Shown here: one piece after another, positions 1 through 64,000 of the stretch
Position numbering within the stretch: the first letter of the stretch is position 1
How the letters are laid out: the number at the start of each line of letters is the position of its first letter
Assembly (NCBI GenBank): GCA_963677705.1
Contig: OY782497.1
Location: forward strand, 4,152,627-4,216,626
Origin: Myxococcota bacterium
Lineage (GTDB): Bacteria > Myxococcota_A > SURF-8 > G963677705
Direction of reading: 5' to 3'
DNA: 64,000 nt
The notes under the pieces: model-generated
Database searches by the model: none
What the model was told of the DNA's origin: nothing
What the model saw: the letters and a program-made list of their open reading frames with translations, nothing else
Made by a program: the position numbers and the translations under genes

Positions 1-383
1 TGCTCTCTGTCTTTGACTCGGATGTTTTTGATTCTCCTTTACCTCTTTCGTGTTCCTTATTCTGTGACGGTCTGAAACAAATTCTTAGCGTTCAAGGAGG
101 GAATCATCATGTGTTTCCCGGTAACTACGCGAGCTTAGCCCTGGCCTTCACCTCAGAAACCACGAAATCGCCCTTTGATCACTGCCTGAAAAAAAGAAAC
201 GATGTTTCCAGATCGGGAGAGAGGCCAAGGGTTCACAGACTGCCTTGCTTTTTCCGGCCAAGTCCTGCAACATGAGCAAAGGTTCAAGGAAGGTCAGGCC
301 AGGTATCGAACGGTGCCTGGTCCGGCTCACAGACCTGGCAATCGGAAGAGTCTGTCAAGCACAAGGTACAAGGGAGATGATTC

Positions 384-1325
384 ATGGGTGAGGAACAGTT
401 GGTCTGGTTTAACGCGGAGTTGGATCTCACCCTGGAAGCCGTTGAGAACGTTCGCTCTTTCTTCTGGGCAAACGAAGCCGTCGGCGTGGTGACGATTGAC
501 AACGAAGCCCTTCCGCCGGGAATGGACCGCCTTCCGGAGGGTACGGCGCGGATGACCGTCAGTTTCAGTGCTGAGGAGAAAGACAAAGCCGTATTTCAGA
601 AACGTCTGATCCGTGAATGGAAAGCGGCCTCCATCACAATGGGTTTTTCCGCACCCTTGCGTTTTACCGACCTCAACCCGGATGGCTGGCAGGACAAATG
701 GAAGGAGTTTTTCCATCCATTACGCATCGGCAAACACTTGCTCGTCCAACCGACCTGGGAAGAGGCCGATATTTTACCTGATGACGTGGTCTTGACCATT
801 GATCCCGGTATGGCCTTTGGTACGGGAGGACATGAGACGACCTCGATGTGTATGGAATTGCTGGAAAGTCTTTCGGAAACGGTGAACCGGGATCTTCCCC
901 TGCTGGATCTTGGCTGCGGCTCCGGGATTCTGGCGATGACGGCCTACAAGCTGGGCTTTTCCTCCCTTGAAGCCACAGACATCGACCCCGAAGCGATCCG
1001 CGTCAGCCTGGAAAATTTCCAACTCAACGGGATTCCAGAGGGAGCCATTCCCGTTTCTACCAAGAGTTTGGATGACTTGACGGACTCCTTTGAGTTGATC
1101 GTCGCCAACATTCTCGCTGGAACGCTGATTGACCTTGCGCCTCAGATTGTTGCCAAGCTTTCCCCTACAGGACAGCTGGTGCTTTCCGGCATTTTACAGA
1201 GTCAGGGCCAGGAAGTACGCCATGTTTATGAAACTCTTGGATTTTCACTGAAAGACAGTCTTGTTCGCGGGGAGTGGGTTGCTCTGCTCATGCAGCGGGA
1301 AGACCCGAAACCAAGCGCCCAATAA
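384..1325 (+). CDS. prmA: Ribosomal protein L11 methyltransferase
   Basis: Motifs DPGMAFGTGGHETTSMCMELLE and DLGCGSGILAMTAYKLG (SAM-binding) are typical of PrmA. GGGAG RBS upstream of the ATG. Confidence 0.85.
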   Translation: MGEEQLVWFNAELDLTLEAVENVRSFFWANEAVGVVTIDNEALPPGMDRLPEGTARMTVSFSAEEKDKAVFQKRLIREWKAASITMGFSAPLRFTDLNPDGWQDKWKEFFHPLRIGKHLLVQPTWEEADILPDDVVLTIDPGMAFGTGGHETTSMCMELLESLSETVNRDLPLLDLGCGSGILAMTAYKLGFSSLEATDIDPEAIRVSLENFQLNGIPEGAIPVSTKSLDDLTDSFELIVANILAGTLIDLAPQIVAKLSPTGQLVLSGILQSQGQEVRHVYETLGFSLKDSLVRGEWVALLMQREDPKPSAQ

Positions 1326-1331
1326 GGAGCC

Positions 1332-2096
1332 ATGAGCGAATTTCAGGATCTTCCACCTTTGCTTGAAGCCGCCAACCAGTTGGAGGCGATGTACCGTCGC
1401 CTGAAAGGGTTGAGCCAGCCGGATTTCCGTACCCAGCGGATTCTTGACGAACTGGCCCTGTTGGATGAGCTGGAGTTGGCCTATTTCCTGGAGCGGGCCT
1501 ACATCGGAGCGATCCGCCAAGAACGAGCCGGGCAATGGGTTCTGGAAAGCTTGGATGATTTCAGCCTGTTGCGCGAGAAAATGGCCCCCAAAAGGTTGAT
1601 GGAAGTCACCCGCCTGGCCGATCAGGACGAATTGTATTTTGCCGCCGAGAGCCTGAGTCCCGGCATCATGGCCCCCAAAAAGCCACCCCGGATGAATAGC
1701 CACCGGGATCTTTCCGAGCTAACCCTGGGTGAGCGTCGCTTTCTGGCCAAATCCTGCAACATGACTTTGCTGGAGAAACTGCTGGTAGACCCGCAACCGA
1801 TGGTCATTCAAAACCTGTTGCAACATCCCCGGCTTCTGGAACGCCACGTTGTGCAGATCGGAGCCCGCGTACCGACCAACCCGGATGTGCTGATGGTTCT
1901 GGCTCGGCATCCCAAATGGTCACGCCGCTATGCGGTGAAGAAAACCCTGGTACAGAATCCCTATTCACCGGGCTGGTTGGTGATGCGCCTGCTTCCCTAT
2001 CTGGAGCGTCAGGATTTGAAACTGCTTCAGCAAAGCCCCCGTTTTTCAGCCCGATTCATCGAACGCTTCCTTACCATCAAACGCGGACCTCTTTAA
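1332..2096 (+). CDS. Hypothetical protein, co-oriented immediately downstream of prmA
   Basis: 254-aa ORF with natural amino-acid composition, 6 nt after the prmA stop. No recognisable motif. Confidence 0.4.
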   Translation: MSEFQDLPPLLEAANQLEAMYRRLKGLSQPDFRTQRILDELALLDELELAYFLERAYIGAIRQERAGQWVLESLDDFSLLREKMAPKRLMEVTRLADQDELYFAAESLSPGIMAPKKPPRMNSHRDLSELTLGERRFLAKSCNMTLLEKLLVDPQPMVIQNLLQHPRLLERHVVQIGARVPTNPDVLMVLARHPKWSRRYAVKKTLVQNPYSPGWLVMRLLPYLERQDLKLLQQSPRFSARFIERFLTIKRGPL

Positions 2097-2101
2097 GCCG
2101 A

Positions 2102-3103
2102 CTATTGCGGCATGGAACTGATCTGTACCAGGCCGTCGGGCAATTCGCGGGAATGGCGCAGGCCGGTGCAGCAGTGGCGAGCCTGTTCCACGCCTAGAAT
2201 CAATTGAGTAACCACCTGATTCATCGGCGTCGGAATGCCGTACTGTTTCCCCAGTTGCACGATGCGTCCGCTCAGGGTGTGTACTTCCGTGGGGCTATCC
2301 TGGGAAACGTCTTGCAACATGCTCGGTTTGTGCAAGCCACCATTGGCGATGTAGGCCAGACTTTGTTCGACGAACTCGTCTCCGAAATCGTAGCCGTCGG
2401 CTCTGGCCACGGCGAGGCTTTCCCGAAGCAGGTCGGCAATCAGATCCCTGGTGGAAGGGCACTGGGAGACATCCTGCATGTTCTGCCCGGTAAGGGCGCA
2501 AACAGAGTTCACAGCGGCATTCAACAGCGATTTTCGCCAGGTATGCTGACGGATGTCTTTGGTGAAGGCCATCATAAAGCCGCCTTCCGTAAAATCCGCG
2601 GCCAGGTCGCGGGCGAAGTCTTCCCCGTCGGAGTGCATGGCTCCCAGGTAGCTGGGTGGGTTGACGAAGGTGGTTTCCACATGGCCGGGGTTGACCAGTT
2701 GTCCACCGACGTTCAGGACCATGCGCAGGGTGTGTTGATGACCGAACTGGTATCCGGCCAAGACCTCCGGGTCCAGTCCGTTCTGGGCCAGCAGGATTTT
2801 CCGTCCGGCACGATGGACGATGCGCAATTGGTCCAAGATGCCGGAGAGAGTCCAGGTTTTCGTGGCAACGATCACCAGGTCCGGGTCCAGGCTGGTCAGT
2901 TCGGCAATATCTGTAAAGGCGGAGGCTAACGGTTCGTGCATCTCCATCAGGCCCGATACACGAAAACCGTGTTCATTCAAATAGGTTGCTTGTTCTTTGC
3001 GGCGTACCAGGACGTGCAGTTGATGGCCACGGTTTGCCAGGTAAGCGCCTAATAGGCTGCCCATTGCACCGGCGCCGACGAGAACGATATTCATTGGTTT
3101 CAT
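2102..3103 (-). CDS. panE: 2-dehydropantoate 2-reductase (ketopantoate reductase, ApbA/PanE family)
   Basis: N-terminal Rossmann motif MKPMNIVLVGAGAMGSLLGAYLA plus a KPR C-terminal-like region. Start trimmed to the internal ATG at 3103 (MKPMN). Confidence 0.65.
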   Translation of the reverse strand: MKPMNIVLVGAGAMGSLLGAYLANRGHQLHVLVRRKEQATYLNEHGFRVSGLMEMHEPLASAFTDIAELTSLDPDLVIVATKTWTLSGILDQLRIVHRAGRKILLAQNGLDPEVLAGYQFGHQHTLRMVLNVGGQLVNPGHVETTFVNPPSYLGAMHSDGEDFARDLAADFTEGGFMMAFTKDIRQHTWRKSLLNAAVNSVCALTGQNMQDVSQCPSTRDLIADLLRESLAVARADGYDFGDEFVEQSLAYIANGGLHKPSMLQDVSQDSPTEVHTLSGRIVQLGKQYGIPTPMNQVVTQLILGVEQARHCCTGLRHSRELPDGLVQISSMPQ

Positions 3104-3307
3104 TGCTGTTATCCTTTGCTGCCACCCGTGTTGCGGAGTTCCCCCGCCCGGTTGACGCTGAAGTTCGTCTTGACAAACTTCAGCATAAGAACTTACAGCC
3201 ATCATGTCAAGTGTGTCTATGGAAGACAGGGACAATATCCGGCAGATTAGACGAACCCCGGAGGGCAGGGTTTCTCTCTGCCGGCAGTTTGCGGATAAAG
3301 TCTTCGC

Positions 3308-3440
3308 CCCTCACTGGGATGCCTTTCGGCATCCTGTCTCTCCCAGAGGGAGAGACGACATTTCCCTCTTCCGCTCAGGAGAGGGAAGCGAACAATGTGA
3401 GCGAGGGTGAGGGAAACCGGGGTTTGTCAATAACCTCGAA
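3308..3440. repeat. Palindromic GC-rich intergenic repeat module (family shared with 33830-33990, 36840-36960, 40678-40735)
   Basis: The unit cccctcactgggatgcctttcggcatcctgtctctcccagagggagag recurs near-identically at about 40678-40728. The ctcaggagagg / gagggaaaccggggtttg modules recur at 33898-33950 and 36895-36935. Confidence 0.45.
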
Positions 3441-3497
3441 GCGGGTTTCTTTCTGCCGAGATTCTCCATTCAGCAGGCGGTTGTCAGGAAAACCCGG

Positions 3498-4379
3498 CTA
3501 AAAGCGGGTGCGTCGCACCACGACATCGGCCAGCAGACCGAGGAAGGCCAGGTTGATCCCGCCGACGAGCAGGCCGGTTCCGATGGGATTGGTCAAGCCG
3601 CCGGTCAGAAGACCTCCCAGTCCCAGCAAGGTGGCGGGAGGCATGAACACGCGCAGGGGGCGGAACAGGGCGCTGATGCGGATAATCAGGATGATGAAGC
3701 CGGTGAAGTCTTTCAAGGGAGAAATGGCACTTTTGCCCACGCGCTCGAAATAATTGATGGGGATGAACAACACGTCGTAGTTGTTGCACAAGCTGGACAT
3801 GGTGATTGTGGAGGTGAAGCTGAAGCCCTTGGGGTAGAGGCTCATGAAACGCATGGCCAGATCCCGGCTGAAAACCCGGAGACCGCTGTTCAGGTCGGGG
3901 ATCTTCTGACCGGTCAGGGTGCTGGCCAGCTTGGTGATAAACCACTTTGCCGGGCGGCGCACGAAGGGAACATGTACCTCGTCACCGGTGCGCGCACCAA
4001 CGACCATGTCGTACAGATCGGTTTTCTTCAGCAGGTCGGGAATGCGATCAATGGGATAGGTGCCATCGGCATCGGTAATCAATACCCAGGGATGAGTGGC
4101 TTCGCGGATACCGGTCTTCAGTGCTTCGCCGTAACCCCGGTTGATCTCATGGGTGATGACCCGCGCTTTGGCCTTTTTGCACAACTCGGCGGTTTGATCC
4201 CGCGAGCCGTCGTCCACGATCAGGATTTCGTAGGTGAAATCCGTCTTGCCCATTGTTTCATGCACCTGCTCGATGGTCGCCTCAATGGCTCCCTCTTCGT
4301 TGTAGGCGGGAATAACAATGGTTGCGCCGGTCTGGGCAACCGCTTCCGGGCGGGGCTTGCGTGGGTCGTTGTCGTGCAT
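3498..4379 (-). CDS. GT2-family polyprenyl-phosphate glycosyltransferase (DPM1/Ppm1-like) with C-terminal TM helices
   Basis: IVIPAYNEE...ILIVDDGSRD...ITDADGTYP GT-A motifs and a hydrophobic C-terminus. Start trimmed to MHDNDPRK at 4379. Confidence 0.7.
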   Translation of the reverse strand: MHDNDPRKPRPEAVAQTGATIVIPAYNEEGAIEATIEQVHETMGKTDFTYEILIVDDGSRDQTAELCKKAKARVITHEINRGYGEALKTGIREATHPWVLITDADGTYPIDRIPDLLKKTDLYDMVVGARTGDEVHVPFVRRPAKWFITKLASTLTGQKIPDLNSGLRVFSRDLAMRFMSLYPKGFSFTSTITMSSLCNNYDVLFIPINYFERVGKSAISPLKDFTGFIILIIRISALFRPLRVFMPPATLLGLGGLLTGGLTNPIGTGLLVGGINLAFLGLLADVVVRRTRF

Positions 4380-4795
4380 CGGGCTTCCTTGGTCCAAAAC
4401 GGGTTGAACGGGCTGATGGCACGCGGATGCCTTGAGGCTGTTTTCCCGAATCCGATGCAGAGCAATCGACCGGGTGTGAAATCCGCATACATGGGCTTGC
4501 AGGAATTTTGTAGCGATGATGCTCAGGCTTGTCAAGCAAAGCTCTTGTCTTCCCAAGGTGAATGGCGTTGTCGTCCGGGGGATTTGGGTTGATGATCCTA
4601 CGCACCAAGGGGAAAGCCTGGAAGCTCGCAGTATTGCAATGGAAAGATCTGTTCTTGCAGTGTGGCGACAACGCGATAGCCGAGACGCCTTGGTTTTCCG
4701 CTAAAAGCGTTGACGAAACTTCCGTATAAAGCTAGATTTAGAACGCTCCCATTGAACTTGAAATGCTGAATAGTGATTTTGCTGGAGAGAAAACC

Positions 4796-6586
4796 ATGAA
4801 AACCAGGATGCGTTGCCAATCTGGAATGACCAAGGCGTTGTTTCTGCTCTGCGCTGTTTTCTTTGTGATGGCCTGCGATGATGGCAGGTCGAGCAACAAC
4901 CATGACGATGACGACGATGATGATGTTTCCGATGGAGATGGAATGGTTCCGGTTGATGACGACGACGATGATGATAGCTCCGATGAAGATGGAATGGTTC
5001 CGGTTGATGACGACGACGATGATGATAGCTCCGATGAAGATGGCGATGGTTTGGATGGTGACGATGATGATGATAGCTCCGATGGAGATGGAATGCTTCC
5101 GGATGATGACGATGATGATGATAGCTCCGATGGAGATGAGGACGAAGAAAGTGTCGCCACGGAAGATGGAGATGGGGAGGCAACCACTGACGGTGATGAA
5201 GATGGCGATGGTTCGGATGGTGACGAGGAATTGGACACCGACACGGATCAGTGTGAAGGCTGCCTGATTGATGATCTGTGCATCCCTGCCGGGCAGGATC
5301 ACCCGGTCTTCCTGTGTGCCCAGTGCAACCCGGAGCAAAACAATCAGGATTGGTCGCCCAAACTGCAAGGCACCGAATGCCGTCCGGCTGCGGGAATTTG
5401 TGACGTTGCCGAAGTCTGTGACGGCGTGAACGAAGATTGCCCCGCGGATGGCTTTGTCGTGGACGGCGAAATCTGCAATGATGACAACAATTGCACGGAC
5501 AATGATATGTGCTCTGGTGGCACTTGCTCCGGCCAGACGTACATTTGCAATGATCATGGAACCTGCAATAGTGACGATAATCTCTGCACTTGTACTACCG
5601 GCTACACGGGCGATTATTGTGATGCGTGCACAGATAACTACTCGGGTTATCCTGATTGCCAACGAGTTACCACCCCCGGTTTCTTGTTCATCGAGGCAGG
5701 CAGTTTCTGGATGGGATCACCGGCGGGCACCTGCCCGGAGGGGTATCCAGGCTCTTGTACGAGCGAGTTGGGTCGGAATTCGAACGAGACGCTACACTAT
5801 GTGACGCTGACCTATGACTTCGAGATGAGCCGTTACGAGATCACGGAGGCCCAGTTTGAGGGTCTGATGGGCTGGAATGCGATGGATATCTATGATTCGG
5901 ACTGCTCCAATGGCTGCGGTGACGATCATCCGATGAAGTACATAAGCTGGTATGACACACTGGCCTACGCCAACCAGTTATCGTTGGATGCGGGTTTGAC
6001 TGCCTGTTATGTGTTGTCAAATGTTGGCTGTGAAAATGGCGGTAACGTGGGAACGGACTACATGGACTGCTTCGACTCCGATGCGACGTATGGCGGTATC
6101 GATTCGGCAACGGTGATGCTTGCTGGAGATATAACGAAGCCGCAGGATTGCGAGGGCTACCGTCTGCCGACGGAGGCGGAGTGGGAGTATGCGATCCGGG
6201 CCGGAACAACGACAGCGTTTTACAATGGTGGGATTACATATACGGGGTATGATCCTGTTGATCCGAACCTGGACCAGATCGGCTGGTACTATGGGAACAG
6301 CTTCTCCTATGGCACGAAGCCCGTGGGCGGCAAGGAACCGAACGCCTGGGGCTTGTATGATATGAGTGGGAACCTGTGGGAGTGGACCTGGGACTGGTAT
6401 CAAACTGTATATCAAAACGATGTGACTACCGATCCCGTGGGACCGAGTACAGGCTCGTACCGCGTCATTCGTGGCGGCAATTGGAGCGACGTCGCGGGGG
6501 ACTGCCGGTCGGCGACCCGTAGCGGCTTCTCGCCCGGCAATCGCGACCACATCTTCGGTGCCCGTCTCTGTAGCTCTCGCCCTTGA
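4796..6586 (+). CDS. Lipoprotein: poly-Asp linker, EGF-like/Myxococcus-type Cys-rich repeats, C-terminal formylglycine-generating-enzyme (FGE-sulfatase) domain
   Basis: Signal plus lipobox LLCAVFFVMAC. Tandem 17-aa unit DGMVPVDDDDDDDSSDE repeated. EGF signature CTCTTGYTGDYC. FGE motifs RLPTEAEWEYAIRAG, GNLWEWTWDWY, RVIRGGNW. Confidence 0.75.
   Translation: MKTRMRCQSGMTKALFLLCAVFFVMACDDGRSSNNHDDDDDDDVSDGDGMVPVDDDDDDDSSDEDGMVPVDDDDDDDSSDEDGDGLDGDDDDDSSDGDGMLPDDDDDDDSSDGDEDEESVATEDGDGEATTDGDEDGDGSDGDEELDTDTDQCEGCLIDDLCIPAGQDHPVFLCAQCNPEQNNQDWSPKLQGTECRPAAGICDVAEVCDGVNEDCPADGFVVDGEICNDDNNCTDNDMCSGGTCSGQTYICNDHGTCNSDDNLCTCTTGYTGDYCDACTDNYSGYPDCQRVTTPGFLFIEAGSFWMGSPAGTCPEGYPGSCTSELGRNSNETLHYVTLTYDFEMSRYEITEAQFEGLMGWNAMDIYDSDCSNGCGDDHPMKYISWYDTLAYANQLSLDAGLTACYVLSNVGCENGGNVGTDYMDCFDSDATYGGIDSATVMLAGDITKPQDCEGYRLPTEAEWEYAIRAGTTTAFYNGGITYTGYDPVDPNLDQIGWYYGNSFSYGTKPVGGKEPNAWGLYDMSGNLWEWTWDWYQTVYQNDVTTDPVGPSTGSYRVIRGGNWSDVAGDCRSATRSGFSPGNRDHIFGARLCSSRP
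4930..5150 (+). repeat. In-frame 51-bp coding tandem repeat (about 4 copies) encoding DGMVPVDDDDDDDSSDE
   Basis: The unit gatggaatggttccggttgatgacgacgacgatgatgatagctccgatgaa recurs head-to-tail with small variations. Confidence 0.6.
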
Positions 6587-6618
6587 ACCCTTGAACCCTT
6601 TCGCCCTTTGGGCTTCTT

Positions 6619-6645
6619 GTCATTCCCTGGGAGCAGGGAATCCAG
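6619..6645. repeat. Hairpin repeat gtcattccctgggagcagggaatccag (variant of the 31370 and 39823 element)
   Basis: Same flanks (gtcattccc...gggaatccag) as the two copies of gtcattcccgcgaaggcgggaatccag. Confidence 0.35.
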
Positions 6646-6864
6646 GACATGGTTCCCCGGGTCAAGCCCGCGGATGACGGAATTGGCCGCAGTGGAACGC
6701 AGGCTTCACCGGGGAGTTCTGTGGGCTTGTGGAGTAAGGACTATACGTCCCGGATTTCCGCCAGAACGTCAGCGAGTTGCGAAGATGTTGGTCAACGATA
6801 TCTTGTTGATTCCCGGCATGGCGAAGGAAGAGGCTTCCTCGTGAGGCGTCTTGTTTCCTGAAGA

Positions 6865-8874
6865 TCAGTCCTGGGTGGAATGAACGCGGTAGAGCGTCAG
6901 ATCAAGGGTGTGACCGGGGCGGAGTTGGTAAAAGACCAGAAAAGGTAGGCGTTGCTGAGCGATGGGCTCTAAGGTAGCGTGGGCTTTCCATTGCCGACAG
7001 ATCTTGGCGACAAGATGGGCGTCCTTGGCAATTGAGGGGTCGATGATGTTCAACTCTTCAAGGTGGCAGATGGGAGATTCGTAGTAGTAATCACAGGACG
7101 AGGGAATTTCGTTTTCTTCGTTCAACGTTTTGAACCCAATGGGAAGACCCAGGTAACGTTCCGCTCCGGCCAAGGGAAGAAAGGCGGCATTCAAGCTGTA
7201 ATGCGGTCCCGGAAAACGAACATTCATCTGGACATCAGCCAGGCAGACCACGGATTCGGCAGGCTTGTCACGAAGATGCTCGGTGAGGAAATCCGGTTCA
7301 TGACGGAAGATCAGACGGTGTTGCGGGGAAAACAGGGTTTCTGCATCCAGGCACCAGGCGAGAAGAATGAAAAGGACAGACAGTACAGGGACAATACGCT
7401 TGTAGCGCTTGGGAAGACGAGGGATAGGCTGAAAAACTACGGCGACACATAAAAAGGCAAGACAGGCAAGAGGAAGGAAATAGCGAAGAGTCAATTGGTC
7501 GGTCAATACCTTTTCACTCACAAAGCCTGGGCTTATGAAAAGCAGCATGGAAAGCAGGATGCGGCCAGCCTGACTCGTACCTTGCGGATGAACATGTTTC
7601 CTGGTGATCAAAACCAGTCCCAGGATGGTGAGTGCAAAACCCGTCCAGCGAAGAAACGCGGTCGTGGTCAAGGTTCCCCAGAGATCCGTGCGAAAAATTG
7701 CCTGGAAGTCAAACCCGGTTCCTTGTTGATGTAAAGAGGTATAGACAACGGGTAGGCTGAGGGCAAAACCAATCAGCGGACTTGCTGCGAGGAAGAACCG
7801 TTTTTTAGACAGCCAATCCGAGCGACGGGAAACGAGGAGAATCCAACTCAAGATCCAGATAATGGCTTCAATACGGATGGAGGCGATGGCGATGATGAAG
7901 AAGGTCATCGGCAGCATGGGGAACAAGGAACGGAGAGGATGGATTTTTTCCTTCGCTGTCCCATGCAGCAGACGCTGGTAGGAAAGCCCTCCGGCAAACC
8001 AGAGCATCAAGGCTGCGTTATGGGGAGAATCAGTCCGTCCCAGCAAGACCATCAGAGGCCACGCGGCAAGAAAAAGTGCCCAGATGAACCCTACCTTCCG
8101 GGAGAATCCCAAGGCGTCAGCCAAGGGAGCCGCGGCCAGGACAAGGAACACCCAGGCGTAGAGACTTAATCCCAAGGCAAGGTCCAGTCCCGGTGTTGCG
8201 GGAAAGAGGTCATATAGAATCTGAAGGGGAAGCATCAGACCCAGAGAGACGTAACCGAGCCCCAGGTTCATTGTTTCGTTGGGATAAATCGAATACCAGT
8301 TGGAAATCAATCCCGGTTGAAAGGCACGAAGCCCTATAGCAAGTGTTGCCAAGGCCAAGCCCCAGAGCCATCGTGAGCGCCTGCGACGATACCAGGGGAG
8401 AATGCAGCAAGGGGCGAAAAGCAGGGCACCCAAGACGATGATTCCATAAACGGAACGCTTCATGCTCTGAGCCTGATTGCTCGTTGCAAATTTCACCTCA
8501 ACCCAAGGATCTGGGATCGTGCGCTTCTCAAAAAGTTGTTTGAGTCCGGGAAGCAGTTCAGGACAGGCTGAAGGAGGAACCAAAACCTTGAACCATGCGA
8601 GGATCGGTCCTTGCTTGGGGGAGGATGGATGAGCCAGGGTGACAACGAAGGAGGAGTCTCCCTTGAAATGAAGGCTGACGGTTTCCCCCTGAATACGGGT
8701 CTGGCTCAAGGTGCTGCTGCATAGCTCCGGAAACGGCTCGGCCACCAGGCGTTGAATCAGAGCTTGACTTTGTTCAGGGATAACCAAGGCGGTTGCTTGC
8801 GCAAACAGGGGATTGCTAAGCAGGAACAGACCCAAGAAGAGACCCCATGAGAAAATGCGGGAAAGCCCTGTCAT
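6865..8874 (-). CDS. Large polytopic membrane protein (signal peptide, about 12 TM, C-terminal soluble domain); possible GT-C or Wzy-like glycan-handling protein
   Basis: 669 aa with an N-terminal signal, many hydrophobic helices and a 170-aa C-terminal domain. No definitive motif. Confidence 0.55.
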   Translation of the reverse strand: MTGLSRIFSWGLFLGLFLLSNPLFAQATALVIPEQSQALIQRLVAEPFPELCSSTLSQTRIQGETVSLHFKGDSSFVVTLAHPSSPKQGPILAWFKVLVPPSACPELLPGLKQLFEKRTIPDPWVEVKFATSNQAQSMKRSVYGIIVLGALLFAPCCILPWYRRRRSRWLWGLALATLAIGLRAFQPGLISNWYSIYPNETMNLGLGYVSLGLMLPLQILYDLFPATPGLDLALGLSLYAWVFLVLAAAPLADALGFSRKVGFIWALFLAAWPLMVLLGRTDSPHNAALMLWFAGGLSYQRLLHGTAKEKIHPLRSLFPMLPMTFFIIAIASIRIEAIIWILSWILLVSRRSDWLSKKRFFLAASPLIGFALSLPVVYTSLHQQGTGFDFQAIFRTDLWGTLTTTAFLRWTGFALTILGLVLITRKHVHPQGTSQAGRILLSMLLFISPGFVSEKVLTDQLTLRYFLPLACLAFLCVAVVFQPIPRLPKRYKRIVPVLSVLFILLAWCLDAETLFSPQHRLIFRHEPDFLTEHLRDKPAESVVCLADVQMNVRFPGPHYSLNAAFLPLAGAERYLGLPIGFKTLNEENEIPSSCDYYYESPICHLEELNIIDPSIAKDAHLVAKICRQWKAHATLEPIAQQRLPFLVFYQLRPGHTLDLTLYRVHSTQD

Positions 8875-8975
8875 TGGTCTGCCTCAGGAAACCTTACCTA
8901 GAAAGGATGGAAGATAAGACACGTTCATGATCTGGTGAAGCGTCCACGAGGATCAATGGGTACGTGATGTGTTGT

Positions 8976-9953
8976 TTACTCGAAACTATCGTTGTCGCCG
9001 ATGACCCATTGGCGATTTTTCTGCTCCAGGTGGATGCGGTTGCGTCCGCTCTGCTTGGCTTCACTCAGCAGCCGGTCGGCCTGGTCCATGAATTCGGAAA
9101 CGTCGTTCATGTCGCGGTTGAAGGAGACGACGCCAAAGCTGGCCGTGATGAAAATGGACTCGCCAAAGTCGTCTGGAATTTCCTTCCGTGCCAGGTTCTT
9201 ACGCAGTCGATCCAGCCCCAGGGAGGCCGCTTCGATGTCGGTATCGACCAGCACCAGACAGAATTCTTCTCCGCCGTAACGGGCGACGAGATCGGTTTCA
9301 CGCAGGGTGTTTTTAGCCAATTCGCTGAAGGTGGCCAAGACGCGATCCCCGGCAAGGAAGCCGTAGGTCTCGTTGATGTGGCGAAAGTGATCCAGGTCGC
9401 AAAGGGCCACCGTGAGTGGATGGCTGTAGCGTCGGGAACGGCGGGTCAACTCTTCCAGCTTTTCCAGAATCGCTCGCCGGTTGAGCAGGCCGGTGAGGAC
9501 ATCCATGTTGTTCAGACGCTCAAGTTGCTTGCGCTGTTCGTGAATCGTCCGCTTCAGGTTGTGGCGTTTGATGGCGCTGGCAATGGTGTAAAGCAGTTCG
9601 CGGGATTCCAAACCCTCTTTGGGTAGAATATCGAAATCTCTGTCGTTGGCTGAGGGCTGCAAGGGGTTGGATGATTCTTCACCGCTCAGGACAATGATGG
9701 GGAATTGCTGACTCTGGGAGCTTCCCATGACCCGCCGCACGGCATCCGAAGCGCCACGGTCATCTTTCTCTTTACCGAGAAACATCAGGTCCGGTTTGTA
9801 GCTGTCGATCAGCCGCCGAAGTTGGGGGGATTTGTCCGCATGACGAAATTCATACTCTCCCAGGGATGCCTGCTCCAATTTGGAGTGGAACCATTCCCTG
9901 TCTGTTGACGATTCCCCAACAACCAGAATACGTAAAGGCTTGTTCGCCTCCAT
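8976..9953 (-). CDS. Response-regulator (pseudo-receiver) plus GGDEF diguanylate cyclase
   Basis: GGDEF domain with RYGGEEFCLVL. The N-terminal receiver-like domain has Gly at the phospho-acceptor position (PDLMFLGKE). Confidence 0.8.
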   Translation of the reverse strand: MEANKPLRILVVGESSTDREWFHSKLEQASLGEYEFRHADKSPQLRRLIDSYKPDLMFLGKEKDDRGASDAVRRVMGSSQSQQFPIIVLSGEESSNPLQPSANDRDFDILPKEGLESRELLYTIASAIKRHNLKRTIHEQRKQLERLNNMDVLTGLLNRRAILEKLEELTRRSRRYSHPLTVALCDLDHFRHINETYGFLAGDRVLATFSELAKNTLRETDLVARYGGEEFCLVLVDTDIEAASLGLDRLRKNLARKEIPDDFGESIFITASFGVVSFNRDMNDVSEFMDQADRLLSEAKQSGRNRIHLEQKNRQWVIGDNDSFE

Positions 9954-10440
9954 AACTCCCCTTCGTTACCGACAATCGCCCGAACCCGCGAATCCATCCC
10001 CTCATCTGCCGAACACCCGCAAGGGATGTCTCCGCTGAGGATAGAGTACCAATGGCTCTAAAACCAGAATGCGCGATCGTTGTTGCTATGCCTGCCGGGA
10101 TCAACCCTCCATGCTCAGGCCAGGATCAGCCTTGGAAATCAACCCCTGGTCAACCGTAAAATAGCAAAAAAAGATGAAATTTTCAATATCTTTTCCCATG
10201 AAATGCGTTTTAGGCTTCGGCGTTGCTGCGTTGGAAGACGGTCCGTTGTTGAGATCCTTCAACAGGGACTCTTGGGTTTTCACTGAATCCTGAAAGCGAT
10301 TGCATGGATTTGTTCAAGGGCGTGTCGCCCATTGACCCCCTGGACAATTCCGTGTACCCTTTCCTTACGAAAAACCGGCTTGGGCTCGGTACGCTGTTTG
10401 GGTGTGTTTACCGGGAATCAAGGCGCATGGAACACGCATC

Positions 10441-11655
10441 ATGGAACGTTGGGAACAACAAGCGATACGCAAGCAGTCTGGTTTGACCAGACTTTTGCCT
10501 TGGCTTGCCCTGTCTTCGGTGCTTTTCTTTCTGATCCTCGCCCCGTTGATCGCTGTGCTTTTTGATGCGGGCAAGATCGCCGAGCGTACTCCGGTGACCT
10601 TGAAGCGGCTCAGCGCCGAACAATGGGTGGAAAACCGAACCATCAAAAAGACCCAAAGCCAGAAAATGGCCAAGCTTGAACGAAAGCAGGAGCGCAAAAA
10701 ACGGGAAAAGAAAAAAGAGCCGCCGAAACCGGAAAAGCCCAGCGGGCCCATCGTGGATGTCGCTATGCCGGACAAGGAAGAGGTTCCCCAGGATGCTCGC
10801 TATACCAGCCAGTACAACATCAAGGTGAAGAAGGAATCCAAGGCGAAGAACCGCAAAAACTACAAAGAAGCTGCGCCGAAGCATTCGGACAGGGGGCTAA
10901 AAATGCCCAAGCAACAGGTGGCCAGAAAGCCGGATCAAGTCACCGTCACCCCGGACAACAAACCCAAGGGCGAACAGGCGAAACCCCAAACGCCGAAGAA
11001 AACCCTGCTGCCGGACTGGAAACAATCCAGCAAACTGGTGCTGGAGGACGGAGGTAACCGGGCCAGCCACCAGAACCGGGATGATCGCCCGATGGACATC
11101 CAAGGGAACAACCCGGACAAGCTTCAAATGGCCCGACGGGAACCGACCAGCCCGACGATGGAAGATGATGGCCTGGGTTTGCCGAACAACATTCCTTCCA
11201 GCCTGCTACCCAACAGCGAAGATGCCAAGCAGACCGCCGGGGGACCGATGAACGATTACCTCCCGGACGTGGAGGAGGGCGAGGGAACCTGGCTGAACAC
11301 CAGAGCCTTCAAATACGCAACCTACTTCAACCGCATCAAGCGCATGGTATCCGGGAACTGGAACCCACTCACCGTACAGCGTCGTTACGATCCTTACTTC
11401 ACGACCTATGGCTACAAGGATCGTCACACCCGCGTCTGGGTCAGCCTGGATACCCACGGGAACCTGGAGGAAGTGAAGATCATTCAGTCCTGCGGTGTGG
11501 ATTATCTGGACCAGGAAGCCGTTCGGGCCATCGCCGCCGCCGCACCTTTTCCCAACCCACCGGAGGGGATTGTCGAAGAAGGTCACGTGCGTTTTCCTTT
11601 CGGTTTCTACTTGGCCTTGAATCGCAATCGTTTTAATTTGCAGTGGGGAAAATAG
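10441..11655 (+). CDS. TonB-family energy transducer (N-terminal TM, Lys/Pro-rich spacer, TonB C-terminal domain)
   Basis: N-terminal TM LLPWLALSSVLFFLILAPLIAVLF, a KKREKKKEPPKPEKP spacer, and a C-terminal fold typical of TonB_C (VWVSLDTHGNLEEVKIIQSCG...). Confidence 0.6.
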   Translation: MERWEQQAIRKQSGLTRLLPWLALSSVLFFLILAPLIAVLFDAGKIAERTPVTLKRLSAEQWVENRTIKKTQSQKMAKLERKQERKKREKKKEPPKPEKPSGPIVDVAMPDKEEVPQDARYTSQYNIKVKKESKAKNRKNYKEAAPKHSDRGLKMPKQQVARKPDQVTVTPDNKPKGEQAKPQTPKKTLLPDWKQSSKLVLEDGGNRASHQNRDDRPMDIQGNNPDKLQMARREPTSPTMEDDGLGLPNNIPSSLLPNSEDAKQTAGGPMNDYLPDVEEGEGTWLNTRAFKYATYFNRIKRMVSGNWNPLTVQRRYDPYFTTYGYKDRHTRVWVSLDTHGNLEEVKIIQSCGVDYLDQEAVRAIAAAAPFPNPPEGIVEEGHVRFPFGFYLALNRNRFNLQWGK

Positions 11656-11746
11656 GGCATTGGACAAAAGCTTGTGACAAGCGTAAACGGCCCGATCCAC
11701 ACCAAGGTGAATCGGGCCGTGTTGTTCGATGACGAAGAAATCGGGG

Positions 11747-12481
11747 CTAATCGTTGTGGCGATGATCCCGGTAATGGGGTTCATAGAGATCACGCATTTC
11801 ATCGGAAATCTGGTCCAGCAGGAAGCCTTCCTTGGCGTCTTTGATTTCCGACTCGTAGACGATGTCCACGCTGTCCACAATCACGCGGAGGTTACGGGCG
11901 CCGCCACGATCCGTTCCCGGCTCGCCCCGTTGCAGCATGACAAAGTGAACCTGATTGAGTTGATCCTTCACGTATTGCAAGGCCGGAGCGAAATCGTAAT
12001 CGCCGGCCATAATCACCGCCACATCATACAGATTGGTCCGGGTGACCATATCCACGGCCATGCCGACATCCAAGCCCTTTTCACCGAGACGTTCCATGCG
12101 GTAGGGATTGACGCGCAGGACACCGGTATAGCGGAACTCGATGTAGTTGTTGTTCAGGCAGATGGCGTTGTACAGGAAGTCATGCATGTCGCGCAGGCGC
12201 TTGGACTCATCATCATACCAGCGTTTGCAGCGTTCCTCGAACTCTTCAATGCTCATCTCCGGCGGGCAGTTGCGTTCAAACTGGTTGGGATACCATTTGA
12301 TCGGAGACAGGCGGGCTACCTGGTACCAGTAGGCCCGAACAAGGCTGCAATCTTCCGGGGTGATGGCGGTGAAAAAGCGCTCCCAATTGATGTGCTTTTC
12401 CTGAAGACCAATCGCTTTGAGTTGGTTGTGCAGATGCGATCCATCAATAAAAACCACGGCGCGTTTTAAGTTCATGAACAA
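11747..12481 (-). CDS. NYN/LabA-like domain protein (predicted RNase of the PIN-like superfamily)
   Basis: VVFIDGSHL ... GLDVGMAVDMV ... DVAVIMAGDYDFAPALQ matches the PF01936 NYN core. Confidence 0.7.
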   Translation of the reverse strand: MFMNLKRAVVFIDGSHLHNQLKAIGLQEKHINWERFFTAITPEDCSLVRAYWYQVARLSPIKWYPNQFERNCPPEMSIEEFEERCKRWYDDESKRLRDMHDFLYNAICLNNNYIEFRYTGVLRVNPYRMERLGEKGLDVGMAVDMVTRTNLYDVAVIMAGDYDFAPALQYVKDQLNQVHFVMLQRGEPGTDRGGARNLRVIVDSVDIVYESEIKDAKEGFLLDQISDEMRDLYEPHYRDHRHND

Positions 12482-12768
12482 CTCCTTGGCAACAAAAAAG
12501 CAACATCATCTACGCAAGCGCTGCCAGCCTACCCTGCAATGTTCCAGGGAGCAAAACACTTCCATCATCGGGTTCCCCGTAGAAGGCTTTTCCCCATTGG
12601 GCACACCAAGCAAGCCTGCTCCGTGTGTAACAAAGCGGTTAGGGCGTGGCAAGGAATTTATCCAATTTCTTCTGGTTATAACCGCAGGATAAAACCCCGG
12701 ATTCCTCTAGCCGCTACGCGAGATCCGATTAATTTTTCAATGAATTGATGAACTGTGCCGCGAGCTGT

Positions 12769-15582
12769 TTACCAGTTGATATTGTCTTCCATACGTGGGT
12801 CAATGGGACCGGCGAGATTCCAGCTATCAAATTCCCCGGCGTACAGCAGGCGGTAAACCGCCATCGTCAGAAGCACGGTTTTGGTATAATGGCGGGTCTG
12901 GGAAAATCCGATGGATTCAATGAACTCATCCCAGACCAGGTTCTTCCCGGCGTTGAGCCACAACGAAACGTTCTGCGGCCCTCCGTTGTACGACGCAATG
13001 GCCAAGGGAAGTTGACGCTGGAATTTCTTCAACAGGGCCGAGAGATACCAGGTGCCGTAACGGATCGTTACTCTGGGTTGATAGAGCTTCAAGCGATCCG
13101 GGCCGTTGTCTTGAATCCGTTCGGCAATCCGAGCGCCGGTGTGCGGCATGACCTGCATCAAGCCCATTGCTCCGACGTTGCTGGTGGCTTTTGGGAAAAA
13201 GCGGCTTTCGGTACGCATGATGGAAAGCACCAGGTCATCGGGGACATCGTAGCGTTCCGCGTTGCGTTCAATCAGCTTGGGAAAGGCTACGGGATAGAAA
13301 ATCTTCCGGCGCAGATCCAGGGTGATCCCCGGTGCGGCCTTGTAGCTGAAGAACCCTGCAAAGACCTTGTATGCCCAATAGGGTTGTTCGCAATCCATGA
13401 ACAGGGAAACCATATCCATGTAAAAGCGGTCGGAGAATTCGGTCAGGGTGGCTTGTTTCTTCTGACGCAGAGCGAATTCTTCGTCGCTTTCCTCAGTCCC
13501 TCGGCGAAGCGGGCGACGGCGTTCGCGCCACAGCGTCAGCAGTTCCTCGGCAAACCCGGCCATTTCATCCCCGGCCTGGAAGCGGTCGCCAAGATCGCGC
13601 CACATGATTGCACGACGCAGAACGGGAAAGGTTTCCTCATGCTTCTTGGCTTCTTTCCGTAAACGATACAGGGCATACTTGAACGCTCCATCCCGACGCT
13701 CGGTCAACGCGGTTTGGTGTTCGGCAAAGCCTCGGCGCAGGTCCACCAGAGAATAGGGGGGCACCTCACGATCCACGCCGGAAATCTGCTTCCAGACGGG
13801 GCGCGTGTCTTCAGGCTGTTCGCCATCCCCATCCAACAAGGCTGCGGCCTGTTCCTGCTGTTCCAGATCGTGGTCGCCATCGCCATCCAGATCCGTGGCC
13901 GACCAGACATCCATTTCGTTCACCGCCCGACGAACCTGGTCAATCAGCCGTAGGCGCTGCATCGCCGCCAGACGGTAATAGCGGAACTGATCCTCTTCGG
14001 CCAGTTCACGATACAGCACTTCGGCTTCCTGCTCACGCTGTTTTTTCTGCAGACAGCGGGCCGCCCAGTAGGTAGCCTTTCGCGTGGTTTCCGTTTTTTT
14101 CTTTCCTTGCCGCAGGGCCATGAACAAGGTCAGAGCTTGGTCAATATCCCCTTGACGGTAGGTGAACCAGGCACGGAACCAGGAGATTTTATCGCTGAAG
14201 CTCCCCCGGCTGGGATAGGCTTTCTCGTAGAGATCCAAGGCCGTCAAGGCCTTGGTGAACTCATTGGTTTCGGCGTAGGTCCAGGCGACCATGAACAGGC
14301 CTTGATCCCCGGCCCAGTGATCCGGGTAACGCTTATGGATGGTTCTGTACATCGCCAGGGCTTCCTCCGAGCGATCCAGGCGCACCAGGGTTTTGGCAAG
14401 CTGGTTCATCGTCGTCGGTCGCCGGTCGTCCTCGGTTTGAGGCAGTTCTTCAAGCAGCCCGGCGAAATCCTTGCGGGCGTCCTCGTAGCGTTGGAGGAAA
14501 TAGAACGCCCGTCCGCGATGGTAGCGCAGTCGCTGACTGGTTTCCGCGTTGTAGTCCGGAGATTCCGGTGTTACCTTGCTTAAGGCGCTGCTCACTTCAG
14601 CGACCACTTCATCCAAAGACCACACCTGGCGGAGATTTCCCACAAGGCCAAGCAGACTGGGGCCGAAGGGAGGGATGTAATCAACCCCCTGCTCGCGAAG
14701 TTCCACCAGTCGTTTCTCTACCCGGTCACGGTATTGAGCCGCTTTGCCATCCACCAGAATCGCCAGCAGAGTCCGCGCTTCCTTCAAGAACTCCTTGCGC
14801 CCACGATAACCTTGGGCCTTGAGCCAGAGCAGGTCACCCTGCTTTTCATACTCTTCCGGCGTGCGGCAGCGACGGTCCTGTTTGCATTCCGCCTCGGCCT
14901 TTTCTTTCTTTTCCTTCAAGGTACTCCAGACGCGGTTGATTACCGAGCCATAACGGTCCCGTGCAAGGTCACAGGCTACGCTCATCACCAGGGCATCGTC
15001 CACCCACAGGCTGTCCGGGTACTGCTCAATCAGTTTGTCAAAATTGTAGCGGGCCTTGCCGTATTCCCCCTGCCGAAAGCGGGCCTCTCCCAGCAGGTAA
15101 CGAACGCGGTCGCCGATGGTTCGCCAGGAGGGTAAGGCGCTGTTAAAGGAATCCACCGCTTGATCCACCTGGTTCATGTCCAACTGGCAGATGCCGGAAA
15201 TCAAACGCACACGAGCGCGGTAGGAGCGCCCATAGTGGCTGTCTTCTACGGCGTAAAGGCGCGGTAGGGCTTTTTTACATTGCCTTGTTTCAAACAAGGA
15301 TCGGGCTTCGTCGAACAGGGTTTGGACATCCTTGGGCGTCGGTTTTTCCGGCAACAAGGATTGAGAGTCCCCCTCCGCTTCCTCCGTAGCCGTGTCTGCG
15401 TTATCCGATTCCATCGTGTCCGGTCGGGCTTCTCCCGGCACCGGGCCTTGGGCTGGATTCTCCTTCGGCGATGCCTGAACCGCACCGGCTTCCCCAAACA
15501 ACAGGACCAAGAACCCAAGCAAGGCTATCCATGATTGAAGCCTGTCGCGAGTCCCGTTCGTCCCCCTCTTGATCTGCATCAC
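12769..15582 (-). CDS. Soluble lytic murein transglycosylase with N-terminal signal and TPR-like superhelical region
   Basis: C-terminal SLT domain LSIMRTESRFFPKATSNVGAMGLMQVMP...ASYNGGP. N-terminal signal LLGFLVLLFGEAGAVQA. Confidence 0.8.
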   Translation of the reverse strand: MMQIKRGTNGTRDRLQSWIALLGFLVLLFGEAGAVQASPKENPAQGPVPGEARPDTMESDNADTATEEAEGDSQSLLPEKPTPKDVQTLFDEARSLFETRQCKKALPRLYAVEDSHYGRSYRARVRLISGICQLDMNQVDQAVDSFNSALPSWRTIGDRVRYLLGEARFRQGEYGKARYNFDKLIEQYPDSLWVDDALVMSVACDLARDRYGSVINRVWSTLKEKKEKAEAECKQDRRCRTPEEYEKQGDLLWLKAQGYRGRKEFLKEARTLLAILVDGKAAQYRDRVEKRLVELREQGVDYIPPFGPSLLGLVGNLRQVWSLDEVVAEVSSALSKVTPESPDYNAETSQRLRYHRGRAFYFLQRYEDARKDFAGLLEELPQTEDDRRPTTMNQLAKTLVRLDRSEEALAMYRTIHKRYPDHWAGDQGLFMVAWTYAETNEFTKALTALDLYEKAYPSRGSFSDKISWFRAWFTYRQGDIDQALTLFMALRQGKKKTETTRKATYWAARCLQKKQREQEAEVLYRELAEEDQFRYYRLAAMQRLRLIDQVRRAVNEMDVWSATDLDGDGDHDLEQQEQAAALLDGDGEQPEDTRPVWKQISGVDREVPPYSLVDLRRGFAEHQTALTERRDGAFKYALYRLRKEAKKHEETFPVLRRAIMWRDLGDRFQAGDEMAGFAEELLTLWRERRRPLRRGTEESDEEFALRQKKQATLTEFSDRFYMDMVSLFMDCEQPYWAYKVFAGFFSYKAAPGITLDLRRKIFYPVAFPKLIERNAERYDVPDDLVLSIMRTESRFFPKATSNVGAMGLMQVMPHTGARIAERIQDNGPDRLKLYQPRVTIRYGTWYLSALLKKFQRQLPLAIASYNGGPQNVSLWLNAGKNLVWDEFIESIGFSQTRHYTKTVLLTMAVYRLLYAGEFDSWNLAGPIDPRMEDNINW

Positions 15583-15597
15583 AACGTGCCTTCTGCG

Positions 15598-16029
15598 TTA
15601 CAAATGGTCTTCTACAGTGGTTTTGAGTTGTTCCAGCATTTCCGGCAGGTGGACATCCACCAGCTTGGTTGCCACAACCCTGGGTAGAAACCCTTTCACG
15701 GAAAGTGATTGGGTATAGGTGGCGCGGGTGCGGGACTTGTCCAGCGCTTCAAGACGCCAGGAGCCTTCCACACGGGTCAGCCAGTTGGATTCTTTCAGAC
15801 GCCAGCGAATGGCGCGAAAAGGCTCCTCGGTAAGAACCAGGGAATAATAGATCGACAGGCGAAACAGGGACAGGTCAAATTCCGCGATGGCTTCATGGGC
15901 GTTTCGCTCCAGAAGACGGCTGCGGCGCATGGCCGGAAACAAGTCCGTATAGTGGTCATAGTCGGTCAGTGTGTTGTACACCACGCTGGCCGGAGCAAGA
16001 ATGTCAATCGCACGACGTGCCTGGGTCAT
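15598..16029 (-). CDS. SRPBCC (polyketide cyclase/START-like) domain protein
   Basis: 143 aa with the composition and length of the cyclase/dehydrase family. Weak motif support. Confidence 0.5.
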   Translation of the reverse strand: MTQARRAIDILAPASVVYNTLTDYDHYTDLFPAMRRSRLLERNAHEAIAEFDLSLFRLSIYYSLVLTEEPFRAIRWRLKESNWLTRVEGSWRLEALDKSRTRATYTQSLSVKGFLPRVVATKLVDVHLPEMLEQLKTTVEDHL

Positions 16030-16154
16030 GAGCCTTCCGGAATTCTGAGTCGAAATCTATTCAATACAAATTCTTATCGACCCATCCTATCAAAACACGA
16101 TCCATGACGCAAGACGTTGAAAAGGAGGTTTTTCGGGTTCTTTAGGTCTTGCGT

Positions 16155-17276
16155 TTATCCGGCGACAGCTTCCTTGGCAGCCTCTTTCGCTTGTGCGCTT
16201 TTGGCTTCCACCACCAGAAAACAAAGCACCATCACGCATCCCACCACAAAGGCGGCCACGGTAATCGCCTCATTGGCTCCGAACGAGGAGGGCAAGGTAT
16301 TGCTCAGATACAGCGTATGCTCCAAGGCGGTACCCTTGCCGATGAGTTCCTGATGCCGAAACGGCCAGATACTCCACAGGCTCCCCAGCATCAAACCCAG
16401 CAGGAACCCCATCGTGCCATCATGGAAGCGTTGCAGCAGCCAGTTCAACAGTTTGGTGAACACCACCAGCCCGATGCCGCATCCCGCCGCGAAGGTAACC
16501 AGCACGGGAAGATTGAATGCTGTGATCGCCGCGAGGATTTCAAAGTACAAGCCGAAAAGCAGCAAGAGGAAGGAGCCGCTGATGCCGGGAAGAATCATCG
16601 CACTGATTGCAATGGCTCCGGCAACGAAGAGCCAGCCATAGCGCAGCAGGCTGGTTTGTCCATCTCCGCCCAACTGCTTGATGCGTTCCTTGGCGGCCAG
16701 GATTTTGGCTCCGTTTCCCTGGGCCTTGGCTTCTTTCAAGTCCGCCTTGGCCAGTTTGATTTCAACCTTGTCTTTGGCGTTCTGGATTTTCTGCTCAGGA
16801 CTCATCGAAGCATCGACGCCAATCACCAGAACCGCCGCGACAACCAGGGCGATCATCGGTCCTGTGCCGCGCTTCTTCATCATTCGCCAGGGAACCACGG
16901 CACTGATCAGCACCAAGCCGAAGAAGAAACCATACGTGGGGTCGTGCTGCTCTTGCAAAAGGTAGGTCATCAGTTTGGCCAGAGCCACGATTCCCAGCAC
17001 CGCGCCCACGCCCAGTCTTCCCAGAAACCAGATGTCCAGACGCTTGAGTTCTTCCATCAGCGCCGTTCTGGATTCCTTGGAAAACGTCAAGGCCCGAAGC
17101 ATCACCCGCAGCGTATTCCCGGACACGCCTCCCAGCGCACCCAGAATGCGGGCATACAGCCCAAGAATCAGCGCCATCGTTCCACCGGACACGCCGGGAA
17201 TAATGTTGGCGATCCCGATAACCATGCCTTTCAGCACCAGCAACAGATGCTCCATCATCGTGATTTTCTCCCTCAT
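16155..17276 (-). CDS. DUF368-family membrane protein (PopT-like polyprenyl-phosphate translocase) with an inserted Lys-rich amphipathic segment
   Basis: Two halves each carrying PGVSGGT / PGISGSF motifs. Start trimmed to MREKITMMEHLL at 17276. Confidence 0.7.
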   Translation of the reverse strand: MREKITMMEHLLLVLKGMVIGIANIIPGVSGGTMALILGLYARILGALGGVSGNTLRVMLRALTFSKESRTALMEELKRLDIWFLGRLGVGAVLGIVALAKLMTYLLQEQHDPTYGFFFGLVLISAVVPWRMMKKRGTGPMIALVVAAVLVIGVDASMSPEQKIQNAKDKVEIKLAKADLKEAKAQGNGAKILAAKERIKQLGGDGQTSLLRYGWLFVAGAIAISAMILPGISGSFLLLLFGLYFEILAAITAFNLPVLVTFAAGCGIGLVVFTKLLNWLLQRFHDGTMGFLLGLMLGSLWSIWPFRHQELIGKGTALEHTLYLSNTLPSSFGANEAITVAAFVVGCVMVLCFLVVEAKSAQAKEAAKEAVAG

Positions 17277-17352
17277 CAGAGTTGGTGAAACCGAGCGATT
17301 TCGTATCTCGTTCCAAGACCAAGGCCGAGCGGATGCCCGGCCTTGATGGTGG

Positions 17353-18447
17353 TTATTTCGTAAAAGACAATCCCATGATCTCCCGAACGTTCTGCATGGT
17401 TTCTTCGGCCAGATCACGGCAACGCGCCGCCCCGGCGTTCAGAATATCCCGGATCGTGTCCGGGTCTTTGGCCAATTCTGCGCGACGTTCCCGGATGGGC
17501 TCGATGATTTCCGCCATGCGTTGGGCCACTTTCTTCTTGCATTGGAAGCAGCCGATCTCGGCCTTCGTGCAACCCTCATGGGCCCATGCCTGGGTTTCCT
17601 CATCACAGAGAAGTTTGTGCCAGGAATAGACGTTGCATTCTTCCGGCACGCCGGGATCGGTTTTCAGTTTGCGCCGGGTATCGCTGGCTGCCTGCTTGGT
17701 TACCGCTTCCACAATCTCTTTGCGGGTCCAACTCAAAGGAATATGGTTTCCAAGGCTTTTGGACATTTTGTTCACGCCGTCCAAGCCCATGATGCGCGGC
17801 GCTTCCGAAAGCAAAGGCTGGCAGGAACCGAAGACGTCCCCATAGCGCAGGTTGAAGCGCCGGGCGATGTCCCGCGTCAATTCCACATGCTGAACTTGGT
17901 CTTCTCCCACCGGAACCACTTCTGCCTGATAGAGCAGAATGTCCGCCGCCTGCAAGACGGGATAGGTGAACAGGGCCGCGCTGACATGACCGGCTTTGGC
18001 CAGAAAGCTTGAGCGATCGTCCCCGAACAGGTCGCTGAAATCATCGCTGGGTTCATCGGCTCGCACGGAGTTGTCTCCCAGGGCACCCTCGGCGTATTGC
18101 GCGGTTTTGGCCTTGAACTGGGTCATGCGCATCAGTTGCCCCAAGGGCGTGACGCTATTGAAATACCAGCACAACTCCATATGCTGCGGAACATGGCTCT
18201 GCACGAAGATCGTGCATTTCTCCGGGTCCAGACCTCCGGCGATGTAATCCATCGTCGCATCAAGAATGCGTTGCTGCATGATCTTGGAATCGTAGGGCGA
18301 GGTGATGGCGTGCCAGTCTACAATGCAGAAAATCGCTTCGTAGTCCTCTTGCAGACGAACCCAGTTTTGCAACGCGCCCAGATAATTCCCCAGGTGTAAC
18401 GACCCGGAGGGCTGCATTCCCGAAAACAGGCGTTTCTTCGTCATCAT
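17353..18447 (-). CDS. trpS: Tryptophan--tRNA ligase
   Basis: Class I signatures SGSLHLGNYLG (HIGH-like) and KMSKSLGN. Confidence 0.9.
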   Translation of the reverse strand: MMTKKRLFSGMQPSGSLHLGNYLGALQNWVRLQEDYEAIFCIVDWHAITSPYDSKIMQQRILDATMDYIAGGLDPEKCTIFVQSHVPQHMELCWYFNSVTPLGQLMRMTQFKAKTAQYAEGALGDNSVRADEPSDDFSDLFGDDRSSFLAKAGHVSAALFTYPVLQAADILLYQAEVVPVGEDQVQHVELTRDIARRFNLRYGDVFGSCQPLLSEAPRIMGLDGVNKMSKSLGNHIPLSWTRKEIVEAVTKQAASDTRRKLKTDPGVPEECNVYSWHKLLCDEETQAWAHEGCTKAEIGCFQCKKKVAQRMAEIIEPIRERRAELAKDPDTIRDILNAGAARCRDLAEETMQNVREIMGLSFTK

Positions 18448-18938
18448 CGCTCCTCTCTGCCGGGTAGAATGTCCGGCATGGTCTGACGCATGGCCTCAAA
18501 CAATACGATGGCCACGGAATTGGATAGGTTGTAGCTGCGCACCTTCCCTAGAATGGGAATGTTGATCGTCCGCTCGGCGTGGGCCTCCAGGATGGCTTCA
18601 TCCAGCCCCACGGTTTCCTTACCGAAGATCAGAAAGTCATCGGGTTGGTAGGCCACCGAGCTATACACGCGGTGCGCTTTCTTCGTCGCGAACCATCCCC
18701 GGTTGTGGGCTTCCGGATAGGCCTTCCAGAAGTCTTCCAGGCTTTCATGAACCACCAGGGTCAAATGGGGCCAGTAGTCCAATCCGGCACGACGCATATA
18801 GCGGTCATCCAAGCTGAAACCAAGGGGTTTGACCAGATGCAGTTCGGCATCAGCCCCTACACACAAACGACCGATATTTCCCGTATTGGGAGGTATTTCC
18901 GGTTCGATCAATACAACACGAAACATCCGGCACCACAC
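18444..18938 (-). CDS. trmL: tRNA (cytidine/uridine-2'-O)-methyltransferase, SpoU/TrmL family
   Basis: VVLIEPEIPPNTGNIGRLC ... SYNLSNSVAIVLFEA SPOUT motifs. ATGA overlap with the trpS start. The true start may be the M at 18926. Confidence 0.75.
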   Translation of the reverse strand: MWCRMFRVVLIEPEIPPNTGNIGRLCVGADAELHLVKPLGFSLDDRYMRRAGLDYWPHLTLVVHESLEDFWKAYPEAHNRGWFATKKAHRVYSSVAYQPDDFLIFGKETVGLDEAILEAHAERTINIPILGKVRSYNLSNSVAIVLFEAMRQTMPDILPGREER

Positions 18939-19116
18939 TTTTTTCTAGGGAACCACACAGAACGGACCCTGGCTTTCGACGAAGGAACCATCCCCCTTCT
19001 AGCTGCCGGAATCCGAACCTTGGCGGTATAGCACCGACGGGCGGTAAACACAAGAAATCCACGGCGGCAACCATCGACAAAGGTGCCGTTTTCTCTCTCT
19101 TGCACTCTGGCCCGGC

Positions 19117-19782
19117 TTAAAATTCGTGGGGCTTCATCGGTAAGACATACCAGAGCATGGCAAAGAAATGGCTGATGCTTCCTCCCAGCACGAAAAGATG
19201 CCAGATGGCATGGCCGTAGGGAAGCTTCTTCCAGAGGTAGAACACAACTCCCAGGCAATAGCACAAGCCGCCGATGGCGATCCAAACCAGGCCGCCTGTG
19301 GGGATGGCCTCGAACATCGGCTTGGCGGCAATCGTCACAAGAAAACCCATGCCCACATAGACAAACACACTGACCAGACGGTACTTGTCAATGAACAGTG
19401 CTTTGAAGACAATTCCGGCGATGGCCAGGCCCCAGATCACGCCGAAGAGGCTCCATCCCCACGGGCCACGCAGGCTGACCAGGGTGAAAGGCGTGTAGGT
19501 TCCGGCGATGAGCAGAAAGATGGCCGAGTGGTCGAAGATGTTGAACAGGCGCTTCAAGCGCATGGACTGAAAACTGTGGTAGAGGGTGCTGGCCAGGTAC
19601 AACAGAATCAGGGTTGTCCCGTAAATGCTGAAGCTGACCACGCGCCAGGCATCCCCATACAAACCGGCCAGAGTAACCAGAATCGACAAGGCGGCGACAC
19701 TCAGCCCCGCACCGATACCATGAGTAACACTGTTGGCGATTTCTTCACCGAGGCTCTGCCCGGAATAAGGATGTTTTTCCAT
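19117..19782 (-). CDS. Hemolysin III / PAQR-family membrane protein
   Basis: Seven TM helices and a HxxxH-type motif (EIANSVTHGIGAG). Start trimmed to MEKHPY at 19782. Confidence 0.75.
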   Translation of the reverse strand: MEKHPYSGQSLGEEIANSVTHGIGAGLSVAALSILVTLAGLYGDAWRVVSFSIYGTTLILLYLASTLYHSFQSMRLKRLFNIFDHSAIFLLIAGTYTPFTLVSLRGPWGWSLFGVIWGLAIAGIVFKALFIDKYRLVSVFVYVGMGFLVTIAAKPMFEAIPTGGLVWIAIGGLCYCLGVVFYLWKKLPYGHAIWHLFVLGGSISHFFAMLWYVLPMKPHEF

Positions 19783-19839
19783 CAGATTTCTCCACAGCAA
19801 CAGACTAGACGCAACATTAACCGAAGGGTGGACCAACCA

Positions 19840-20503
19840 ACATCAAACACACCTGCCGTCTTCTATTTTCAGACAAGGATTCAGGCAGGTTGTGGAAAAC
19901 GTCAGAAAGTATTTCAAGGATATGTCCAATGACAATCCCAGATTCATGTTCATAGCTTCTCGTTGAATTGTCCACGACCCGACATCCCCCCAAGGCAGTG
20001 GTGCCCAGCGACCCTTACGAACCGCTTGGCTGAGGCTAGGTTGTAGCAAATTCGCCCAAGAAATCCAGCAAAGATCATCAACGAAATCGAAAAAGACTCC
20101 CTTTCACGCTATTTTTTCCCGCCGTGCAAGGATTCGTCTACCTTTTGTTCGGCGACTGAACAGAAAACAGAAGGTTCTTCAGCGACAATGTTATCATATA
20201 TAATTCTGGTATCCTTTGGTCCTGTAGAGGATATTCATCCAGTTATTCCAGGTTCCTAGCGAACACATCACAGGTTCTAAACGCTCAATTCCATAAGACA
20301 TTCCCTTTCTGATACACCATAAAAGGGCTTTCGCCGACCACTAGATAAACGGAAAAACAAAGCGTCATGGTAAGGAAGAAAAAAGCTAGGATATGATATG
20401 CTTCTTGTGTTATAGCATATCCCACCTGTGCTGCTTTGATTCACAATCCGGGTACTCCGGAACTCAGTGTATTGTTGGATGTATTGCCTGAAAAGGAAGG
20501 GTC
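19840..20503. promoter_or_regulatory. 660-bp AT-rich non-coding region upstream of the Rrf2 regulator; contains the palindrome ggatatgatat-N12-atagcatatcc (20389-20422)
   Basis: The GC content falls sharply relative to its surroundings. A 10/11 inverted repeat lies about 80 bp upstream of the Rrf2 start codon, and a GGAAGGG RBS precedes the ATG. Confidence 0.35.
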
Positions 20504-20941
20504 ATGAAACTCACCGCGCAGATCGAGTATGCCTACTGGGCTTTGCTGGACATCACCGAGCGTTTCTCGCTTGATTTTCCCATCAACCTTAATGAGATTT
20601 CTCACCGAAACGGTATTCCGGAGAAGTATCTTCTGCAAGTCATGCTGAAATTGAAAAAGCAGGGGATTGTCACCAGCCGTCGCGGCAGCGGTGGAGGCTT
20701 TCAACTGACCCGCAAACCGGAGGAGATCCGTTTTGCCGAAGTGGTGGAGGTTCTCTCCGATGGGTTGGAACCGGCCACGTCCCGTTGTTTCGATAAAGAC
20801 AGCTGTGCCCTTCCCAGTATTTGGGCTCAGGCCAACCAGGCCTTTTACAAGGAACTACGTCAGTTCAACCTGAAGCAGCTTCTGCAAAAGGAAAAGCGCC
20901 TGAGAGGGAAAAAGACACAAGGCAAAGTCCGCGCGGTCTGA
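20504..20941 (+). CDS. Rrf2-family transcriptional regulator
   Basis: wHTH region LNEISHRNGIPEKYLLQVMLKLKKQGIVTSRRGSGGGFQL is typical of Rrf2/BadM. Confidence 0.8.
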   Translation: MKLTAQIEYAYWALLDITERFSLDFPINLNEISHRNGIPEKYLLQVMLKLKKQGIVTSRRGSGGGFQLTRKPEEIRFAEVVEVLSDGLEPATSRCFDKDSCALPSIWAQANQAFYKELRQFNLKQLLQKEKRLRGKKTQGKVRAV

Positions 20942-21188
20942 TTCCAACCTAGAGGGCGCAGGTTGCGTTTCTTGCCTTACCTGTGACAGCCTGTCTGTCA
21001 GCGGGATGGTTTCCTGTTGATTTTATCCAAGCCTCGCGCCCTTTCTCTTCTTTGGCTTCCCTTTCTTTTCAGCGTTGTTTGATTGCTTCAACATCCGCGG
21101 CATGGACGCCGCGGGGTGTCGCATCGTTTTTCTATCGTGAACCTGAAACGATCCGTGATGGATCGTTTCAAGGCGCCATTCCGTCCTG

Positions 21189-22083
21189 TCAACTTTTTAT
21201 CCATCGAACCGTCAATACCTGCTTCTCCGTCGGGAGTGGTGTCTGAGCCAGGAACTGAGAGAACGCCTCATCCCAGGTCGGTAGGGGAGGCAGTCCAAGT
21301 GAGCGTAAGCGATCCATTGACAACAAACCATTCCGGGGTCTTGGGGCCGGACGGTTCAGTTCTTCCGTGCTTTGCGGATGGATTCTCGCCTGCATCCCTG
21401 CGGCACGGAGGATCTCTTCGGCAAAACCGAACCAGCTTGTGCGCCCTTCACAACAGGCGTGAAGCACCCCGGATAGATCCGGCCTTTCCACCAACGCGAT
21501 GCAAAGGTGAGCCAGTGAAAAGGTCCAGGTCGGTTGAATCCATTGATCGTTGACCACCCGACGCGTCTTGCCGGAGCGGGCTTGCTCCAGAATGGTGGAA
21601 ACGAAGTTCCCGGTTCCATAGCGGCCATACAGGGCGCTGGTGCGCAGAATCAGACAGTCCCGATGAATCGCCATCGCCTTGTGTTCGCCTGCCAGCATCG
21701 TCTGACCATAAACCGAGAATGGCTCGGCCTGGTCTTCTTCATGATAGGGTGAGGTTCGTTCACCGGAAAACACATAGTTGGTAGAGAGCGTGATCAGCCG
21801 GATTCCTCTGGCCGCGCAGGTACGAGCCAGGTTGGCCGGGCCGTCTTCATTGATTCGGCGGGCCTGCTCCGAGTTTTCTTGGCAGTCATCCACCTTGTTG
21901 TAGGCCGCCGTGTTGATCAGCACATCGGGGCGGGTATGTTCGAGGGTGCGTTCCACGGCCTCGGCTTGTTCAATGGGCATCTCTGCGTGGCTCACCCCTT
22001 GACCCTGGTGCGGGCTTCGCGCCAACAGCGCCAACAGCTCACCGGCCAGTTGCCCAGCACTCCCTGTAACCAGTACCTTCACA
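21189..22083 (-). CDS. rfbD: dTDP-4-dehydrorhamnose reductase (RmlD/RfbD)
   Basis: VKVLVTGSAGQLAG Rossmann motif plus an RmlD substrate-binding-like C-terminus. Probable GTG start at 22083 with an AAGGA RBS. Confidence 0.65.
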
Positions 22084-22127
22084 AGCGTTCCTTTCACCCT
22101 GAAGATGAAGGATTTCTTTCTCACATT

Positions 22128-22169
22128 TTTGCAACGAAAACAAAAGGCCGGTTGCAAGCAACCGGCCTT
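22128..22169 (-). terminator. Rho-independent terminator downstream of tsf
   Basis: Stem ggccggtt / aaccggcc with a 6-nt loop, followed on the minus strand by uuuuguuuucg. Confidence 0.5.
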
Positions 22170-22201
22170 GAAGATCCATTCTTGAGGCTGTCACGCAGGC
22201 A

Positions 22202-23140
22202 TTAGCCCTTGTTGAGCTGTTCGGCGACTTCGCTGGCCAGATCGTTGGAGCGTTTCTCCAAACCTTCACCCAATTGCATACGGGCGAAGCGACGCACGGT
22301 CACGGTGTCGTCCAGTTCCTTACCGATGGTGCCAAGAAGACCTTTCACCGTGGTGTTGGTGTCATGCACCCAGGCTTGTTCCAGCAGGCAGGCATCTTTG
22401 AAGTATTTCTTCATTTTGCCATCGACGATCTTGTCCCACATTTTTTCCGGTTTACCGGACTGGGCTACCTGATCTTTGTAAATGGCGCGCTCACGCTCCA
22501 CGGCATCGGCGGGGACTTCGTCCTCGGTCACGGCCACGGGCATCGCGGCGGCGATCTGCATACCCATCTTGTGGGCCATATCTTTGATCGTGTCGTTCTT
22601 CGCCGTGTCGGCTTTGGTGGTGCCGACTTCCACCAGCACGCCCAGCTTGCCACCCATATGGACGTAAGCATCCAACAGGCCTTCACCCTGCACTTCATAC
22701 ATTTCAAAGCGGCGGGGGCTGATGTTTTCACCGATCACGCCCACCATCTGCGCGGCGGCATCTTTCACGGTGACGCTGGCATCGCCGATCCAGGTCTGAG
22801 CCAGGCACTCATCCATGTTGGCCGGTTTGTTCTCGATGATGTGTTTTTGCAGATCCTCGGTGAACTTGATGAAGTCCGGGTTCTTGGCCACGAAATCGCT
22901 TTCGCAGTTGACTTCCACCACCACACCTTGTTTGCCATCTTCGGTAACCATCGCGCTGACCAGACCTTCGCTGGTGATGCGACCGGCTTTTTTCGCCGCA
23001 GCGGCCATCCCTTTTTTACGAAGATAATCCACGGCGGCTTCGATATCGCCGTTGGCTTCGGTAAGAGCTTTTTTGCAATCCATCATCCCTGCGCCGGTTT
23101 TCTCACGCAGTTCTTTGACCATACTAGCGGTAACCTGCAT
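22202..23140 (-). CDS. tsf: Elongation factor Ts
   Basis: N-terminal UBA-like MQVTASMVKELREKTGAGMMDCKKALTEANGDIEAAVDYLRKKG and EF-Ts dimerisation domains. Confidence 0.9.
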   Translation of the reverse strand: MQVTASMVKELREKTGAGMMDCKKALTEANGDIEAAVDYLRKKGMAAAAKKAGRITSEGLVSAMVTEDGKQGVVVEVNCESDFVAKNPDFIKFTEDLQKHIIENKPANMDECLAQTWIGDASVTVKDAAAQMVGVIGENISPRRFEMYEVQGEGLLDAYVHMGGKLGVLVEVGTTKADTAKNDTIKDMAHKMGMQIAAAMPVAVTEDEVPADAVERERAIYKDQVAQSGKPEKMWDKIVDGKMKKYFKDACLLEQAWVHDTNTTVKGLLGTIGKELDDTVTVRRFARMQLGEGLEKRSNDLASEVAEQLNKG

Positions 23141-23253
23141 TGTTCCTTCCTTTCCTTGAAAAGACCGGAGTTTTGCTCCGTATCTTGCTTTCTTCGGTCT
23201 TGCATACCCCATAGGATCAACAAGGGCCGGTTACCCGGCCCGTGTCATCGGGA

Positions 23254-24144
23254 TTATTCGCCTTTGGCTTCGCCCTCGGCGGGCTTGGCTTCCGCCTTGG
23301 GCGCGGCGTCGGATTGGGCCGGAGCGGGGGTTTCGCTACCGGCACTTTGTCCCTTCGGGCTGGGGCCTGTTTTCTTCACATGCTTCACAGCAGGACCACG
23401 ACGGCCACCGCCACGACCCTGACGCGGATCGCGATCTTCAGGCGCTTTTTCTTTGTACAGAGCCTGGCCTTCCAGGCAGGCATCGGCGATGCGGCTGGCG
23501 AAGAGTTTCACCGAGCGGATGGCATCGTCGTTACCGGGGATGATGTAATCCACGCCCGCCGGGTCGCAGTTGGTGTCGCAGATGGCGATAACCGGGATAC
23601 CCAGGTTCTTCGCTTCACGCACGGCGATGTTTTCACGGTGCGGGTCAATGACGAAGATCATGCCGGGCAGACGACCCATTTTGCGGATACCGGACAAGTT
23701 GCGGGCCAGTTTCTGGCGCAGCTTGTCTTTCATCATCGATTCTTTTTTGGTGCGCACGCGGTAGTTGCCTTCCTCGTGCTGCTTTTCCAACTCGTTGTAT
23801 TTTTCCACGCTCTCACGGATGGTGCGGTAGTTGGTCAACATACCACCCAACCAGCGGTTGGTGACGTAGAATCCGTTGCAGCGTTCGGCTTCAGCCTGGA
23901 TGGTTTCTACGGCCTGGCGCTTGGTGCCGACGAAGAGAATCTGTTCGCCGTCGCTGGCCCGCTCACGCACGAATTCAAAGGCGTCTTTGAACATCGTCAC
24001 GGTCTGCTGCAAGTCGATGATATGGACTTTGTTGCGGGCGCCGAAGATGTATTTTTTCATCTTGGGGTTCCACTTGCGGGTTTGATGCCCGAAATGGACG
24101 CCGGCTTCCAACAGTTCTTTCATGGAGATAGGTAGGCTCATCAT
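23254..24144 (-). CDS. rpsB: 30S ribosomal protein S2, with Ala/Lys/Glu-rich C-terminal extension
   Basis: LLEAGVHFGHQTRKWNPKMKKYIFGARNKVHIIDL matches the S2 signature. Confidence 0.9.
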   Translation of the reverse strand: MMSLPISMKELLEAGVHFGHQTRKWNPKMKKYIFGARNKVHIIDLQQTVTMFKDAFEFVRERASDGEQILFVGTKRQAVETIQAEAERCNGFYVTNRWLGGMLTNYRTIRESVEKYNELEKQHEEGNYRVRTKKESMMKDKLRQKLARNLSGIRKMGRLPGMIFVIDPHRENIAVREAKNLGIPVIAICDTNCDPAGVDYIIPGNDDAIRSVKLFASRIADACLEGQALYKEKAPEDRDPRQGRGGGRRGPAVKHVKKTGPSPKGQSAGSETPAPAQSDAAPKAEAKPAEGEAKGE

Positions 24145-24403
24145 CGTTCCTTTCGTGTTAAGCCTCCACCCTGTTCATCCGCAAAGTTCACGACGTTTTT
24201 TCGGTCGTCGCACACGGCTTTGCGTCCGAGGGTGTGCGTGATCAAAGTACCCCGAAACCTTCTTCCGGAGTTTCAAAAGACGCGCGTGTGTAGCACGCCA
24301 TGAAGGATTAATCAAGCCTTTGTCCGCGATTTTACGAATTTTTTACCGGATCTTGACCATGCCGGAAGGCCGGTTGGTCACAACGGCTCGCCCTTTCGGT
24401 TTA

Positions 24404-24967
24404 TCAAGATATACGCTCTTGATATTCTTCCAGAAATTCAAGAATCACCGGCAATTCATGAAGCGAAAGCCTCACGGGAAGCTCGGCGGGGAAATCCTGT
24501 AAAAAAGTCTGGTTGACCGTGGTCAAAAGCAGGTTGAAGGTGTCCAGATTGACGAACTCCCCGGCGTCCAGGCCGTCCAGATCCAGGGTTTCGTAGTTCA
24601 ATTCGCAACTGGTCACACGGATCGGCGGGTCATCCGGCGATTCCCTTACCACAAAGGCCAGGCCATGACTTCGGCAGAGCAAGGGGCGATGTTCGTAGAC
24701 CAGGCAGCGCTTGTTCACCAACAAAGGGCAGGGGCCTTCGGCCTGGGGATCACTGGCGGCCAGAGCTTGACGAACCGCCACGGATGCCGTGTCATCCCCA
24801 AGCAAGCGGGAGGCGATGTATACCAGTTCCACGGCGGAAAAACTCAGGGCATAGCGGCAGCAATCCGCGCAACCCTCCCCGCAGCGCAGGTGCTTTTGAT
24901 GAGCCTGTTCCAGTTTCCGGCACAAGGTATCCACTTTGCTTTGAAGATGCAGGTAGCTGTCAAACAT
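24404..24967 (-). CDS. YkgJ/UPF0153-family putative Fe-S or Zn-binding protein
   Basis: CGEGCADCC cluster motif and further conserved Cys. Confidence 0.55.
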   Translation of the reverse strand: MFDSYLHLQSKVDTLCRKLEQAHQKHLRCGEGCADCCRYALSFSAVELVYIASRLLGDDTASVAVRQALAASDPQAEGPCPLLVNKRCLVYEHRPLLCRSHGLAFVVRESPDDPPIRVTSCELNYETLDLDGLDAGEFVNLDTFNLLLTTVNQTFLQDFPAELPVRLSLHELPVILEFLEEYQERIS

Positions 24968-25072
24968 CGAGGCTCCATTCCATGCAAAAACCCCCGCCTG
25001 AAGGCGGGGGACATTCGATTGATCTTTCGCTCGTTCTCATCGGATACCTTGGGGTATCCCGGAGAAGGATTC

Positions 25073-26884
25073 TCAGGCAACGGTCTGACGACGGCGCATT
25101 ACGGCAGCCAGACCCAGCAAGCCCATTAACAGGGTGGCCCCAAGGCCGGTTTGCGTACAGCCATCGGAACCGCCGCCATCGGCTTCTGCACCATCGGGGG
25201 CTTCGGTATCCCCATCGGTCGCCGTCCAACTATCGTCGTCATCATCGGTGAGGGAATCATCATCATCGTCGTCGGTGGCGTCATCGTCGTCGTCGGTGAC
25301 ATCTCCATCGCTCAGGTCGTCGTCGTCATCATCGCTGACTTCCTCATCGCCGTCCTCATCGCCGTCTTCATCTCCATCGGGTTCTTCGGGGCATTCCCAA
25401 ACGCAGACCTGTTCCTGGCAGGAATAGGCGCCGCCCGTGCAATCGGTCGCCGGGCTTAGGGCTTCACAATCGCTGTCCTGGGTGCAGACGCGCTCTTCGG
25501 GGCAGATCCACTGGCATTCGCTGGTTGCCGTGGCGCATTCCCAATGACCCCCGCTGCAATCGGACAGCCCTTCGCCGGTACAGTCGGCGTTGGTGGTGCA
25601 ACTCTGTTCCGGATCACAGACCCAACCGCATTCGTTGCTCAGGCATTCCCAGTGGCCATCGCAGGGAGCGGGAGGATCTCCGGAGCAGTCATTATCACTC
25701 TGGCAACTGGGGCGCACGCCCAACTCGAAGTAATCCAACACAGTGCCGTCAATTTCTTTCACCGTAAACTTCATCACGGTGTCCTGCACTTCAACCATGA
25801 TGTAGTGATAGGCTTTATGCTGGAGTTCCACTTCGTGAACGTAGAGCTGGTCCAGCAGTTCGCCATCGGGTTCTTCCAGTTCCGCACCACCGCCACCGGT
25901 GTTGATGTAGGGAAGGCCGTTCTGAGCCAGCCCGCGTTCATAGAACGCATCGTTGCCGGAAAGAAGCAGATCCACCTTGTTGACGCGGAAATCGAAAAGA
26001 AGGCCGCGAATCTCCGCCGAACCGCTTCGGCCATCCGCGCCGCTGTATGCGCCTTCGTGAGACAGCACCAGAATGTGGTCGATATTCGTGTTGGCGGCGG
26101 CATTCACCAGTTCCGTGTTCAGCCATGCCGCCTGGTTTTCATTGAGGCAGCGGGAAAGGAAAAGGATGTCCGGGCAGAGCCACTGAGGCAGGGTGTTGAC
26201 CACATCGTCAATGACGATCACATGCACGTTGGCATAGGTGAAGCTGTAGTATTCTTCGCGCCCGCTGCTCTCATGGGGAATCTCGAAGGCATCAATGAAG
26301 TTGCTGCCGGATTGGCTTTCGCCCTGGTCCGTTTTCCCGATCACCGGATAAATGGCATGGCCGCTCATCAAGGGCTCTTCAATGTCGAAGAATTCGGCCC
26401 ACTGCTCGGCATTGTCGCCTTCCGCGACCAGGTTTCCGGCGTGGATGTAGAAGTCGAAGGTTTCCGTCGCCATACGCTGCACCACCTGCCGGTGCTTTTC
26501 CGCATCGCCCTGGGTGTTGCCGAGAATAAGAAAACGGAAGGTGCTTCCGGCCAAGGGCATGGCCTTGAAGGTGGTCGTTTCGGTGATCGCGGCCCCATCC
26601 ACCCATACTTGGTAATCATAGCGACTCCCCGGCGTCAAACCTTCCAGGGTGATCCGGTGACGGAAGGCTGCCGTGCTGGAAACGCTTTGTGCCATTGCCT
26701 GCCCTTGAGGACCGTAATGGACTTCGGCGGCCAGCGCGTCATCCAGATCGAAGACGAGCATCACCGAGGTGGGAAGCATACGTTGCACAAAGGGGCCGCG
26801 GGTTACCTCAGCGGCTTGGGCCAGTGCCGAGGCACAGAGGAGGCATAAGGCCACCAGGAGGCCGGTCAGACGAGTGGGTGCCAT
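25073..26884 (-). CDS. Secreted purple-acid-phosphatase-like metallophosphatase with triplicated Cys-rich modules, a poly-Asp tract and a MYXO-CTERM-like C-terminal sorting tail
   Basis: Signal peptide, calcineurin-like motifs (GNTQGD, HAGNLVAEGD), 3x (C..DC..G..C.GGHWEC...EC.W.C.PE), then DDDDD tracts and GCTQTGLGATLLMGLLGLAAVMRRRQ. Confidence 0.65.
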   Translation of the reverse strand: MAPTRLTGLLVALCLLCASALAQAAEVTRGPFVQRMLPTSVMLVFDLDDALAAEVHYGPQGQAMAQSVSSTAAFRHRITLEGLTPGSRYDYQVWVDGAAITETTTFKAMPLAGSTFRFLILGNTQGDAEKHRQVVQRMATETFDFYIHAGNLVAEGDNAEQWAEFFDIEEPLMSGHAIYPVIGKTDQGESQSGSNFIDAFEIPHESSGREEYYSFTYANVHVIVIDDVVNTLPQWLCPDILFLSRCLNENQAAWLNTELVNAAANTNIDHILVLSHEGAYSGADGRSGSAEIRGLLFDFRVNKVDLLLSGNDAFYERGLAQNGLPYINTGGGGAELEEPDGELLDQLYVHEVELQHKAYHYIMVEVQDTVMKFTVKEIDGTVLDYFELGVRPSCQSDNDCSGDPPAPCDGHWECLSNECGWVCDPEQSCTTNADCTGEGLSDCSGGHWECATATSECQWICPEERVCTQDSDCEALSPATDCTGGAYSCQEQVCVWECPEEPDGDEDGDEDGDEEVSDDDDDDLSDGDVTDDDDDATDDDDDDSLTDDDDDSWTATDGDTEAPDGAEADGGGSDGCTQTGLGATLLMGLLGLAAVMRRRQTVA

Positions 26885-26995
26885 GAGAATCTCCTTTTCT
26901 TCGGATCGGGGGTTTTTCTACAAACCACGATCATACACTGCTTCGTTCAAAACAATGCCCAAGTGTACCAATCCGTCGAAAAAACTCAAGGTTTT

Positions 26996-28204
26996 TCAGT
27001 CTTTTGCGAACGATTCCAAGCGGCGTTCCGGATTGTCTCCCCAACCTCGGCCCACTTCGTAAAGATACAGTTGGGTTGCCAGGGGGCCATTGTGCCAGGG
27101 AAGGACATGGTAGGGTTTCATGGAAAAGCGCTTGCGGAAGTGCGGATGCGCACAGAACATCGCCGCCCGGAAATGGCCAAGCCCTTTCCAGGTTTCGCCA
27201 AGGGCTTCATACAGATCCAGCAGTTTGCCTTCAGGCGGGTCCATACGCTCACCATAGGGAGGGTTGGCCACCAGCAGGGTGTGCAGATCCGGCAGGGTAA
27301 TCTGGCGGGCGTCTCGTTTCATCACCCGCACGATACCGCCTACTCCGGCATGTTCACAGTTGCTGATGGCCAGACGGACCGCTTTGGGCTGCACGTCCGA
27401 GCCGATAATCGGCGCCGCATTCCGTCTCTTGGGAATGCCGCCTTCGCGTTTTTTCTCATCCAGTTCACGCTTTGCAGCGCGGCTCATCTGCGGCCAGCGT
27501 TCAAACCCGAAGGTCTGCCGACGCCCCGGAGCCAGGCCCAAGGCCCACTCCGCCGCTTCAATCAGGAAGGTTCCCGAACCGCACATCGGGTCAAGCAGGG
27601 GTTCTTGTCCGGTGTACCCCGCAGCGGCCAAAATGGCAGCGGCCAGGTTTTCCTTCAAAGGCGCTTTGTGACCGCTGAGGCGGTAGCCGCGACGGTGCAG
27701 GCTGTCGCCGGAGAGATCCAGGCTGAGGGTGCAACGCCCTTTGAAATCTAGGCGCACGGTAACGCGAATATCTGGATCATCCTTGTTGACATCGGGACGA
27801 CGTCCCGTTTTGTCACGCATCTTATCTGCCATCGCATCTTTCACCCGCAGCGCCAGATACCCACTGTGGCGAATCTCTCCGTACTGCCCGTTGCCTTCCA
27901 CGGCAAAGGTGGCATGGCTGTGCAGGTGTTCTTCCCAGGCGATGGCCTTGGTGTTCTCGTAGAGATCATCGCGGTTGCTGGCATGGAAGGTCGCCAGGGG
28001 TTGCAGCACACGGCTGGCCAGTCGGGACCACAAGCAGGCGTCGTATCCATGATCCGGGTTATCACCGAACCACACGCCCTGATCTCCGATCTTGACCGGC
28101 TTCAAGGCAAGCCGTTGCAGTTCTTCAAAGAGGAAGGGTTCACATCCTTTGAAACAGGTGGCAAAAAAACTGGCTGGATGCTGGGTCATGGCAGGAGTCT
28201 CCAC
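26996..28204 (-). CDS. THUMP-domain class I SAM-dependent RNA methyltransferase (RlmL/RlmK-like, N6-adenine/N2-guanine family)
   Basis: LLDPMCGSGTFLIEAA SAM motif and VANPPYGERM catalytic motif. Confidence 0.7.
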   Translation of the reverse strand: METPAMTQHPASFFATCFKGCEPFLFEELQRLALKPVKIGDQGVWFGDNPDHGYDACLWSRLASRVLQPLATFHASNRDDLYENTKAIAWEEHLHSHATFAVEGNGQYGEIRHSGYLALRVKDAMADKMRDKTGRRPDVNKDDPDIRVTVRLDFKGRCTLSLDLSGDSLHRRGYRLSGHKAPLKENLAAAILAAAGYTGQEPLLDPMCGSGTFLIEAAEWALGLAPGRRQTFGFERWPQMSRAAKRELDEKKREGGIPKRRNAAPIIGSDVQPKAVRLAISNCEHAGVGGIVRVMKRDARQITLPDLHTLLVANPPYGERMDPPEGKLLDLYEALGETWKGLGHFRAAMFCAHPHFRKRFSMKPYHVLPWHNGPLATQLYLYEVGRGWGDNPERRLESFAKD

Positions 28205-28391
28205 AAGGTTCAGTCAACGCCCGGCGTTCTAGCGGATTTTCGATCCGGGTGCAATAGTTATCGGCGAATTCCTGCAAAAGATGGGATCTCGGCCTGATCC
28301 TCTGATACGTTTTCCGGTTCCTGCCCAAGAAAAACCCCGCAGGATTGCGAGGCTCTCTGCGGGGGTTGAAGCTTGTCGGAACTCTGTGAAA

Positions 28392-29303
28392 TCAGATCAG
28401 CGCCGTACTGAAATAGCGCTCGGCTCGGTCGGGCAGAAGGGTGACCACGTTCTTGCCTTCGCCCAATTCTTCCGCCACACGCATGGCGACATGCACGTTG
28501 GCACCGGAACTGGTTCCCACAAGAATACCGTGGCGTCGGGCCAATTGCCGCGTCATGTAAATGGCGTCGTCATCGCTGGCGCAGATCACCTGGTCAAAGA
28601 GGCTGGTGTCCAACACGCCGGGGACAAAGCCATCGCCGATGCCCTGAATCTGGTGGATTTTATGCAGGCCGGGTTCCTGACCCAACAGGGCGCTGGCTCC
28701 TTCGGGTTCAATGGCGACCAGTTTGACCTTGGGGTTCTTTTCCTTGAGGAATTTTCCCACACCCTGCAAGGTTCCACCGGAACCGACCCCGGCGACGAAG
28801 GCATCCACCTTGCCATCCATCTGTTTCCAGATTTCCGGGCCGGTGGTTTCATAATGCACTTCCGGGTTGTGCGGGTTATTGAACTGATCGACCAACCAGC
28901 AGTTGCCGTTTCGGGCGATGATTTCCTGGGCTTTGTCTACCGTGCCGGAGATGCTCAGTTCCGCCGGTGTGGGAACCAACTCCGCACCCAGGGCACGGAT
29001 GATTTTCTTCCGTTCCTCGCTCATGCTCTCCGGCATGACGATCACCACGCGGTAGCCTTTCTGTCTACCGACCAGAGCAATGCCGATTCCCGTGTTGCCG
29101 CTGGTGGCTTCCACAATCACCGTGTCTTTGGTCAGCTTGCCTTCTTTTTCCGCGCATTCAATCAGATGCTTGGCAATGCGGTCTTTCACCGAGCCACCGG
29201 GGTTGAGAAACTCCGCTTTGGCGAAAATCGGTGGGCTTACCGTATTGGGAATCTTGATCATCGGGGTGTTGCCGATCAATTCCAGAACCGAGTGGGTATC
29301 CAT
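28392..29303 (-). CDS. cysK: Cysteine synthase (O-acetylserine sulfhydrylase)
   Basis: PLP motifs SVKDRIA, TSGNTGIGIA and GTGGT-like glycine loops. Confidence 0.85.
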   Translation of the reverse strand: MDTHSVLELIGNTPMIKIPNTVSPPIFAKAEFLNPGGSVKDRIAKHLIECAEKEGKLTKDTVIVEATSGNTGIGIALVGRQKGYRVVIVMPESMSEERKKIIRALGAELVPTPAELSISGTVDKAQEIIARNGNCWLVDQFNNPHNPEVHYETTGPEIWKQMDGKVDAFVAGVGSGGTLQGVGKFLKEKNPKVKLVAIEPEGASALLGQEPGLHKIHQIQGIGDGFVPGVLDTSLFDQVICASDDDAIYMTRQLARRHGILVGTSSGANVHVAMRVAEELGEGKNVVTLLPDRAERYFSTALI

Positions 29304-29713
29304 AAGTCGCCTCCCTGGGCAGAAATGCGCTGGAACAAAGGTTCAGCCTGCGTTGAATGGCGGGGATTATCGCCAAGTCACCCCCTTGGGTCAAAGAAAT
29401 TCCACACCTGTTGTGTTTTTTGAGCGTGTCCATAGATTTTCAGGATGATTGGATGAATCTTCCCAAGCGGAGCATGATCTGTTGATCCTTGAAAAAAGCA
29501 AGTGCTTTCCGGCAGGATTTCCCCCTGGAATCAGGCGCTCCTGCTCTGTGATCCCTTCTTTCATGGCGGGATTTCCCTTGCGTCCATTTCGTTCGTATGC
29601 TAGATTGGTGCCAACTTGGAGGGCGAACTCTACAGAATGGACGATCGGTCGAAAGACCAAGGCGATTGCAGGTACGACAGAAAACCTCTTGTGGACCGTG
29701 AGGGATAGACAAC

Positions 29714-31273
29714 ATGGCATTGCGCCTGGGACAAACCTTAAAATTACAACAAAGCCTGGTGATGACGCCTCAGCTTCAGCTTGCCATCAAGCTGCTGCAA
29801 ATGACGAGGCTGGAGTTGCAGGAAACCATCCAGACCGAGCTTTTGGAAAACCCCACGCTGGAATTGAGTGAAAGCGAGGCGGAAGCCCAAACCTCTACCG
29901 AGGATCTGCACAAAGACCCGGAGTTTCAAGGCAGCCTGGAAGACAGCGTTCCCGATGCCGCTCAACTCAAAAAGCTGGACTCCAACGAGCAGCTCAACCA
30001 GGATTTCAAAGAGGATCTTCACGAGAATCTGGACAGCGCGAAGAACGACCAGAACAGTGAGATGGACTGGGACGCCTACTTCGATTCCTACGATGACAGG
30101 CCAACGCCCAGCGCCCCCAGAGATCCCAACGCGGAAGAGGACGCGGTCAACCTGGAAGGCGTGCTGACCCAGGAACACTCGATGTATGATTTCCTGCATT
30201 GGCAGGTCAAACTCAGCAATTACACCGAGCAGGAACAGGCCATCGCCGAAGAGATCATCGGCAACATCAACGAAGACGGCTACCTCCGTATCGAAGATGA
30301 AAAGGGGCGCTTCCAACCCGTCTCGCTGGAAGACATGGCCGAGCGCCTGGAGGCTCCGCTCTCTGAGGTGGAACGCATCCACAAACGCATCATGCGCCTG
30401 GACCCCATCGGCATCGGTGCGCGGAATCTGCGTGAATGTCTGTTGATGCAGGCCCGCTTTTCTTCCAACCGCAGCAGCCTGGTGGCGCGGATTCTGGAAC
30501 ACCACTGGGATCTGGTGGAGAAACGGGACATCGCCAAAATCGCCAAGGTGTTGAAGATCAGCAAAGACGAGGTGATTGAAGCCTTCAAGGTGATGACCAC
30601 CTACGATCCCAAGCCCGGCCTGGGCCACAGTTCGGAACATACGGAATACGTCACACCGGATATCTACATCACCAAAGTCGGTGACGATTACCATATCACC
30701 TTGAATGATGACGGAATGCCCAAGCTGAAAATCAGCAACTATTACAAGCAGGCGCTGCGCAACAAGAAAGGGCCCAACGAGGCACGGGAGTATATCAAAG
30801 ACAAGCTGCGCGGAGCGAGTTGGTTGATTAAAAGCATTCAGCAGCGCCAGCGGACCATCTACAAGGTGGCCGATTCCATCGTCAAACAGCAACGGGATTT
30901 CCTGGATTACGGTGTAGACCACTTGAAGCCGATGGTTCTGCGGGACATTGCCGAGGACATCGGGATGCACGAATGCACGGTCAGTCGTGTAACCACCAAC
31001 AAGTACATCCATACGCCCCAGGGAATTTTCGAGCTGAAATACTTCTTCAACAGCGGGATCACCAACAGCGAAGGCACGGACATCGCTTCGGAAACCATCA
31101 AGAACAAGATCCGCCAGATCGTCAGCCAGGAAAACCCCAAGAAACCCTTCTCTGACCAGAAACTGGTGACCATGCTCAAACAGGATGGTGTGGATGTCGC
31201 CCGGCGGACCGTAGCCAAATATAGAGATATGCTGGGGATTCTTTCTTCTTCCAAGCGAAAGAAAGCCTTCTGA
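29714..31273 (+). CDS. rpoN: RNA polymerase sigma-54 factor
   Basis: N-terminal LKLQQSLVMTPQLQLAIKLLQMTRLEL activator-interacting region and a C-terminal RpoN box RRTVAKYRDMLGI. Confidence 0.9.
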   Translation: MALRLGQTLKLQQSLVMTPQLQLAIKLLQMTRLELQETIQTELLENPTLELSESEAEAQTSTEDLHKDPEFQGSLEDSVPDAAQLKKLDSNEQLNQDFKEDLHENLDSAKNDQNSEMDWDAYFDSYDDRPTPSAPRDPNAEEDAVNLEGVLTQEHSMYDFLHWQVKLSNYTEQEQAIAEEIIGNINEDGYLRIEDEKGRFQPVSLEDMAERLEAPLSEVERIHKRIMRLDPIGIGARNLRECLLMQARFSSNRSSLVARILEHHWDLVEKRDIAKIAKVLKISKDEVIEAFKVMTTYDPKPGLGHSSEHTEYVTPDIYITKVGDDYHITLNDDGMPKLKISNYYKQALRNKKGPNEAREYIKDKLRGASWLIKSIQQRQRTIYKVADSIVKQQRDFLDYGVDHLKPMVLRDIAEDIGMHECTVSRVTTNKYIHTPQGIFELKYFFNSGITNSEGTDIASETIKNKIRQIVSQENPKKPFSDQKLVTMLKQDGVDVARRTVAKYRDMLGILSSSKRKKAF

Positions 31274-31336
31274 GCTATGTAGATTCTTTCCGCTTGAATG
31301 GGCAGGGAGGATGGTCGCTGGTGCCGGCTATTAACC

Positions 31337-31396
31337 CGGCAGCAACAAGTTAGACGGAGCATCCATTTTGTCATTCCCGCGAAGGCGGGAATCCAG
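31337..31396. repeat. About 60-bp dispersed repeat ending in the hairpin gtcattcccgcgaaggcgggaatccag (second copy at 39790-39849)
   Basis: cggcagcaacaagttagacggagcatccattttgtcattcccgcgaaggcgggaatccag vs cggcaacaataagttagacgaggcaccggttttgtcattcccgcgaaggcgggaatccag. Confidence 0.55.
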
Positions 31397-31435
31397 TCTT
31401 GGTTTCTTGTTGGTTTTCTTTTCAGGAAGGATGTC

Positions 31436-32626
31436 ATGATGAACGGTTCTCGGTACCCTGCTTTTACGCGACGTTTTCGTTTCCCTTTTTGTTTCCTTTT
31501 TCTTTTCCTTTCCCTCTTGGCTTACGCCTGTGATTCCGGGTCTTCCGATGTGGATTCCCAACTCGACGGCGATCTGGAGCAGGAGGAGGAAGCCTCCATA
31601 CCTCAGGAGATTCACCATTGCTTCGGGGGAAACAAGCAGGCGGATCGCTGTGAAACGGCAAGCGACTGTGAAGCAGAAAGCCGTTGTGGGGAAGCTCCCC
31701 AAGGTGTGAGTTACACCTGCTCCGAAGGTGTCTGCCGGGTAAAACCGCTTGATGGTGAAGATGGGGATGAAGACCAGGCAATGGACTACGAACAACCTGA
31801 TTGTACGGATGAACAAACGGGGCGGGCCAAGATTGATTGTCTTCCCACCTGTTGGACTGGAAATGCGACACCTAGACCCTGCAAGCTGGACTTCCATTTC
31901 AAGTACCTGGATGACGAAGGCCGTTTTGAGATCGGTCAGCCGGGGGGGTATAGGATTACGGGGATTGATGCATGGAATGGTTGGGCTGCGTTCTATTACA
32001 GTCATCTTGAGAGTGGAGAACCCACAGGGTTGATGCTATTCGATTACCCCACCAAACAAACCGCTCGCTTTTCCATCCCCGGTGATTCTTCGTTCTGGCC
32101 TTCGTTGGGCGGCAATCGACTTGCCTGGACCAAACATAACTCAGGCAGGGGGGATGATCTCTACACCACGCGCCTGGATAACTGGGAAACCCGGCTGGCA
32201 GTGGGAGTTGATACCTACATCGGCAAAACAGCGATCAGTGAGCGGGGAGTGTTCTGGGATGATGGCCGTACCGGTGAAGGGAGTGAGCGGGTCTATACGA
32301 TCAACGAGGAAACCGGAGAAGAAAAGCTCCTCAGTTCCAAGGCGATGAAGTGTTTCGATGTCTATGACAACATGCTGGTCTACCTGTTCCTGAACGATGT
32401 CTTGATGGGCTATAACCTGGACACGGGCGTAGAAGAAGCAATGATGGCCGATGAGGATTCCTACTACGCCAGAGCCAAAATGAAACTATGGGAGCGAAAG
32501 GCTTACTTTTCCAACGTCAGTCTGGCTACCACGAACCCGGATTGCAGCTATTCGGTGATGGAAGTGGACTTGGATACCAAGACCACCCGTGTGGTAGTAC
32601 CTAGGCAGTGTCGTCATGAGATATGA
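31436..32626 (+). CDS. Lipoprotein with an N-terminal Cys-rich module (paralogous to the 35496-36539 gene) and a beta-propeller/TolB-like region; 3' end abuts the IS5 element
   Basis: Lipobox LLAYAC. Module IHHCFGGNKQADRCETASDCEAESRCGEAPQGVSYTCSEGVC. Start set at MMNGSRY (31436). Confidence 0.6.
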   Translation: MMNGSRYPAFTRRFRFPFCFLFLFLSLLAYACDSGSSDVDSQLDGDLEQEEEASIPQEIHHCFGGNKQADRCETASDCEAESRCGEAPQGVSYTCSEGVCRVKPLDGEDGDEDQAMDYEQPDCTDEQTGRAKIDCLPTCWTGNATPRPCKLDFHFKYLDDEGRFEIGQPGGYRITGIDAWNGWAAFYYSHLESGEPTGLMLFDYPTKQTARFSIPGDSSFWPSLGGNRLAWTKHNSGRGDDLYTTRLDNWETRLAVGVDTYIGKTAISERGVFWDDGRTGEGSERVYTINEETGEEKLLSSKAMKCFDVYDNMLVYLFLNDVLMGYNLDTGVEEAMMADEDSYYARAKMKLWERKAYFSNVSLATTNPDCSYSVMEVDLDTKTTRVVVPRQCRHEI

Positions 32627-33099
32627 AGCCATAGGGCTAGACAGCGGATATGTACCGCAGCGAGGAAAGACGCGGTGTTCTTCGCATAACGCGTTGCAAC
32701 ACCACGCCAACGTTTCAGCTTTTCAAAGGCATTTTCAACCAGATGGCGTTCACGGTACAAGTCTTTGTCGTAGTTACGTTGAACCGTTCGATTCTTCTTT
32801 GGAGGAATCACCGGACACGTATCGTTTTTCTCGCATAGGCCAATGATGCTATTTGTATCATAACCACGATCAGCCAGTAAATTAGAGGCTGGTAGCCCTT
32901 CAATCAGATTTTCAGCCTCTTTGCAGTCAGCTTGGGTACCTTTTGCAAGAAGGACTCGGATCGGAAACCCATGCGCATCCACGGCCAGGTGTACCTTGGA
33001 ATTGAGCCCCCTTTTGTTTGACCCGCGTCCTGCGTTCCGCCTCGGGCACCCGTGGCATCGTGGTGGACTTTGACATGCGTGGCGTCGATCATCAGCCAT
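32614..33099 (-). CDS. IS5-family transposase OrfB (DDE catalytic part)
   Basis: LADRGYDTNSIIGLCEKNDTCPVIPPKKNR...HLVENAFEKLKRWRGVATRYAK. Confidence 0.7.
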   Translation of the reverse strand: MADDRRHACQSPPRCHGCPRRNAGRGSNKRGLNSKVHLAVDAHGFPIRVLLAKGTQADCKEAENLIEGLPASNLLADRGYDTNSIIGLCEKNDTCPVIPPKKNRTVQRNYDKDLYRERHLVENAFEKLKRWRGVATRYAKNTASFLAAVHIRCLALWLHIS

Positions 33100-33377
33100 T
33101 CGTAGTCGGGATCATCAATCAAAATATCCAGTAAATTCTCCCAGATGCCTTTATCTCCCCAACGAATAAACCGGCGATGGGTATTGTTCCAACTGCCATA
33201 ATCGGGCGGTAGGTCGCGCCAATGTGCACCGGTTCGCAAGATCCAAAACACACCATTAATGAATCGTCGATTGTCTCTGGCAATCCCGCCCCATTGGCCT
33301 TTCTTCCCCGGTAAATGTGGCTCCAAGAGTTCCCAAGCGTGGTCGGAAATATCATGACGGTGATAAGTGGCATCCAT
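32904..33377 (-). CDS. IS5-family transposase OrfA (HTH/N-terminal part)
   Basis: MDATYHRHDISDHAWELLEPHLPGKKGQWGGIARDNRRFINGVFWILRTGAHWRDLP is the canonical IS5/IS427 OrfA. Confidence 0.7.
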   Translation of the reverse strand: MDATYHRHDISDHAWELLEPHLPGKKGQWGGIARDNRRFINGVFWILRTGAHWRDLPPDYGSWNNTHRRFIRWGDKGIWENLLDILIDDPDYEWLMIDATHVKVHHDATGARGGTQDAGQTKGGSIPRYTWPWMRMGFRSESFLQKVPKLTAKRLKI

Positions 33378-33453
33378 TGTATTCCTCTGAATAGTTTCTA
33401 TTTAAAGGAATGTAGACCAGCAGAGTCGTCTTGTCCAGGAAAATCTATAACTC

Positions 33454-33828
33454 ATGTCGACACCTCCTACGGAGAATAACATCAACAAGCTGTTCTATGA
33501 TGTCTGGGAAGACTGGATTGTCTATGGGGATTATGATCCTGAACGCAGTCCGGATACCCGTTCTACCTGTGGTTATAACAACCAAGCCGCCGCAGAGATT
33601 ATCCTTCGTTACCTACCTACGGGCGAGGAATGGAACCTGAGTAAGAAAGCTGGAGAACAACTTGATGCCCGAATGTGGGGGCCTTTGGTGGTCTGGGCCG
33701 ATTACCCCTGGAAAGAATACGACGATGGAAGTAGCTACATCAGCCCGATTCAAGATGTCAACGGTATTGATCTGTGTATGCACCCGGAGTTGAAAGACAG
33801 ATTCCCGGAGTGCGCCGGGAGAAAGTGA
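33454..33828 (+). CDS. Hypothetical small protein between the two IS elements
   Basis: 124-aa ORF of moderate composition. No motif. Confidence 0.3.
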   Translation: MSTPPTENNINKLFYDVWEDWIVYGDYDPERSPDTRSTCGYNNQAAAEIILRYLPTGEEWNLSKKAGEQLDARMWGPLVVWADYPWKEYDDGSSYISPIQDVNGIDLCMHPELKDRFPECAGRK

Positions 33829-33829
33829 A

Positions 33830-33990
33830 GGCAGGTCGCTGGAGAATCGCCCTCACCCTGCTTCGCTGCGCTCGCTTCCCTCTCCCGGAGGGCGAGGGAC
33901 AATTCACCTCTCCCTCTCAGGAGAGGTCGGAAACCAAGGGTTTCCGGGTGAGGGAAATTCTCCAGCGACCTGACTCCCTTGCCCGACCTT
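33830..33990. repeat. Palindromic repeat module (cggaaaccaagggtttccgggtgaggg; ctctccctctcaggagagg)
   Basis: Shared with 36895-36935 and 3370-3430. Confidence 0.4.
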
Positions 33991-34105
33991 GTATTATACC
34001 TTCCAGTGCGTTTGTCTGTATAATCGAGCGACAATAGGAGCCCGCGAGACCCTCAAAAATCTCGCGGGCGGTGGACGGCGAGATCGTCCCGACCTTGGGT
34101 CGTAA

Positions 34106-35200
<1,095 letters not shown>

Positions 35201-35299
35201 GTTGCTTACGCCGACGCCCACCGACCTGCCGAACTCTATCGTGTCCAGCATTTTCAGGCCCACGGCGGGGCGGTCACCTATGCCGCGCATCAGGGTGTT

Positions 35300-36185
35300 T
35301 TTCAACACCCTGTCAGCCCCTTCGGCTGCTGGCGAATTTACAGGCAGTTATTGGTATAGCTGTAACTCTGACAAGAGTCCGGCGTGCCGTCGCAGTCATC
35401 ATCATAGCTAGAAGTCAACCGGTTGCCGTCTTCGTCATAGGTATAGCTGTGACAAGAGTCCGGCGTGCCGTCGCAGTCTGAATCATTACGATGGCTCAAC
35501 TCATTGCCGTTTGCGTCATAGGTGCGGCTGTAACAACCGTAGTCTGCCGTGCCGTCGCAGTTATAAAGCTCAGCTCATTGCCGTTTGCGTCATAGGTATA
35601 GCTGTAACAACCACGATCCGGCGTGCCGTCGCAGTATGAATCTTCGCTAGAGCTCAACCGGTTGCCGTTTGCGTCATAGGTGGAGGTGCGACAATAGTCC
35701 GGCGTACCGTCGCAGTCATCATCTTCACGATTGCTCAACTCATTGCCGTTTGCGTCATAGGTGTAGTTGTGACAAGAGTCCGGCGTGCCGTCGCAGTCTG
35801 AATCATTACGATGGCTCAACACATTGCCGTTTTCGTCATAGGTATAGCTGTTGTAACAAGTATCCGGCGTTCCGTCGCAGTCTTCATCCCGGCTATAGCT
35901 CCTCTTATTGCCGTCTTCGTCATAGGTATAGCTGTAACAATCGGCGTCCGGCGTACCGTCGCAGTCATCATCCCGGCTGTAGCTCAACTTATTGCCGTCT
36001 TCGTCATAGGTGTAGCTATAACAACCCTCGTCCGGCGTACCGTCGCAATCATCATCTTCACGATAGCTCAACTCATTGCCGTCTTCGTCATGGGTGCGGC
36101 TGGTACAACCATGATCCGGCGTGCCGTCACAGAGCAGATCATAATAATAAACCTCAATATAACAGCCGTCGGTGGTGTCATCATC
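35300..36185 (-). repeat. About 81-bp coding tandem repeat array (YD/Rhs-like unit C-DGTPD-xxCYSYTYDxxGNxLSxxxDDD), 10 or more copies, extending past the annotated stop
   Basis: The repeat continues from 36185 down to about 35335, although the ORF stops at 35496. Confidence 0.65.
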
Positions 36186-36539
36186 ATCATCGTCATCTGC
36201 TGTGTCGCCGTCGGTAGTGTCATCATCATCGTCGCTGGAGGTGTCTCCGTCTGCGCTGGCTTCGCCTTCGCTGTTGCAAACACCGTCGGTGCAACTGTAA
36301 CTCACACCGTCGGGAGCTTCTCCGCAGCGGCTTTCCGTTTCACAATCCGCCGCCGTTTCGCAACTGTCTCCTTGCTTGTTTCCTTCATAGCAATGGTGAA
36401 TCTTCTGAGGCAGGTAATCTTCTTGCTCTGCTTGGTCAAAATCGCCGTCAGCCTGAATCAAGACTAGCGAACCGGAGTCGCCACAGGCAACAAAAACCAA
36501 CATAGATAGCAAAATAAAACTATTCATGATATAATTCAC
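35496..36539 (-). CDS. YD-repeat lipoprotein with poly-Asp linker and N-terminal Cys-rich module; probably frameshifted (repeats continue in another frame to about 35335)
   Basis: Lipobox LVFVAC. Module IHHCYEGNKQGDSCETAADCETESRCGEAPDGVSYSCTDGVC, paralogous to the 31436 gene. The alternative frame after about 35500 translates to further CDGTPD..YTYDxDGN repeats ending ...SYSYTNNCL. Confidence 0.6.
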   Translation of the reverse strand: MNYIMNSFILLSMLVFVACGDSGSLVLIQADGDFDQAEQEDYLPQKIHHCYEGNKQGDSCETAADCETESRCGEAPDGVSYSCTDGVCNSEGEASADGDTSSDDDDDTTDGDTADDDDDDDTTDGCYIEVYYYDLLCDGTPDHGCTSRTHDEDGNELSYREDDDCDGTPDEGCYSYTYDEDGNKLSYSRDDDCDGTPDADCYSYTYDEDGNKRSYSRDEDCDGTPDTCYNSYTYDENGNVLSHRNDSDCDGTPDSCHNYTYDANGNELSNREDDDCDGTPDYCRTSTYDANGNRLSSSEDSYCDGTPDRGCYSYTYDANGNELSFITATARQTTVVTAAPMTQTAMS

Positions 36540-36839
36540 AGGAACCTCCTATCTGTTTCCGGCTTTTGTATGCTTCGTTCCTTAGTTTGAGCGGCGGGCG
36601 TGAGGATGTCAAGGAAATTTCGTTGGCTTGCCTTTCTTTGCCCGACACTCTTCCCCTCCTTGGTGTGGTGGACATGCAGGGTAGAATGCCTTGATGAAAA
36701 ACTTGAGACGGCTATCTATCGAAGGGGATGGACGGTTGGGGTAGCAATGACAACCGGCATTTGTGGGATCGCCTCAACGATGAATGGTTCAATCCGACTT
36801 TCGGGAAAGTTTGAAGATACACGCCCGTCAACGATGGAT

Positions 36840-36960
36840 AACGGTTCGCAAGAAACCCATGTCGGGCAAGGAATTTGCCCGACCAAGCGGGTAGAATCGC
36901 CCTCACCCGAAAACCAAGGGTTTCCGGGTGAGGGGCTTGGGATGACACCCGGCAAGAAAT
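36840..36960. repeat. Cluster of palindromic repeats (gtcgggcaaggaatttgcccgac; cccgaaaaccaagggtttccgggtgagggg)
   Basis: The gtcgggcaaNNNNNttgcccgac hairpin recurs at 39716-39738 and 40636-40658. Confidence 0.45.
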
Positions 36961-37240
36961 TTGCCCAGTTTCTTGGGCCATCTTTCCTGATGGACCTTTT
37001 TCTGAAAATGTGTTAAATAAGTAGGTATTGGGAGTATTTCCAAGTCTATGATTTTATACGTTCTATTCAGTGGAAGAAACTCCTGATAATCTGTCGGGTC
37101 GGGGAAAGGCTGAGGTGCGGTCGGCGGATCGCACCTGGGGTTGAACGGACAAGTTCCTGAAACATCGAAGGGTTCCTGAGAAGAAAAGAGTGGATTTAGG
37201 TAGATAAAAGATTGACAATATAACTCCAATTAAGTAAAAT

Positions 37241-39619
37241 TTGATTAAATTTAGGAGAGCAAAACTCGTTGTCCTTCGGAGGCGCTCAATGGAGAAGCCA
37301 ACATCTACCTCGTATTTTGATCCGCTGCTGGAGCGTGGCAAGCAGTTGTCCGCCCTGGTCAATGATACTCGCGGCCTGCAAAGCGCCGGTCCGGCGGGAC
37401 GGTTTTTCTTTTCCGCCCTCTTGGCCGGTCTGGGGCTGTTTCTCTGCGAGCAGCTTCTGGTGCTGCTTTCGGGAAGCCGTCCCTTCGTCTCCGGAGCCCA
37501 GGCGGTGCGCTTTGCCTTCTTTTCCGCCTCGCTGCTTGGCGTGTGGCTTCTGCCTTACGCCTTCTTTGGTGGAACCCTCTTCGGCCTGGTGCAGGAACAC
37601 CTGGACCCCTTCACCCGGTTGTGGGATTGGTTTCGTATCAGCCGCCTGGATGCCCGTGCGGATCGTCGTCACGCGGCAAGTCTTGTCGCCTTCATCAGCG
37701 CCTTCGGCTTTCTGCTGGCCAGCCAGTTTCTGGTCAACGTCTATCTGAGTAGCAACTACAACGCCAAGGCTTTGGCCGGAATCGTCTTTACCCTCGGCCT
37801 GCTCTTTCTGCTGGGCTTGTCCATCGTTCTGTATGCCAGCCTAAACCATGTGCTTCGCCGTTGGTTCATCAAGCTCCCCGATGTCTTTGACGGCGGCTTG
37901 ACGCTGTTGATTCTGCTCGTGGTGGGGGGCGTGGCTCTGTTGGGAGCCGGTGTGATGGTCCGCCGCAGTTGGGCCACGCTGGAGTTGCTGAATCTCAAGC
38001 CCCTGATGGTCGTCGGTGTTTTCCTGGTGCTGCAAGCCATCGGCTTGCGCCTGCTTCATCATCCCTTGCTGGATGACTTCACCCGTTATGTGACGCGCCC
38101 CATTCACCGGGTGAGCCTGGCCGCCTCCTGGGTCTTGCTGCTTGCCTTGACCATCTACAACTTCAATCAGGACCCGCATTCCGCCTTTGTGATGCGCCAC
38201 TACGCGCCCTTGTCTCAACTGGCCGTGCGTGCCGTGCAAACCCTGGGGGATCGTGACGGCGACGGCTATGCCTCCATTCTGCTGGGTGGGGATTGCAACG
38301 ACCGAAACCCCGGTATCAACCCCACCGCCAGGGATATTCCCGGTAACGGTGTGGACGAAGACTGCCTCGCCGGAGATGCCGCCATTCCCGCCGCCAAACG
38401 CTACGACTGGTTGGACGAGGAAACCCAACTGCGTCTGGCCAGCCTGCGCAGCGAATGGAACATTCTCCTGATCACCATCGACGCCCTGCGCGCCGACCAT
38501 ACCGGTTTCGGTGGCTACGATCGCCCCACCACGCCGGAGTTGGACCAGCTCGCCGAGGAATCCGTGGTGTTCGAGCGGGCCTATACCCAGGCTCCCAACA
38601 CGCCCCAGGCCATTCCGGCCTTGATGAGTGGCCGCTATCCCTCCGAGATCGACTGGAGCCATTACCACAACTTCCCCCGCGTGAAGGACGACACCCCGCT
38701 GCTGCATGAACTCTTCCAGAAGGAATTGGGCTATCAGTTCACCGGCGTATTTGGCTATTGGTATTTTGAAAACCGCAATCTGGAACGGGGTGCGAAAACC
38801 TGGGACAACCGTGTCTGGGACCGGAACGCCCACCCGGAAAGCCACGTCACGGCCAACAAAATTACGGACAACGCCCTGGAACACCTTCATGCTCTGGGCA
38901 ACGATCCAAGCAACCCGCAGTTCTTCTGGCTGCACTATTTCGATCCCCATTTCCTCTACAACCGGCACAAGGGGATTCGCAACTTCGGGGAACGACCGAT
39001 GGATCGTTACGACCATGAAATCCTCGGCACCGACCGTGAGGTGGGACGTTTTCTGCGTGAGTTCCGCCAGACGAAGCTTTGGGACCATACAGTGGTGGTG
39101 ATTACCGCCGACCACGGTGAGGAATTCGGCGAACATGGCGGGCGTTTCCACGGAGCGCACCTGTATGAAGAAGTGGCTCACGTTCCTTTGATGATCCGCA
39201 TTCCCGGCGTGACGCCGCGCCGTGTTTCCAAGCCGGTTTCCAGTGTGGATCTCGCCTCGACCCTGGGGCAACTCTGCGGGCTGGCACCCCACGCCGACCC
39301 GACGCAGGGGAAATCCCTGCTGCCTCTGGCCTTGAATGTGGAAGGCTACGATCACGGCCCGGTGTTCAGTGAAAAACTCAAGCTTCCCGCCTTCCCTTAC
39401 ACGCTGCGGACCTTCATTGACGACAACTGGAAGCTGGTGGACCGCCCCGACGAGATGCGCTTTGAACTGTACAACCTGGATGTCGATCCGATGGAACAGG
39501 ATGATCTTTCCGACCGTCTTCCCGAACGATTGGCACGGATGAAAAAGCAGTATGCCGACTGGAAAGCCGAACACCTCACCGGCAAGGCCGATTGGTATAA
39601 ACTGGCCGCCGGGATGTAG
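37241..39619 (+). CDS. Membrane-anchored sulfatase-fold (alkaline-phosphatase superfamily) hydrolase/transferase, with Thr/Asn in place of the FGly-forming Cys
   Basis: N-terminal multi-TM region. Catalytic domain ILLITIDALRADH...APNTPQAIPALMSGRYP...DHGEEFGEHG. The alternative start MEKPTS at 37289 is plausible. Confidence 0.7.
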   Translation: MIKFRRAKLVVLRRRSMEKPTSTSYFDPLLERGKQLSALVNDTRGLQSAGPAGRFFFSALLAGLGLFLCEQLLVLLSGSRPFVSGAQAVRFAFFSASLLGVWLLPYAFFGGTLFGLVQEHLDPFTRLWDWFRISRLDARADRRHAASLVAFISAFGFLLASQFLVNVYLSSNYNAKALAGIVFTLGLLFLLGLSIVLYASLNHVLRRWFIKLPDVFDGGLTLLILLVVGGVALLGAGVMVRRSWATLELLNLKPLMVVGVFLVLQAIGLRLLHHPLLDDFTRYVTRPIHRVSLAASWVLLLALTIYNFNQDPHSAFVMRHYAPLSQLAVRAVQTLGDRDGDGYASILLGGDCNDRNPGINPTARDIPGNGVDEDCLAGDAAIPAAKRYDWLDEETQLRLASLRSEWNILLITIDALRADHTGFGGYDRPTTPELDQLAEESVVFERAYTQAPNTPQAIPALMSGRYPSEIDWSHYHNFPRVKDDTPLLHELFQKELGYQFTGVFGYWYFENRNLERGAKTWDNRVWDRNAHPESHVTANKITDNALEHLHALGNDPSNPQFFWLHYFDPHFLYNRHKGIRNFGERPMDRYDHEILGTDREVGRFLREFRQTKLWDHTVVVITADHGEEFGEHGGRFHGAHLYEEVAHVPLMIRIPGVTPRRVSKPVSSVDLASTLGQLCGLAPHADPTQGKSLLPLALNVEGYDHGPVFSEKLKLPAFPYTLRTFIDDNWKLVDRPDEMRFELYNLDVDPMEQDDLSDRLPERLARMKKQYADWKAEHLTGKADWYKLAAGM

Positions 39620-39649
39620 CGGGTAGGATGCAGGCCGCTTGTTGCCTGT

Positions 39650-39860
39650 TGTTTATCGTAAATCGGGCAAGGCATTGAATCCGATAGGCCCGAAGATTCC
39701 AGCCTTCAACAATCATAGTCGGGCAACTTCCTTGCCCGACAAGGCTTGTGACGGCTTGTGAAGTCTGTAGCGACAAGAAAATATCAACCCGGCAACAATA
39801 AGTTAGACGAGGCACCGGTTTTGTCATTCCCGCGAAGGCGGGAATCCAGAGTAAATTCAT
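39650..39860. repeat. Composite repeat cluster (hairpins atcgggcaaggcattgaatccgat, gtcgggcaacttccttgcccgac, and the 60-bp gtcattcccgcgaaggcgggaatccag element)
   Basis: Direct comparison with 31337-31396, 36843-36870 and 40600-40660. Confidence 0.5.
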
Positions 39861-39951
39861 CCGGCTGGATCCTCCGCCTGCGCGGAGGATGACGATTCTT
39901 AAGCTCGGTTATAATCGCCGGGTTATTGCAACAAGATCAAAGGATGAACTC

Positions 39952-40596
39952 ATGAGTTGCCACAATTTCCTGTTTATACCTCTGATGCTACTACTCTGCC
40001 TAGGTCAGGTCTCGTGTTTTGAGTTCCCTAAAAATACCGAGGGTCAAGAAGGTGGACGTTGTACAGATGACGGAAAATGCGATCCTGGTCTGTCTTGCTG
40101 TGTAAATCATAGATGTCGAACAACTTGTGTGTGGGAAGATGGAACCACGGGATTGATGTGGATGAACCCTCCTCCATCGGAGCAAATGAATTGGACCCAG
40201 GCCGAAGAGTTTTGCGAAACCTGGAATTACCAAGGTATGAATGGTTGGCGTTTGCCACGAATGGATGAGTTATGTAGCCTTCTTGATGGATGCCCAGAGC
40301 TTGGAGAAGAAGAGAAATGTGGATTCGGTGCGGATTATTCACGGATGACACTCATGGATGCGATAAATTGCTTTTATAGTAGCCAATGTGAATCATCTTC
40401 AGAGGCTTGCTATGTATCGGAAGATTTGGTTGAGGCATCAAGCGTATCACCCGGATCACCAAATTATTGGTCGTCTGATACATACATAGAAGATGATAAC
40501 GAAATGTGGAAAGTTAGCTATACTCATCAAGGATCTGCGATCATCGCAAGAATAGAGACAGCCACAGGTTATGTCCGCTGTGTTCGTGATAATTGA
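39952..40596 (+). CDS. Secreted Cys-rich DUF1566 (Lcl C-terminal, C-type-lectin-like) domain protein
   Basis: Signal peptide. GLMWMNPPP...MNWTQAEEFCETWNYQGMNGWRLPRMDEL...YWSSDTY...RCVRDN is characteristic of PF07603. Confidence 0.6.
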   Translation: MSCHNFLFIPLMLLLCLGQVSCFEFPKNTEGQEGGRCTDDGKCDPGLSCCVNHRCRTTCVWEDGTTGLMWMNPPPSEQMNWTQAEEFCETWNYQGMNGWRLPRMDELCSLLDGCPELGEEEKCGFGADYSRMTLMDAINCFYSSQCESSSEACYVSEDLVEASSVSPGSPNYWSSDTYIEDDNEMWKVSYTHQGSAIIARIETATGYVRCVRDN

Positions 40597-40599
40597 TGG

Positions 40600-40735
40600 T
40601 AGGAAGGCCCGAAGAGGAGCCTTCAACAATCGTAGTCGGGCAAATTCCTTGCCCGACACGTCTTGCACACAAGCCCTTGCCCCTCACTGGGATGCCTTTC
40701 GGTAGCCTGTCTCTTGTGAGAGGGAGAAGGGCTTC
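40600..40735. repeat. Repeat cluster (ccttcaacaatcgtagtcgggcaaattccttgcccgac plus cccctcactgggatgcctttcggtagcctgtctcttgtgagagggag)
   Basis: The first half matches 39690-39740. The second half matches 3308-3355. Confidence 0.5.
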
Positions 40736-40895
40736 CGAATAGCCGATTAAGGCTCATCCTTTCCTTCTTTTCTGACGATCCATGCTTGCCAGGTTTCCAC
40801 CGTGGAGTATACTCGGCCCACGGTGGCGTTGTGGTTTGTTGGTCTGTTGAATTCCTGTTGTCCGCTACCACGGTAGGTTTTTTGCCTACGAAGGA

Positions 40896-41813
40896 TTGGA
40901 TCTGATGAAAAAGTACGTCGATATCCTCTGGCCTCTTCTGGCAATCAGCGCAATGATCGCTGTCGCCCTGGGTTTATCTCACGCGGAATTTCTCCCTGAA
41001 ACCGGACGGCATTTGTCCTCCTTGATGGTACCCAACCTTCTGGTCGGTGCCGCCGCCGGGGTCTTGGCCGGCCTGTTGGGGATTGGCGGAGGGCTGGTCA
41101 TTGTTCCGATGTTGGTGTTCACCCTGGAACCGCAGGGGATCTCTAAAGAACTGGTGATGCACCTGGCGCTTGGAACCAGCATGGCCAGCATCATTTTCAC
41201 CTCCGTGTCAAGTTCCCTGGCCCATCATCATCGGGACGCCGTTCGTTGGGATGTGGTCAAGCGGATCAGTGTCGGCATTCTATTGGGTAGCTTTCTGGGC
41301 ACCTTCATCGCCGGAGTGATGAGCATGGAGATGCTGAAGATTATCTTCGTCATCTTCGTGTATTACGTGGCGGTACAGATGTTGATGGATTTCAAACCCA
41401 AGCCGACGAGGGAGCTTCCCTGCGGCGGAGGTCTGTTCTGCTCCGGCGGGGTGATCGGCGCGGTATCCAGTCTGGTGGGGATCGGCGGCGGGACGCTTTC
41501 CGTCCCGTTTATGGTGTTCTGCAACCTGCCCATTCATACCGCCATCGGAACGGCCTCGGCCATTGGGTTTCCCATTGCCGTTGCGGGAACCATCGGTTAT
41601 GTGGCCAACGGCCTGACCGTGGAAAGCCTTCCTCCCTTCTGCCTGGGCTACATCTACCTTCCGGCGTTGTTCGGTATTATCTGCGCCAGCGTGTTGACTG
41701 CTCCCTTGGGCGCCCGTCTTTCCCACAGCCTTCCCGTTCCACAACTGAAGAAGGTCTTTGCCGTGTTGCTGATCCTTGTCGGCTCGCGGATGATTTACGG
41801 TCTGATTGCCTGA
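40896..41813 (+). CDS. TauE/SafE-family (DUF81) sulfite/anion exporter
   Basis: Two internal repeats with GLLGIGGGLVIVPMLVF and LVGIGGGTLSVPFMVF. Confidence 0.75.
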   Translation: MDLMKKYVDILWPLLAISAMIAVALGLSHAEFLPETGRHLSSLMVPNLLVGAAAGVLAGLLGIGGGLVIVPMLVFTLEPQGISKELVMHLALGTSMASIIFTSVSSSLAHHHRDAVRWDVVKRISVGILLGSFLGTFIAGVMSMEMLKIIFVIFVYYVAVQMLMDFKPKPTRELPCGGGLFCSGGVIGAVSSLVGIGGGTLSVPFMVFCNLPIHTAIGTASAIGFPIAVAGTIGYVANGLTVESLPPFCLGYIYLPALFGIICASVLTAPLGARLSHSLPVPQLKKVFAVLLILVGSRMIYGLIA

Positions 41814-42053
41814 ATCGGCTCGAACCGATTCCTCTTCGATGAATCACTCGCCAGGAGTATCTGCGGGGTATACCCTGCCGTAGGGCGGTGGTTCGAGGGC
41901 ATCTCGACTTCCTGCCCGATGGGGGGCTTTCATGAGAATGGATTACCCCTGAGATCATCAAAACCTCTTCTTCACAATTTCCTAGCTCTATGCTAATGGG
42001 TGTGTTTCGTAGGCAAACAATGTGGTTGAGTGCGTTCATGCTGGAGAAACACA

Positions 42054-43094
42054 ATGAAAACGCGACGTAGTCTTGGTTTGGTGCTGCTGGCTTGTCTGGT
42101 CTTTACGCTGGCTCTTTCGGCTTGTTCGGAAGATTCAGACGATGATTCCACCGTGGATGGAGACGACTCCCAGTCTGACGGGGATGATCCCAGTGACGAT
42201 GACGATGACGAGGAGGATGGCGACGAAGAGCAAGCCGATCCGGACGCCCTTGAACTGACCGTGATGACGTACAATATTCTCTGCTACTTCTGCGACACGG
42301 TGAACTACGATCCTTGGGAAGATCGCATCGGCTACCACCGTGAAACCTTTGTGCGGCACAATCCGGACCTGATCGGCATTCAGGAACTGTTTCAGTTGGA
42401 GGATCTGGACCAACTGCTGGAACCCAACCCGGAGTATGAAGCGATTTATTACGTGGATGATGGGGAGGGGATTTTTGATACCTATACCGACGCTGCGATT
42501 TTCTACAAGAAAGACCGCTTTGACGTGGTGGAAACCGGGTTTTACTGGCTGAGCGACGATCCGGATACGCCCTTCACCGGCTTCAGTTCCGAGGAAGAGC
42601 AGGGCAGCCGGAAAGCCTCTGCCTTCTGGCGTATGGTTGCCTGGGCCGTGTTTACCGACCGCGCAAGCGGAAAAGACTTCTATTTTTCAACGACCCACTT
42701 TGACAACAACACCCCGCATCAAGAGCAGAGCGCTCCCATTGCCTTGTCTTACATTCAACCCTATGCGGAACGGATGCCCGTGGTCTTCGTGGGGGATTAC
42801 AACTCCAAGCCGGATACCATCGCCTACGGCTTGTTAACCGAAGGGGTGGAGGGCTCGGACTTCTCTCTGGTGAACAGCTTCGATCTCGCCGAGCAATGGT
42901 CCGTGTCCTCCAATCTGGAACCCACGCCGGAATATGACCCGAACGATCGCATTGACCATATCTTCCTGCAAGGCCCATCCGATTGGACGGTTTCCTCCTG
43001 GGTGGTGGATATGACCAGCTACGGAGAGTCAGGCCGTTATGCCTCGGACCATTTCGCAATGATTGCTACGCTGCGCTACGCCTTGGATGAGTGA
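42054..43094 (+). CDS. Lipoprotein with poly-Asp/Ser linker and endonuclease/exonuclease/phosphatase (EEP) domain
   Basis: Lipobox LALSAC followed by SEDSDDDSTVDGDDSQSDGDDPSDDDDDEEDGDEE. EEP motifs LTVMTYNI ... GIQE ... SDHFAMIATL. Confidence 0.7.
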   Translation: MKTRRSLGLVLLACLVFTLALSACSEDSDDDSTVDGDDSQSDGDDPSDDDDDEEDGDEEQADPDALELTVMTYNILCYFCDTVNYDPWEDRIGYHRETFVRHNPDLIGIQELFQLEDLDQLLEPNPEYEAIYYVDDGEGIFDTYTDAAIFYKKDRFDVVETGFYWLSDDPDTPFTGFSSEEEQGSRKASAFWRMVAWAVFTDRASGKDFYFSTTHFDNNTPHQEQSAPIALSYIQPYAERMPVVFVGDYNSKPDTIAYGLLTEGVEGSDFSLVNSFDLAEQWSVSSNLEPTPEYDPNDRIDHIFLQGPSDWTVSSWVVDMTSYGESGRYASDHFAMIATLRYALDE

Positions 43095-43126
43095 ATCTCT
43101 GTCTGAATCCTGATTCCGAAATCATG

Positions 43127-43167
43127 GCCCGAATGGAAAGAAACGCCTTTCCATCGGGCTTTTTTGC
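43127..43167 (+). terminator. Rho-independent terminator after the EEP lipoprotein gene
   Basis: gcccgaatggaaag-aaacg-cctttccatcgggc followed by tttttt. Confidence 0.55.
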
Positions 43168-43291
43168 ATCATGCGGGATGTTGCCATTCCAGGCTTGAGG
43201 TGGTATCCTCCGCAGGATTTTTCGCGCCCTGTTTTCCTGGAGTGGAGTCAGGGATGTTCATGCTTCTTTAGGTAACGTTCGAGGTCTGCCG

Positions 43292-45916
43292 ATGAAGTCA
43301 CCGCGCCTGTGGCAATCTTTCACGGATTGGTATACCAAGCTTTCCTTCCGTCATCCTTTTCTGATTCTGGGTATCTTTCTACTCTTGACTGTTGCCGGGG
43401 TGTTTATCTCCAAAGGGCATATCAAGATCGTGACCAACCTGGCCGCTCTGCTTCCCGAAGGAACGCCCAGTGTTCTGGCCTTGGATGAAAGCAAGAAACG
43501 CATCGGTTCCACGGATTTCTTCACCATCGCCATCAAGAGCGAAACCAACAGCGCCCATGCCATTGCCAAGATGCAGGATCTGCTGAAAGAGCGCATCGAA
43601 AAGGAATGGGATGATGCTGACTGGGTGCAGGTGGGCCGGGATACCTCCTTCTTCCATAGCCATGCCTTGTATTACCTGCCGGTCAACGAACTGCTCGACC
43701 TTCGCGACACCCTGCAAATGGAGTTGGTCAAGGCCAGCGCCAAGAAGGGTTTCACCGTCAACCTGATGGGCGATGACGACGACGACGATGACGATGATGG
43801 CATTGACAAATGGTATGATGAAGAACTTCCCCGGCGCTTGGGCCTTCCGCCCCAGGTGCAAAAGGAGTTCAACAGCTTCTTTGCCGCACGAGAGAAAAAA
43901 GAAGGGGATACGGACGGTCTCCCCCGTGAGTTGAGCCACCGCCTGATCGGTCCCAAAGGTGATGTCGGTGTGATTTTCGTACAATTGGCCAAGCCCAGCA
44001 CAGACTTGGAATACGCGGAAAAAGTATTGCTTCGCGGGGAAAAGCTGATTGCGGAGATCAACCCCAAGAGCATTGACCCAAGCCTCATTGCCCAGGTTGT
44101 CGGTGCTTACCGCAGCTTTATGGAAGTGGATGCCGTGTCCAAAGACGGCACCGTGGCCACCAGCATCAGCCTGGTCTTGATCCTCTTCATGATGTTCATT
44201 TTCTTCCGTAGCTTCCGCACCATCGTGGTGGTCGTTGTTCCGCTGCTTACTGCCGCTGCGGTGACGATGGCGGTCACGGCGGGGGTTTACGGGCGCCTGA
44301 CGGTGCTGACCGTGTTTATTCTGGCGCTCCTGGCGGGGATGGGTATTGACTACGGGATTCACCTGTTCGGGCGCGTGATTCAGGATTTCCGTGGTGGACG
44401 CAGCGTGGAAGACAGTGTGCATCAAAGCTTGCTGCATACGGGCCGCGCCTTGTTCGCCGCAGCGGGAACCACCATCGCCAGCTTCCTGACCTTGCAGGCC
44501 GGACACTTCCAAGGCTTCAAGGAGTTCGGCATCGTCGCCAGCTACGGCCTGTTCATTGCCGTTCTGGCCAGTTTCCTGGGTATTCCTCCTCTGGTGGCGA
44601 TGATGGAACGCATCCGCCCCCTGACGCGCTCGGAGAAGGAACTGAAACAGAGCGAAAAAGATCCGGACAAATTCTTGGGTACCTCAGCCCGCAAGCTTGC
44701 CTTCTATGGATTTGTCATTTCTGCCGTGGTTACGGTGGGGCTTTCCGTGTTCATGCCCCGCGCCATGTTTGAATATGATTTCCGTAACCTGCGCGCACCC
44801 AGCACCGGAGCGACCATCGGCTACGGTCGCGCCATCGGTAAAGACGCCAGCAGCACCCCGGCGGTGATGTTGGCCAAAGATATGAAGCAGGTGGAGGCCG
44901 CCCACGAATTTCTGCGCAACAAATTGAGCGTGGAAAAAGACCCGATGCTCAAGAGCTTCATCACCTATTACACCTTTGTTCCCCAGGCCAAGAAGCAGGA
45001 AACGCGGCAGATGGTCATCGGTGAGATCGGTGACATTGTCAAAAAAGAAGCCATGCGCAAACTGACCGGCGAGAAAAAACGCATGATTGACGAGTTGTTA
45101 CTCATGGTGGATGCCAAACCCTTCACGGAAAAAGACCTGCCGGATTGGGCCTTGAAGGTGGTCACCGAGCGTGACGGCACGGTCGGTCGCGTGGGCCATA
45201 TGTACGGTCATGTCGAAAAATGGAATGCCAACAGCGTGCGGGATTATCAAGACCGCTTCGGCTATCTGTTCTTCAAGAATGACGGCACGGTTTCTCACGG
45301 AACCGACGAGGAAGCCAAATTGAGCCTACAGGGCAAAGATACGGGCAAAGGCACCTGGCTGCCCATCGCCTCCAGCAACTTCATTTTGTCTGATGTGGTC
45401 AAGATGGTGCAGGAAGATGGTGAGATCCTGGCCGTATTCGTCTCTCTGGTGTTGTTGGTGATTCTGCTCCTGTATTCCCGCAGTGTGGTGGGAATGATGC
45501 TGCTGATGGCCGTAACCGGCTCCATCGTTATCTGGACGGTGGGTATCATGGGCCTGTTTGATATTCGTATCGGCCTGTACAACCTGATTACCATTCCCGT
45601 CATCCTGGGTGTGGGTATTGATGGCGCGATTCACATGTTCCACCGCTACCTGGAGTTGGGACCGCAGCAGTTGGGTAAAGCGATGCGTACCACGGGCTTG
45701 TCGATCACGGCCTCGTCGTTTACCACCATTGCCGGTTTCTTCGGGCTGATCTTCGTGGCTCACAAGGGCTTGCGCACCATCGGCGTGCTGGCTTCCATCG
45801 GTATTCTGTTGGCCTGGATGGCCAGTGTGGTGCTGCTTCCCTGGTTGATGGCCCGTTTCGTGAAAACGGAGAACACCACGAAGTCAGAGACTGAGGTGGA
45901 AAAAGAAAACGCCTAG
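43292..45916 (+). CDS. MMPL/RND-superfamily exporter (COG1033-like, two SSD/MMPL halves) with a poly-Asp insertion in the first periplasmic domain
   Basis: 874 aa with 2 x 6 TM. LALLAGMGIDYGIH and ITIPVILGVGIDGAIH motifs typical of MMPL. DDDDDDDDDG at about 43780. Confidence 0.75.
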   Translation: MKSPRLWQSFTDWYTKLSFRHPFLILGIFLLLTVAGVFISKGHIKIVTNLAALLPEGTPSVLALDESKKRIGSTDFFTIAIKSETNSAHAIAKMQDLLKERIEKEWDDADWVQVGRDTSFFHSHALYYLPVNELLDLRDTLQMELVKASAKKGFTVNLMGDDDDDDDDDGIDKWYDEELPRRLGLPPQVQKEFNSFFAAREKKEGDTDGLPRELSHRLIGPKGDVGVIFVQLAKPSTDLEYAEKVLLRGEKLIAEINPKSIDPSLIAQVVGAYRSFMEVDAVSKDGTVATSISLVLILFMMFIFFRSFRTIVVVVVPLLTAAAVTMAVTAGVYGRLTVLTVFILALLAGMGIDYGIHLFGRVIQDFRGGRSVEDSVHQSLLHTGRALFAAAGTTIASFLTLQAGHFQGFKEFGIVASYGLFIAVLASFLGIPPLVAMMERIRPLTRSEKELKQSEKDPDKFLGTSARKLAFYGFVISAVVTVGLSVFMPRAMFEYDFRNLRAPSTGATIGYGRAIGKDASSTPAVMLAKDMKQVEAAHEFLRNKLSVEKDPMLKSFITYYTFVPQAKKQETRQMVIGEIGDIVKKEAMRKLTGEKKRMIDELLLMVDAKPFTEKDLPDWALKVVTERDGTVGRVGHMYGHVEKWNANSVRDYQDRFGYLFFKNDGTVSHGTDEEAKLSLQGKDTGKGTWLPIASSNFILSDVVKMVQEDGEILAVFVSLVLLVILLLYSRSVVGMMLLMAVTGSIVIWTVGIMGLFDIRIGLYNLITIPVILGVGIDGAIHMFHRYLELGPQQLGKAMRTTGLSITASSFTTIAGFFGLIFVAHKGLRTIGVLASIGILLAWMASVVLLPWLMARFVKTENTTKSETEVEKENA

Positions 45917-45961
45917 TCATGGCGCATCCGTGACAAGAAGACCGAGCGATCCGTAACGAAG

Positions 45962-45995
45962 ACCCCCGGCTTTTCCAGAAGGAGAAGCCGGGGTT
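45962..45995. terminator. Possible bidirectional terminator hairpin between convergent genes
   Basis: ccccggctt ... aagccgggg 9-bp stem. Weak T tract. Confidence 0.3.
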
Positions 45996-46030
45996 TGGCG
46001 TATGAGATCCTTGAAGATGGGTGTCAGAAA

Positions 46031-46666
46031 CTATTCTTCGGTGAAGGGAATCACACAGCTTGTGGTATCCAGGCAATCCATGAAGGAATCACAGGCGTCT
46101 TCGTTCAGGCAATCGGCAAGGTTGTTGAACCCGTCGGAGGTCATCATACCGCCCAAGCTCAAACAGAAGCCATCCATGTCACTTTCAAAGCCGGAGACAT
46201 CGGTGATGTCCTGGCACAATTCCAGACCTTTGCTGGCCAGATCGGCACAGGTGGCTTCCACATCGCTCCCCACCTGTGTGTTGGTCAGCACTTCCTGCAT
46301 ACAAGGAGCGACGATTTGCCCATCGGTGCAGACCTCGCCGCCCAGGCAATCTTGAAAGGCGTTGGCAAACTCATCGTTCCATTCCCAGGTCAGCAGGCGG
46401 CAACTCTCAACGCAGTTGTTGTCACCTTCGCAGGCTTCGATCACTTCGCAGGCTCCTTCGCAGATACCACTATAGTCCGAGGCCTCTTCGGTTTCACGGC
46501 TGGCACAGATCTGCTCGAAGCTCTGGTCGGTGTTGTTGTCATCGTCGTCATCGTCACCGTTGTCGTCACCGCCGCTACCATCATCATCGTCGCCACAACC
46601 ACTGACGAAAGCCACAGACAGACCCAGCAGAACAATCAGAATAAACAGACTCGGTTTGAATTTCAT
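46031..46666 (-). CDS. Cys-rich lipoprotein with poly-Asp linker (unknown function)
   Basis: Lipobox AFVSGC then GDDDDGSGGDDNGDDDDDDNN. About 20 Cys in the mature domain. Confidence 0.55.
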   Translation of the reverse strand: MKFKPSLFILIVLLGLSVAFVSGCGDDDDGSGGDDNGDDDDDDNNTDQSFEQICASRETEEASDYSGICEGACEVIEACEGDNNCVESCRLLTWEWNDEFANAFQDCLGGEVCTDGQIVAPCMQEVLTNTQVGSDVEATCADLASKGLELCQDITDVSGFESDMDGFCLSLGGMMTSDGFNNLADCLNEDACDSFMDCLDTTSCVIPFTEE

Positions 46667-47002
46667 CGCAACTCTCCTCCTTGACCAACAGCCGTTGGTC
46701 GTTTAATGGCCCAACATGGAATCCGTTTCCCCAAAAGGGTGGCGAATTTTACCACGTTTGTCGTGTTCTGGCAATTTCGTGCATGGTAAGATGGGGTGAT
46801 TCCCTGTTTGAGTTTCCCTGATACTGCGTGACCGTTTAGGCTGCATACCAGGTACTGGAAACGCGGGTGGCGGTCCTCCTCCGGTTGATGAATGGCGAGA
46901 AATTTGATATGAAAGGGTGGAGAGGCTAGGATTTCCTGTCCAACATGGAAAAGGGATGATACTTCCTCCGGTAAACACCGATCATACGACGATGAGGTAT
47001 GG

Positions 47003-48712
47003 ATGAGCAATGCACTGACTCTTGATCCTACGATCAGCCAAGGATGGGCAGCCTTGGCCTGTTCATCCATCTGCTCGTTTTCCTGCCCTTCCTGTCAGTA
47101 TCTTGGTGAAGGAGGGAAACATGCTCTTGAAGAAAACCTCTTTGCCATTCAGCATCTTGCCGAAAAAGGGTTCACGTCTTTGCTGCTGATGGGAGCCGAT
47201 CCGTTGAAGCTGCCTCATCTCTCAACACTGATTGATGAGGCTCGTCAGCTTGGATTCAATACGATCTGGGTTAGTGATTGCGGGTATGCTCTGGGTGATC
47301 CGGAGCGCCCGCTGGAAACTCTTGATCTTGATGGGGTTCTGTTGCTTTCGCGAGGGCTTTCCACCTCGAAAATCAATTTCTTCACAAAAAATGCTGCCGA
47401 TGAATCCTCCGTCATCAAGAGCCTTGCCCGTTTGAAACAAGCGGGGATCCCGTGGCACGGACTGGTGGAAATGGTACGTCCTGTCTTACCGGAGGTGCCG
47501 AAGATCCTGCAAACCTTTGCAGAGTATGGAGCCGCTGGCGTTTCGTTTCACATTCCGCAAATGGAACGCTTGGAGGCTTTTCAGATGGCGGTTCCGGTCC
47601 CGTTGGTTGTACGGGTTATCGAGAGACTTCGTCCGCAAATGGACTCGATGGGTTGGAAGAAAGAAGCGCATCCGGCCGTTCAGGCATGGACTCGTACCGT
47701 CACGCCGTCAACCTTGATGAAAGCCCAAGGATTGGAACCTGCGCAGCTTCGTGTCCTTATGACCGGTGAAGCGGAAGATTTTCTTGCAGTCAACCTGCTC
47801 CCACAACGTGAAGGAAAGGTCCGTGGGGAGATTTTGATGCGTATCCAGGGACGGTGCAACATGGCTTGCTCGTTTTGTTGGTTGTATCGCAAGGGAGGGC
47901 CGGTTCCCCGCAAGAAGATTCTGGATGTGGCCGAGGAGCAGCGGCGCGTGTTGAAGGAGCAGGGAGCCGAAGAGATCCATCTTGTGTTGACCGGTGGCGA
48001 GCCAACCCTGCATCCGGATCTTGTTTTTCTGATCGAGCAGTTCAAGACCTGGCCGGAAGCAACCATAGAAATTCAGAGCAACGGTTACAAATTGGCGGAA
48101 CCGGGACTGGCTCGTGCTCTCTGCCAAGCGGGGATGACATCGGCCCAGATTACCTTGCTAAGCCACGATGCCGCCATCTCCGATGGGCTTACGCACTGCA
48201 AAGGCGGATGGGAAAAGACCGTGGCAGGCATTGATGCTCTTTCCAAGGAGAACGTCACAGTGAACCTGAGCCTTGTGGTCAGTCGTGACAATATGAAAAC
48301 CGTTCCTGAGACCGTGGCGTTCATTGTCAAACGTTGGGGTCAGTTGAAAGAGCGCTTGTCCATCAACCTTTTGCTGGCAGTCCCAATGGGTCGGTTGCGC
48401 GACAAAGCGGTTCGTCTAATCTCTCCCTCGGTGGGAGAGGCGCGTCCCTACTTGGAAAAAGCCTTTATAGATGGGCGTTTACGGGGCCTTCATTTCGGGG
48501 CTTTTGACGTTCCTTGCGGCTTTCCACTGTGTGCTTATGGGAAGGCGGCAGTGGATCTTCCCCGGTCTCCTGGAGACGAAGCGATGAATCTTGAAGGCTT
48601 CGCGAAACCACCGGAAAAATGCGGCCATTGTTCCCTTGTCAATCATTGCCCCGGTTTGTTTGAGAGCCTTGCACAAGAATACGGCACAGAGGACTTGACT
48701 CCCATTCGCTGA
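47003..48712 (+). CDS. Tandem radical-SAM protein (degenerate N-terminal rSAM core plus canonical rSAM core) with a C-terminal SPASM domain
   Basis: First CxxxCxxC (CSFSCPSC) with LLLMGADPL. Second CNMACSFCW with LVLTGGEPTLHPD. C-terminal Cys cluster CGFPLCAYG ... EKCGHCSLVNHCPG. Confidence 0.7.
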   Translation: MSNALTLDPTISQGWAALACSSICSFSCPSCQYLGEGGKHALEENLFAIQHLAEKGFTSLLLMGADPLKLPHLSTLIDEARQLGFNTIWVSDCGYALGDPERPLETLDLDGVLLLSRGLSTSKINFFTKNAADESSVIKSLARLKQAGIPWHGLVEMVRPVLPEVPKILQTFAEYGAAGVSFHIPQMERLEAFQMAVPVPLVVRVIERLRPQMDSMGWKKEAHPAVQAWTRTVTPSTLMKAQGLEPAQLRVLMTGEAEDFLAVNLLPQREGKVRGEILMRIQGRCNMACSFCWLYRKGGPVPRKKILDVAEEQRRVLKEQGAEEIHLVLTGGEPTLHPDLVFLIEQFKTWPEATIEIQSNGYKLAEPGLARALCQAGMTSAQITLLSHDAAISDGLTHCKGGWEKTVAGIDALSKENVTVNLSLVVSRDNMKTVPETVAFIVKRWGQLKERLSINLLLAVPMGRLRDKAVRLISPSVGEARPYLEKAFIDGRLRGLHFGAFDVPCGFPLCAYGKAAVDLPRSPGDEAMNLEGFAKPPEKCGHCSLVNHCPGLFESLAQEYGTEDLTPIR

Positions 48713-48809
48713 AAAATCCAATCCTAAGTCTGCCATCGAAACAAGAAAACCCAAGCCCCTGCGTTTATTGACGCGCAGAGGCTTGGGTTTGAATGGATAG
48801 CTCTTACTC

Positions 48810-51539
48810 TCAGTCTTTCTTGGCTTGCAGTATCTCCAGGGCAATGGTCAGGGCTTTCGAGGCTTTCACGCGCATTTCTTCGTCATGCTTGATGCGATGG
48901 AAGGCTTTCACCACACGCTCTTCATTCTGGGCGTTGGTGCCGTGCAGGGCTTCCAGTTCCTCTTCCAACTCCGCCAGACGTTGTTCGTATTGCTGGCCGA
49001 TCTCTTCAAGCTGCTGTTGTAGGTCTTCGCGGTCTTTCTCTAAAACCTCCAGGTCTTTTTCCCACTGCGCCACGGTGGTCTTGGCCGCTTGCAGATCCTC
49101 TTTGGCTTTGACCTTTTCATTGTTGGCCTGTTGCAGGTCTGCCTGGGTCGTCGCGAGGGTTTCCTCACGCTGTTTGAGGGTTTCTTCCTGTTGACGAAGC
49201 TTCTCGTTCAATCCGGCCAGTTGCGCAGCCTGATCGTCCAAGAGTTTGTTGGCGTCACTGAGATCCTTGCTTTGTTTCTGGTGGGTGCTTTCCAACTCAG
49301 TCAACTTGCTTTGAGCTTCCGTGGCCTGAGTTTTGGCCAGGTCGCTTTCGTCACGCAAGGTGCCCAGTTCCTCTTTGGAGGCTTGAAGTAGGGTGGTTTT
49401 GGTTTCCAGATCCTGCTTCGTCTGCTCAAGCTGAGCGGTCAGTTCTTCGATGTTTTCATCTTTTTCATCCAACTCAGCATCTTTCAGGGCCAACTTGCTG
49501 TTGGTTTCGTTCAGTTGAGCTTCTTTGTCGGCGAGCGCTTGCTGTATGTTGGCCGCTTCATGGTTTCGCGTCTGGATGCTCTGTTCCAACTCGGTAATCT
49601 GGGCGCGCAAAGCCTCTACCGTCTGGGCCTGCTCGCCGGATTGGTTCTGCGCCGTCGTCAGTTGTTGGCGGGTCTGCTCGTGGTTACGACGTTCCTCATC
49701 CAAGGCGGCTTCCAGCTCGCTTCGTTCGGCTTGTTGGGCATCAAGAGTGCTGTGAAGTTCTTCCAGTTCGCTGTCTTTTTGTTGAATCTGGGCGTTGAGG
49801 GTCGAGAGTTCCTTTTCACGATCCCCCAGGCTTTTCGCCTGTTCCTGGCTTTCATTGAGCTTTTGCGTGTAGCGCTTGCTGAGCTTCTCGAAGCTCAGTT
49901 TTTTATCTTCCAGGGTTTTGCGCAGTTTTTCCAGTTCGCCTTCCAACTCGTTCTCACGCAGGGTCAGGGCTTGCTGTTTTTCCTCTACGCGACGACGGGC
50001 GGCCTGCTCCTGTTCGTCCAACTCCTGTTGCAGGGCGCTAACCTGGTTTTCCAGTTCGGCCAGGGTGCTGTCTTTCTGGCCCAACTGCGACTGCAAGCCT
50101 TCAAGAGTCTGTTGGTGTTGTTCTTGGGCTTGGGTCTTGGCGTTTTCAACAACGGTCAATTGGTTCTTCAAGTCCTCCATGCGTTGGGCTAAGGCATCCA
50201 TCTCAGCCTGCTTCCGTCGGAGAAGTTCGTCTTTTTCGTTGAGCGCTTCACTCCATTCCCCTTGTTGTCGTTCCTGGTCGCTTTGCTGGCGCTGCTGGGA
50301 GTTCTGCAACTCCTCGTTTTGCTGACGCAGGGTGCTTGCCTGGTGCTGGGTCTGCTGAAGCTCCTCGCTTGTTTTGTTGAGTTCCTGTTCCAGACGGGTG
50401 AACCGTTCTTCAAGCGAGGCTAGGTTTTGATCGGTTTCATTCTTCTGGGCCGTCAGTTCAGAAAGCTTGGATTGCAACTCATTGTGATTCTGGGTGAGGG
50501 TCTGAAGCTCCTCGCGGGTGCGAGCCAACTCATCTTCCCTGCCGGCCAGTTCCTGCTTGAGTTGAAGCCCCTGGGCAGAGAGTGTCTGGCGTTCATCGGC
50601 CAGTTTCTGCAATTGCGCTTCCACCTCGCCGATGCGTGCTGCGTCCCGTTCAGCCTGTTTTTGCAGGGTGGAACGCTCTTTTTCCACCACATCCAGGCGG
50701 GCTTTGGTTTCGTTCAGTTCGTCGGTCAGCCTGGCCTTGGCCTGGGAAAGCTCTTCTTTCTCCCGTTCGCGTTTGAACAGCAGTTGTTTCATCCGCTGGG
50801 TTTCCGCGTTGCCGCCCCCGGAAGAAGGCACGGGAATCTCGGATTGCCGCAGGCCGGATTGCTCGGCGGGAGGCACCTGGTATTCTTCACTCAATTCCCC
50901 CAGAACGTCGTCCATTGCGTCATCCATGTTGGGGAATCCCAGGTCGTCGTCATCATCGAGGGGAGAAGCCTGGGTTGAGCTTGGCGTCCCGGCCAACAAA
51001 CTGTCGATGTCATCCATCGGTGGCGCGGCGACCGTCTGGCTTGGGATCTCGTCGGCAAAGTCTTCCGTTGGGATGGGGTACTCGTCCGTGGAAGGTTCGG
51101 CCAGCATGTCATCCAACATATCCACTTCGCTGGTGGGAACCGCAGGAGGATGAGCATCGGCAGCCCAACCCAGCATGGAGGCCAATTCCTGGTAGAGTTC
51201 ATCCGGTTGGAAAGGCTTGTGGTAATAGAGGTCCGCGTGTTTTCTGAGCTTCTGGTGCTTCTGGAAGGTTTCCGGTGGCACGTTGGCTCCGACGATCACG
51301 CTGCTTGCCTGGCCTAAGACCGGGTCGTGCTTGATCGCTTTGAACAAGGCGAAGCCGCTGGTATCGGCCAGTTGCACGTCAATGACAAAGGCATCGGGCA
51401 GCCATTGCCTTGCAGCACTTAAGGCAGCCTCGGCGTTGTCGACAAAATGGATTTCACAGCCGCGCTCATTGGTCAGAAACTCTGCCAGGGTTTGCGCGAA
51501 GGAAATGTCACCATCAGCGATGAGGATTTTCTGAGACAT
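48810..51539 (-). CDS. FrzS/AglZ-like protein: N-terminal receiver domain plus a coiled-coil of about 750 aa
   Basis: Receiver ILIADGDISFAQTL...DAFVIDVQLADTSGF...KP. The remainder is heptad-rich (QQLEE..., ELEEL...), Gln/Glu/Leu-biased. Confidence 0.7.
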   Translation of the reverse strand: MSQKILIADGDISFAQTLAEFLTNERGCEIHFVDNAEAALSAARQWLPDAFVIDVQLADTSGFALFKAIKHDPVLGQASSVIVGANVPPETFQKHQKLRKHADLYYHKPFQPDELYQELASMLGWAADAHPPAVPTSEVDMLDDMLAEPSTDEYPIPTEDFADEIPSQTVAAPPMDDIDSLLAGTPSSTQASPLDDDDDLGFPNMDDAMDDVLGELSEEYQVPPAEQSGLRQSEIPVPSSGGGNAETQRMKQLLFKREREKEELSQAKARLTDELNETKARLDVVEKERSTLQKQAERDAARIGEVEAQLQKLADERQTLSAQGLQLKQELAGREDELARTREELQTLTQNHNELQSKLSELTAQKNETDQNLASLEERFTRLEQELNKTSEELQQTQHQASTLRQQNEELQNSQQRQQSDQERQQGEWSEALNEKDELLRRKQAEMDALAQRMEDLKNQLTVVENAKTQAQEQHQQTLEGLQSQLGQKDSTLAELENQVSALQQELDEQEQAARRRVEEKQQALTLRENELEGELEKLRKTLEDKKLSFEKLSKRYTQKLNESQEQAKSLGDREKELSTLNAQIQQKDSELEELHSTLDAQQAERSELEAALDEERRNHEQTRQQLTTAQNQSGEQAQTVEALRAQITELEQSIQTRNHEAANIQQALADKEAQLNETNSKLALKDAELDEKDENIEELTAQLEQTKQDLETKTTLLQASKEELGTLRDESDLAKTQATEAQSKLTELESTHQKQSKDLSDANKLLDDQAAQLAGLNEKLRQQEETLKQREETLATTQADLQQANNEKVKAKEDLQAAKTTVAQWEKDLEVLEKDREDLQQQLEEIGQQYEQRLAELEEELEALHGTNAQNEERVVKAFHRIKHDEEMRVKASKALTIALEILQAKKD

Positions 51540-51644
51540 ACAACTAACCTCGGTCACGGGCCCGTGGGCGTTCGAAAACGGGGTGGCTTGAATCCGTCTG
51601 ATTGAACAACAGCTACAGCAAACAGGACAGCTTTCAGCGTTACG

Positions 51645-52190
51645 CTACTTCTTCTTCACCATATCTTTCACCGCTCCCATGATTTTACTCATGGAACCGA
51701 AACCCTTGCGGGCCAGGAAACTCATGACGTCAGGTCCGCCTAAAAGCAGGATCTTGAATACGCCCATCCGGGTCAGGCCGATTACGCCGACATGCAGGTC
51801 TACCTTCAGAGTGACATCGGGATCGTCACTGACCATCAGGCTGAAAAACTTCACGCCGAATTCCCCAATGTTCGCGGATTGAAATCCGGCGAGTGCGCCG
51901 ACGGCCTTGGGGCTGATGGTAAAGGTGATCTCCGGATCTTTGGGCGGAGGACTATCTCGTAAAAACGTCTGTTTTTTCTCACGAATCACATGGTAAGGCG
52001 TGCTTTCCTCACCGGTAATCAACATCTGGAAAACGGTTCCGTTTTTCAAGGGACCGGCGGCGCGGAGAGAAATTGGGCGAACCTCCAAAAACTCTTGCAA
52101 TTGCTCAAAGGCTGGAGTCGTCAAGGTGGTTTCCTTTCCTTGGTTTCCTCGTTGATACGTGGCCGCGAAGCGCCACAACATCTGTTCCAT
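51645..52190 (-). CDS. Hypothetical protein adjacent to the FrzS-like gene
   Basis: 181-aa ORF with protein-like composition. No motif recognised. Confidence 0.4.
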   Translation of the reverse strand: MEQMLWRFAATYQRGNQGKETTLTTPAFEQLQEFLEVRPISLRAAGPLKNGTVFQMLITGEESTPYHVIREKKQTFLRDSPPPKDPEITFTISPKAVGALAGFQSANIGEFGVKFFSLMVSDDPDVTLKVDLHVGVIGLTRMGVFKILLLGGPDVMSFLARKGFGSMSKIMGAVKDMVKKK

Positions 52191-52362
52191 TCTAGCGACC
52201 TCTTTTCATAGCACAAGCGGCTATTGGGAGCAACTTCTTAAACCATTCCCGTATGTTAGATATTGAATGGATTCTTTCGCATCATTCACGGGTTGCCTTT
52301 TCTCTTCGCCTGGGGTAGAGAAAACAGGCGAGATGAAATGCTCTAAACCTGTGAGGTTACCC

Positions 52363-53394
52363 ATGAAAACGGCATTCGGTGTTATCGTTCTTATCAGCTT
52401 GATTGCCTTTCTGGCCATTTCAACGAACGTCTTTCACTCTGGCCCGCGAATCGAAACCCTGGCTCCGCAACCGGTGCGACCGGGCGAAGCCCTGACCCTT
52501 ACCGGCAGCGGCCTGGCTCCCCAAGGTGGTCCGGTGATGGTTCAATTCAACGGGCAGGCGGTTTCGGCCACGGAAGGCGGTGAGCGCTACGTCGTGGTGC
52601 AGGCTCCTCAAGGATTGCAGGCAGGCATGGTTACGGTGACGGTTGGCGCAGAGACCAGCAACCCGCTGTTTTTCGAGGTTGCCGGAGCGGGAATGGGCAA
52701 GGGTATGGCCGGGATGCCCGCCGGACATCCGATGGTTACCGGGAAACAGGTTGTGGAACCGGGCCAGGGAGGCATGATGGGCCAAGGTACGGAAGGTGGT
52801 TCCACCGCCGGAGCGCATCAGTTTTTCAGTGGGGACGAGATCCGCCCCGCGCCGGATTTTACCTTGACCGATCTTCACGGCAAAAAGGTTTCTCTGTCTG
52901 ACTTCAAAGGGAAGATCGTGCTGCTTCATTTCTGGGCGACCTGGTGCCCGCCCTGCCTGGAGGAAGTGCCCAGTCTGGAGCGCTTGACCCAACGCACGAA
53001 GGACAGCCTGAAGGACTTTGCGGTTCTGGCGGTGAGTGTGGATAAGAACACCGATGACATCAAAACCAAGCTTCCCAAGCTCAACTTGGATGTCTATTCG
53101 GACCCGGAAGGCGAGCTGGCCAAAACCTACGGCACGGAAAAATTCCCGGAAACGTATATCCTGAACAAAGAAGGTAAACTGGTCGCCAAGTTCATCGGCT
53201 CGCGTAACTGGGATAACCCCTTGTTCGAGCGCCTGTTCGGTCTATTGCTGAAGCAGGGGCATCTGAGCATGGACGGCATGATGGGTGGCGGAATGCCCAA
53301 GTCCCAGGAAACTGCCGCGGAGAAGGAACAACCCGCCGAGCAGGCTTCGCCCACCGAGCAACCCTCGAAGGCTGGGGAGGGAGACCATGAGTAA
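52363..53394 (+). CDS. Membrane-anchored TlpA/ResA-family thiol-disulfide oxidoreductase with an IPT/TIG-like domain
   Basis: N-terminal TM helix. Ig-like region PVRPGEALTLTGSGL...MVTVTV. Thioredoxin fold KIVLLHFWATWCPPC. Confidence 0.7.
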   Translation: MKTAFGVIVLISLIAFLAISTNVFHSGPRIETLAPQPVRPGEALTLTGSGLAPQGGPVMVQFNGQAVSATEGGERYVVVQAPQGLQAGMVTVTVGAETSNPLFFEVAGAGMGKGMAGMPAGHPMVTGKQVVEPGQGGMMGQGTEGGSTAGAHQFFSGDEIRPAPDFTLTDLHGKKVSLSDFKGKIVLLHFWATWCPPCLEEVPSLERLTQRTKDSLKDFAVLAVSVDKNTDDIKTKLPKLNLDVYSDPEGELAKTYGTEKFPETYILNKEGKLVAKFIGSRNWDNPLFERLFGLLLKQGHLSMDGMMGGGMPKSQETAAEKEQPAEQASPTEQPSKAGEGDHE

Positions 53395-53734
53395 GCCGGA
53401 TTGGGTGACGGAATTCCCTTTTCCCGTCACGGTATGTGATCAAAAGGGGACCGTGGTTCAAATGAATCGGGCCAGCCGGGAGTTGTTTGCCAAGTCCGGC
53501 GGAGAAAAGCTTGTGGGAACGGACCTGCGCGACTGTCATCCGGGCAAGAGCCGTGAGCGCCTGGAAAGCCTGCTTACCGATCCGCGAAGCAATATCTACT
53601 CGATTGTGAAAAACGGACAAACGAAACTGATTGTGCAAAGCCCCTGGTACGAAGATGGAACCTTTGCCGGTTTGGTGGAGCTTTCCTTCCCTTTGCCGGA
53701 TGTCATGCAGGTGATGGATAGGGATAAGGGCTGA
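53387..53734 (+). CDS. Small PAS-like domain protein (start overlaps the TlpA stop)
   Basis: 115-aa ORF starting MSKPDWVTEFPFPVTVCDQKGTVVQMNRASRELF, with a PAS-like beginning. Weak support. Confidence 0.35.
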   Translation: MSKPDWVTEFPFPVTVCDQKGTVVQMNRASRELFAKSGGEKLVGTDLRDCHPGKSRERLESLLTDPRSNIYSIVKNGQTKLIVQSPWYEDGTFAGLVELSFPLPDVMQVMDRDKG

Positions 53735-53843
53735 GTCTCATTCCGGGTTTCGGAGGAAACGTCCAATCCACTTGTACGGAGCCAGGGTGAGGGAAGCTGG
53801 GGGTTGTCAGTCGTCTCAAGCAGAGCTTGTCAATTACCCAGAG

Positions 53844-54605
53844 TTAGGCGTCGTTGACGATCCCGATGAAGGAAAGCATCCGTCCGCAGAGGGTCTGCTC
53901 CCGCCGCCAGCTATCATAGCGCGTGGCATTGGCCGGGTCCAGGGTGCAAGCACCAACGGTCAGGATGCGTGTCAGACCCAGGCGCTCCAGGTGCAGGCTG
54001 TTGGCACGGATCAAGTCCACGTGGGCTTTCGGTCCCAGATCCCGCCTTACGGCAGGGGATAGATCCGCCGTGACAAAGGCACGGGCCACGTCCTCACCCA
54101 CCTCGTAGCGTTCCACACGGGCGCACGGCCCCAACAAAGCCGTCAGGTTTTCCGGTTTGCATCCCAGTTGAGTCATCAGCGCAACACCTTCGCGGACGAT
54201 GCCGTCTACCGTACCACGCCATCCGGCATGGATCGCCGCCACCACGGGCCGGGTTTCATCCATCAACAATACAGGAAGGCAATCCGCCGTTTTAACCGCC
54301 ACGGCCATGCCCGGCTGTGGGCAGACCAGGCCATCGGCCACCGTTCCAGGCAGGCTTTGCGCGTCGTGAGGGGCATCGGCCAACAAAACCTTGGTGGTGT
54401 GGCGTTGAGTCACGGTAAGCAGGCAGGTCAAACCGGGATGGGTTGTGAGGGCTTGCTGATGGGCATAGGCCACGCTTTGTTGCTTGGTTCGTTCCAGTTC
54501 CTCCACCGACAGTCCGGCGTAGCTCAAGGGTGCCTTGGTGCCAAAGCCGTAACGAATCCACGAGGGCGGCTGATACTCTGTTGCCGTTTCAAAAAAGCTT
54601 GCCAT
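53844..54605 (-). CDS. pgeF: Peptidoglycan editing factor PgeF / YfiH (laccase-domain, DUF152)
   Basis: ADGLV...AVKTADCLPVLL...AAIHAGWRGT motifs. Start trimmed to MASFFE at 54605. Confidence 0.75.
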   Translation of the reverse strand: MASFFETATEYQPPSWIRYGFGTKAPLSYAGLSVEELERTKQQSVAYAHQQALTTHPGLTCLLTVTQRHTTKVLLADAPHDAQSLPGTVADGLVCPQPGMAVAVKTADCLPVLLMDETRPVVAAIHAGWRGTVDGIVREGVALMTQLGCKPENLTALLGPCARVERYEVGEDVARAFVTADLSPAVRRDLGPKAHVDLIRANSLHLERLGLTRILTVGACTLDPANATRYDSWRREQTLCGRMLSFIGIVNDA

Positions 54606-55554
54606 GATGCTGCTCCAGGAAATCAAGCACATCGGCCATATCGCTGGGGAGGTCGCATTCAAAGCGCAGCATTTCTCCCGTGCGGGGATGGCGAAAGCCC
54701 AGGGTATGAGCATGAAGCGCCTGACGGCTGAAGTGGCGCAGGCGGTCCCGTACTGCCTTCTGCTGAATGCGGTTCAATTTGCGTTCGCCCCCGTAGACCG
54801 GATCTCCCAGGAGCGGAAAGCCTTCATCGGTGAAATGTACGCGAATCTGATGGGTGCGCCCCGTTTCCAGGCGAGCGGAAATGAAGCTCATTTCTGCATA
54901 GCGCCGCAAAACCTTGAAATGGGTTATCGCCCGTTTGCCGTTGTGCCCTTGGCTGGTATAGCGTTTGCGGTCGGTGGGATGCCGGGTAATCGCCCGGTCG
55001 ATGGAGCCTTCGTCCTGCTTCGGCGCACCGATACACAAGGCCAGGTATTCCCGTTCCAGACTATGGGCCGCAAACTGTAAGGAAAGTGCTTCGTGGGCCC
55101 GGTCGTTTTTGGTCACGACCAACAGGCCGCTGGTGTCTTTGTCGATGCGATGCACGATGCCTGGCCGCAAGACCCCGCCGATGCCGCTGAGGTTGTCGCA
55201 ATGATGGAGTAGGGCGTTGACCAGGGTTCCGTCCCGGTTGCCTGCCGCCGGATGAACCACCATCCCGACCGGCTTGTTGACCACCAGTACATCTTCATCT
55301 TCGTAATAAATATCCAGCGCGATGTCCTGGGCCAGCACATCCAGGGGAACCGGGTCGGGGATCTCCACATGCAGGGTATCGCCCTCTTTCAAGCGAGCGT
55401 TGGCCTTGACGGTTACACCGTTGAGCGTCACCGCACCATCATGGATCAGCCCTTGGGCCTGATTGCGCGAGACGGAACAAAAGAGAGCCAGAAAGCGGTC
55501 GATCCGCTCTCCGGCCTGCTCTTTACCAAGCGTGGTTTCGTGAATCGTGGGCAA
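54589..55554 (-). CDS. rluD: 23S rRNA pseudouridine synthase, RluA family with S4 domain (RluD-like)
   Basis: S4 region RIDRFLA. Catalytic HRIDKDTSGLLVVTKN. Confidence 0.85.
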   Translation of the reverse strand: MPTIHETTLGKEQAGERIDRFLALFCSVSRNQAQGLIHDGAVTLNGVTVKANARLKEGDTLHVEIPDPVPLDVLAQDIALDIYYEDEDVLVVNKPVGMVVHPAAGNRDGTLVNALLHHCDNLSGIGGVLRPGIVHRIDKDTSGLLVVTKNDRAHEALSLQFAAHSLEREYLALCIGAPKQDEGSIDRAITRHPTDRKRYTSQGHNGKRAITHFKVLRRYAEMSFISARLETGRTHQIRVHFTDEGFPLLGDPVYGGERKLNRIQQKAVRDRLRHFSRQALHAHTLGFRHPRTGEMLRFECDLPSDMADVLDFLEQHHGKLF

Positions 55555-55556
55555 GA

Positions 55557-55823
55557 TTACCAGATGGTGCTGTCTACGTGGGCGCGGTATTTGAGGATGA
55601 TGTCAATCAGGGCGCGGTCAAAGTAGTTGCTTTCCCGGCGGACGGTTTCATCCACACGGCTTTCATACAACTCCCGGCCTTCCTGAATCTCTTCAGCCAG
55701 GGCTTCCCAGAGGTTGTCATCCAGGATGGACTGGTCGATTTTATCCTTGTTGTACAAGGAAACATCACTGGCGATGGCTCGCGCCAAGCGCTTGGCCGCT
55801 TCGGGACGTTCGATCAGGGCCAT
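55557..55823 (-). CDS. Hypothetical small protein, translationally coupled upstream of rluD
   Basis: 88 aa. The stop lies 3 nt before the rluD start. Confidence 0.4.
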   Translation of the reverse strand: MALIERPEAAKRLARAIASDVSLYNKDKIDQSILDDNLWEALAEEIQEGRELYESRVDETVRRESNYFDRALIDIILKYRAHVDSTIW

Positions 55824-56079
55824 GATTTACTCCTCACGAATACACATTGATTCTTCAGCTCACAGACAAGCGGAGTATACCGAAGCTTTGCCGGAAAGTA
55901 AACCGAAAATGCCATGCTTTCCCGGAAAGAACGCACAGGAAGACTCGAACCCCCTGTTTCGTTTCAGGTCATCTTCCTGGGCGGAAAAGGTTGATTTTTA
56001 CCCTCGTTTCTCTACAATGAGCGTGGTCGTTGCCCTCGCAAACATAGAACTTTCCCTTCATTCCTCTTAGGAGAACTCG

Positions 56080-58518
56080 ATGGTCCGTCAATCCTTCGGC
56101 CTGATACTGGCTCTGTTTCTTTTGCTTCTGCTCCTCGTTGCCTGTTCTTCATCCAGTGAGGGTGACCCGGACCCGGATGGGGATACAAGCGATGGAGATA
56201 ACCCGACAGACGACGATGACGACGACGACGATGATGATGACACCCTGGATGGAGATACCGAGGAAGATGGCGATGAGCCGAACCCCCTCGTTCCGCGAGA
56301 TCCGCCGGCTTTCGCCAACCCGCTGATGGATGAACCCTATCTTCAGGAGTTCAACCATACCAGCAACGAGGTGGAAGCGGGCCTGGAAAACCTGGTGTCC
56401 GTACTGCTGCCTCCGGCAGACTTCACCACCTTTGATGAACCGACTCAAATTACCCCACGCGGCGTGGTACGTCACACCACCGAAGGAAACGTTGAGGTAC
56501 TTTCCATTCTGGAAGCCGAGGCCGACCTTGTCGCTGCGGCAACCAATGCGGATACAATCTTCCTTGTCTCTGGAACCACGGTTTATACCGTCAACGCCGA
56601 AGGCACCGTGCAAAGCCTGGCCGCACTCCCCGACGCTTGCCAGACACCGGGGCTTTCCAACGGTAGCGCGCAGGCTTACCTGTTCTGTGAAAGCGGACTC
56701 TACCTGCTCAGCGCGGACGCCCTGACGCCGGTGGACTTCATCAACCAGGCCGTCACGGCGGTTACCGAAAGCCTCAACGGCTTGTATATCGCCGGTGAGG
56801 GGTTCGTCAGCCTGTACGATCCCTCCGATTCCACCACCCAAGCCACGTGGAGCCTTGGCACCAACGATAACCTCCCCGACGCACCGGTAGTCGCCGTGCT
56901 GGAAAATCTCAGTCTGCCGGAAGCCTTGGATCTGGTCGTTGTTACAACAACCCAGACCGTGGGTGTTCGCCTCAGGGATGGACAGGCCAGCGTGCTGACA
57001 GACATCGAAGCCTTCCAAAGCGACCGCATTCCGCTGATGCCCGTTCGTGGTGCGACGAAAACCGGCGACGGCGGATTCATTCTCTATACCGCCGAAGGCG
57101 GAGCCTGCCGGATTATGGAACGTGGTCACGGCCCGGAATGGCGTGTGTACAACTGGGAGCGTTGGCTGCCTAACGAGAACGTTCGTGCCGTGGTAACCCC
57201 GGCGGACAGTGACACCGCACCCATCTGGTTTGCCACCGCCGGAGGTCTGGCGACCGTGACCGCCCAACGGATGACTCTGCAAGAAAAAATGGCTTTGTTT
57301 GACGAACGCCTGGAATTGCGTCACGACCGCGACGGAGCGGTGGCCGACAGCCGCTTGAGCGTCAAAGGAGATTTGTCCACCAGCGTTCCCTATGACAGTG
57401 ACAACGACGGCGGCTGGACCTGCTATCAAGTCTTGGCTCAGTGCTATCAATACCGCACCACCGGGGACGAACGGGCCAAGCAACGCTTTGACAAAGCCTT
57501 GGACGCCATGCTCAACCTGCATGACCTTACCGGTACGGACTATTTCCTGGGCCGTTCGGTGATCCGCAAAGAAGGCTGCCAGTTGGATGACTGCGACAAC
57601 CCCGATGATGGCGAGTGGTTCACCAGCCCCGATGGAGAATGGTGGGTCAAGGCCGACACCAGCAACGATGAAGTGACCAGCCACATGTTCATGATGGGCC
57701 CGGCCTATGATCTTTGCGCCGATGACGAGCAGAAAGAGCGCATTCGTCGCCATGTGGGAGACATCATCGGCGGTATCGTGGAGAACAACTACCAATTGGT
57801 AGACCTGGATGGCGAAGTCACCACGTATGGACAACTCGGTCCTGATTACGTCAACGATAGCATTCAGGGGCAGTTCGGAGATGGCGGAAGGCGCAGTGCG
57901 CAGATGATCGCCAACCTGAACCTCGCCTATTACCTCACCGGCGAACAGCGCTTTGCCGATGCCAAAGCGGATCTTTTGGATAACCATCATTATGCAGAGA
58001 ACATCCTTGGTGAAGCGGATTATCCCTTCCGTGCCGGTCATGGCAGCAATGACGGCAATGAACTGGTCACCCAGGCGTACATGATCCTCTTGCGCTATGA
58101 GCAGGATAACGAACTGTACGAAACCTGGAAAGACGCCTGGGCCAACAGCTATAGCTATATGCGTCCCCAGCAAGCCAGCCTGTGGGATGTGGCCAACGCC
58201 ATCCTGGACGGGCCGGAGCCGGATATGGCGATGACCCGCCGTTGGCAACGTCTGGCCCCGGTGGATATGATTCGCTGGACCGTGCACAATGGCCACCGTC
58301 AAGACCTGGCCGAGCCGACGGAATATTATCAGGATCTGGGCTTCATTCGCACGGATGGCTTCATTCTTCCCTACGATGAGCGTCCCTGTGACCGCTTCAA
58401 CCAAAGTCAGCTCAACTATGACGGCGGGAACAACGGTATGAAGGAAATGGATGGTGCCGAGGCGCTTTCCACCTACTGGATGGCCCGTTACTACCAGTTG
58501 ATCGTACCGGCGGAATAA
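56080..58518 (+). CDS. Large lipoprotein (812 aa) with poly-Asp linker; unknown function
   Basis: Lipobox LLLLLVAC, then SSSSEGDPDPDGDTSDGDNPTDDDDDDDDDDDTLDGDTEEDGDE. The antisense ORF 56149-58722 is a shadow. Confidence 0.6.
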   Translation: MVRQSFGLILALFLLLLLLVACSSSSEGDPDPDGDTSDGDNPTDDDDDDDDDDDTLDGDTEEDGDEPNPLVPRDPPAFANPLMDEPYLQEFNHTSNEVEAGLENLVSVLLPPADFTTFDEPTQITPRGVVRHTTEGNVEVLSILEAEADLVAAATNADTIFLVSGTTVYTVNAEGTVQSLAALPDACQTPGLSNGSAQAYLFCESGLYLLSADALTPVDFINQAVTAVTESLNGLYIAGEGFVSLYDPSDSTTQATWSLGTNDNLPDAPVVAVLENLSLPEALDLVVVTTTQTVGVRLRDGQASVLTDIEAFQSDRIPLMPVRGATKTGDGGFILYTAEGGACRIMERGHGPEWRVYNWERWLPNENVRAVVTPADSDTAPIWFATAGGLATVTAQRMTLQEKMALFDERLELRHDRDGAVADSRLSVKGDLSTSVPYDSDNDGGWTCYQVLAQCYQYRTTGDERAKQRFDKALDAMLNLHDLTGTDYFLGRSVIRKEGCQLDDCDNPDDGEWFTSPDGEWWVKADTSNDEVTSHMFMMGPAYDLCADDEQKERIRRHVGDIIGGIVENNYQLVDLDGEVTTYGQLGPDYVNDSIQGQFGDGGRRSAQMIANLNLAYYLTGEQRFADAKADLLDNHHYAENILGEADYPFRAGHGSNDGNELVTQAYMILLRYEQDNELYETWKDAWANSYSYMRPQQASLWDVANAILDGPEPDMAMTRRWQRLAPVDMIRWTVHNGHRQDLAEPTEYYQDLGFIRTDGFILPYDERPCDRFNQSQLNYDGGNNGMKEMDGAEALSTYWMARYYQLIVPAE

Positions 58519-58781
58519 GCCTGTTCTCAACCGATAGAATACCACTGCAACCAGATGCCCTGGAAATCCGAATCGGTTTCCGGGGCGTTTTTCTTGGGCG
58601 GAGAGATTCCACCAACCACGCTTCAGCATCCGGTTCACGGTCACCCTGAAAATGGGTCTTGAAGGGGGCTGCGGTCCTGGGTAGACTGTTTTGTCATCGC
58701 GGAACGATCCCAGAAGGCACAATCTCCTGGTTCATCATGATAAACACAGCCTCCGCGAGACAGAACACAAAGGGAACTGCC

Positions 58782-59600
58782 ATGAAACCCAATGGAATCA
58801 TCACCCTGACCACGGACTTCGGGTTTGAACTGGGGTATGTCGGTCAGATGAAAGGCGAGATGCTGGCGATCAATCCCAAAGCCAGCCTGGTGGATATCAC
58901 CCATGCTGTTCCACCCTGGGATATTCCCCATGCGTCCTATATTGTGGAACGGGCCTGCCCGCGTTTTCCGGAGGGAAGTATTCATCTGGTGGTGGTCGAT
59001 CCCGGCGTGGGCACCTTCCGGGCGGAGCTTCTGGTTCAAACCAGTTACGGGTGGTATATCGCACCGGATAACGGCGTGCTGGCCTTCTTGAAGGAAAACG
59101 AGATCGACGGCATCTGGCGTTTGGAAAACCCCTCTCTGGCCGCCAGCCGTGTTTCACGTACTTTCCACGGGCGGGACATTTTCGGCCCGGCAGCGGCCCA
59201 TTTGAGCCGTGGCGTGCATCCTTCGGAATTCGGCGGGGAGCATTCCAAGCTGGTGCGTCTGCATGGGTATGAACCCAACGAATTGGATGACGAACTGGCG
59301 GGAAAAATCATCGCCATCGACCGCTTCGGCAACCTGATTACCACCCTTAGCGCCGAAGATGTTCACCAATTTGTGATGGATGAGCCTCACCGGAAGGTGC
59401 GGGTCAAGGTGGGTTTGCGCACGTTGAATTTCGCGGGGACGTTTGGCGATGTTCCGATGGGCGAAGCGCTGGCTTACATCGGCAGTGGTGACAGGCTGGA
59501 AGTGGCCGTCAACGGTGGCATTGCCGCTCGGACCTTTTCGGTGAAGGTCGGAGATGCCGTGTCTTTGATTCGGCTTCCCTTACCCGATGAGGATGAATAA
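58782..59600 (+). CDS. SAM hydroxide adenosyltransferase (DUF62; fluorinase/chlorinase SalL-like family)
   Basis: IITLTTDFG...DITHA...VVVDPGVGT...HGRDIFGP are family signatures. Start trimmed to MKPNGI. Confidence 0.75.
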   Translation: MKPNGIITLTTDFGFELGYVGQMKGEMLAINPKASLVDITHAVPPWDIPHASYIVERACPRFPEGSIHLVVVDPGVGTFRAELLVQTSYGWYIAPDNGVLAFLKENEIDGIWRLENPSLAASRVSRTFHGRDIFGPAAAHLSRGVHPSEFGGEHSKLVRLHGYEPNELDDELAGKIIAIDRFGNLITTLSAEDVHQFVMDEPHRKVRVKVGLRTLNFAGTFGDVPMGEALAYIGSGDRLEVAVNGGIAARTFSVKVGDAVSLIRLPLPDEDE

Positions 59601-59623
59601 GCCGGAAAGCCTCACCTGGTTCT

Positions 59624-59875
59624 TTAGTGGTGGTGGTGACCACCGCCACCGCAACAGCAGGAACACCCCGCCGTGTGGGAACTGTCTCCACCGATACCGC
59701 ATTGACTGCTTGCGCTGCCGTAGGGTGTCGCGCTCTGGCCTCCCACACTGAAGGCGCTCAGTCGCCGCTTCGCACTTGCTTTGCCGCAGGCGCACGGGAT
59801 TTCCGTGGTACCGGCAGAGGCGATTTCTTCGGTGATTGCACCACAGGCAGGGCATTGATATTCGTACAAGGGCAT
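59624..59875 (-). CDS. FmdB-family zinc-ribbon protein with Cys/Gly/His-rich C-terminal tail
   Basis: MPLYEYQCPACG ... CACG zinc ribbon. Tail CSCCCGGGGHHHH. Confidence 0.65.
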   Translation of the reverse strand: MPLYEYQCPACGAITEEIASAGTTEIPCACGKASAKRRLSAFSVGGQSATPYGSASSQCGIGGDSSHTAGCSCCCGGGGHHHH

Positions 59876-60174
59876 GGAAGACTCCTTGATGGCATCCGCT
59901 CACAAAACGGTATGTTCGGATAAGGAACCCAAGGCTCCTGTTCGTTTGGCTGAAAAGGGTAAACGGTGAGCAGGTCTACGTCAAGTCTATCGTATGGCCC
60001 ATTGGTCAATTATCACGTCAAATATTGAAGCAGGGAGCAGATTCACGCCCATCTTCGGTTCAGGAACCCCTTGTCCTGCGTTGACAGAAAGGTCTTCGGC
60101 GGATAGCATAAGGCCACGACATCAGAATTTGGTCCGCAAAACAGATCAACACGTGGCACGCGAAGGAGGGTAGG

Positions 60175-61575
60175 ATGGAAACCAAGGCCATGCAAACGGA
60201 TGTGGTGGTTGTCGGCGCAAGCCCTGTAGGAAGTTCAACGGCCTTGAATCTGGCCCGCTGCGGCCTTCATGTCATTCTGCTTGAAGCTCAGTCCATCGAC
60301 CGCGCCGGACCGCAGTGGAACAACTGCCTGCCTCCGTGGATGTTCGATCGTGCCCAGGTAGACCGCCCCGTTCCGCCGGAGCGTCTTTGCGGCGAGCGGA
60401 TGGGGTTTCTGTTCTACGGGCCGAAGGGCAAAGGGCACATGGCGATTGAAGATAGCCCGATGCACCCCTTGGATATGAAACTGTTCAATGCTCGCCTTGT
60501 GAAACGCCTTGAATCCCATCGCAAACGAGTTACCGTCTATGACCACTGCCGGGCGGGCACGTTGGAGTTTCAGGGGGACAGGCCCGTGCTGCTTCATGCG
60601 GAGCGCTCCACGCCGGAAGGCGAGCAGACCGCCTTGGAGTTATCGGCCAAGCTTTTTGTGGATGCTGCGGGCCTGGAAGGGCACCTGCTTCGGCAAAGCC
60701 CGCAGTTGCGGCTTATCTGCCCGGAGTTGGCTCCCCAAGACACCTGCTCGGCGATGCAAGAAACCTGTACGGTTCTTGACCCGGAGGGAGCCCAAGGCTT
60801 CTTGAATCGCTACCGCGCCAAACCGGGAGAGATGATTTCCATCGTTGGCTCGGAGGGCGGATACTCCACCTTGAGCATCAATGTCGCAGAAACGATGGAT
60901 AGCGTGGAACTGCTTACCGGAACCATTCACGATGGCCAGCACCTCAGTGGACCGGGCTTGATGAAACGCTTCAAAAGCGAAGAACCCTGGATCGGTGTGG
61001 CTCAAGCCAGCGGCGCGGGACTGATTCCCATCCGCAGACCCTTTGATCGTTTCACCGCGCCGGGCATTGCGGCGATCGGAGACGCCGCGAGGCATGTGAT
61101 TCCCATTCACGCATCCGGTGTGGGAGGGGGAATGATTGCCGGGCGTATTCTCGCCGAGCGGGTCAGCCGGTATTATGATCCGGGTAGTCTGGATGCCACC
61201 TGGGACGCCTTGCAGGCGTTTCAACGGGAACTGGGCTCGGTCTTCGGTGCCTACGATGTCTTTCGCCGCTTGAGCCAGACTTTGCGCGGCGATCAGATTG
61301 ACAGCATGTTGGACGCCGGACTGCTCAATGCCGGGAATTTCAGTTGGGGAATGGCGCAGAAGATGACGCGCATCGGCTTGGCCGATATGCTGCAAACGGC
61401 GAAGGGTTCCTTGGCTCATCCGGGATTGGCTGCGAAATTCGGTCCGGTGGTGGCGAGGATGTTCCGTGTTCATGCCCACTACAAGCATTTCCCCAAAAAG
61501 CCCAGCTTGAAAAAACTTCGTGCCTGGTCCCACAAGCAGGCAAGACTTTCCGGCGGGCAGGCGGATATTCCCTAA
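60175..61575 (+). CDS. FAD-dependent oxidoreductase (geranylgeranyl-reductase-like family)
   Basis: DVVVVGASPVGSSTALNLARCGLHVILLE dinucleotide-binding motif. GGAGG RBS. Confidence 0.55.
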   Translation: METKAMQTDVVVVGASPVGSSTALNLARCGLHVILLEAQSIDRAGPQWNNCLPPWMFDRAQVDRPVPPERLCGERMGFLFYGPKGKGHMAIEDSPMHPLDMKLFNARLVKRLESHRKRVTVYDHCRAGTLEFQGDRPVLLHAERSTPEGEQTALELSAKLFVDAAGLEGHLLRQSPQLRLICPELAPQDTCSAMQETCTVLDPEGAQGFLNRYRAKPGEMISIVGSEGGYSTLSINVAETMDSVELLTGTIHDGQHLSGPGLMKRFKSEEPWIGVAQASGAGLIPIRRPFDRFTAPGIAAIGDAARHVIPIHASGVGGGMIAGRILAERVSRYYDPGSLDATWDALQAFQRELGSVFGAYDVFRRLSQTLRGDQIDSMLDAGLLNAGNFSWGMAQKMTRIGLADMLQTAKGSLAHPGLAAKFGPVVARMFRVHAHYKHFPKKPSLKKLRAWSHKQARLSGGQADIP

Positions 61576-61627
61576 GCCTGTCTCTTTGCAACAAGGGATG
61601 GTGATTTGGATCTGTCTTAGAAAACGG

Positions 61628-62653
61628 TCAGAGCTTGTCTGCCTCGTCCTCATCCTCTGCGCCGTCAATGACCGTGGCGGCGGTTTCGTCGGTGAGGCTC
61701 AAGGAATTCAAGTCCGGCATGGAAATCAGTTGTTGCAGATGATCTTTGAACAGGATGGCGGAGTCTACTCCCTGCATACGCAACAGATGATTTCGGGCCG
61801 CCAGTTCAACGATGGTGGCCATGTTGCGGCCTTGGCTGACCGGAATGACCAGCATGGGCAGTTCGACATCCAAGATGGGGAAACGGTGATGCTCCAGGCC
61901 CAGGCGGTCGTATTCGGCGTGGGGGTCCCATTCCACCAGTTCCAGTACCAGATCAATCTGCTTTCGTGAGCGTGTGGCACTGACGCCGAAAAGCATGGAT
62001 ACATCAATGATGCCCACGCCACGGATTTCCATGTGGTGTTTGATCGCTTCCGGTGCCTTGCCGATGATGCTGCGTGGATACATTCTGCGTACTTCCACAA
62101 TATCGTCGGCCACCAGACGAAACCCGCGTAGCACCAGGTCCAGCGCCGTTTCGGATTTTCCAACGCCGCTTTTACCCAACATCAAGACGCCCGCGCCGTG
62201 GACATCCACCAACACACCATGAACCGTGGTGGTGGGCGCAAGGTGGTTTTCCAGGTACTTGTTCAGCAGGATAATCGCCTGGCTGGATGTCTGGGTGGTC
62301 AGTAACAAGGGGATGTTCTGTTCGTTGCACAGGCGGACAAGGGGCTCTGGAGGAGTCATGCCACGGGTCAGCACGATACCCGGCACCCCACGGGACAGCA
62401 CGTCAAGAATGGTCTGGCACTGAGCATACTCCGAAAGGGTGTTGAGGTAGGAACACTCGTTGTCTCCAAAAACCTGGATACGTTCGGCTTTGATCTTGTG
62501 GGGCAGTCCGGCCAGGGCCAATCCGGTTTTCTGAATGCGCTCGTAACCGATCAGTCTGCCCATGCCCTGCATACCGGCAAGGACGGTAAAATCCATCTCG
62601 GCGGTCAAGCCTTCCATCATCATCGAAATGCTGACCGGATTCATGTCCCGCAT
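61628..62653 (-). CDS. hprK: HPr kinase/phosphorylase
   Basis: Walker A GVLMLGKSGVGKSETALDL and the HprK signature. Confidence 0.85.
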   Translation of the reverse strand: MRDMNPVSISMMMEGLTAEMDFTVLAGMQGMGRLIGYERIQKTGLALAGLPHKIKAERIQVFGDNECSYLNTLSEYAQCQTILDVLSRGVPGIVLTRGMTPPEPLVRLCNEQNIPLLLTTQTSSQAIILLNKYLENHLAPTTTVHGVLVDVHGAGVLMLGKSGVGKSETALDLVLRGFRLVADDIVEVRRMYPRSIIGKAPEAIKHHMEIRGVGIIDVSMLFGVSATRSRKQIDLVLELVEWDPHAEYDRLGLEHHRFPILDVELPMLVIPVSQGRNMATIVELAARNHLLRMQGVDSAILFKDHLQQLISMPDLNSLSLTDETAATVIDGAEDEDEADKL

Positions 62654-62675
62654 GGCCCCTCCTTCATCCGCGCTG

Positions 62676-63143
62676 CTAATCCACCTTTTTGGCGTAATTC
62701 AGCAATACCGAATACATCGCCGAGGCTTCGGCGGCGAGAAGATCCTGAATAAAGCCTTCCTGTTTACAGAGCTTGGCAATCTTGGCCAGCACCTTCAAAT
62801 GAATGGCATCAGCCCGCTCCGGGGCAACCAGGAGAAAGAGCAGAAAGACGGGTTTGTCATCCACGGCCTGATAATCAATGCCGGTAAGGCTGCGGGCCAA
62901 AACCAAACGGGGGACATCCACTTCCAGGGTCCGACAATGGGGAATGGCCACGCCCTCACCGATGCCGGTACTGGAAAGCGCTTCGCGCTGCATCAGGCGA
63001 TCCCGGATTTCCGTATCGTCCAGAATGGGATAATTGGCGCTGAGGGCTTGCACCATTTCATGCAACACCGCTTGCTTGGATGTCGCGCTGACCTGAGGAA
63101 GGATTGCCTCTTTGGGCAACAACGATTGAATGCGTAAATCCAT
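62676..63143 (-). CDS. ptsN: PTS EIIA-Ntr (nitrogen regulatory IIA protein)
   Basis: GIGEGVAIPHCR active-site His motif. Start trimmed to MDLRIQ at 63143. Confidence 0.8.
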   Translation of the reverse strand: MDLRIQSLLPKEAILPQVSATSKQAVLHEMVQALSANYPILDDTEIRDRLMQREALSSTGIGEGVAIPHCRTLEVDVPRLVLARSLTGIDYQAVDDKPVFLLFLLVAPERADAIHLKVLAKIAKLCKQEGFIQDLLAAEASAMYSVLLNYAKKVD

Positions 63144-63507
63144 GACGACCCATCTTCCACTTGTGGAATCGCGGGGAAAACCCCTGTGGGTACCCCTGGG
63201 TTCCGGTATTCCTCTCGCGTCCGATCTGACATGCCAGCCGGGCGCGATACACCAATGACCAAGGCTGCTCTCACACCCTTGCGAAGACCGTTGAACCCTT
63301 GCACATCTGCAACGAAAAGGCAATAGCGAGCTTGGAGAGCGGAAACTCCAGGGCGCAGGTGATCTTGTTCTATTTCAAAGTCTTTGATTCCAAGTCACTC
63401 TTGTTTCACCCGATCTCTTTGTTGTATACATGGAAGTGACAGAATCAGGAGGCTGCGGTGTTCTAGTTATTACGCAGGTTTCAACGCTTCAGCCCTAGGG
63501 AAAGTCT

Positions 63508-64000
63508 ATGTCCGGCATCATGAGTATCCACCTATCGAAAGCATCCAGAAGGCATCTTCGGTGCTTTCTTTCCATCCTGTTGCCGGCCAGCCTGCTTGTT
63601 TGCGGTCAACCGGCCTGGGCGGAATCGGAGTCAGATCCGCAAGAGTCAACGCAGGACAACGTGCTACGATCAACGGACAAGGAACGTTCTTCTCCGCTTG
63701 AAAGCCAGACCTCGGAGACGCTTCCCAAAGAAAAGCCGCAAGAAACCAAGCAACCCAATCCGGCCCGATCTCCTCTGTTTGTTACCAGCAACTATTCCTT
63801 TCAATCCGGGACCAACCATGCCTCGCATTCCCGACTGGGGTATCGCAACTTGAAGGTCCAAGGGGGCGCGCCGCTCTTTTTCAAGGAAAAGGCTTTCAGT
63901 TTTCTGAGTCTATCCTACAGCCTGACCAGCCCCAAGAGCAATGATCCACGTTTGGACTTCGTTGCGACCTTCCTGCACAACCTTACTTTGACCTCCACCT
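63508..64000 (+). CDS. Partial (5') gene for a secreted protein, runs off the window
   Basis: MSGIMSIHLSK...LLPASLLVCGQPAWA signal-like N-terminus. Open frame to 64000. Confidence 0.3.
   Translation, partial: MSGIMSIHLSKASRRHLRCFLSILLPASLLVCGQPAWAESESDPQESTQDNVLRSTDKERSSPLESQTSETLPKEKPQETKQPNPARSPLFVTSNYSFQSGTNHASHSRLGYRNLKVQGGAPLFFKEKAFSFLSLSYSLTSPKSNDPRLDFVATFLHNLTLTST

What the first reader, a model, noticed from the sequence alone, without database searches (positions are those of the whole stretch)
31436..36539. Two paralogous Cys-rich-module lipoprotein genes, each 3'-disrupted by a different IS element (IS5-family and IS110-family)
The genes at 31436-32626 and 35496-36539 share a distinctive N-terminal module, not recognised as a known domain: IHHC[FY]xGNKQxDxCETAxDCExESRCGEAPxGVSYxCxxGVC. 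It follows a lipobox and an acidic linker. The C-terminal parts differ (beta-propeller-like vs YD repeats). The first gene's stop overlaps the IS5 OrfB terminus, so its C-terminus (..VVVPRQCRHEI) is probably IS-derived. The second gene has the IS110 transposase about 190 bp downstream of its degenerate repeat end. This locus looks like a hot spot where a lineage-specific surface-protein family is being remodelled by IS activity.
Basis: partly seen in the sequence, partly recalled or inferred. Interest (0 to 1): 0.55.

Follow-up and report, generated by a model that had tools for sequence, protein, structure and literature searches.

The report
Orphan Cys-module lipoprotein family, IS-disrupted
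Two lipoprotein genes of an uncultured myxobacterium-like bacterium share a small six-cysteine domain known from this species only; one gene is split by a jumping gene and the other is broken by a small deletion, which is ordinary gene-family decay apart from the unrecognised domain.

Summary
Genes A (31436-32626, +) and B (36539-35496, -) share a signal peptide, an acidic linker and a six-Cys 'IHHC...GVC' module (58% identity over 84 aa, E 3e-28). The module matches nothing in Pfam, NCBIfam or PDB. An exhaustive HMM search of 1.84 billion proteins found it only in paralogues from this one species.

- Gene A is interrupted, not truncated. An 864-bp IS5-family element (32604-33467, TA duplication) sits after codon 389. 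The last 119 codons lie intact and in frame at 33470-33828, and they are the family's most conserved part.
- Gene B is not disrupted by the IS110 element. A 10-nt deletion in one 84-nt repeat unit shifts its frame. The corrected frame ends at a family-typical C-terminus (stop 35340-35338), 172 nt before the IS110 end.
- The IS110 element (about 33988-35165) targets a REP hairpin that lies downstream of gene A and of its paralogues.

A 99.9%-identical strain differs exactly at this locus, so it is a real hot spot. Most of the remodelling is paralogue gene conversion, repeat-unit gain and loss, and small indels. The function of the module is only inferred. Interest is modest.

The parts
31436..32603 (+). 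Gene A, 5' part (codons 1-389 and the first base of codon 390). It encodes the lipoprotein signal peptide (lipobox ..LLAYAC), acidic linker, Cys module, second acidic linker and most of a beta-propeller.
   Evidence: It is identical to database protein P0001.
31598..31747 (+). Six-Cys 'IHHC' module of gene A (IPQEIHHCFGGNKQADRCETASDCEAESRCGEAPQGVSYTCSEGVCRVKP).
32604..33467 (-). IS5-family insertion sequence, 864 bp. IRL is GGCAGTGTCGTCATGAGATAT and IRR (reverse complement) is GGAGGTGTCGACATGAGTTAT. orfA (DUF4096) is 33377-32904 and orfB (DDE) is 33099-32614. A TA duplication lies at 32602-32603 and 33468-33469. Positions 32604-32626 supply the false C-terminus RQCRHEI* of gene A.
   Evidence: The uninterrupted paralogue L003 is continuous across the site.
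33470..33828 (+). Gene A, displaced 3' part (rest of codon 390 to the stop; 119 codons). It is intact and in frame, and encodes the last propeller blades and the conserved ...GIDLCMHPELKDRFPECAGRK end.
   Evidence: (P0016 reads ..VVVPTENNINKLF.. across the site).
33834..33957 (+). REP-type repeat block downstream of gene A. It is shared with the 3' flanks of the paralogues and with window 3308-3413.
33988..35165 (+). IS110-family element. The left non-coding end is 33988-34192 (205 nt, structured), the transposase is 34193-35146, and the right end is 35147-35165 (..CAGTCGCTAC). The left boundary is inferred, to within a few bases, from occupied and empty hairpin sites.
35338..36539 (-). Gene B, full extent. 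The annotated ORF is 36539-35496. It has about 11 units of 81/84 nt (36131-35347). One unit is 74 nt (35633-35560), a 10-nt deletion that shifts the frame. The corrected frame stops at 35340-35338.
36264..36413 (-). Six-Cys 'IHHC' module of gene B.
35166..35263 (.). 98-nt spacer between the IS110 right end and the 3' flank of gene B. It is missing in the sister strain, where a truncated second IS110 copy is fused directly to position 35264.
36861..36883 (+). Unoccupied copy of the REP hairpin GTCGGGCAAGGAATTTGCCCGAC, the IS110 target.

Best explanation
Shown: the window comes from a 5.18-Mb contig of an uncultured bacterium. Its sigma-54 is closest to those of Myxococcales and Polyangia MAGs, at 48-55% identity. 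The genome carries a species-restricted family of at least six lipoprotein genes. They share a constant N-terminal cassette made of a lipoprotein signal peptide, an acidic tether and a roughly 42-residue module (IHHC-x9-C-x5-C-x5-C-x10-C-x4-C). The cassette is fused to three unrelated bodies: (i) a 7/8-bladed beta-propeller with a conserved C-terminal cap (gene A and three or more paralogues); (ii) an array of 28-aa CDGTPD/YD repeats (gene B); (iii) an Lcl_C (DUF1566) domain (P0012). Gene A was knocked out by a simple insertion of an 864-bp IS5-family element after codon 389. This removes the last propeller blades from the product. The displaced 119 codons are still intact. Gene B is cut short by a 10-nt deletion inside its tandem repeats, not by an IS. 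The IS110-family element is a site-specific (RNA-guided type) element. It inserts directly after a REP hairpin that lies about 130 nt downstream of each propeller paralogue. It therefore sits between the convergent genes A and B without touching either. The paralogues have near-identical 5' ends (upstream region through the module) and 3' ends (last 25 codons plus the REP block), with divergent middles. Leaders have been exchanged between two 99.9%-identical strains. Homologous recombination and gene conversion, repeat-unit gain and loss, homopolymer and small indels, and IS110-flanked segment rearrangement together remodel the family. Inferred: the module is a folded extracytoplasmic adaptor or stalk domain. 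It is stabilised by three disulfides and/or a metal bound by the invariant His-His and acidic residues. It holds different ligand-binding bodies off the membrane anchor, and it replaces the EGF-like module that occupies the same position in distant homologues.
For: Module shared. Module is an orphan: an exhaustive hmmsearch of 1.84e9 representatives gives only P0001, P0002 and P0012 as real hits. All are on the same 5.18-Mb or 4.08-Mb contigs. Pfam, NCBIfam and PDB searches are negative. The GTDB species scan is negative. Purifying selection on the module: dN/dS is 0.18 at dS 1.24. IS5 insertion: inverted repeats and TA duplication. The reconstructed 508-aa protein aligns end to end with 10 homologues, and its displaced C-terminus is the best-conserved block. 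The intact paralogue P0016 and locus L003 are continuous across the site. Propeller: AF2 gives pTM 0.70 and pLDDT about 80 for residues 120-508, with strands continuing after residue 389. Foldseek hits are all beta-propellers. Gene B: one 74-nt unit among 81/84-nt units. Homologues end soon after the last repeat (..CQFYDHLCF*..CRAWNYACFAVAD*), as does the corrected gene B. IS110: the right end is identical in three copies. Three hairpin sites are occupied and five are empty. The family is known to target REP elements and to have a long left end (PMC11208160, PMC12288879). Mosaicism: A against A' is 100% identical from -30 to +640 and then 50-64%. A against the P0020 gene is 88-97% at the 5' cassette and the 3' end, and 27-58% between. 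P0003 and P0020 have the same body but different leaders. Strain differences are confined to this locus. EGF-like module in distant homologues at the same position.
Against: No expression or biochemical data exist, and the module's fold is unresolved. AF2 gives pLDDT 65 with five sequences, and Foldseek finds nothing at E<1. The stalk/adaptor role is therefore inference only. Disulfide and metal-site chemistry cannot be told apart. The organism has anaerobe-type genes (rubrerythrin, multihaem cytochromes). The left junction of the window's IS110 carries 21 unique nucleotides in place of the hairpin's left arm. The 720-aa gene that is missing here exists elsewhere in the same genome. The exact rearrangement history is therefore unresolved. 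The contigs are metagenome assemblies. Repeat-array and homopolymer differences could partly be assembly error. The rest of the 5.18-Mb genome could not be read, so the family size is a minimum.
Confidence: 0.75

Rival explanations
1. One reading: both genes lost their 3' ends to two different IS elements, and IS activity is the main agent remodelling the family.
For: The IS5 element does interrupt gene A. The IS110 element lies about 200 nt from the repeat array of gene B. IS110 copies flank a strain-variable 2.6-kb segment.
Against: The 3' end of gene A is fully retained downstream. The defect in gene B is an internal 10-nt deletion, and its natural stop and 172 nt of non-IS flank are intact. 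IS110 insertions are intergenic, at REP hairpins. Most differences are conversion tracts and repeat turnover.
Confidence: 0.08
2. The shared N-terminus is only a homogenised leader. It would be a DNA tract copied among paralogues by gene conversion, with no function of its own as a protein domain.
For: The A/A' tracts are 100% identical and the A/P0020 tracts 88-97% identical, with sharp boundaries. A leader has been swapped between strains.
Against: A against B has saturated synonymous divergence (dS 1.24), yet 34 of 50 residues are invariant, giving omega 0.18. P0012 keeps all six Cys, HH, and the D, E and R positions at 52% identity. The polar invariant residues argue for a functional site.
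Confidence: 0.1
3. The strain-level 'hot spot' is an assembly artefact. Long-read metagenome assemblers could have mis-joined IS110 copies and collapsed or expanded the 84-nt repeats and G-runs.
For: All structural differences lie at repeats: IS110 copies, the 84-nt array and a G7/G6 run. The IS5 copy shows an odd excess of SNPs.
Against: Two independent multi-megabase contigs agree on the IS5 insertion, the gene B frameshift and all flanks. The truncated IS110 copy in L001 has a clean GGCGG microhomology junction. The 10-nt deletion is not in a homopolymer.
Confidence: 0.15
4. The module is a divergent member of a known small disulfide-rich fold (EGF-like, or cysteine-stabilised alpha-beta/defensin-like) rather than a new domain.
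For: An EGF-like module occupies the same position in distant homologues and in the neighbouring 720-aa lipoprotein. The AF2 model shows a short helix plus a beta-hairpin. The top Foldseek rows, which are not significant, are scorpion CS-alpha-beta toxins.
Against: The Cys spacing C-9-C-5-C-5-C-10-C-4-C lacks the EGF C-x-C signature. No Pfam or PDB hit is significant (best E 0.005-0.07 on partial stretches). Foldseek E values are at least 3.9.
Confidence: 0.2

Closest known systems
IS5-family insertion sequences of the two-ORF (DUF4096 OrfA + DDE OrfB) type, NCBIfam NF033580 transpos_IS5_3 (IS427/IS1031-like groups; group assignment from my own knowledge of ISfinder)
   Same: 864 bp in length, with about 21-nt imperfect terminal inverted repeats starting GG, a 2-bp TA duplication, and an overlapping pair of DUF4096 and DDE_Tnp_1 ORFs.
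   Different: No other copy lies in the window. By my reading, going from orfA to orfB needs a +1/-2 shift at ACAAAAGGGGGC, so this copy may be inactive or carry a G-run indel.
IS110-family bridge-RNA recombinase elements that target REP sequences (IS621, ISPpu9; PMC11208160, PMC12288879)
   Same: It has DEDD_Tnp_IS110 and Transposase_20 domains and scores 239 bits on NF033542. It has no terminal inverted repeats. The left non-coding end is long (205 nt) and structured and the right end is short (19 nt). Insertion is site-specific, directly after a REP hairpin, at three independent sites.
   Different: The bridge RNA is not demonstrated and there is no Rfam hit. The window's copy has an atypical left flank that keeps only TTGCCCGAC of the hairpin.
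Paralogous lipoprotein families with a conserved 5' region and leader but divergent mature parts, e.g. Borrelia Erp/OspE-F 'upstream homology box' genes (own knowledge; the term occurs in PMC10016077)
   Same: The upstream region and signal peptide are near-identical among paralogues whose bodies are about 40% identical or unrelated. There is evidence of recombination between paralogues.
   Different: Here the conserved cassette also encodes a folded Cys-rich module and the 3' end is conserved too. The organism is a free-living, uncultured Myxococcota-like bacterium. No link to immune evasion or to prophages is seen.
YD/RHS-repeat proteins (PF05593, TIGR01643)
   Same: The 28-aa units of gene B contain the YxYDxxGN signature and score above the Pfam threshold. 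More than 170 homologous repeat lipoproteins exist in metagenomes.
   Different: The units are short and regular, and each is bracketed by a CDGTPD..C pair. There is no Rhs core, shell or toxin tip. The proteins are 300-650 aa lipoproteins or T9SS substrates, not Rhs/teneurin toxins.
Bacterial beta-propeller lipoproteins (DUF5050, TolB-like, oligogalacturonate-lyase fold)
   Same: Residues 120-508 of gene A are predicted as an all-beta 7/8-bladed propeller. The best structural matches are 3pe7 and 3c5m (TM 0.60 on the target), WD40 and kelch.
   Different: The DUF5050 score of 21.4 bits is below the 27-bit threshold. No catalytic residues can be transferred. The family has its own conserved C-terminal cap (YLPTGEEWN..MWGPLVVW..DLCxHPELKDRFxEC).

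Membership tests
IS5 family | DDE transposase (DDE_Tnp_1) with an IS4/5-type N-terminal domain | tested here: met
   PF01609 at E 1e-18. PF13340 at E 5.8e-26. NF033580 scores 139.9 bits against a 110-bit cut-off.
IS5 family | Terminal inverted repeats and a short target-site duplication | tested here: met
   The 21-nt inverted repeats match at 17 of 21 positions. TA flanks both ends. Removing the IS and one TA restores the reading frame and the paralogue sequence.
IS5 family | Intact transposase, expressible through a programmed frameshift | tested here: inconclusive
   Two overlapping ORFs are present. The frame relation appears to be +1/-2 at a G5 run (my reading).
IS110 family | DEDD (RuvC-like) domain plus Transposase_20 domain | tested here: met
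   PF01548 at E 2.5e-27. PF02371 at E 2.1e-19. NF033542 scores 239 bits against a 140-bit cut-off.
IS110 family | Sequence-specific insertion, often into REP elements, with no terminal inverted repeats | tested here: met
   Three copies are inserted directly after GTCGGGCAAGAAATTTGCCCGAC and five hairpins are empty. The ends CTTGTATT.. and ..GTCGCTAC are not inverted repeats.
IS110 family | Bridge RNA encoded in the long left non-coding end | tested here: inconclusive
   The left end is 205 nt and the right end 19 nt. The fold z-score is -3.2. A 10-nt copy of the left junction (CCCGACCTTG) lies inside the left end. There is no Rfam match and no covariation test was made.
Bacterial lipoprotein (Lgt/LspA substrate) | Hydrophobic signal peptide ending in a lipobox with an invariant Cys | tested here: met
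   Gene A has ..FLFLSLLAYAC|DSGS and gene B has ..LLSMLVFVAC|GDSG, read from the sequence. lgt and lspA are present in the genome. No dedicated predictor was available.
YD/RHS repeat proteins | YD repeat signature above the Pfam/TIGRFAM threshold | tested here: met
   PF05593 scores 27.5-33.5 bits against a 22-bit cut-off. TIGR01643 scores 18.6 bits against 15.8.
Rhs/teneurin-type toxins | Large YD shell, Rhs core and C-terminal toxin | tested here: not met
   The protein has about 400 aa and no core or toxin domain. Homologues are small lipoproteins.
DUF5050 beta-propeller | Pfam gathering score | tested here: not met
   21.4 bits for gene A and 15.6 bits for P0016, both below 27. Only the fold class is supported.
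EGF-like domain | Six Cys with the C-x-C spacing between Cys 4 and 5, or a Pfam EGF match | tested here: not met
   The spacing is 9-5-5-10-4. There is no EGF hit even at E<=10. True EGF-like modules are seen in distant homologues and in the 720-aa neighbour.

The most novel reading that the evidence does not exclude
The constant 5' cassette (leader, tether and IHHC module) and the constant 3' block (last 25 codons, REP array and IS110-target hairpin) could act as recombination handles of a cassette system. Such a system would swap or rebuild the bodies of surface lipoproteins. The REP-targeting RNA-guided IS110 recombinase would supply portable homology or site-specific breakpoints. This would be a surface-variation mechanism in a free-living myxobacterium-like lineage. 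The module itself would be a new metal- or partner-binding domain.
Probability: 0.1. Interest if true: 0.6.

Novelty: new member of a known kind. Interest (0 to 1): 0.3.

Why it matters
The finding corrects an annotation-level reading. One gene is a recent, reversible-looking IS knockout whose two halves should be merged. The other is a frameshifted repeat protein and not an IS casualty. It documents an orphan six-Cys domain that public data show in a single uncultured species. The domain is fused to three unrelated binding scaffolds, which makes it a candidate for a new Pfam entry and a small target for structure determination. It also gives a clean natural example of an IS110-family element repeatedly hitting one REP hairpin next to members of a gene family. 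Finally, it shows conversion-driven leader swapping between near-identical strains. None of this overturns current understanding.

Tried and rejected
- A scan of GTDB species genomes for the module gave only an 11-residue chance match in a Rhodobacterales MAG.
- Rfam on the whole window returned no family, so no annotated bridge RNA was found.
- NCBIfam, Pfam (E<=10) and PDB sequence searches on the module returned only insignificant partial matches: late nodulin, EB module and aspergillopepsin.
- The AF2 model of the module alone has low confidence (pLDDT 65), and Foldseek returns no match better than E 3.9. I do not use the scorpion-toxin resemblance.
- P0013 and P0014 from the exhaustive search were rejected as translated junk repeats.
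- Look-ups of P0002, P0003, P0012, P0016 and the window's own A and B proteins in the contig index failed. The 5.18-Mb contig is not indexed. The paralogue loci therefore had to be taken from the sister 4.08-Mb contig.
- I tested whether the window is a simple IS110 x IS110 recombinant of the L001 arrangement. The 21-nt unique left junction does not fit, and the 720-aa gene is present elsewhere in the same genome. I left this point open.
- I first mis-joined the gene A reconstruction by 5 nt and corrected it.


Full report
**1. What is in the sequence**

ORF listing and domain scans give the following order.
- rpoN: 29714-31273, +.
- Gene A: 31436-32626, +.
- An IS5-family element with orfA 33377-32904 (DUF4096) and orfB 33099-32614 (DDE_Tnp_1, NF033580).
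- A 124-aa ORF with no domain hit: 33454-33828, +.
- An IS110-family transposase: 34193-35146, + (NF033542, 239 bits).
- Gene B: 36539-35496, -.
- A sulfatase: 37241-39619, +.

BLASTP of A against B gives a single significant segment. It covers the signal peptide, acidic linker and Cys module, with 49/84 residues identical and E 3e-28. The DNA is 75% identical over 174 nt. tblastn finds only these two copies of the module in the 64-kb window.

**2. Gene A is interrupted, not truncated**

Reading the junctions shows imperfect 21-nt inverted repeats. They are GGCAGTGTCGTCATGAGATAT at 32604 and the reverse complement of GGAGGTGTCGACATGAGTTAT ending at 33467. Both ends are flanked by TA.

Removing the 864-bp element and one TA joins ...VVVP to TENNINKLFYDVWEDW..., which is exactly the frame of the 'orphan' ORF at 33454-33828. 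The reconstructed protein has 508 aa.

It finds full-length homologues: P0002 and P0003 at 40% identity and 96-98% coverage, and P0004-P0011 at 25-31% identity. In the alignment the block displaced by the IS is the best-conserved part of the family (VWEDW, YLPTGEEWN, MWGPLVVW, GxDLCxHPELKDRFxEC).

A 90%-cluster member, P0016 (507 aa), reads ..TKTTHVVVPTENNINKLF.. straight across the site. The paralogous locus L003 is collinear at the DNA level across it: window 31405-32603 matches L003 9970-11164, and window 33466-33957 matches L003 11161-11622. The tail RQCRHEI* is encoded by the IS left repeat.

AF2 on the reconstruction gives pTM 0.70 and pLDDT about 80 for residues 120-508. The model is an all-beta propeller whose strands continue to residue 490. 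Foldseek returns only propellers: oligogalacturonate lyase, WD40, kelch and TolB. The 396-aa product therefore lacks its closing blades.

**3. Gene B is not an IS110 casualty**

The repeat array is made of 81- or 84-nt units, except for one 74-nt unit at 35633-35560. That 10-nt deletion shifts the frame and produces the annotated end ...FITATARQTTVVTAAPMTQTAMS*.

In the original frame, three more units follow. The protein then ends ...DCDGTPDSCQSYSYTNNCL*, with its stop at 35340-35338.

A search with the corrected protein finds more than 170 repeat lipoproteins (PF05593). None of them has the module. Their C-termini stop just after the last repeat (..CQFYDHLCF*..CRAWNYACFAVAD*..CDTWSY*), as the corrected gene B does. 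P0040 even shares gene B's layout of lipobox, poly-acidic linker and CxVEHYDLDEKCDG, minus the module.

The IS110 right end is fixed at 35165 (..CAGTCGCTAC). Three copies diverge into different flanks at exactly that base. This leaves 172 nt of non-IS DNA after gene B's natural stop.

**4. What the IS110 element is doing**

Occupied and empty sites show that the element sits directly after a dispersed REP hairpin, (CAT)GTCGGGCAAGRAATTTGCCCGAC.
- Occupied sites: L001 14249, L001 18010 and L004 11772.
- Empty sites: window 36861 (+), window 40657 (-), L003 11627, L005 7736 and L004 9883 (-).

This hairpin follows a REP block about 130 nt downstream of every propeller paralogue. The element in the window therefore belongs to gene A's 3' flank and has the same orientation as gene A.

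The left non-coding end is 205 nt and the right end is 19 nt. The left end folds better than its shuffles (z -3.2). It also contains CCCGACCTTG, which is identical to the left junction. This matches the IS110 subgroup layout, the targeting of REP elements and the lack of terminal inverted repeats described in PMC11208160 and PMC12288879. The bridge RNA itself is not demonstrated, and Rfam gives no match.

**5. The module**

The Cys spacing is C-9-C-5-C-5-C-10-C-4-C. The invariant residues are Q, I, HH, N, Q, D, E, D, E, R, G, A, P, G, Y and G.

An exhaustive HMM search of 1.84 billion cluster representatives returns only P0001 (gene A itself), P0002 and P0012 as genuine hits. Cluster look-ups place all of them on the 5.18-Mb contig, which is the window's own genome because P0001 equals gene A and P0142 equals RpoN, or on the 4.08-Mb sister contig. 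P0012 joins the module to an Lcl_C domain (59.5 bits).

The module is thus fused to three unrelated bodies, and public data show it in one species only. In distant members of the propeller family, an EGF-like module occupies the same position between two acidic linkers.

Between A and B, dS is 1.24 and dN/dS is 0.18. The protein sequence is therefore under purifying selection.

The fold remains unresolved. AF2 gives pLDDT 65, with a short helix and a hairpin, and Foldseek finds nothing significant. My functional reading is an anchor-proximal adaptor or stalk domain stabilised by disulfides and/or a metal. This is inference.

**6. Remodelling of the family**

Sliding-window identity shows mosaic paralogues.
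- A against A' (L003) is 100% identical from -30 to +640, apart from a G7/G6 run. Identity then drops abruptly to 50-64%, and returns to 80-95% further on (one search shows the sharp break).
- A against the P0020 gene (L004) is 88-97% from -118 to the end of the module. It is 27-58% in the body, and 82-97% over the last 80 nt and the downstream REP block.

P0003 (5.18-Mb strain) and P0020 (4.08-Mb strain) are 93-100% identical in the body. Their signal peptides are unrelated, and P0020 carries the A-type leader. That indicates a recent conversion between paralogues.

I compared the window with L001, the same locus in the sister strain.
- There are 7 SNPs in the 11.7 kb upstream and none in 36110-38223.
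- There are 6 SNPs in gene A and 12 in the IS5 element.
- A 21-nt stretch is replaced at the IS110 left junction.
- L001 carries an extra 2.6-kb segment. It holds a 720-aa EGF-module lipoprotein gene plus a second IS110 copy truncated at a GGCGG microhomology.
- Gene B's array has different unit content: three units are unique to L001 and two are unique to the window.

Gene A is IS-split and gene B is frameshifted in both strains. A' is intact in one strain and frameshifted at the G-run in the other.

**7. Organism**

The best named relatives of RpoN are Myxococcales, Polyangia, Haliangium and Kofleriaceae sequences, at 48-55% identity. Other lipoproteins in the window share the lipobox-plus-acidic-tether design. 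I infer an uncultured, deep-branching Myxococcota-like bacterium.

**8. Verdict**

- The IS elements are ordinary members of their families.
- The propeller and the YD-type repeats belong to known fold or repeat classes.
- The only new item is an orphan six-Cys domain and the conversion-maintained cassette architecture around it.

Unresolved points are the 21-nt odd junction, the location of the 720-aa gene in the window's genome, the SNP excess in the IS5 element, and the module's chemistry and fold.

Noticed in passing
window 36861-36883 (+), 40657 (-); L003 11627, L005 7736, L004 9883 (-); occupied at L001 14249, L001 18010 and L004 11772: A dispersed REP hairpin, GTCGGGCAAGRAATTTGCCCGAC, is the specific insertion point of the IS110 element. 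It lies about 130 nt downstream of each beta-propeller paralogue.
   Followed up: yes
window 33958-33978: 21 unique nucleotides (TTCTCCAGCGACCTGACTCCC) replace the left arm and loop of the hairpin at the IS110 left junction. The sister strain has the normal hairpin at the same place. The origin of these nucleotides is unknown.
   Followed up: partly
L001 15450-18526 (absent from the window between 35165 and 35264): The sister strain has an extra 2.6-kb segment here. It carries a 720-aa lipoprotein gene with Teneurin-type EGF modules and a 5' fragment of a second IS110 copy. The same 720-aa protein is on record on the window's own 5.18-Mb contig, so the segment sits elsewhere in that genome.
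   Followed up: partly
window 31942-31948: A G7 run lies inside gene A and A'. The A' copy of the 4.08-Mb strain has G6 and is frameshifted. This is either slipped-strand (phase-variation-like) change or a homopolymer sequencing error.
   Followed up: partly
window 32604-33467: The IS5 copy differs at 12 of 864 positions between the two strains, against 7 differences in the 11.7 kb of upstream flank. Going from orfA to orfB seems to need a +1/-2 shift at ACAAAAGGGGGC rather than the usual -1.
   Followed up: no
window 34088-34097 and 33982-33991: The 10-mer CCCGACCTTG of the IS110 left junction recurs inside the structured left non-coding end. It could be a guide segment of a bridge RNA.
   Followed up: no
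window 31329-31396 and 39782-39849; L004 18413-18480: A second REP-type repeat, which translates as ..IPAFAGMTK.., lies just upstream of gene A and of the Lcl_C gene at 39889. It is part of the conserved 5' flank of the paralogues.
   Followed up: partly
window 39889-40596 (+), 42054-43094 (+), 46031-46666 (-), 56080-58518 (+): Four further lipoprotein or secreted-protein candidates lie in the window. 39889-40596 has a Cys-rich N-terminal region and an Lcl_C/DUF1566 domain. The other three have a lipobox followed by a long acidic linker, and 46031-46666 has 17 Cys. The lipobox-plus-acidic-tether design recurs in this genome.
   Followed up: no
window 37241-39619 (+): A membrane-anchored sulfatase with a MopE-type putative metal-binding motif (PF11617) lies next to gene B.
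   Followed up: no
L004 12018-12953: Another full IS110 copy, 97.6% identical, sits at the same relative position downstream of the paralogue P0020.
   Followed up: yes

Follow-up and report, generated by a model that had tools for sequence, protein, structure and literature searches.

A predicted YD-hairpin lipoprotein with putative calcium-type loops is encoded by a gene carrying an inherited 10-nt loss

On a contig of a Myxococcota bacterium we identified, within the 64,000-nt stretch analysed here (the window), a minus-strand gene that probably encodes a lipoprotein built from YD-type hairpins and calcium-type loops, carries an inherited 10-nt loss and is represented by a probably decaying allele. 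The called ORF (35496-36539) begins with GTG and encodes 347 amino acids. The locus is a genuine gene, because a Shine-Dalgarno sequence, the GTG start and a lipobox are present, its HMM scores lie above curated cut-offs and homologues exist. In the explanation that we favour, the complete product would consist of ten units of 27-28 residues, each forming one beta-hairpin, behind a disordered acidic tether. The hairpins would form a curved single-layer sheet that, as modelled, corresponds to about one turn of the sheet type found in Rhs and teneurin shells. Such a sheet may serve as an extracytoplasmic binding or scaffold surface, stabilised by calcium and disulfides, and not as a toxin container. 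The loss of 10 nt in unit 7 causes a -1 shift, an early stop and the loss of two units and the C-terminal cap.

The Shine-Dalgarno sequence AGGAGG (36545-36550, minus strand), read directly from the sequence, lies 5 nt 5′ of the GTG, and the gene caller chose the equivalent start in a sister contig from a second strain (L001). No sigma-70-like site was found for the gene in a promoter scan. Translation of the first codons (36483-36539) gives a signal peptide and lipobox, MNYIMNSFILLSMLVFVA followed by C19 and GDS. The lipobox (LVFVA-C19) was called with a PROSITE-type pattern rather than a dedicated predictor, and the n-region of the signal peptide has no basic residue. From this N-terminus we infer an exported protein with a predicted lipid anchor. 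The mature N-terminal region (36168-36482) has no match in Pfam or NCBIfam, and its AlphaFold pLDDT is <50 at residues 20-113. It contains a segment with six cysteines (residues 50-88) and then a poly-Asp/Thr acidic tether (residues 95-124). Next comes an N-terminal cap strand, C125-YIEVYYYDLL (36132-36167), which contributes an extra cap cysteine and includes the first strand of the AlphaFold model (E127-133).

The remainder of the gene is a tandem array, detected by TRF on the minus strand with a period of 84, 8.9 copies, 78% matches and a score of 605. The 18-mer TGYGAYGGNACNSCNGAY, which codes for CDGT(P/A)D, occurs 10 times on this strand, always within 35377-36131, compared with 0.00 in shuffles of the window. 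The array comprises ten tandem units of 27-28 amino acids, including a terminal half unit of 18 amino acids; the preceding nine measure, in order, 84, 84, 84, 84, 81, 81, 74, 84 and 81 nt. Each unit joins a YxYDxxGN(xLS) core to a DxDCDGTPDxxC loop, and pairwise identity between units is 56-86% (median 67%). A previous interpretation, made without database searches (the sequence-only reading), had reported eight or more near-identical 27-aa units; the array is as described, but its units vary in length and are not near-identical. Units 1-6 (35634-36131) are in frame, with a CDGTPDx(1-2)C loop and a YxYDxxGN beta-hairpin in each, and AlphaFold predicts one hairpin per unit with pLDDT >90. Two plus-strand ORFs (35669-36217 and 35811-36467) were rejected as antisense shadows of the repeat.

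Both HMM searches place the array among YD/Rhs repeats. In the Pfam scan PF05593 (RHS_repeat) matched six stretches with 34.8 bits against a cut-off of 22 (E 2.1e-8), the best of them coinciding with the single shortened unit of 25 residues, and in the NCBIfam scan TIGR01643 scored 17.0 bits against a cut-off of 15.8. An AlphaFold model of the array alone (pLDDT 93.8, pTM 0.77) predicts a curved single-layer strip of 20 strands. Its best Foldseek matches are Rhs cores, Tc BC components and teneurins (E 1e-10 to 1e-8, TMq up to 0.45-0.51; TMt against these shells ≤0.23), followed by a second tier of OspA single-layer sheets. The best match in a sequence search of the PDB was no better than E = 0.19. 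With both models above their cut-offs and a predicted fold like that of Rhs and teneurin shells, the earlier assignment to a YD/Rhs-type repeat lipoprotein holds.

Given the RHS_repeat matches, and with T6SS Rhs effectors and Tc toxins as the best structural matches, the gene could be read as a small Rhs-type polymorphic toxin or a toxin-cocoon protein. This is extremely improbable. The array has about 275 residues, compared with shells of about 1,000 residues, and with just 20 strands it cannot close a cocoon. A regular-expression search of the protein did not find the core-end motif linked to autoproteolysis (P....DP.G[LWF] / PxxxxDPxGL), and neither Pfam nor NCBIfam detected a toxin domain. 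A C-terminal toxin domain is absent, because the reconstructed protein stops 10 residues past the last loop. In the protein, among its neighbours in the window and at five homologue loci, we found no PAAR, VgrG, T6SS or TcA/TcB partner and no immunity gene; the protein has a lipoprotein signal instead.

The hairpins are linked by loops of 8-9 residues with the pattern D-x-D-C-D-G-T-P-D-x(1-2)-C, and a motif search found [DN]x[DN]xDGxx[DE] in 7 of the 10 loops. Dx[DN]xDG is a calcium ligand set established in at least 12 families (PMC3123361, in which the thrombospondin structure 1ux6 is cited). Judging from their residues, we infer that the loops are calcium-type sites, each shut by a local disulfide, with both the calcium and the disulfides predicted. 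Across homologues, the cysteine at loop position 4 and that at position 11-12 co-occur: 188 loops have both, 1097 have neither and 56 have a single one. At the level of whole proteins, 33 are of the Cys type, 133 are Cys-free and only 3 are mixed. The covariation of the two loop cysteines bears out the earlier suggestion that CDGTPD is a disulfide-type motif.

One search gave 175 homologues and a second one 3,535 clusters, and most homologues have a precomputed PF05593 match. Exact look-ups of the 347-aa product and of two window proteins matched no recorded entry. The family is taxonomically broad; about 58% of its members have a lipobox-like N-terminus, and many are lipoproteins or T9SS cargo. 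Array length appears to be flexible, as family members range from ~8 to ~15 units. A scan of GTDB genomes recovered 10 distant relatives with 27-39% identity. The array had been described as unusual and unlike classical ones. The second point is correct with regard to the period, which is 27-28 here and 21 in classical arrays (the TIGR01643 model holds two repeats over 42 positions). The first is not, as the 27-residue unit family includes 1,167 clusters at E≤1e-10 (>1,000 when clustered at 50% identity), and [FYW]DxxG motifs are most often spaced 27 residues apart (243 homologues). Literature searches on YD repeats in connection with calcium, lipoproteins or DxDxDG gave no description of this unit. 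On sequence grounds, the 27-residue unit appears to be a so far uncharacterised YD variant with a calcium-type loop and a disulfide staple. No operon or neighbourhood is conserved across the five homologue loci, where the neighbours are an alpha-amylase, BNR_2 with FG-GAP, YkuD, an amidase, or nothing informative.

In the window, the neighbours are an IS110 element, a sulfatase, an Lcl_C protein, TauE, a phosphatase, an MMPL transporter and sigma-54. The IS110-family insertion sequence (33979-35165, plus strand; transposase at 34193-35146 with Pfam matches to DEDD_Tnp_IS110 and Transposase_20) is located ~170 bp 3′ of the gene and, by comparison with L001, marks a rearrangement breakpoint between the two strains. 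The neighbourhood is rich in IS elements and is rearranging. An Rfam scan of 33000-38000 gave only sub-threshold matches.

The lesion lies in unit 7 (35560-35633), which is 74 nt long. Past ...GNELS, its linker has just 8 nt (TTTATAAC, 35567-35560) before the next TGC, compared with the usual 18, a net change of -10 nt. The frame changes to -1 at about 35567, and the first stop in the shifted reading, a TGA at 35496-35498, closes the ORF after an out-of-frame tail of 23 amino acids (FITATARQTTVVTAAPMTQTAMS). As translation goes -1 and terminates 23 codons on, the product retains seven units; missing from it are two units and the conserved cap at the C-terminus, including the cap cysteine. The stranded 3′ part (35338-35559, minus strand), read in the -1 frame, encodes units 8 and 9 and the half-unit cap CDGTPDSCQSYSYTNNCL, and ends at a TAA (35338-35340). 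This frame is open for 231 nt and terminates with ...CQSYSYTNNCL, resembling the C-termini of intact homologues (...CQFYDHLCF in P0019, ...CFVYSYRCL in P0048 and ...CDGTPDSCSAAIY in P0038). A perfect 9-bp stem with a GAAA loop (35291-35312, minus strand) begins 26 nt past the TAA and is kept in L001. It has no T-run and gave no call in a terminator scan; it may mark where the ancestral transcript ended.

Unit lengths and frame translation thus confirm what the sequence-only reading had noticed, namely that the gene is frameshifted inside the array, and translation likewise recovers its continuation of the array past the stop codon to ...SYSYTNNCL. Two details need correction. Three more units had been counted after the shift, where there are two full units and the cap, and a single-nucleotide indel within a T-run around 35500 had been named as the cause. 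That position is merely the first out-of-frame stop; the lesion is the 74-nt unit. At the shift site the longest T-run is TTT (35565-35567), and TRF found no short-period tract there.

A programmed -1 ribosomal frameshift that joins the two frames into a full-length protein would fit the exact -1 phase of the downstream frame, which is open from just before the site (its last TGA lies within GGCAATGAGCTG). However, no X XXY YYZ heptamer occurs between that TGA and the 0-frame stop, the junction reads C TTT ATA, and none of the examined family members needs such an event, so we give this explanation almost no credence.

The sister contig L001, whose source sample is ERZ21831104, is 99.7% identical to the window over 15 kb (36 mismatches). 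A further difference is a 2.6-kb segment flanked by IS elements. Compared with the array of the window, that of L001 contains three additional units and is missing two, giving array sizes of 10 and 11 units in the two strains, and we take this to mean that the repeat array keeps altering its unit number via recombination. Unit 7 and the tail, in contrast, are 100% identical in both, the 74 nt included. The net loss of 10 nt in the unit 7 linker is real and inherited in the species.

These data bear directly on an assembly or consensus error in the repeat, which the sequence-only reading had listed as an option and under which the real gene would be an intact 400-aa array. Tandem repeats of 81-84 nt are difficult to assemble, the -1 frame past the shift is fully open with a family-typical cap at its end, and both contigs may stem from one sequencing project, so that a shared systematic artefact is possible. 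Nevertheless, the identical 74-nt unit recurs in L001 despite the 36 mismatches, the IS-flanked segment and five differing repeat units. A unit mis-join would yield whole-unit lengths and not a novel 8-nt linker, and in the unit alignment the junction is no chimera of other units; moreover, the site has no homopolymer other than T3. We therefore regard an error of this kind as very unlikely.

A phase-variable tract had also been proposed, but no hypermutable tract occurs at the site, and the two strains share one state, with an identical OFF sequence. A related idea is that the 74-nt unit acts as a recombination switch for heritable ON/OFF variation of a surface protein. Unequal recombination between units 7 and 8 would restore the frame, because unit 7 alone is no multiple of three; the two units share 65 nt of near-identical 5′ sequence as a possible substrate, and whole-unit gains and losses do occur in the array between strains with 99.7% identity. 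Against this, both known alleles are OFF, and searches of the protein database, GTDB genomes and JGI metagenomes revealed no ON (in-frame) allele. Scans of the JGI metagenomes with the unique N-terminal domain, and with the frameshift junction allowing a variable gap, gave no further alleles, intact or otherwise. The site also lacks the short-unit tract typical of known contingency loci, and we consider a switch highly improbable.

The consequences of truncation are clearest at the cap cysteines. Within the family, the N-cap cysteine C125 and the extra C-cap cysteine C399 co-occur (9-10 proteins with both, 11 with neither and 1-2 exceptions; Fisher p ~3e-4), and in capped arrays the cysteine count is even without exception. 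Truncation removes the C-cap and therefore leaves C125 without its likely partner C399. Not counting the lipid cysteine, 21 cysteines are left in the truncated protein, an odd number.

It is conceivable, if rather unlikely, that the 347-aa truncated lipoprotein is the functional form, with seven hairpins sufficing and the 3′ units as leftovers. The lesion leaves its start, Shine-Dalgarno sequence, signal peptide and seven units untouched and is kept in two strains. The shared units of the window and L001 differ at two positions, both synonymous with no non-synonymous change, and family arrays of ~8 to ~15 units show that length can vary. Two substitutions, however, are far too few as proof of selection, and a functional short form would have to do without the conserved half-unit cap and Cys399, with an odd cysteine count and 23 out-of-frame residues at its end. 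Most likely, the allele is crippled or decaying, a young pseudogene. Against decay speak the retained start, signal peptide and seven units and the purely synonymous differences between the strains in shared units. Because truncation is often tolerated by single-layer sheets, the shortened protein may still be functional.

A bolder proposal, which we offer as a conjecture that is probably wrong, is that the 27-residue YD hairpin with its calcium-type loop, whether or not the unit carries a disulfide staple, is a distinct undescribed extracellular module, in which short arrays of ~8-15 hairpins are closed or linked via a dedicated N-cap-C-cap disulfide, as one-turn mini YD rings or head-to-tail assemblies. 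The 74-nt unit would then be more than decay, namely a recombination-removable frame switch that decides if the cap is made and hence if closure or assembly takes place. To our knowledge, hardly any YD repeats have been described outside the walls of toxin cocoons (Rhs, Tc) and of teneurins. The locus points to a large, unstudied YD branch that combines a calcium-type loop with a hairpin in short, non-enclosing and often Cys-stapled arrays. If confirmed, this would be a new kind of surface module that depends on calcium and redox state, and the annotation of thousands of non-toxin "RHS repeat" proteins could be improved. The frameshift itself is mainly cautionary, as an inherited lesion in a recombining array beside an IS110 element.

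Among known systems, the YD/RHS repeats of Rhs toxins, Tc B/C proteins and teneurins (PF05593, TIGR01643) share with this array the core YxYDxxG(N/R)xL and, according to the model, one beta-hairpin per repeat. Structural superposition matches the predicted strip to parts of the shells of RhsP, a teneurin-like protein and YenB/TcB-TcC, with TMq of 0.4-0.5. The longer period here arises because the inter-hairpin turn is enlarged to a DxDxDGxxD loop with a cysteine pair. The shells are also much larger (matched solved chains of ~660-2,100 residues), whereas the array of 275 residues makes about one turn. Rhs and Tc systems further include a toxin, a plug, the core-end autoprotease motif and T6SS or Tc partners, none of which occurs here, where a lipoprotein signal is found.

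OspA is likewise a lipoprotein with consecutive antiparallel hairpins that lack a hydrophobic core. There is no sequence relationship between OspA-type sheets and the array, and the structural matches have an rmsd of 15-20 Å and a TMq of ~0.2. The globular end domains of OspA have no counterpart in the array, and OspA in turn lacks repeats, calcium loops and disulfides. Choline-binding repeats were grouped with OspA-type sheets as hairpin-repeat solenoids for comparison.

Thrombospondin type 3 (TSP3) repeats and other Dx[DN]xDG loops (EF-hand-like, Excalibur) resemble the array in having tandem DxDxDGxxD acidic loops and conserved cysteines in extracellular proteins. In TSP3 repeats, disulfides hold calcium-wrapped loops together. 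TSP_3 and Excalibur, which we take to be the HMM names for the thrombospondin type 3 and Excalibur domains, did not match the protein even at E≤10 in the Pfam scan, which gave only RHS_repeat and one noise match. TSP3 repeats form an irregular calcium core, whereas the loops of the array are modelled as alternating with regular beta-hairpins, and each putative calcium site has a cysteine at motif position 4 that would pair with one 7-8 residues on.

With respect to variation, a parallel exists in tandem-repeat surface proteins with a strain-dependent number of repeats, for example the streptococcal Alp and alpha-C family. As in our array, copy number in these long, near-perfect DNA repeats varies between close strains by recombination. 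The Alp and alpha-C arrays stay in frame, whereas here one unit length is not a multiple of three, and the gene is therefore truncated in both strains.

The minus-strand gene called at 35496–36539 is genuine but frameshifted, and belongs to a widespread, uncharacterised variant of the YD repeat that is built of a 27-residue hairpin and a calcium-type loop. The called ORF (347 aa) has a GTG start preceded by 5 nt, and then by an AGGAGG in the Shine-Dalgarno position (36550–36545, minus strand), and its N-terminus resembles a lipoprotein signal (MNYIMNSFILLSMLVFVA, followed by C19). After the signal are a six-cysteine segment (residues 50–88), an acidic Asp/Thr-rich stretch (residues 95–124) and a cap strand, C125-YIEVYYYDLL, directly ahead of the repeat units. 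TRF detected the tandem array on the minus strand at 35338–36539 (period 84, 8.9 copies, 78% matches, score 605). The 18-mer TGYGAYGGNACNSCNGAY, encoding CDGT(P/A)D, occurs in 10 copies, all on the minus strand between 35377 and 36131, compared with 0.00 in shuffles of the window. Measured from TGC (of CDG) to TGC, the units are 84, 84, 84, 84, 81, 81, 74, 84 and 81 nt long, and an 18-codon half unit follows. The units of 27–28 aa share 56–86% pairwise identity (median 67%) and the consensus CDGTPDx(1-2)C-YSYTYD-(E/A)(D/N)GN-xLSxxxDDD.

A sequence-only reading held that the array continues in a different frame, and translation in the −1 frame bears this out, proceeding as LYN-CDGTADYGCYSRTYDANGNELSHRNDSD-CDGTPDSCHSYTYDEDGNRLTSSYDDD-CDGTPDSCQSYSYTNNCL-TAA to a stop at 35338–35340. 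However, the 1-nt indel that it placed in a T-run near 35500 is not the lesion, which lies ~70 nt further upstream and is a unit short by 10 nt. This is unit 7 (35560–35633, 74 nt), where the linker after ...GNELS consists of only TTTATAAC (35567–35560) before the next TGC; elsewhere in the array the linker is 18 nt and encodes xRxDDD. The net loss of 10 nt shifts the reading frame to −1, and the original frame continues through 23 junk codons (FITATARQTTVVTAAPMTQTAMS) to a TGA stop at 35496–35498. Conceivably, the shortening combined a 9-nt in-frame loss with a change from TTTT to TTT. From the last stop in the −1 frame to the stop in the 0 frame, we found no slippery site of the form X XXY YYZ, and the frameshift site has only TTT and no hypermutable tract. 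Thus, neither programmed frameshifting nor classical phase variation is supported. Separately, a 9-bp perfect stem with a GAAA tetraloop (35291–35312, minus strand) lies 26 nt beyond the −1-frame stop; it lacks a T-run, and the terminator scan called no terminator there.

The window is part of a 5.18-Mb contig from an uncultured bacterium whose ribosomal protein S2 has no match above 70% identity; the matches with names are MAGs of Deltaproteobacteria, Thermodesulfobacteriota and Acidobacteriota. Look-up of the neighbouring sigma-54 protein led to a sister contig locus, L001 (ena:ERZ21831104:ctg97512l, 4.08 Mb), which is 99.7% identical to the window across 15.4 kb and conserves the stem-loop. 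Its orthologue (18749–19876, 375 aa) ends in the same out-of-frame tail as the window product. The L001 array begins with three units that the window array does not have, while window units 5 and 6 are missing from it, and the units common to both differ by two substitutions, both synonymous. The 74-nt unit and all sequence 3′ of it are identical in the two loci, as is a 708-nt stretch that covers the gene 5′ end and sequence upstream of it. An assembly slip within the repeat is unlikely, because two haplotypes with differing array composition carry the same lesion and the 8-nt linker of unit 7 is not a chimera of other units. Most likely, the frameshift is a genuine inherited truncation, neither phase variation nor artefact. 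Scans of GTDB genomes and JGI metagenomes yielded no additional alleles.

The 3′ flank of the gene is a breakpoint between the window and L001 (compared intervals 33979–35263 and 14188–18526, respectively). In the window, one IS110 copy is followed by 98 bp (35166–35263) that have no counterpart in L001, and then by the gene. In L001 a full IS110 comes first, and between it and the gene lie a 2.6-kb segment, which encodes a Cys-rich EGF-like lipoprotein of 720 aa, and then a 503-bp IS110 5′ fragment. This arrangement fits deletion of the segment in the window lineage by IS–IS recombination, with the second copy in L001 internally deleted. A DUF4096 ORF (32904–33377, minus strand), an IS5-type transposase fragment, is located just upstream of the IS110, so the 32.9–35.3 kb region is rich in mobile-element remnants. 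The left end of the IS110 (33882–33995, plus strand) had sub-threshold Rfam matches to whalefall-1 (22.8 bits) and tfoR (20.7 bits). IS110 elements have bridge RNAs, and by analogy these matches may mark a structured, non-coding part of the element.

The neighbours of the gene are the IS110 element, a sulfatase, an Lcl_C protein, TauE, a phosphatase, an MMPL transporter and sigma-54; across five homologue loci there are no conserved partner genes. The divergent neighbour (37241–39619, plus strand, 792 aa) is membrane-anchored; its N-terminal region is hydrophobic and multi-pass, and it carries a MopE-type metal-binding motif as well as the sulfatase domain. Two Cys-type homologues lie immediately upstream of secreted products related to glycans: P0019 of an alpha-amylase (L012, 8301–10055) and P0012 of BNR_2 and FG-GAP proteins (L014, 8303–12668). 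Together with the sulfatase, these loci share a loose carbohydrate theme that is absent at three other loci.

Intact Cys-type homologues terminate a few residues past the last loop plus one strand, and the stranded −1-frame end of the window gene resembles these C-termini. It includes C399 (35344–35346), after the last strand; C125 (36165–36167) precedes the first. Among Cys-type homologues, 9–10 have both extra cap cysteines and 11 have neither, with 1–2 exceptions (Fisher p ~3e-4, kinship ignored), and capped arrays of 8 to ~15 units always have an even Cys count. Given this co-occurrence and the even counts, the cap cysteines are probably each other's partners, either intramolecularly or across two molecules, which suggests a cap-to-cap disulfide serving as a ring closure or intermolecular link. 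The truncated product has lost C399 and retains an odd number of non-lipid cysteines. We infer that the truncated allele is impaired; it might instead give a working seven-unit protein.

A search with the repeat region at E ≤ 1e-3 retrieved 3,535 clusters (50% identity), of which 1,167 pass a cut-off of 1e-10 and 166 one of 1e-30. In a separate word-index search for homologues, the best match was 49% identical, and neither the window (347-aa) nor the L001 (375-aa) protein was among the matches, even though the collection includes the L001 gene call; this type of search can thus overlook near-identical repeat proteins. Among 243 retrieved homologues, the commonest [FYW]DxxG spacing by far is 27 (504 instances), ~58% have lipobox-like N-termini, and 133 are Cys-free (e.g., DNDGTPD...V/I), 33 Cys-type and three mixed. 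Named hosts include Deltaproteobacteria-type MAGs, Gammaproteobacteria, Planctomycetota, Bacillota, Gastranaerophilales and Streptomyces. In other members the array co-occurs with T9SS sorting, Ig-like, PKD, FG-GAP, cadherin-like, dockerin, S-layer or pilin-type domains, all of which are cell-surface contexts. Cysteines at loop position 4 and at position 11–12 are both present in 188 loops of these homologues, both absent in 1,097 and single in 56. This pairing is the signature of an intra-unit disulfide, which would staple the loop in the window protein and in other Cys-type members. Seven of the 10 loops match the Dx[DN]xDG calcium-ligand motif (PMC3123361) plus an acidic position 9, and the loops are candidates for calcium binding.

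The fold and family assignment is well supported. The reconstructed 400-aa protein, with both frames fused at the shift point, matched Pfam RHS_repeat in six stretches (E 2.1e-8, 34.8 bits, cut-off 22) and NCBIfam TIGR01643 YD_repeat_2x (17.0 bits, cut-off 15.8), and no other Pfam or NCBIfam domain with the threshold relaxed to E ≤ 10. A phmmer search of all PDB sequences gave a best E of only 0.19. The protein is not an Rhs toxin: the array has just ~275 residues, the P....DP.G[LWF] motif is absent, Pfam and NCBIfam detected no toxin, PAAR or VgrG domains, and neither the neighbours nor the homologue loci, which lack conserved partners, favour it. AlphaFold2, run with 21 Cys-type homologues, gave pLDDT >90 throughout the array and <50 for N-terminal residues 20–113; the array-only model (mean pLDDT 93.8, pTM 0.77) has 20 strands, one hairpin per unit. 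Top-tier Foldseek matches in the PDB (E 1e-10 to 1e-7, best TMq 0.45–0.51, rmsd 7–10 Å) were T6SS Rhs cores (8qjd, 8h8b, 7q97, 8cp6), Tc toxin BC components (4igl, 5kis, 4o9x), teneurins, a teneurin-like protein (9ifo) and mosquito SGS1, and engineered OspA single-layer sheets formed a second tier (rmsd 15–20 Å). Based on this ranking, the array is predicted to be a curved strip that corresponds to about one turn of such a YD shell. Whereas classical YD arrays have a period of 21, the period here is 27–28 residues, and the residues beyond the classical period are the loop D-x-D-C-D-G-T-P-D.

Follow-up and report, generated by a model that had tools for sequence, protein, structure and literature searches.

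The Asp-rich tracts that recur in the window (the whole 64-kb stretch of DNA that was analysed) are, on balance, probably disordered polyanionic spacers between an anchor and a folded domain, carried by what are probably surface-displayed hydrolases. The tracts consist of Asp interspersed with repeated x-DGD-x units and contain neither Lys nor Arg. The anchor would be a lipidated Cys at the N-terminus or, at the C-terminus, a MYXO-CTERM-like Cys and helix, and occasionally the tract lies between extracytoplasmic domains. The original prediction of a lineage-specific acidic tether on six unrelated secreted lipoproteins was partly confirmed: the pattern is real yet overstated. The features are listed in Table 1.

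Table 1. Anchors, acidic tracts and associated domains in the window.
Feature	Position	Strand	Details
FGE-sulfatase-domain lipoprotein (4796), signal peptide and lipobox FVMAC	4796..4876	+	PS51257-like rule
FGE-sulfatase lipoprotein, tether, 125 aa	4877..5251	+	59 D, five D5-D7 runs, nine DGD, net charge -68
Sec-secreted metallophosphatase, MYXO-CTERM-like anchor	25076..25162	-	GC motif, hydrophobic helix, RRRQTVA tail
Sec-secreted metallophosphatase, C-terminal Asp-rich spacer, aa 499-575	25160..25390	-	35 D, five DGD
DUF5050-like propeller lipoprotein (31436), signal peptide and lipobox LAYAC	31436..31531	+	PS51257-like rule; Pfam DUF5050 weak
31436 protein, short acidic linker, 29 aa	31532..31618	+	5 D, 5 E, one DGD, no Asp run
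31436 protein, Cys-rich knot	31613-31744	+	followed by second short acidic linker at 31742-31801
YD/RHS-repeat lipoprotein (35496), second linker, between Cys knot and YD repeats, aa 89-125	36165..36275	-	D5 and D7 runs, two DGD
YD-repeat protein (35496), first linker, 30 aa	36393..36482	-	mildly acidic, one DGD
YD/RHS-repeat lipoprotein (35496), signal peptide and lipobox VFVAC	36483..36539	-	n-region without K/R
EEP (Exo_endo_phos) lipoprotein (42054), signal peptide MKTRRSLGLVLLACLVFTLALSAC	42054..42125	+	lipobox ALSAC, Cys = residue 24; K/R in n-region; PS51257-like rule
EEP protein, acidic tether, aa 25-67	42126..42254	+	19 D, 6 E, no K/R; three DGD motifs, D5 run
EEP protein, catalytic endonuclease/exonuclease/phosphatase domain	42255..43094	+	Pfam PF03372, E = 5.8e-9; pLDDT above 90
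MMPL/RND transporter, D9 run, first large loop	43772..43798	+	between hydrophobic segments aa 17-47 and aa 285-333
Orphan Cys-rich lipoprotein (46031), tether GDDDDGSGGDDNGDDDDDDNNTDQSFEQI	46508..46594	-	13 D in 29 aa
Orphan Cys-rich lipoprotein (46031), signal peptide and lipobox FVSGC	46595..46666	-	PS51257-like rule
Response-regulator/coiled-coil protein, D5 run	50943..50957	-	control, outside the feature; sole Asp run in a cytoplasmic protein
812-aa lipoprotein (56080; propeller and helical domain), signal peptide and lipobox LLVAC	56080..56145	+	PS51257-like rule; helix at residues 2-20 (AlphaFold)
56080 protein, tether, aa 23-76	56146..56307	+	D11 run, four DGD, net charge -25

The N-termini of the ORFs at 4796, 31436, 35496, 42054, 46031 and 56080 were evaluated using a PS51257-like rule (lipobox [LIVMFWSTAG](2)-[LIVMFYSTAGCQ]-[AGS]-C, no charge in the six preceding positions, and Cys at 15-35). 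All six matched it, each opening with a hydrophobic signal that runs up to a lipobox Cys at residue 27, 32, 19, 24, 24 and 22, respectively, which bears out the claim that these genes open with a lipoprotein signal. K/R was present within the first seven residues (the n-region) of five ORFs; 35496 (VNYIMNSF...) has none and is therefore the weakest of the six signal peptides. By their sequences, the six ORFs are predicted lipoprotein precursors (putative Lgt/LspA substrates). In the EEP protein, AlphaFold placed a helix at residues 5-22 of the signal peptide, and the lipobox reads ALLAC in the sister strain.

The residues that follow the Cys (DDG, DSG, GDS, SED, GDD and SSS) include an acidic residue at +2/+3, as anticipated, in five of the six proteins but not in 56080, which reads C-SSSSE. 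A long D/S/G-rich tract near the Cys was claimed for all six; runs of at least four D directly after the Cys were found in 4796, 42054, 46031 and 56080. In 35496 the poly-Asp comes only behind a Cys-rich knot, and 31436 is devoid of Asp runs. The longest run expected, 11 consecutive Asp, is present at 56209-56241. The carriers cannot all be called unrelated, since the N-terminal module of the 31436 protein is homologous to the N-terminus of the 35496 protein (58% identity over the first 84 residues, E = 3e-28). The functional domains do vary as described, with Pfam assigning FGE-sulfatase, a weak DUF5050, RHS/YD and Exo_endo_phos to the first four proteins and none to 46031 and 56080. A Foldseek search with the 56080 model gave nothing beyond generic beta-propeller matches. 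For 46031, a search of the full library returned only the protein itself; as an orphan, it offers no third family for comparison.

The tracts are predicted to be unstructured, in keeping with the disordered acidic tether first proposed. In the AlphaFold models, EEP residues 23-65 showed pLDDT of 50-62 and no secondary structure, with the folded domain starting at residue 66, and 56080 residues 22-68 showed pLDDT below 50, with the adjoining domains above 90. Moreover, no Pfam family was matched by isolated tethers or DGD-repeat sequences (five sequences), even at E<=10. Membership of the TSP3, EF-hand and RTX classes was ruled out by this result in the isolated tethers and by the lack of a regular register.

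The location of the tracts was assessed by comparing the genes of the window, an Asp-rich segment being defined as at least 9 D in 20 aa. Such segments were present in five of seven lipoproteins versus three of 41 other genes (Fisher p = 6e-4), and two of these three genes are also extracytoplasmic. The association is stronger than chance would give. In addition, 16 of the 17 runs of at least four D in all six frames of the window fall in extracytoplasmic segments. Among arbitrary D9-coding stretches in metagenomes, a lipobox precedes only one of 85, indicating that poly-Asp per se is not normally tied to lipoboxes. The tracts lie in exported segments adjoining anchors. The folded parts of the carriers are also Lys-poor and strongly acidic (a net charge between -7 and -20 per 100 aa), as compared with values near 0 for two Sec-periplasmic proteins and a median of -0.8 per 100 aa for cytoplasmic proteins. 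A halophile-style acidic proteome was ruled out by this near-neutral cytoplasmic median.

Tracts of this kind also occur away from lipoboxes, and the poly-Asp previously noticed in an MMPL exporter and a metallophosphatase was confirmed, as the D9 run of the transporter and as C-terminal runs at 25232-25333. The D9 loop should lie on the periplasmic side, given the established RND/MMPL topology. The metallophosphatase (25073-26884) has an AQA signal peptide and ends in ...GGGSDGC-TQTGLGATLLMGLLGLAAVM-RRRQTVA, so that the tripartite MYXO-CTERM arrangement is present. Against TIGR03901 it scored 17.8 bits, below the curated cut-off of 20 (E = 0.0033; profile positions 2-33 of 34), and it showed an additional C-terminal match to a myxosortase-dependent phytase-like model. 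A homologue search with this protein, overwhelmed by poly-Asp words, gave a single hit. The homologue P0206 keeps DGD linkers ahead of the GC motif, TM helix and RRR, and its end reads GGGDGC...IWIVLLLPALLAG-RRRIFR. Furthermore, a tract of like kind joins DUF1566 domains in the relative L005.

Relatives were sampled as pieces of about 20 kb with ORF-based gene calls. A greedy longest-ORF census of these pieces is unreliable (opposite-strand ORFs displace genes and the lipobox regex misses variants), and loci were inspected by eye. The window proteins have their nearest relatives in Myxococcota MAGs. Throughout two Myxococcota-wide families (EEP and 56080), the lipobox is followed by acidic, K/R-poor linkers of 0-108 aa, with lengths of 8-92 aa (median 45) among EEP-family homologues and 0-108 aa (median 24) among homologues of 56080. 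Pooled linker composition in the two families was 17-21% D, 8-10% E, 14% G and less than 2% K+R, and among the long linkers 33 of 34 and 41 of 44 had a net charge of -5 or lower. The window tracts form a continuum with the acidic linkers that lipoproteins carry throughout Myxococcota. The high-GC relatives use S/T/G/A/E in their linkers, and a DGD-rich form marks a subgroup of MAGs with GC of 50-61%, with tracts such as PDGDD repeated ten times or about 30 VDGDT-type units. True poly-Asp runs are rare even there, being present in 1 of 44 and in 4 of 34 long linkers; they also occur in one other organism, L082, whose EEP subfamily is more distant (about 42% identity). The claim of lineage specificity holds in part: the DGD-rich form marks the GC 50-61% subgroup, acidic linkers are Myxococcota-wide, and poly-Asp is shared by L082. 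Close Myxococcota relatives use DGD-rich linkers, of which the poly-Asp runs are a recent exaggeration.

Carriers comprise EEP, FGE, YD and propeller proteins in the window and GH5, GH39, CotH and C45-like proteins in relatives, whereas OmpA-family, Omp85, DUF4398 and DUF192 lipoproteins from the same loci have no tether; this contrast of enzymes with a tether and housekeeping proteins lacking one is drawn from some 20 proteins, of which half have no match in Pfam. Within the same orthologue pairs, tethers showed 51-59% identity with many gaps versus 72-79% for the domains. The D11 run is missing from the nearest 56080 orthologue (68% identity), and DGD positions can be aligned between orthologues. 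The FGE-sulfatase tether is partly built of a 51-bp tandem repeat (4.8 copies), and a 42-bp repeat (2.1 copies) underlies the second linker of the YD-repeat protein. A sister strain differs from the window over 36140-53094 by three SNPs and, at the edge of the alignment, a 4-bp indel; three tracts show no length change between these near-identical strains, which carries little weight with 3 SNPs in 17 kb. DGD was counted 25 times versus 8.8 expected from composition-preserving shuffles (about 2.8-fold, P below 5e-5), and the Asp runs are encoded by mixed GAT/GAC codons. Tract length and sequence drift fast via indels and repeat duplication, yet negative charge and DGD are kept.

For the spacer reading, we propose that the charge would keep the chain extended and repelled from an anionic membrane or LPS surface, and that the extended chain would hold hydrolytic and binding domains off the cell surface. 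The linker probably also aids export or trafficking, in the manner of the disordered linkers that serve Lol in E. coli, and the tract probably carries bound Ca2+/Mg2+. The carriers are probably cell-surface or extracellular enzymes, not periplasmic housekeeping lipoproteins. Both Ca2+ binding and surface display of the predicted tethers are plausible.

The acidic stretch could instead be a sorting signal, analogous to the Bacteroidota LES, the pullulanase +2 Asp or the Acinetobacter T2SS ND(N/D), as the original prediction had suggested for the LES. LES-like N-termini are found in 42054 (C-SEDSD), 46031 (C-GDDDD) and 4796 (C-DDG), and the tract marks a subset of lipoproteins, mostly hydrolases, within single loci. 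Moreover, the MYXO-CTERM-like protein also bears the tract, and this class is surface-sorted with T2SS involvement. In M. xanthus lipoproteins, +2 Lys directs to the inner membrane and +7 Ala to the extracellular matrix (PMC3222651), and +2 Lys occurs in none of the six window lipoproteins. However, export of FibA to the matrix is blocked by Ala to Asp at +7 (PMC3222651), and no position is conserved: two or more acidic residues fall within +2 to +6 in only 3 of the 6 window proteins, in 32 of 54 EEP homologues and in 28 of 90 homologues of 56080. The LES consists of a polar or basic residue and then (D/E)2 at fixed positions from +2 to +5 or +6; X-(D/E)2 occurred in 22 of 54 and in 11 of 90 members of these two families, where G or S predominates at +2 and D is frequent at +3/+4. 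Orthologues with almost no linker exist in these families, and a signal of a few residues leaves unexplained tracts of 40-125 aa as well as those at the C-terminal anchor, between domains and in the MMPL loop. Since the acidic residues are not conserved at a fixed position as in the LES, a sorting role lacks support, and we consider it unlikely.

A different use of the charge would be a divalent-cation device, in which DGD/DxD units bind Ca2+, Mg2+ or mineral surfaces and binding could stiffen the tether, bridge it to LPS/exopolysaccharide or buffer metal for attached metallo-enzymes. DxDxDG-type loops and TSP type-3 repeats bind Ca2+; the DGD excess persists in orthologues and relatives, charge density is extreme (to -68 over 125 aa), and several carriers are metal-dependent (EEP, metallophosphatase and FGE domain). 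Nevertheless, the DGD units of the window proteins are irregularly spaced, predictions leave the tracts without structure, and neither TSP_3, EF-hand, RTX nor any other Pfam model matched at E<=10. Cation binding alone would not show function, because any polyaspartate binds cations non-specifically. Taken together, a dedicated cation device seems very unlikely. The least probable reading, to which we give hardly any credence, is neutral low-complexity drift, with slippage and duplication of GAY-rich DNA tolerated only in already unconstrained segments. The tandem DNA repeats beneath two tracts, the wide length variation among homologues, the absence of D11 from the closest 56080 orthologue and the D5 run in a cytoplasmic protein all agree with drift, but the strong restriction to exported segments does not, nor do the almost invariably negative charge and K/R exclusion in about 80 long linkers from many lineages, the enrichment and alignability of DGD, and the mixed codons, which are not those of pure microsatellites. 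Some observations also tell against a spacer: DGD enrichment could partly stem from duplicated DNA units containing GAY-GGN-GAY rather than from selection, a pure spacer leaves the preference for Asp over Glu, Ser and Thr in the subgroup unexplained, and one cytoplasmic protein has a D5 run.

We also entertain, as a decidedly unlikely extension, that DGD/poly-Asp is a determinant read by composition, which would mark lipidated and MYXO-CTERM-anchored proteins for surface or vesicle display in a Myxococcota subgroup and perhaps in other lineages such as that of L082, possibly via Ca2+-bridged outer-membrane contact. If true, this would amount to a code for export or retention, similar to the LES yet outside Bacteroidota, that operates from both the N- and the C-terminal side. 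Little is established on how diderms outside Proteobacteria and Bacteroidota choose their outward-facing lipoproteins, and Myxococcota secrete large arsenals of surface hydrolases. The signature of a lipobox or MYXO-CTERM, a DGD/Asp-rich disordered tract and a Lys-poor acidic domain could cheaply predict the surface proteome or exoproteome in uncultured Myxococcota, and tether swaps would give a handle on whether charge, length or cation binding controls display. Even as a mere spacer, the tract would be useful for annotation, as a guide to domain boundaries and plausible start codons and as the reason why low-complexity words swamp homology searches.

Literature searches on lipoprotein tethers of acidic or poly-Asp type brought up no account of the feature, and several known systems resemble it in part. 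Like the window tracts, the Bacteroidota LES (K-(D/E)2; SDDDD in B. fragilis and CS(D/E)2 in B. thetaiotaomicron; PMC5080379, PMC6222051) places acidic residues just past the +1 Cys of outward-facing lipoproteins, mostly hydrolases, and 42054 (C-SED) and 46031 (C-GDDDD) would match the motif. The LES is, however, short, fixed at +2 to +6 and found in Bacteroidota, whereas the window tracts span 30-125 aa and are not limited to the N-terminus. T2SS-dependent surface lipoproteins (pullulanase +2 Asp; A. baumannii) similarly have Gly/Ser- or Asn/Asp-rich residues right after the lipobox Cys. In A. baumannii these are GGG or ND(N/D) at P2'-P4', within a motif of about 4-8 residues that is necessary yet not sufficient (PMC12802150); GGG or ND(N/D) at these positions is absent from all six window N-termini, which resemble the motif only loosely. 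The MYXO-CTERM class consists of adhesins and hydrolases of the cell surface (PMC11980579), and the metallophosphatase shares with these myxosortase-dependent proteins a low-complexity spacer right before the Cys motif, TM helix and Arg-rich tail. It differs from the MYXO-CTERM model in scoring just under the TIGR03901 cut-off. Spacers before C-terminal tags (MYXO-CTERM, LPXTG, PEP-CTERM and PGF-CTERM) are usually rich in Ser/Thr/Pro/Gly, not poly-Asp. In Borrelia surface lipoproteins, an unstructured segment past the lipidated Cys influences or accompanies surface display, and haloarchaeal lipoproteins have acidic Asp/Gly-rich linkers past the lipobox; both belong to different lineages with different envelope architectures and serve as a lead only.

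The closest resemblance in kind is to the linkers of RcsF, Pal and NlpD in E. coli, in which a disordered segment follows the lipidated Cys and the first sorting residues and precedes the folded domain; such N-terminal linkers are required for Lol trafficking, and their length counts but their sequence does not (El Rayes et al., 10.1101/2021.01.05.425367). As in those linkers, the EEP and 56080 tracts are coil throughout (DSSP on AlphaFold models), with length loosely kept and sequence poorly conserved among homologues. Unlike them, the window tracts reach 47% Asp, runs of 11, and 125 aa, contain DGD and lack K/R, and tracts of this type also occur at C-terminal anchors and between domains. 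Rather than a demonstrated new sorting system, the window tracts are, as far as their sequences indicate, an extreme local version of known disordered lipoprotein linkers.

Translation bore out the six ORFs of the original prediction, each with a hydrophobic leader running up to a lipobox Cys, and all six satisfied a PS51257-like rule, although the signal of the YD-repeat protein (35496) is the least secure of them because its n-region has no basic residue. Pfam searches matched the predicted domain list. A tract straight after the Cys (+1) was claimed for all six, but Asp runs stand there in only four; in 35496 they lie behind a Cys-rich knot, and the DUF5050-like protein (31436) has no run. 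Nor are the six proteins unrelated, as had been supposed: the first 84 residues of 31436 and 35496, comprising signal, linker and knot, are 58% identical (E = 3e-28), leaving five independent N-termini rather than six. The genes flank two IS elements, which together with the shared cassette suggests that domains were shuffled onto one common export module.

Coordinates of the features (window positions unless a locus is named)
Feature	Position	Mature N-terminus	Description
FGE-domain lipoprotein	4796	C-DDGRSSNNHDDDDDDD...	Pfam FGE-sulfatase
DUF5050-like (propeller) lipoprotein	31436	C-DSGSSDVDSQLDGDLEQEEE...	Pfam DUF5050 (weak)
YD-repeat lipoprotein	35496	C-GDSGSLVLIQADGDFDQAEQED...	Pfam RHS/YD
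EEP lipoprotein	42054	C-SEDSDDDSTVDGDDSQSDGDDPSDDDDDEEDGDEE...	Pfam Exo_endo_phos
Cys-rich lipoprotein	46031-46666	C-GDDDDGSGGDDNGDDDDDD...	211 aa; no Pfam match
56080 lipoprotein	56080-58518	C-SSSSEGDPDPDGDTSDGDNPTDDDDDDDDDDDTLDGD...	812 aa; no Pfam match
Metallophosphatase	25073-26884		Sec-secreted
N-terminal cassette	31436-31744; 36267-36539		Signal peptide, short acidic linker, ~44-aa knot (HHC..GNKQxDxCETAxDCExESRCGEAPxGVSYxCxxGVC)
IS elements	32614-33099; 34193-35146		DDE_Tnp_1; IS110
Lcl_C/DUF1566 protein	39952-40596		Doubtful lipobox LGQVSC; no basic n-region; no acidic tether
64-bp repeat	31333-31396; 39786-39849		89% identity; each copy directly upstream of a lipoprotein gene (31436; 39889/39952); REP-like hairpin ATTCCCGC-GAAG-GCGGGAAT; translates into spurious peptides IPAKAGIQ, FAGMTK
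Repeats of YD-repeat gene region	35356-36140 (L001, sister-strain contig, 3127-4083)		Tandem 84/165-bp repeats
EEP codon 22	42117-42119		Lipobox ALSAC; ALLAC in sister strain
Pentapeptide lipoprotein	L005 (OZ223209.1, Myxococcota MAG) 11650-12285 (-)		Almost entirely ~30 tandem x-DGD-x units (VDGDT, TDGDM and similar) after C-DDDDD
L082 metallophosphatase	L082 11058-12446 (+)		Long poly-Asp tail, ...DDDDDNGCGC (stop)
L082 putative SGNH-like protein	L082 15689-16717 (-)		Long poly-Asp tail, ...DDDDDDGACCG (stop)

The distribution of Asp tracts was evaluated by a six-frame scan of the window, which yielded 17 runs of at least four Asp. All but one lie in lipoproteins, the C-terminal part of the metallophosphatase or the first large MMPL loop, the latter two as predicted; the sole run elsewhere is a D5 in a cytoplasmic response-regulator/coiled-coil protein. 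In a curated list of 48 genes, 5/7 lipoproteins contain segments with at least 9 Asp in 20 residues, versus 3/41 other genes (Fisher p = 6e-4). A halophile-type proteome bias was ruled out, since cytoplasmic proteins have a median net charge of only -0.8 per 100 aa. Furthermore, only 1 of 85 D9-coding stretches from an arbitrary metagenome set stands behind a lipobox, indicating that the lipobox link is not general to poly-Asp.

The tract is carried by the EEP, FGE-domain, YD-repeat and propeller proteins and the metallophosphatase in the window, and by GH5, GH39-like, CotH and C45-like proteins in relatives; OmpA-family, Omp85/POTRA, DUF4398 and DUF192 lipoproteins of the same loci are untethered. 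The carriers' folded parts bear -7 to -20 net charge per 100 aa, with Lys at or below 1.8% in most, compared with values close to neutral in two proteins that are Sec-dependent and probably periplasmic (6865 and the SLT/TPR protein). In this small sample, the acidity and low Lys content fit a distinct outward-facing class.

AlphaFold models built on family alignments gave confident domains for the EEP and 56080 proteins (mean pLDDT 88.6 and 89.9), with EEP residues 23-65 and 56080 residues 22-68 modeled as coil (pLDDT 50-62 and below 50, respectively). The 56080 model combines a beta-propeller (residues 82-398) with a large alpha-helical domain C-terminal to it (400-812), and the protein has many invariant D/E/R/W/C residues. 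A Pfam search of the isolated tracts returned zero matches at E<=10. Tract net charge is -6 to -68, with Lys/Arg nearly absent, and the DGD tripeptide occurs 25 times where shuffling with composition preserved predicts 8.8 (P below 5e-5), indicating that the tracts are more than randomly ordered Asp-rich sequence. GAT and GAC codons are mixed within the Asp runs, though two tracts include longer tandem repeats at the DNA level (51 bp x 4.8; 42 bp x 2.1).

In both families compared, EEP (81 matches) and 56080 (125 matches), nearly all full-length members have a lipobox and then a linker of highly variable length (8-92 aa, median 45, and 0-108 aa, median 24, respectively). Pooled linkers contain 17-21% D, 8-10% E, 14% G and below 2% K+R; among those of at least 25 aa, net charge is -5 or lower in 33/34 and 41/44, and runs of at least four Asp are rare (4/34 and 1/44). 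Relative to the closest orthologues, tether identity is 51-59% with many gaps, versus 72-79% for the domains; DGD units nevertheless remain alignable, while the 68%-identical nearest orthologue of 56080 lacks its D11 run. DGD-rich tethers recur in Myxococcota MAGs of GC 50-61%, including a PDGDD x10 tether (locus L016) and, in L005, linkers joining repeated DUF1566 domains as well as the pentapeptide lipoprotein, effectively a tether without a domain. High-GC Nannocystaceae and Polyangiaceae have S/T/G/A/E-rich linkers instead. In another organism (L082), whose EEP member belongs to a more distant subfamily (about 42% identity), CGDDDDDD-type tethers occur on 2/5 lipoproteins, the OmpA-family and DUF4398 ones having none. 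Named 56080-family members all come from Myxococcota-type MAGs except one partial match labelled Burkholderiaceae; the Cys-rich lipoprotein matched only itself among 1.84 billion representatives.

The window (GC 54-57%) carries genes of ordinary chromosomal type, among them PrmA, EF-Ts-like and RpsB-like ORFs, RpoN-like, RmlD, HPr kinase, a sulfatase, MMPL and IS elements. Positions 36140-53094 match ENA ERZ21831104 ctg97512l, a 4.08-Mb contig of the sister strain, except for 3 mismatches and, at the edge of the alignment, a 4-bp indel. Cluster members identical to the EEP protein (P0082) and, over the full length, to the 56080 protein (P0086) are encoded on one 5.18-Mb contig; named homologues and best genome matches are Myxococcota, Myxococcales or 'Deltaproteobacteria' MAGs. 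The EEP lipobox change is one of only three substitutions over 17 kb versus the sister strain. Apart from IS content just upstream, only the YD-repeat gene differs strongly within the aligned region (product of 347 versus 375 aa), indicating a hypervariable repeat protein.

The Asp/DGD tract is not specific to the lipobox. In the metallophosphatase, a 77-aa tract runs straight into a GC motif, after which come a hydrophobic helix and the tail RRRQTVA; a 39%-identical homologue keeps the DGD linkers and the GC-helix-RRR end. The C-terminus scored 17.8 bits against TIGR03901 (MYXO-CTERM; cut-off 20), whose proteins are myxosortase-processed surface adhesins and hydrolases with T2SS involvement (PMC11980579). 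The two L082 poly-Asp tails, which lack a transmembrane helix, may represent another kind of Cys-based motif for anchoring or processing at the C-terminus.

The Asp-tract feature is real, statistically supported and lineage-accentuated, and is best supported as an anchor-proximal, intrinsically disordered polyanionic spacer. Such a spacer would extend electrostatically away from the membrane, could load cations and may serve surface display. A specific Ca2+-binding role is possible, in line with the DGD enrichment. Pure neutral drift is unlikely, because the tracts are compartment-restricted, their charge sign is invariant and the DGD motif persists. The proposed LES-like sorting signal was unsupported: in Bacteroidota the LES motif occupies fixed positions, +2..+6 (PMC5080379, PMC6222051), whereas acidic residues at these positions are inconsistent in the window and family proteins, and the tract also lies C-terminally and between domains. 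The signature is useful for annotation and surface-proteome prediction; interest would be high only if a sorting or cation-dependent function proved true.

Among known systems, the window N-termini bear a suggestive resemblance to T2SS-dependent surface lipoproteins, namely the A. baumannii GGG/ND(N/D) proteins (PMC12802150) and pullulanase (+2 Asp). The +2 Lys that causes inner-membrane retention in M. xanthus (PMC3222651) occurs in 0/6 window lipoproteins. Disordered N-terminal linkers are present in roughly half of the outer-membrane lipoproteins of E. coli, and efficient Lol trafficking requires them, with length but not sequence mattering (10.1101/2021.01.05.425367); the window tracts are best read as a compositionally extreme form of these, and the feature is most aptly classed as a new compositional variant among known disordered lipoprotein/anchor linkers.
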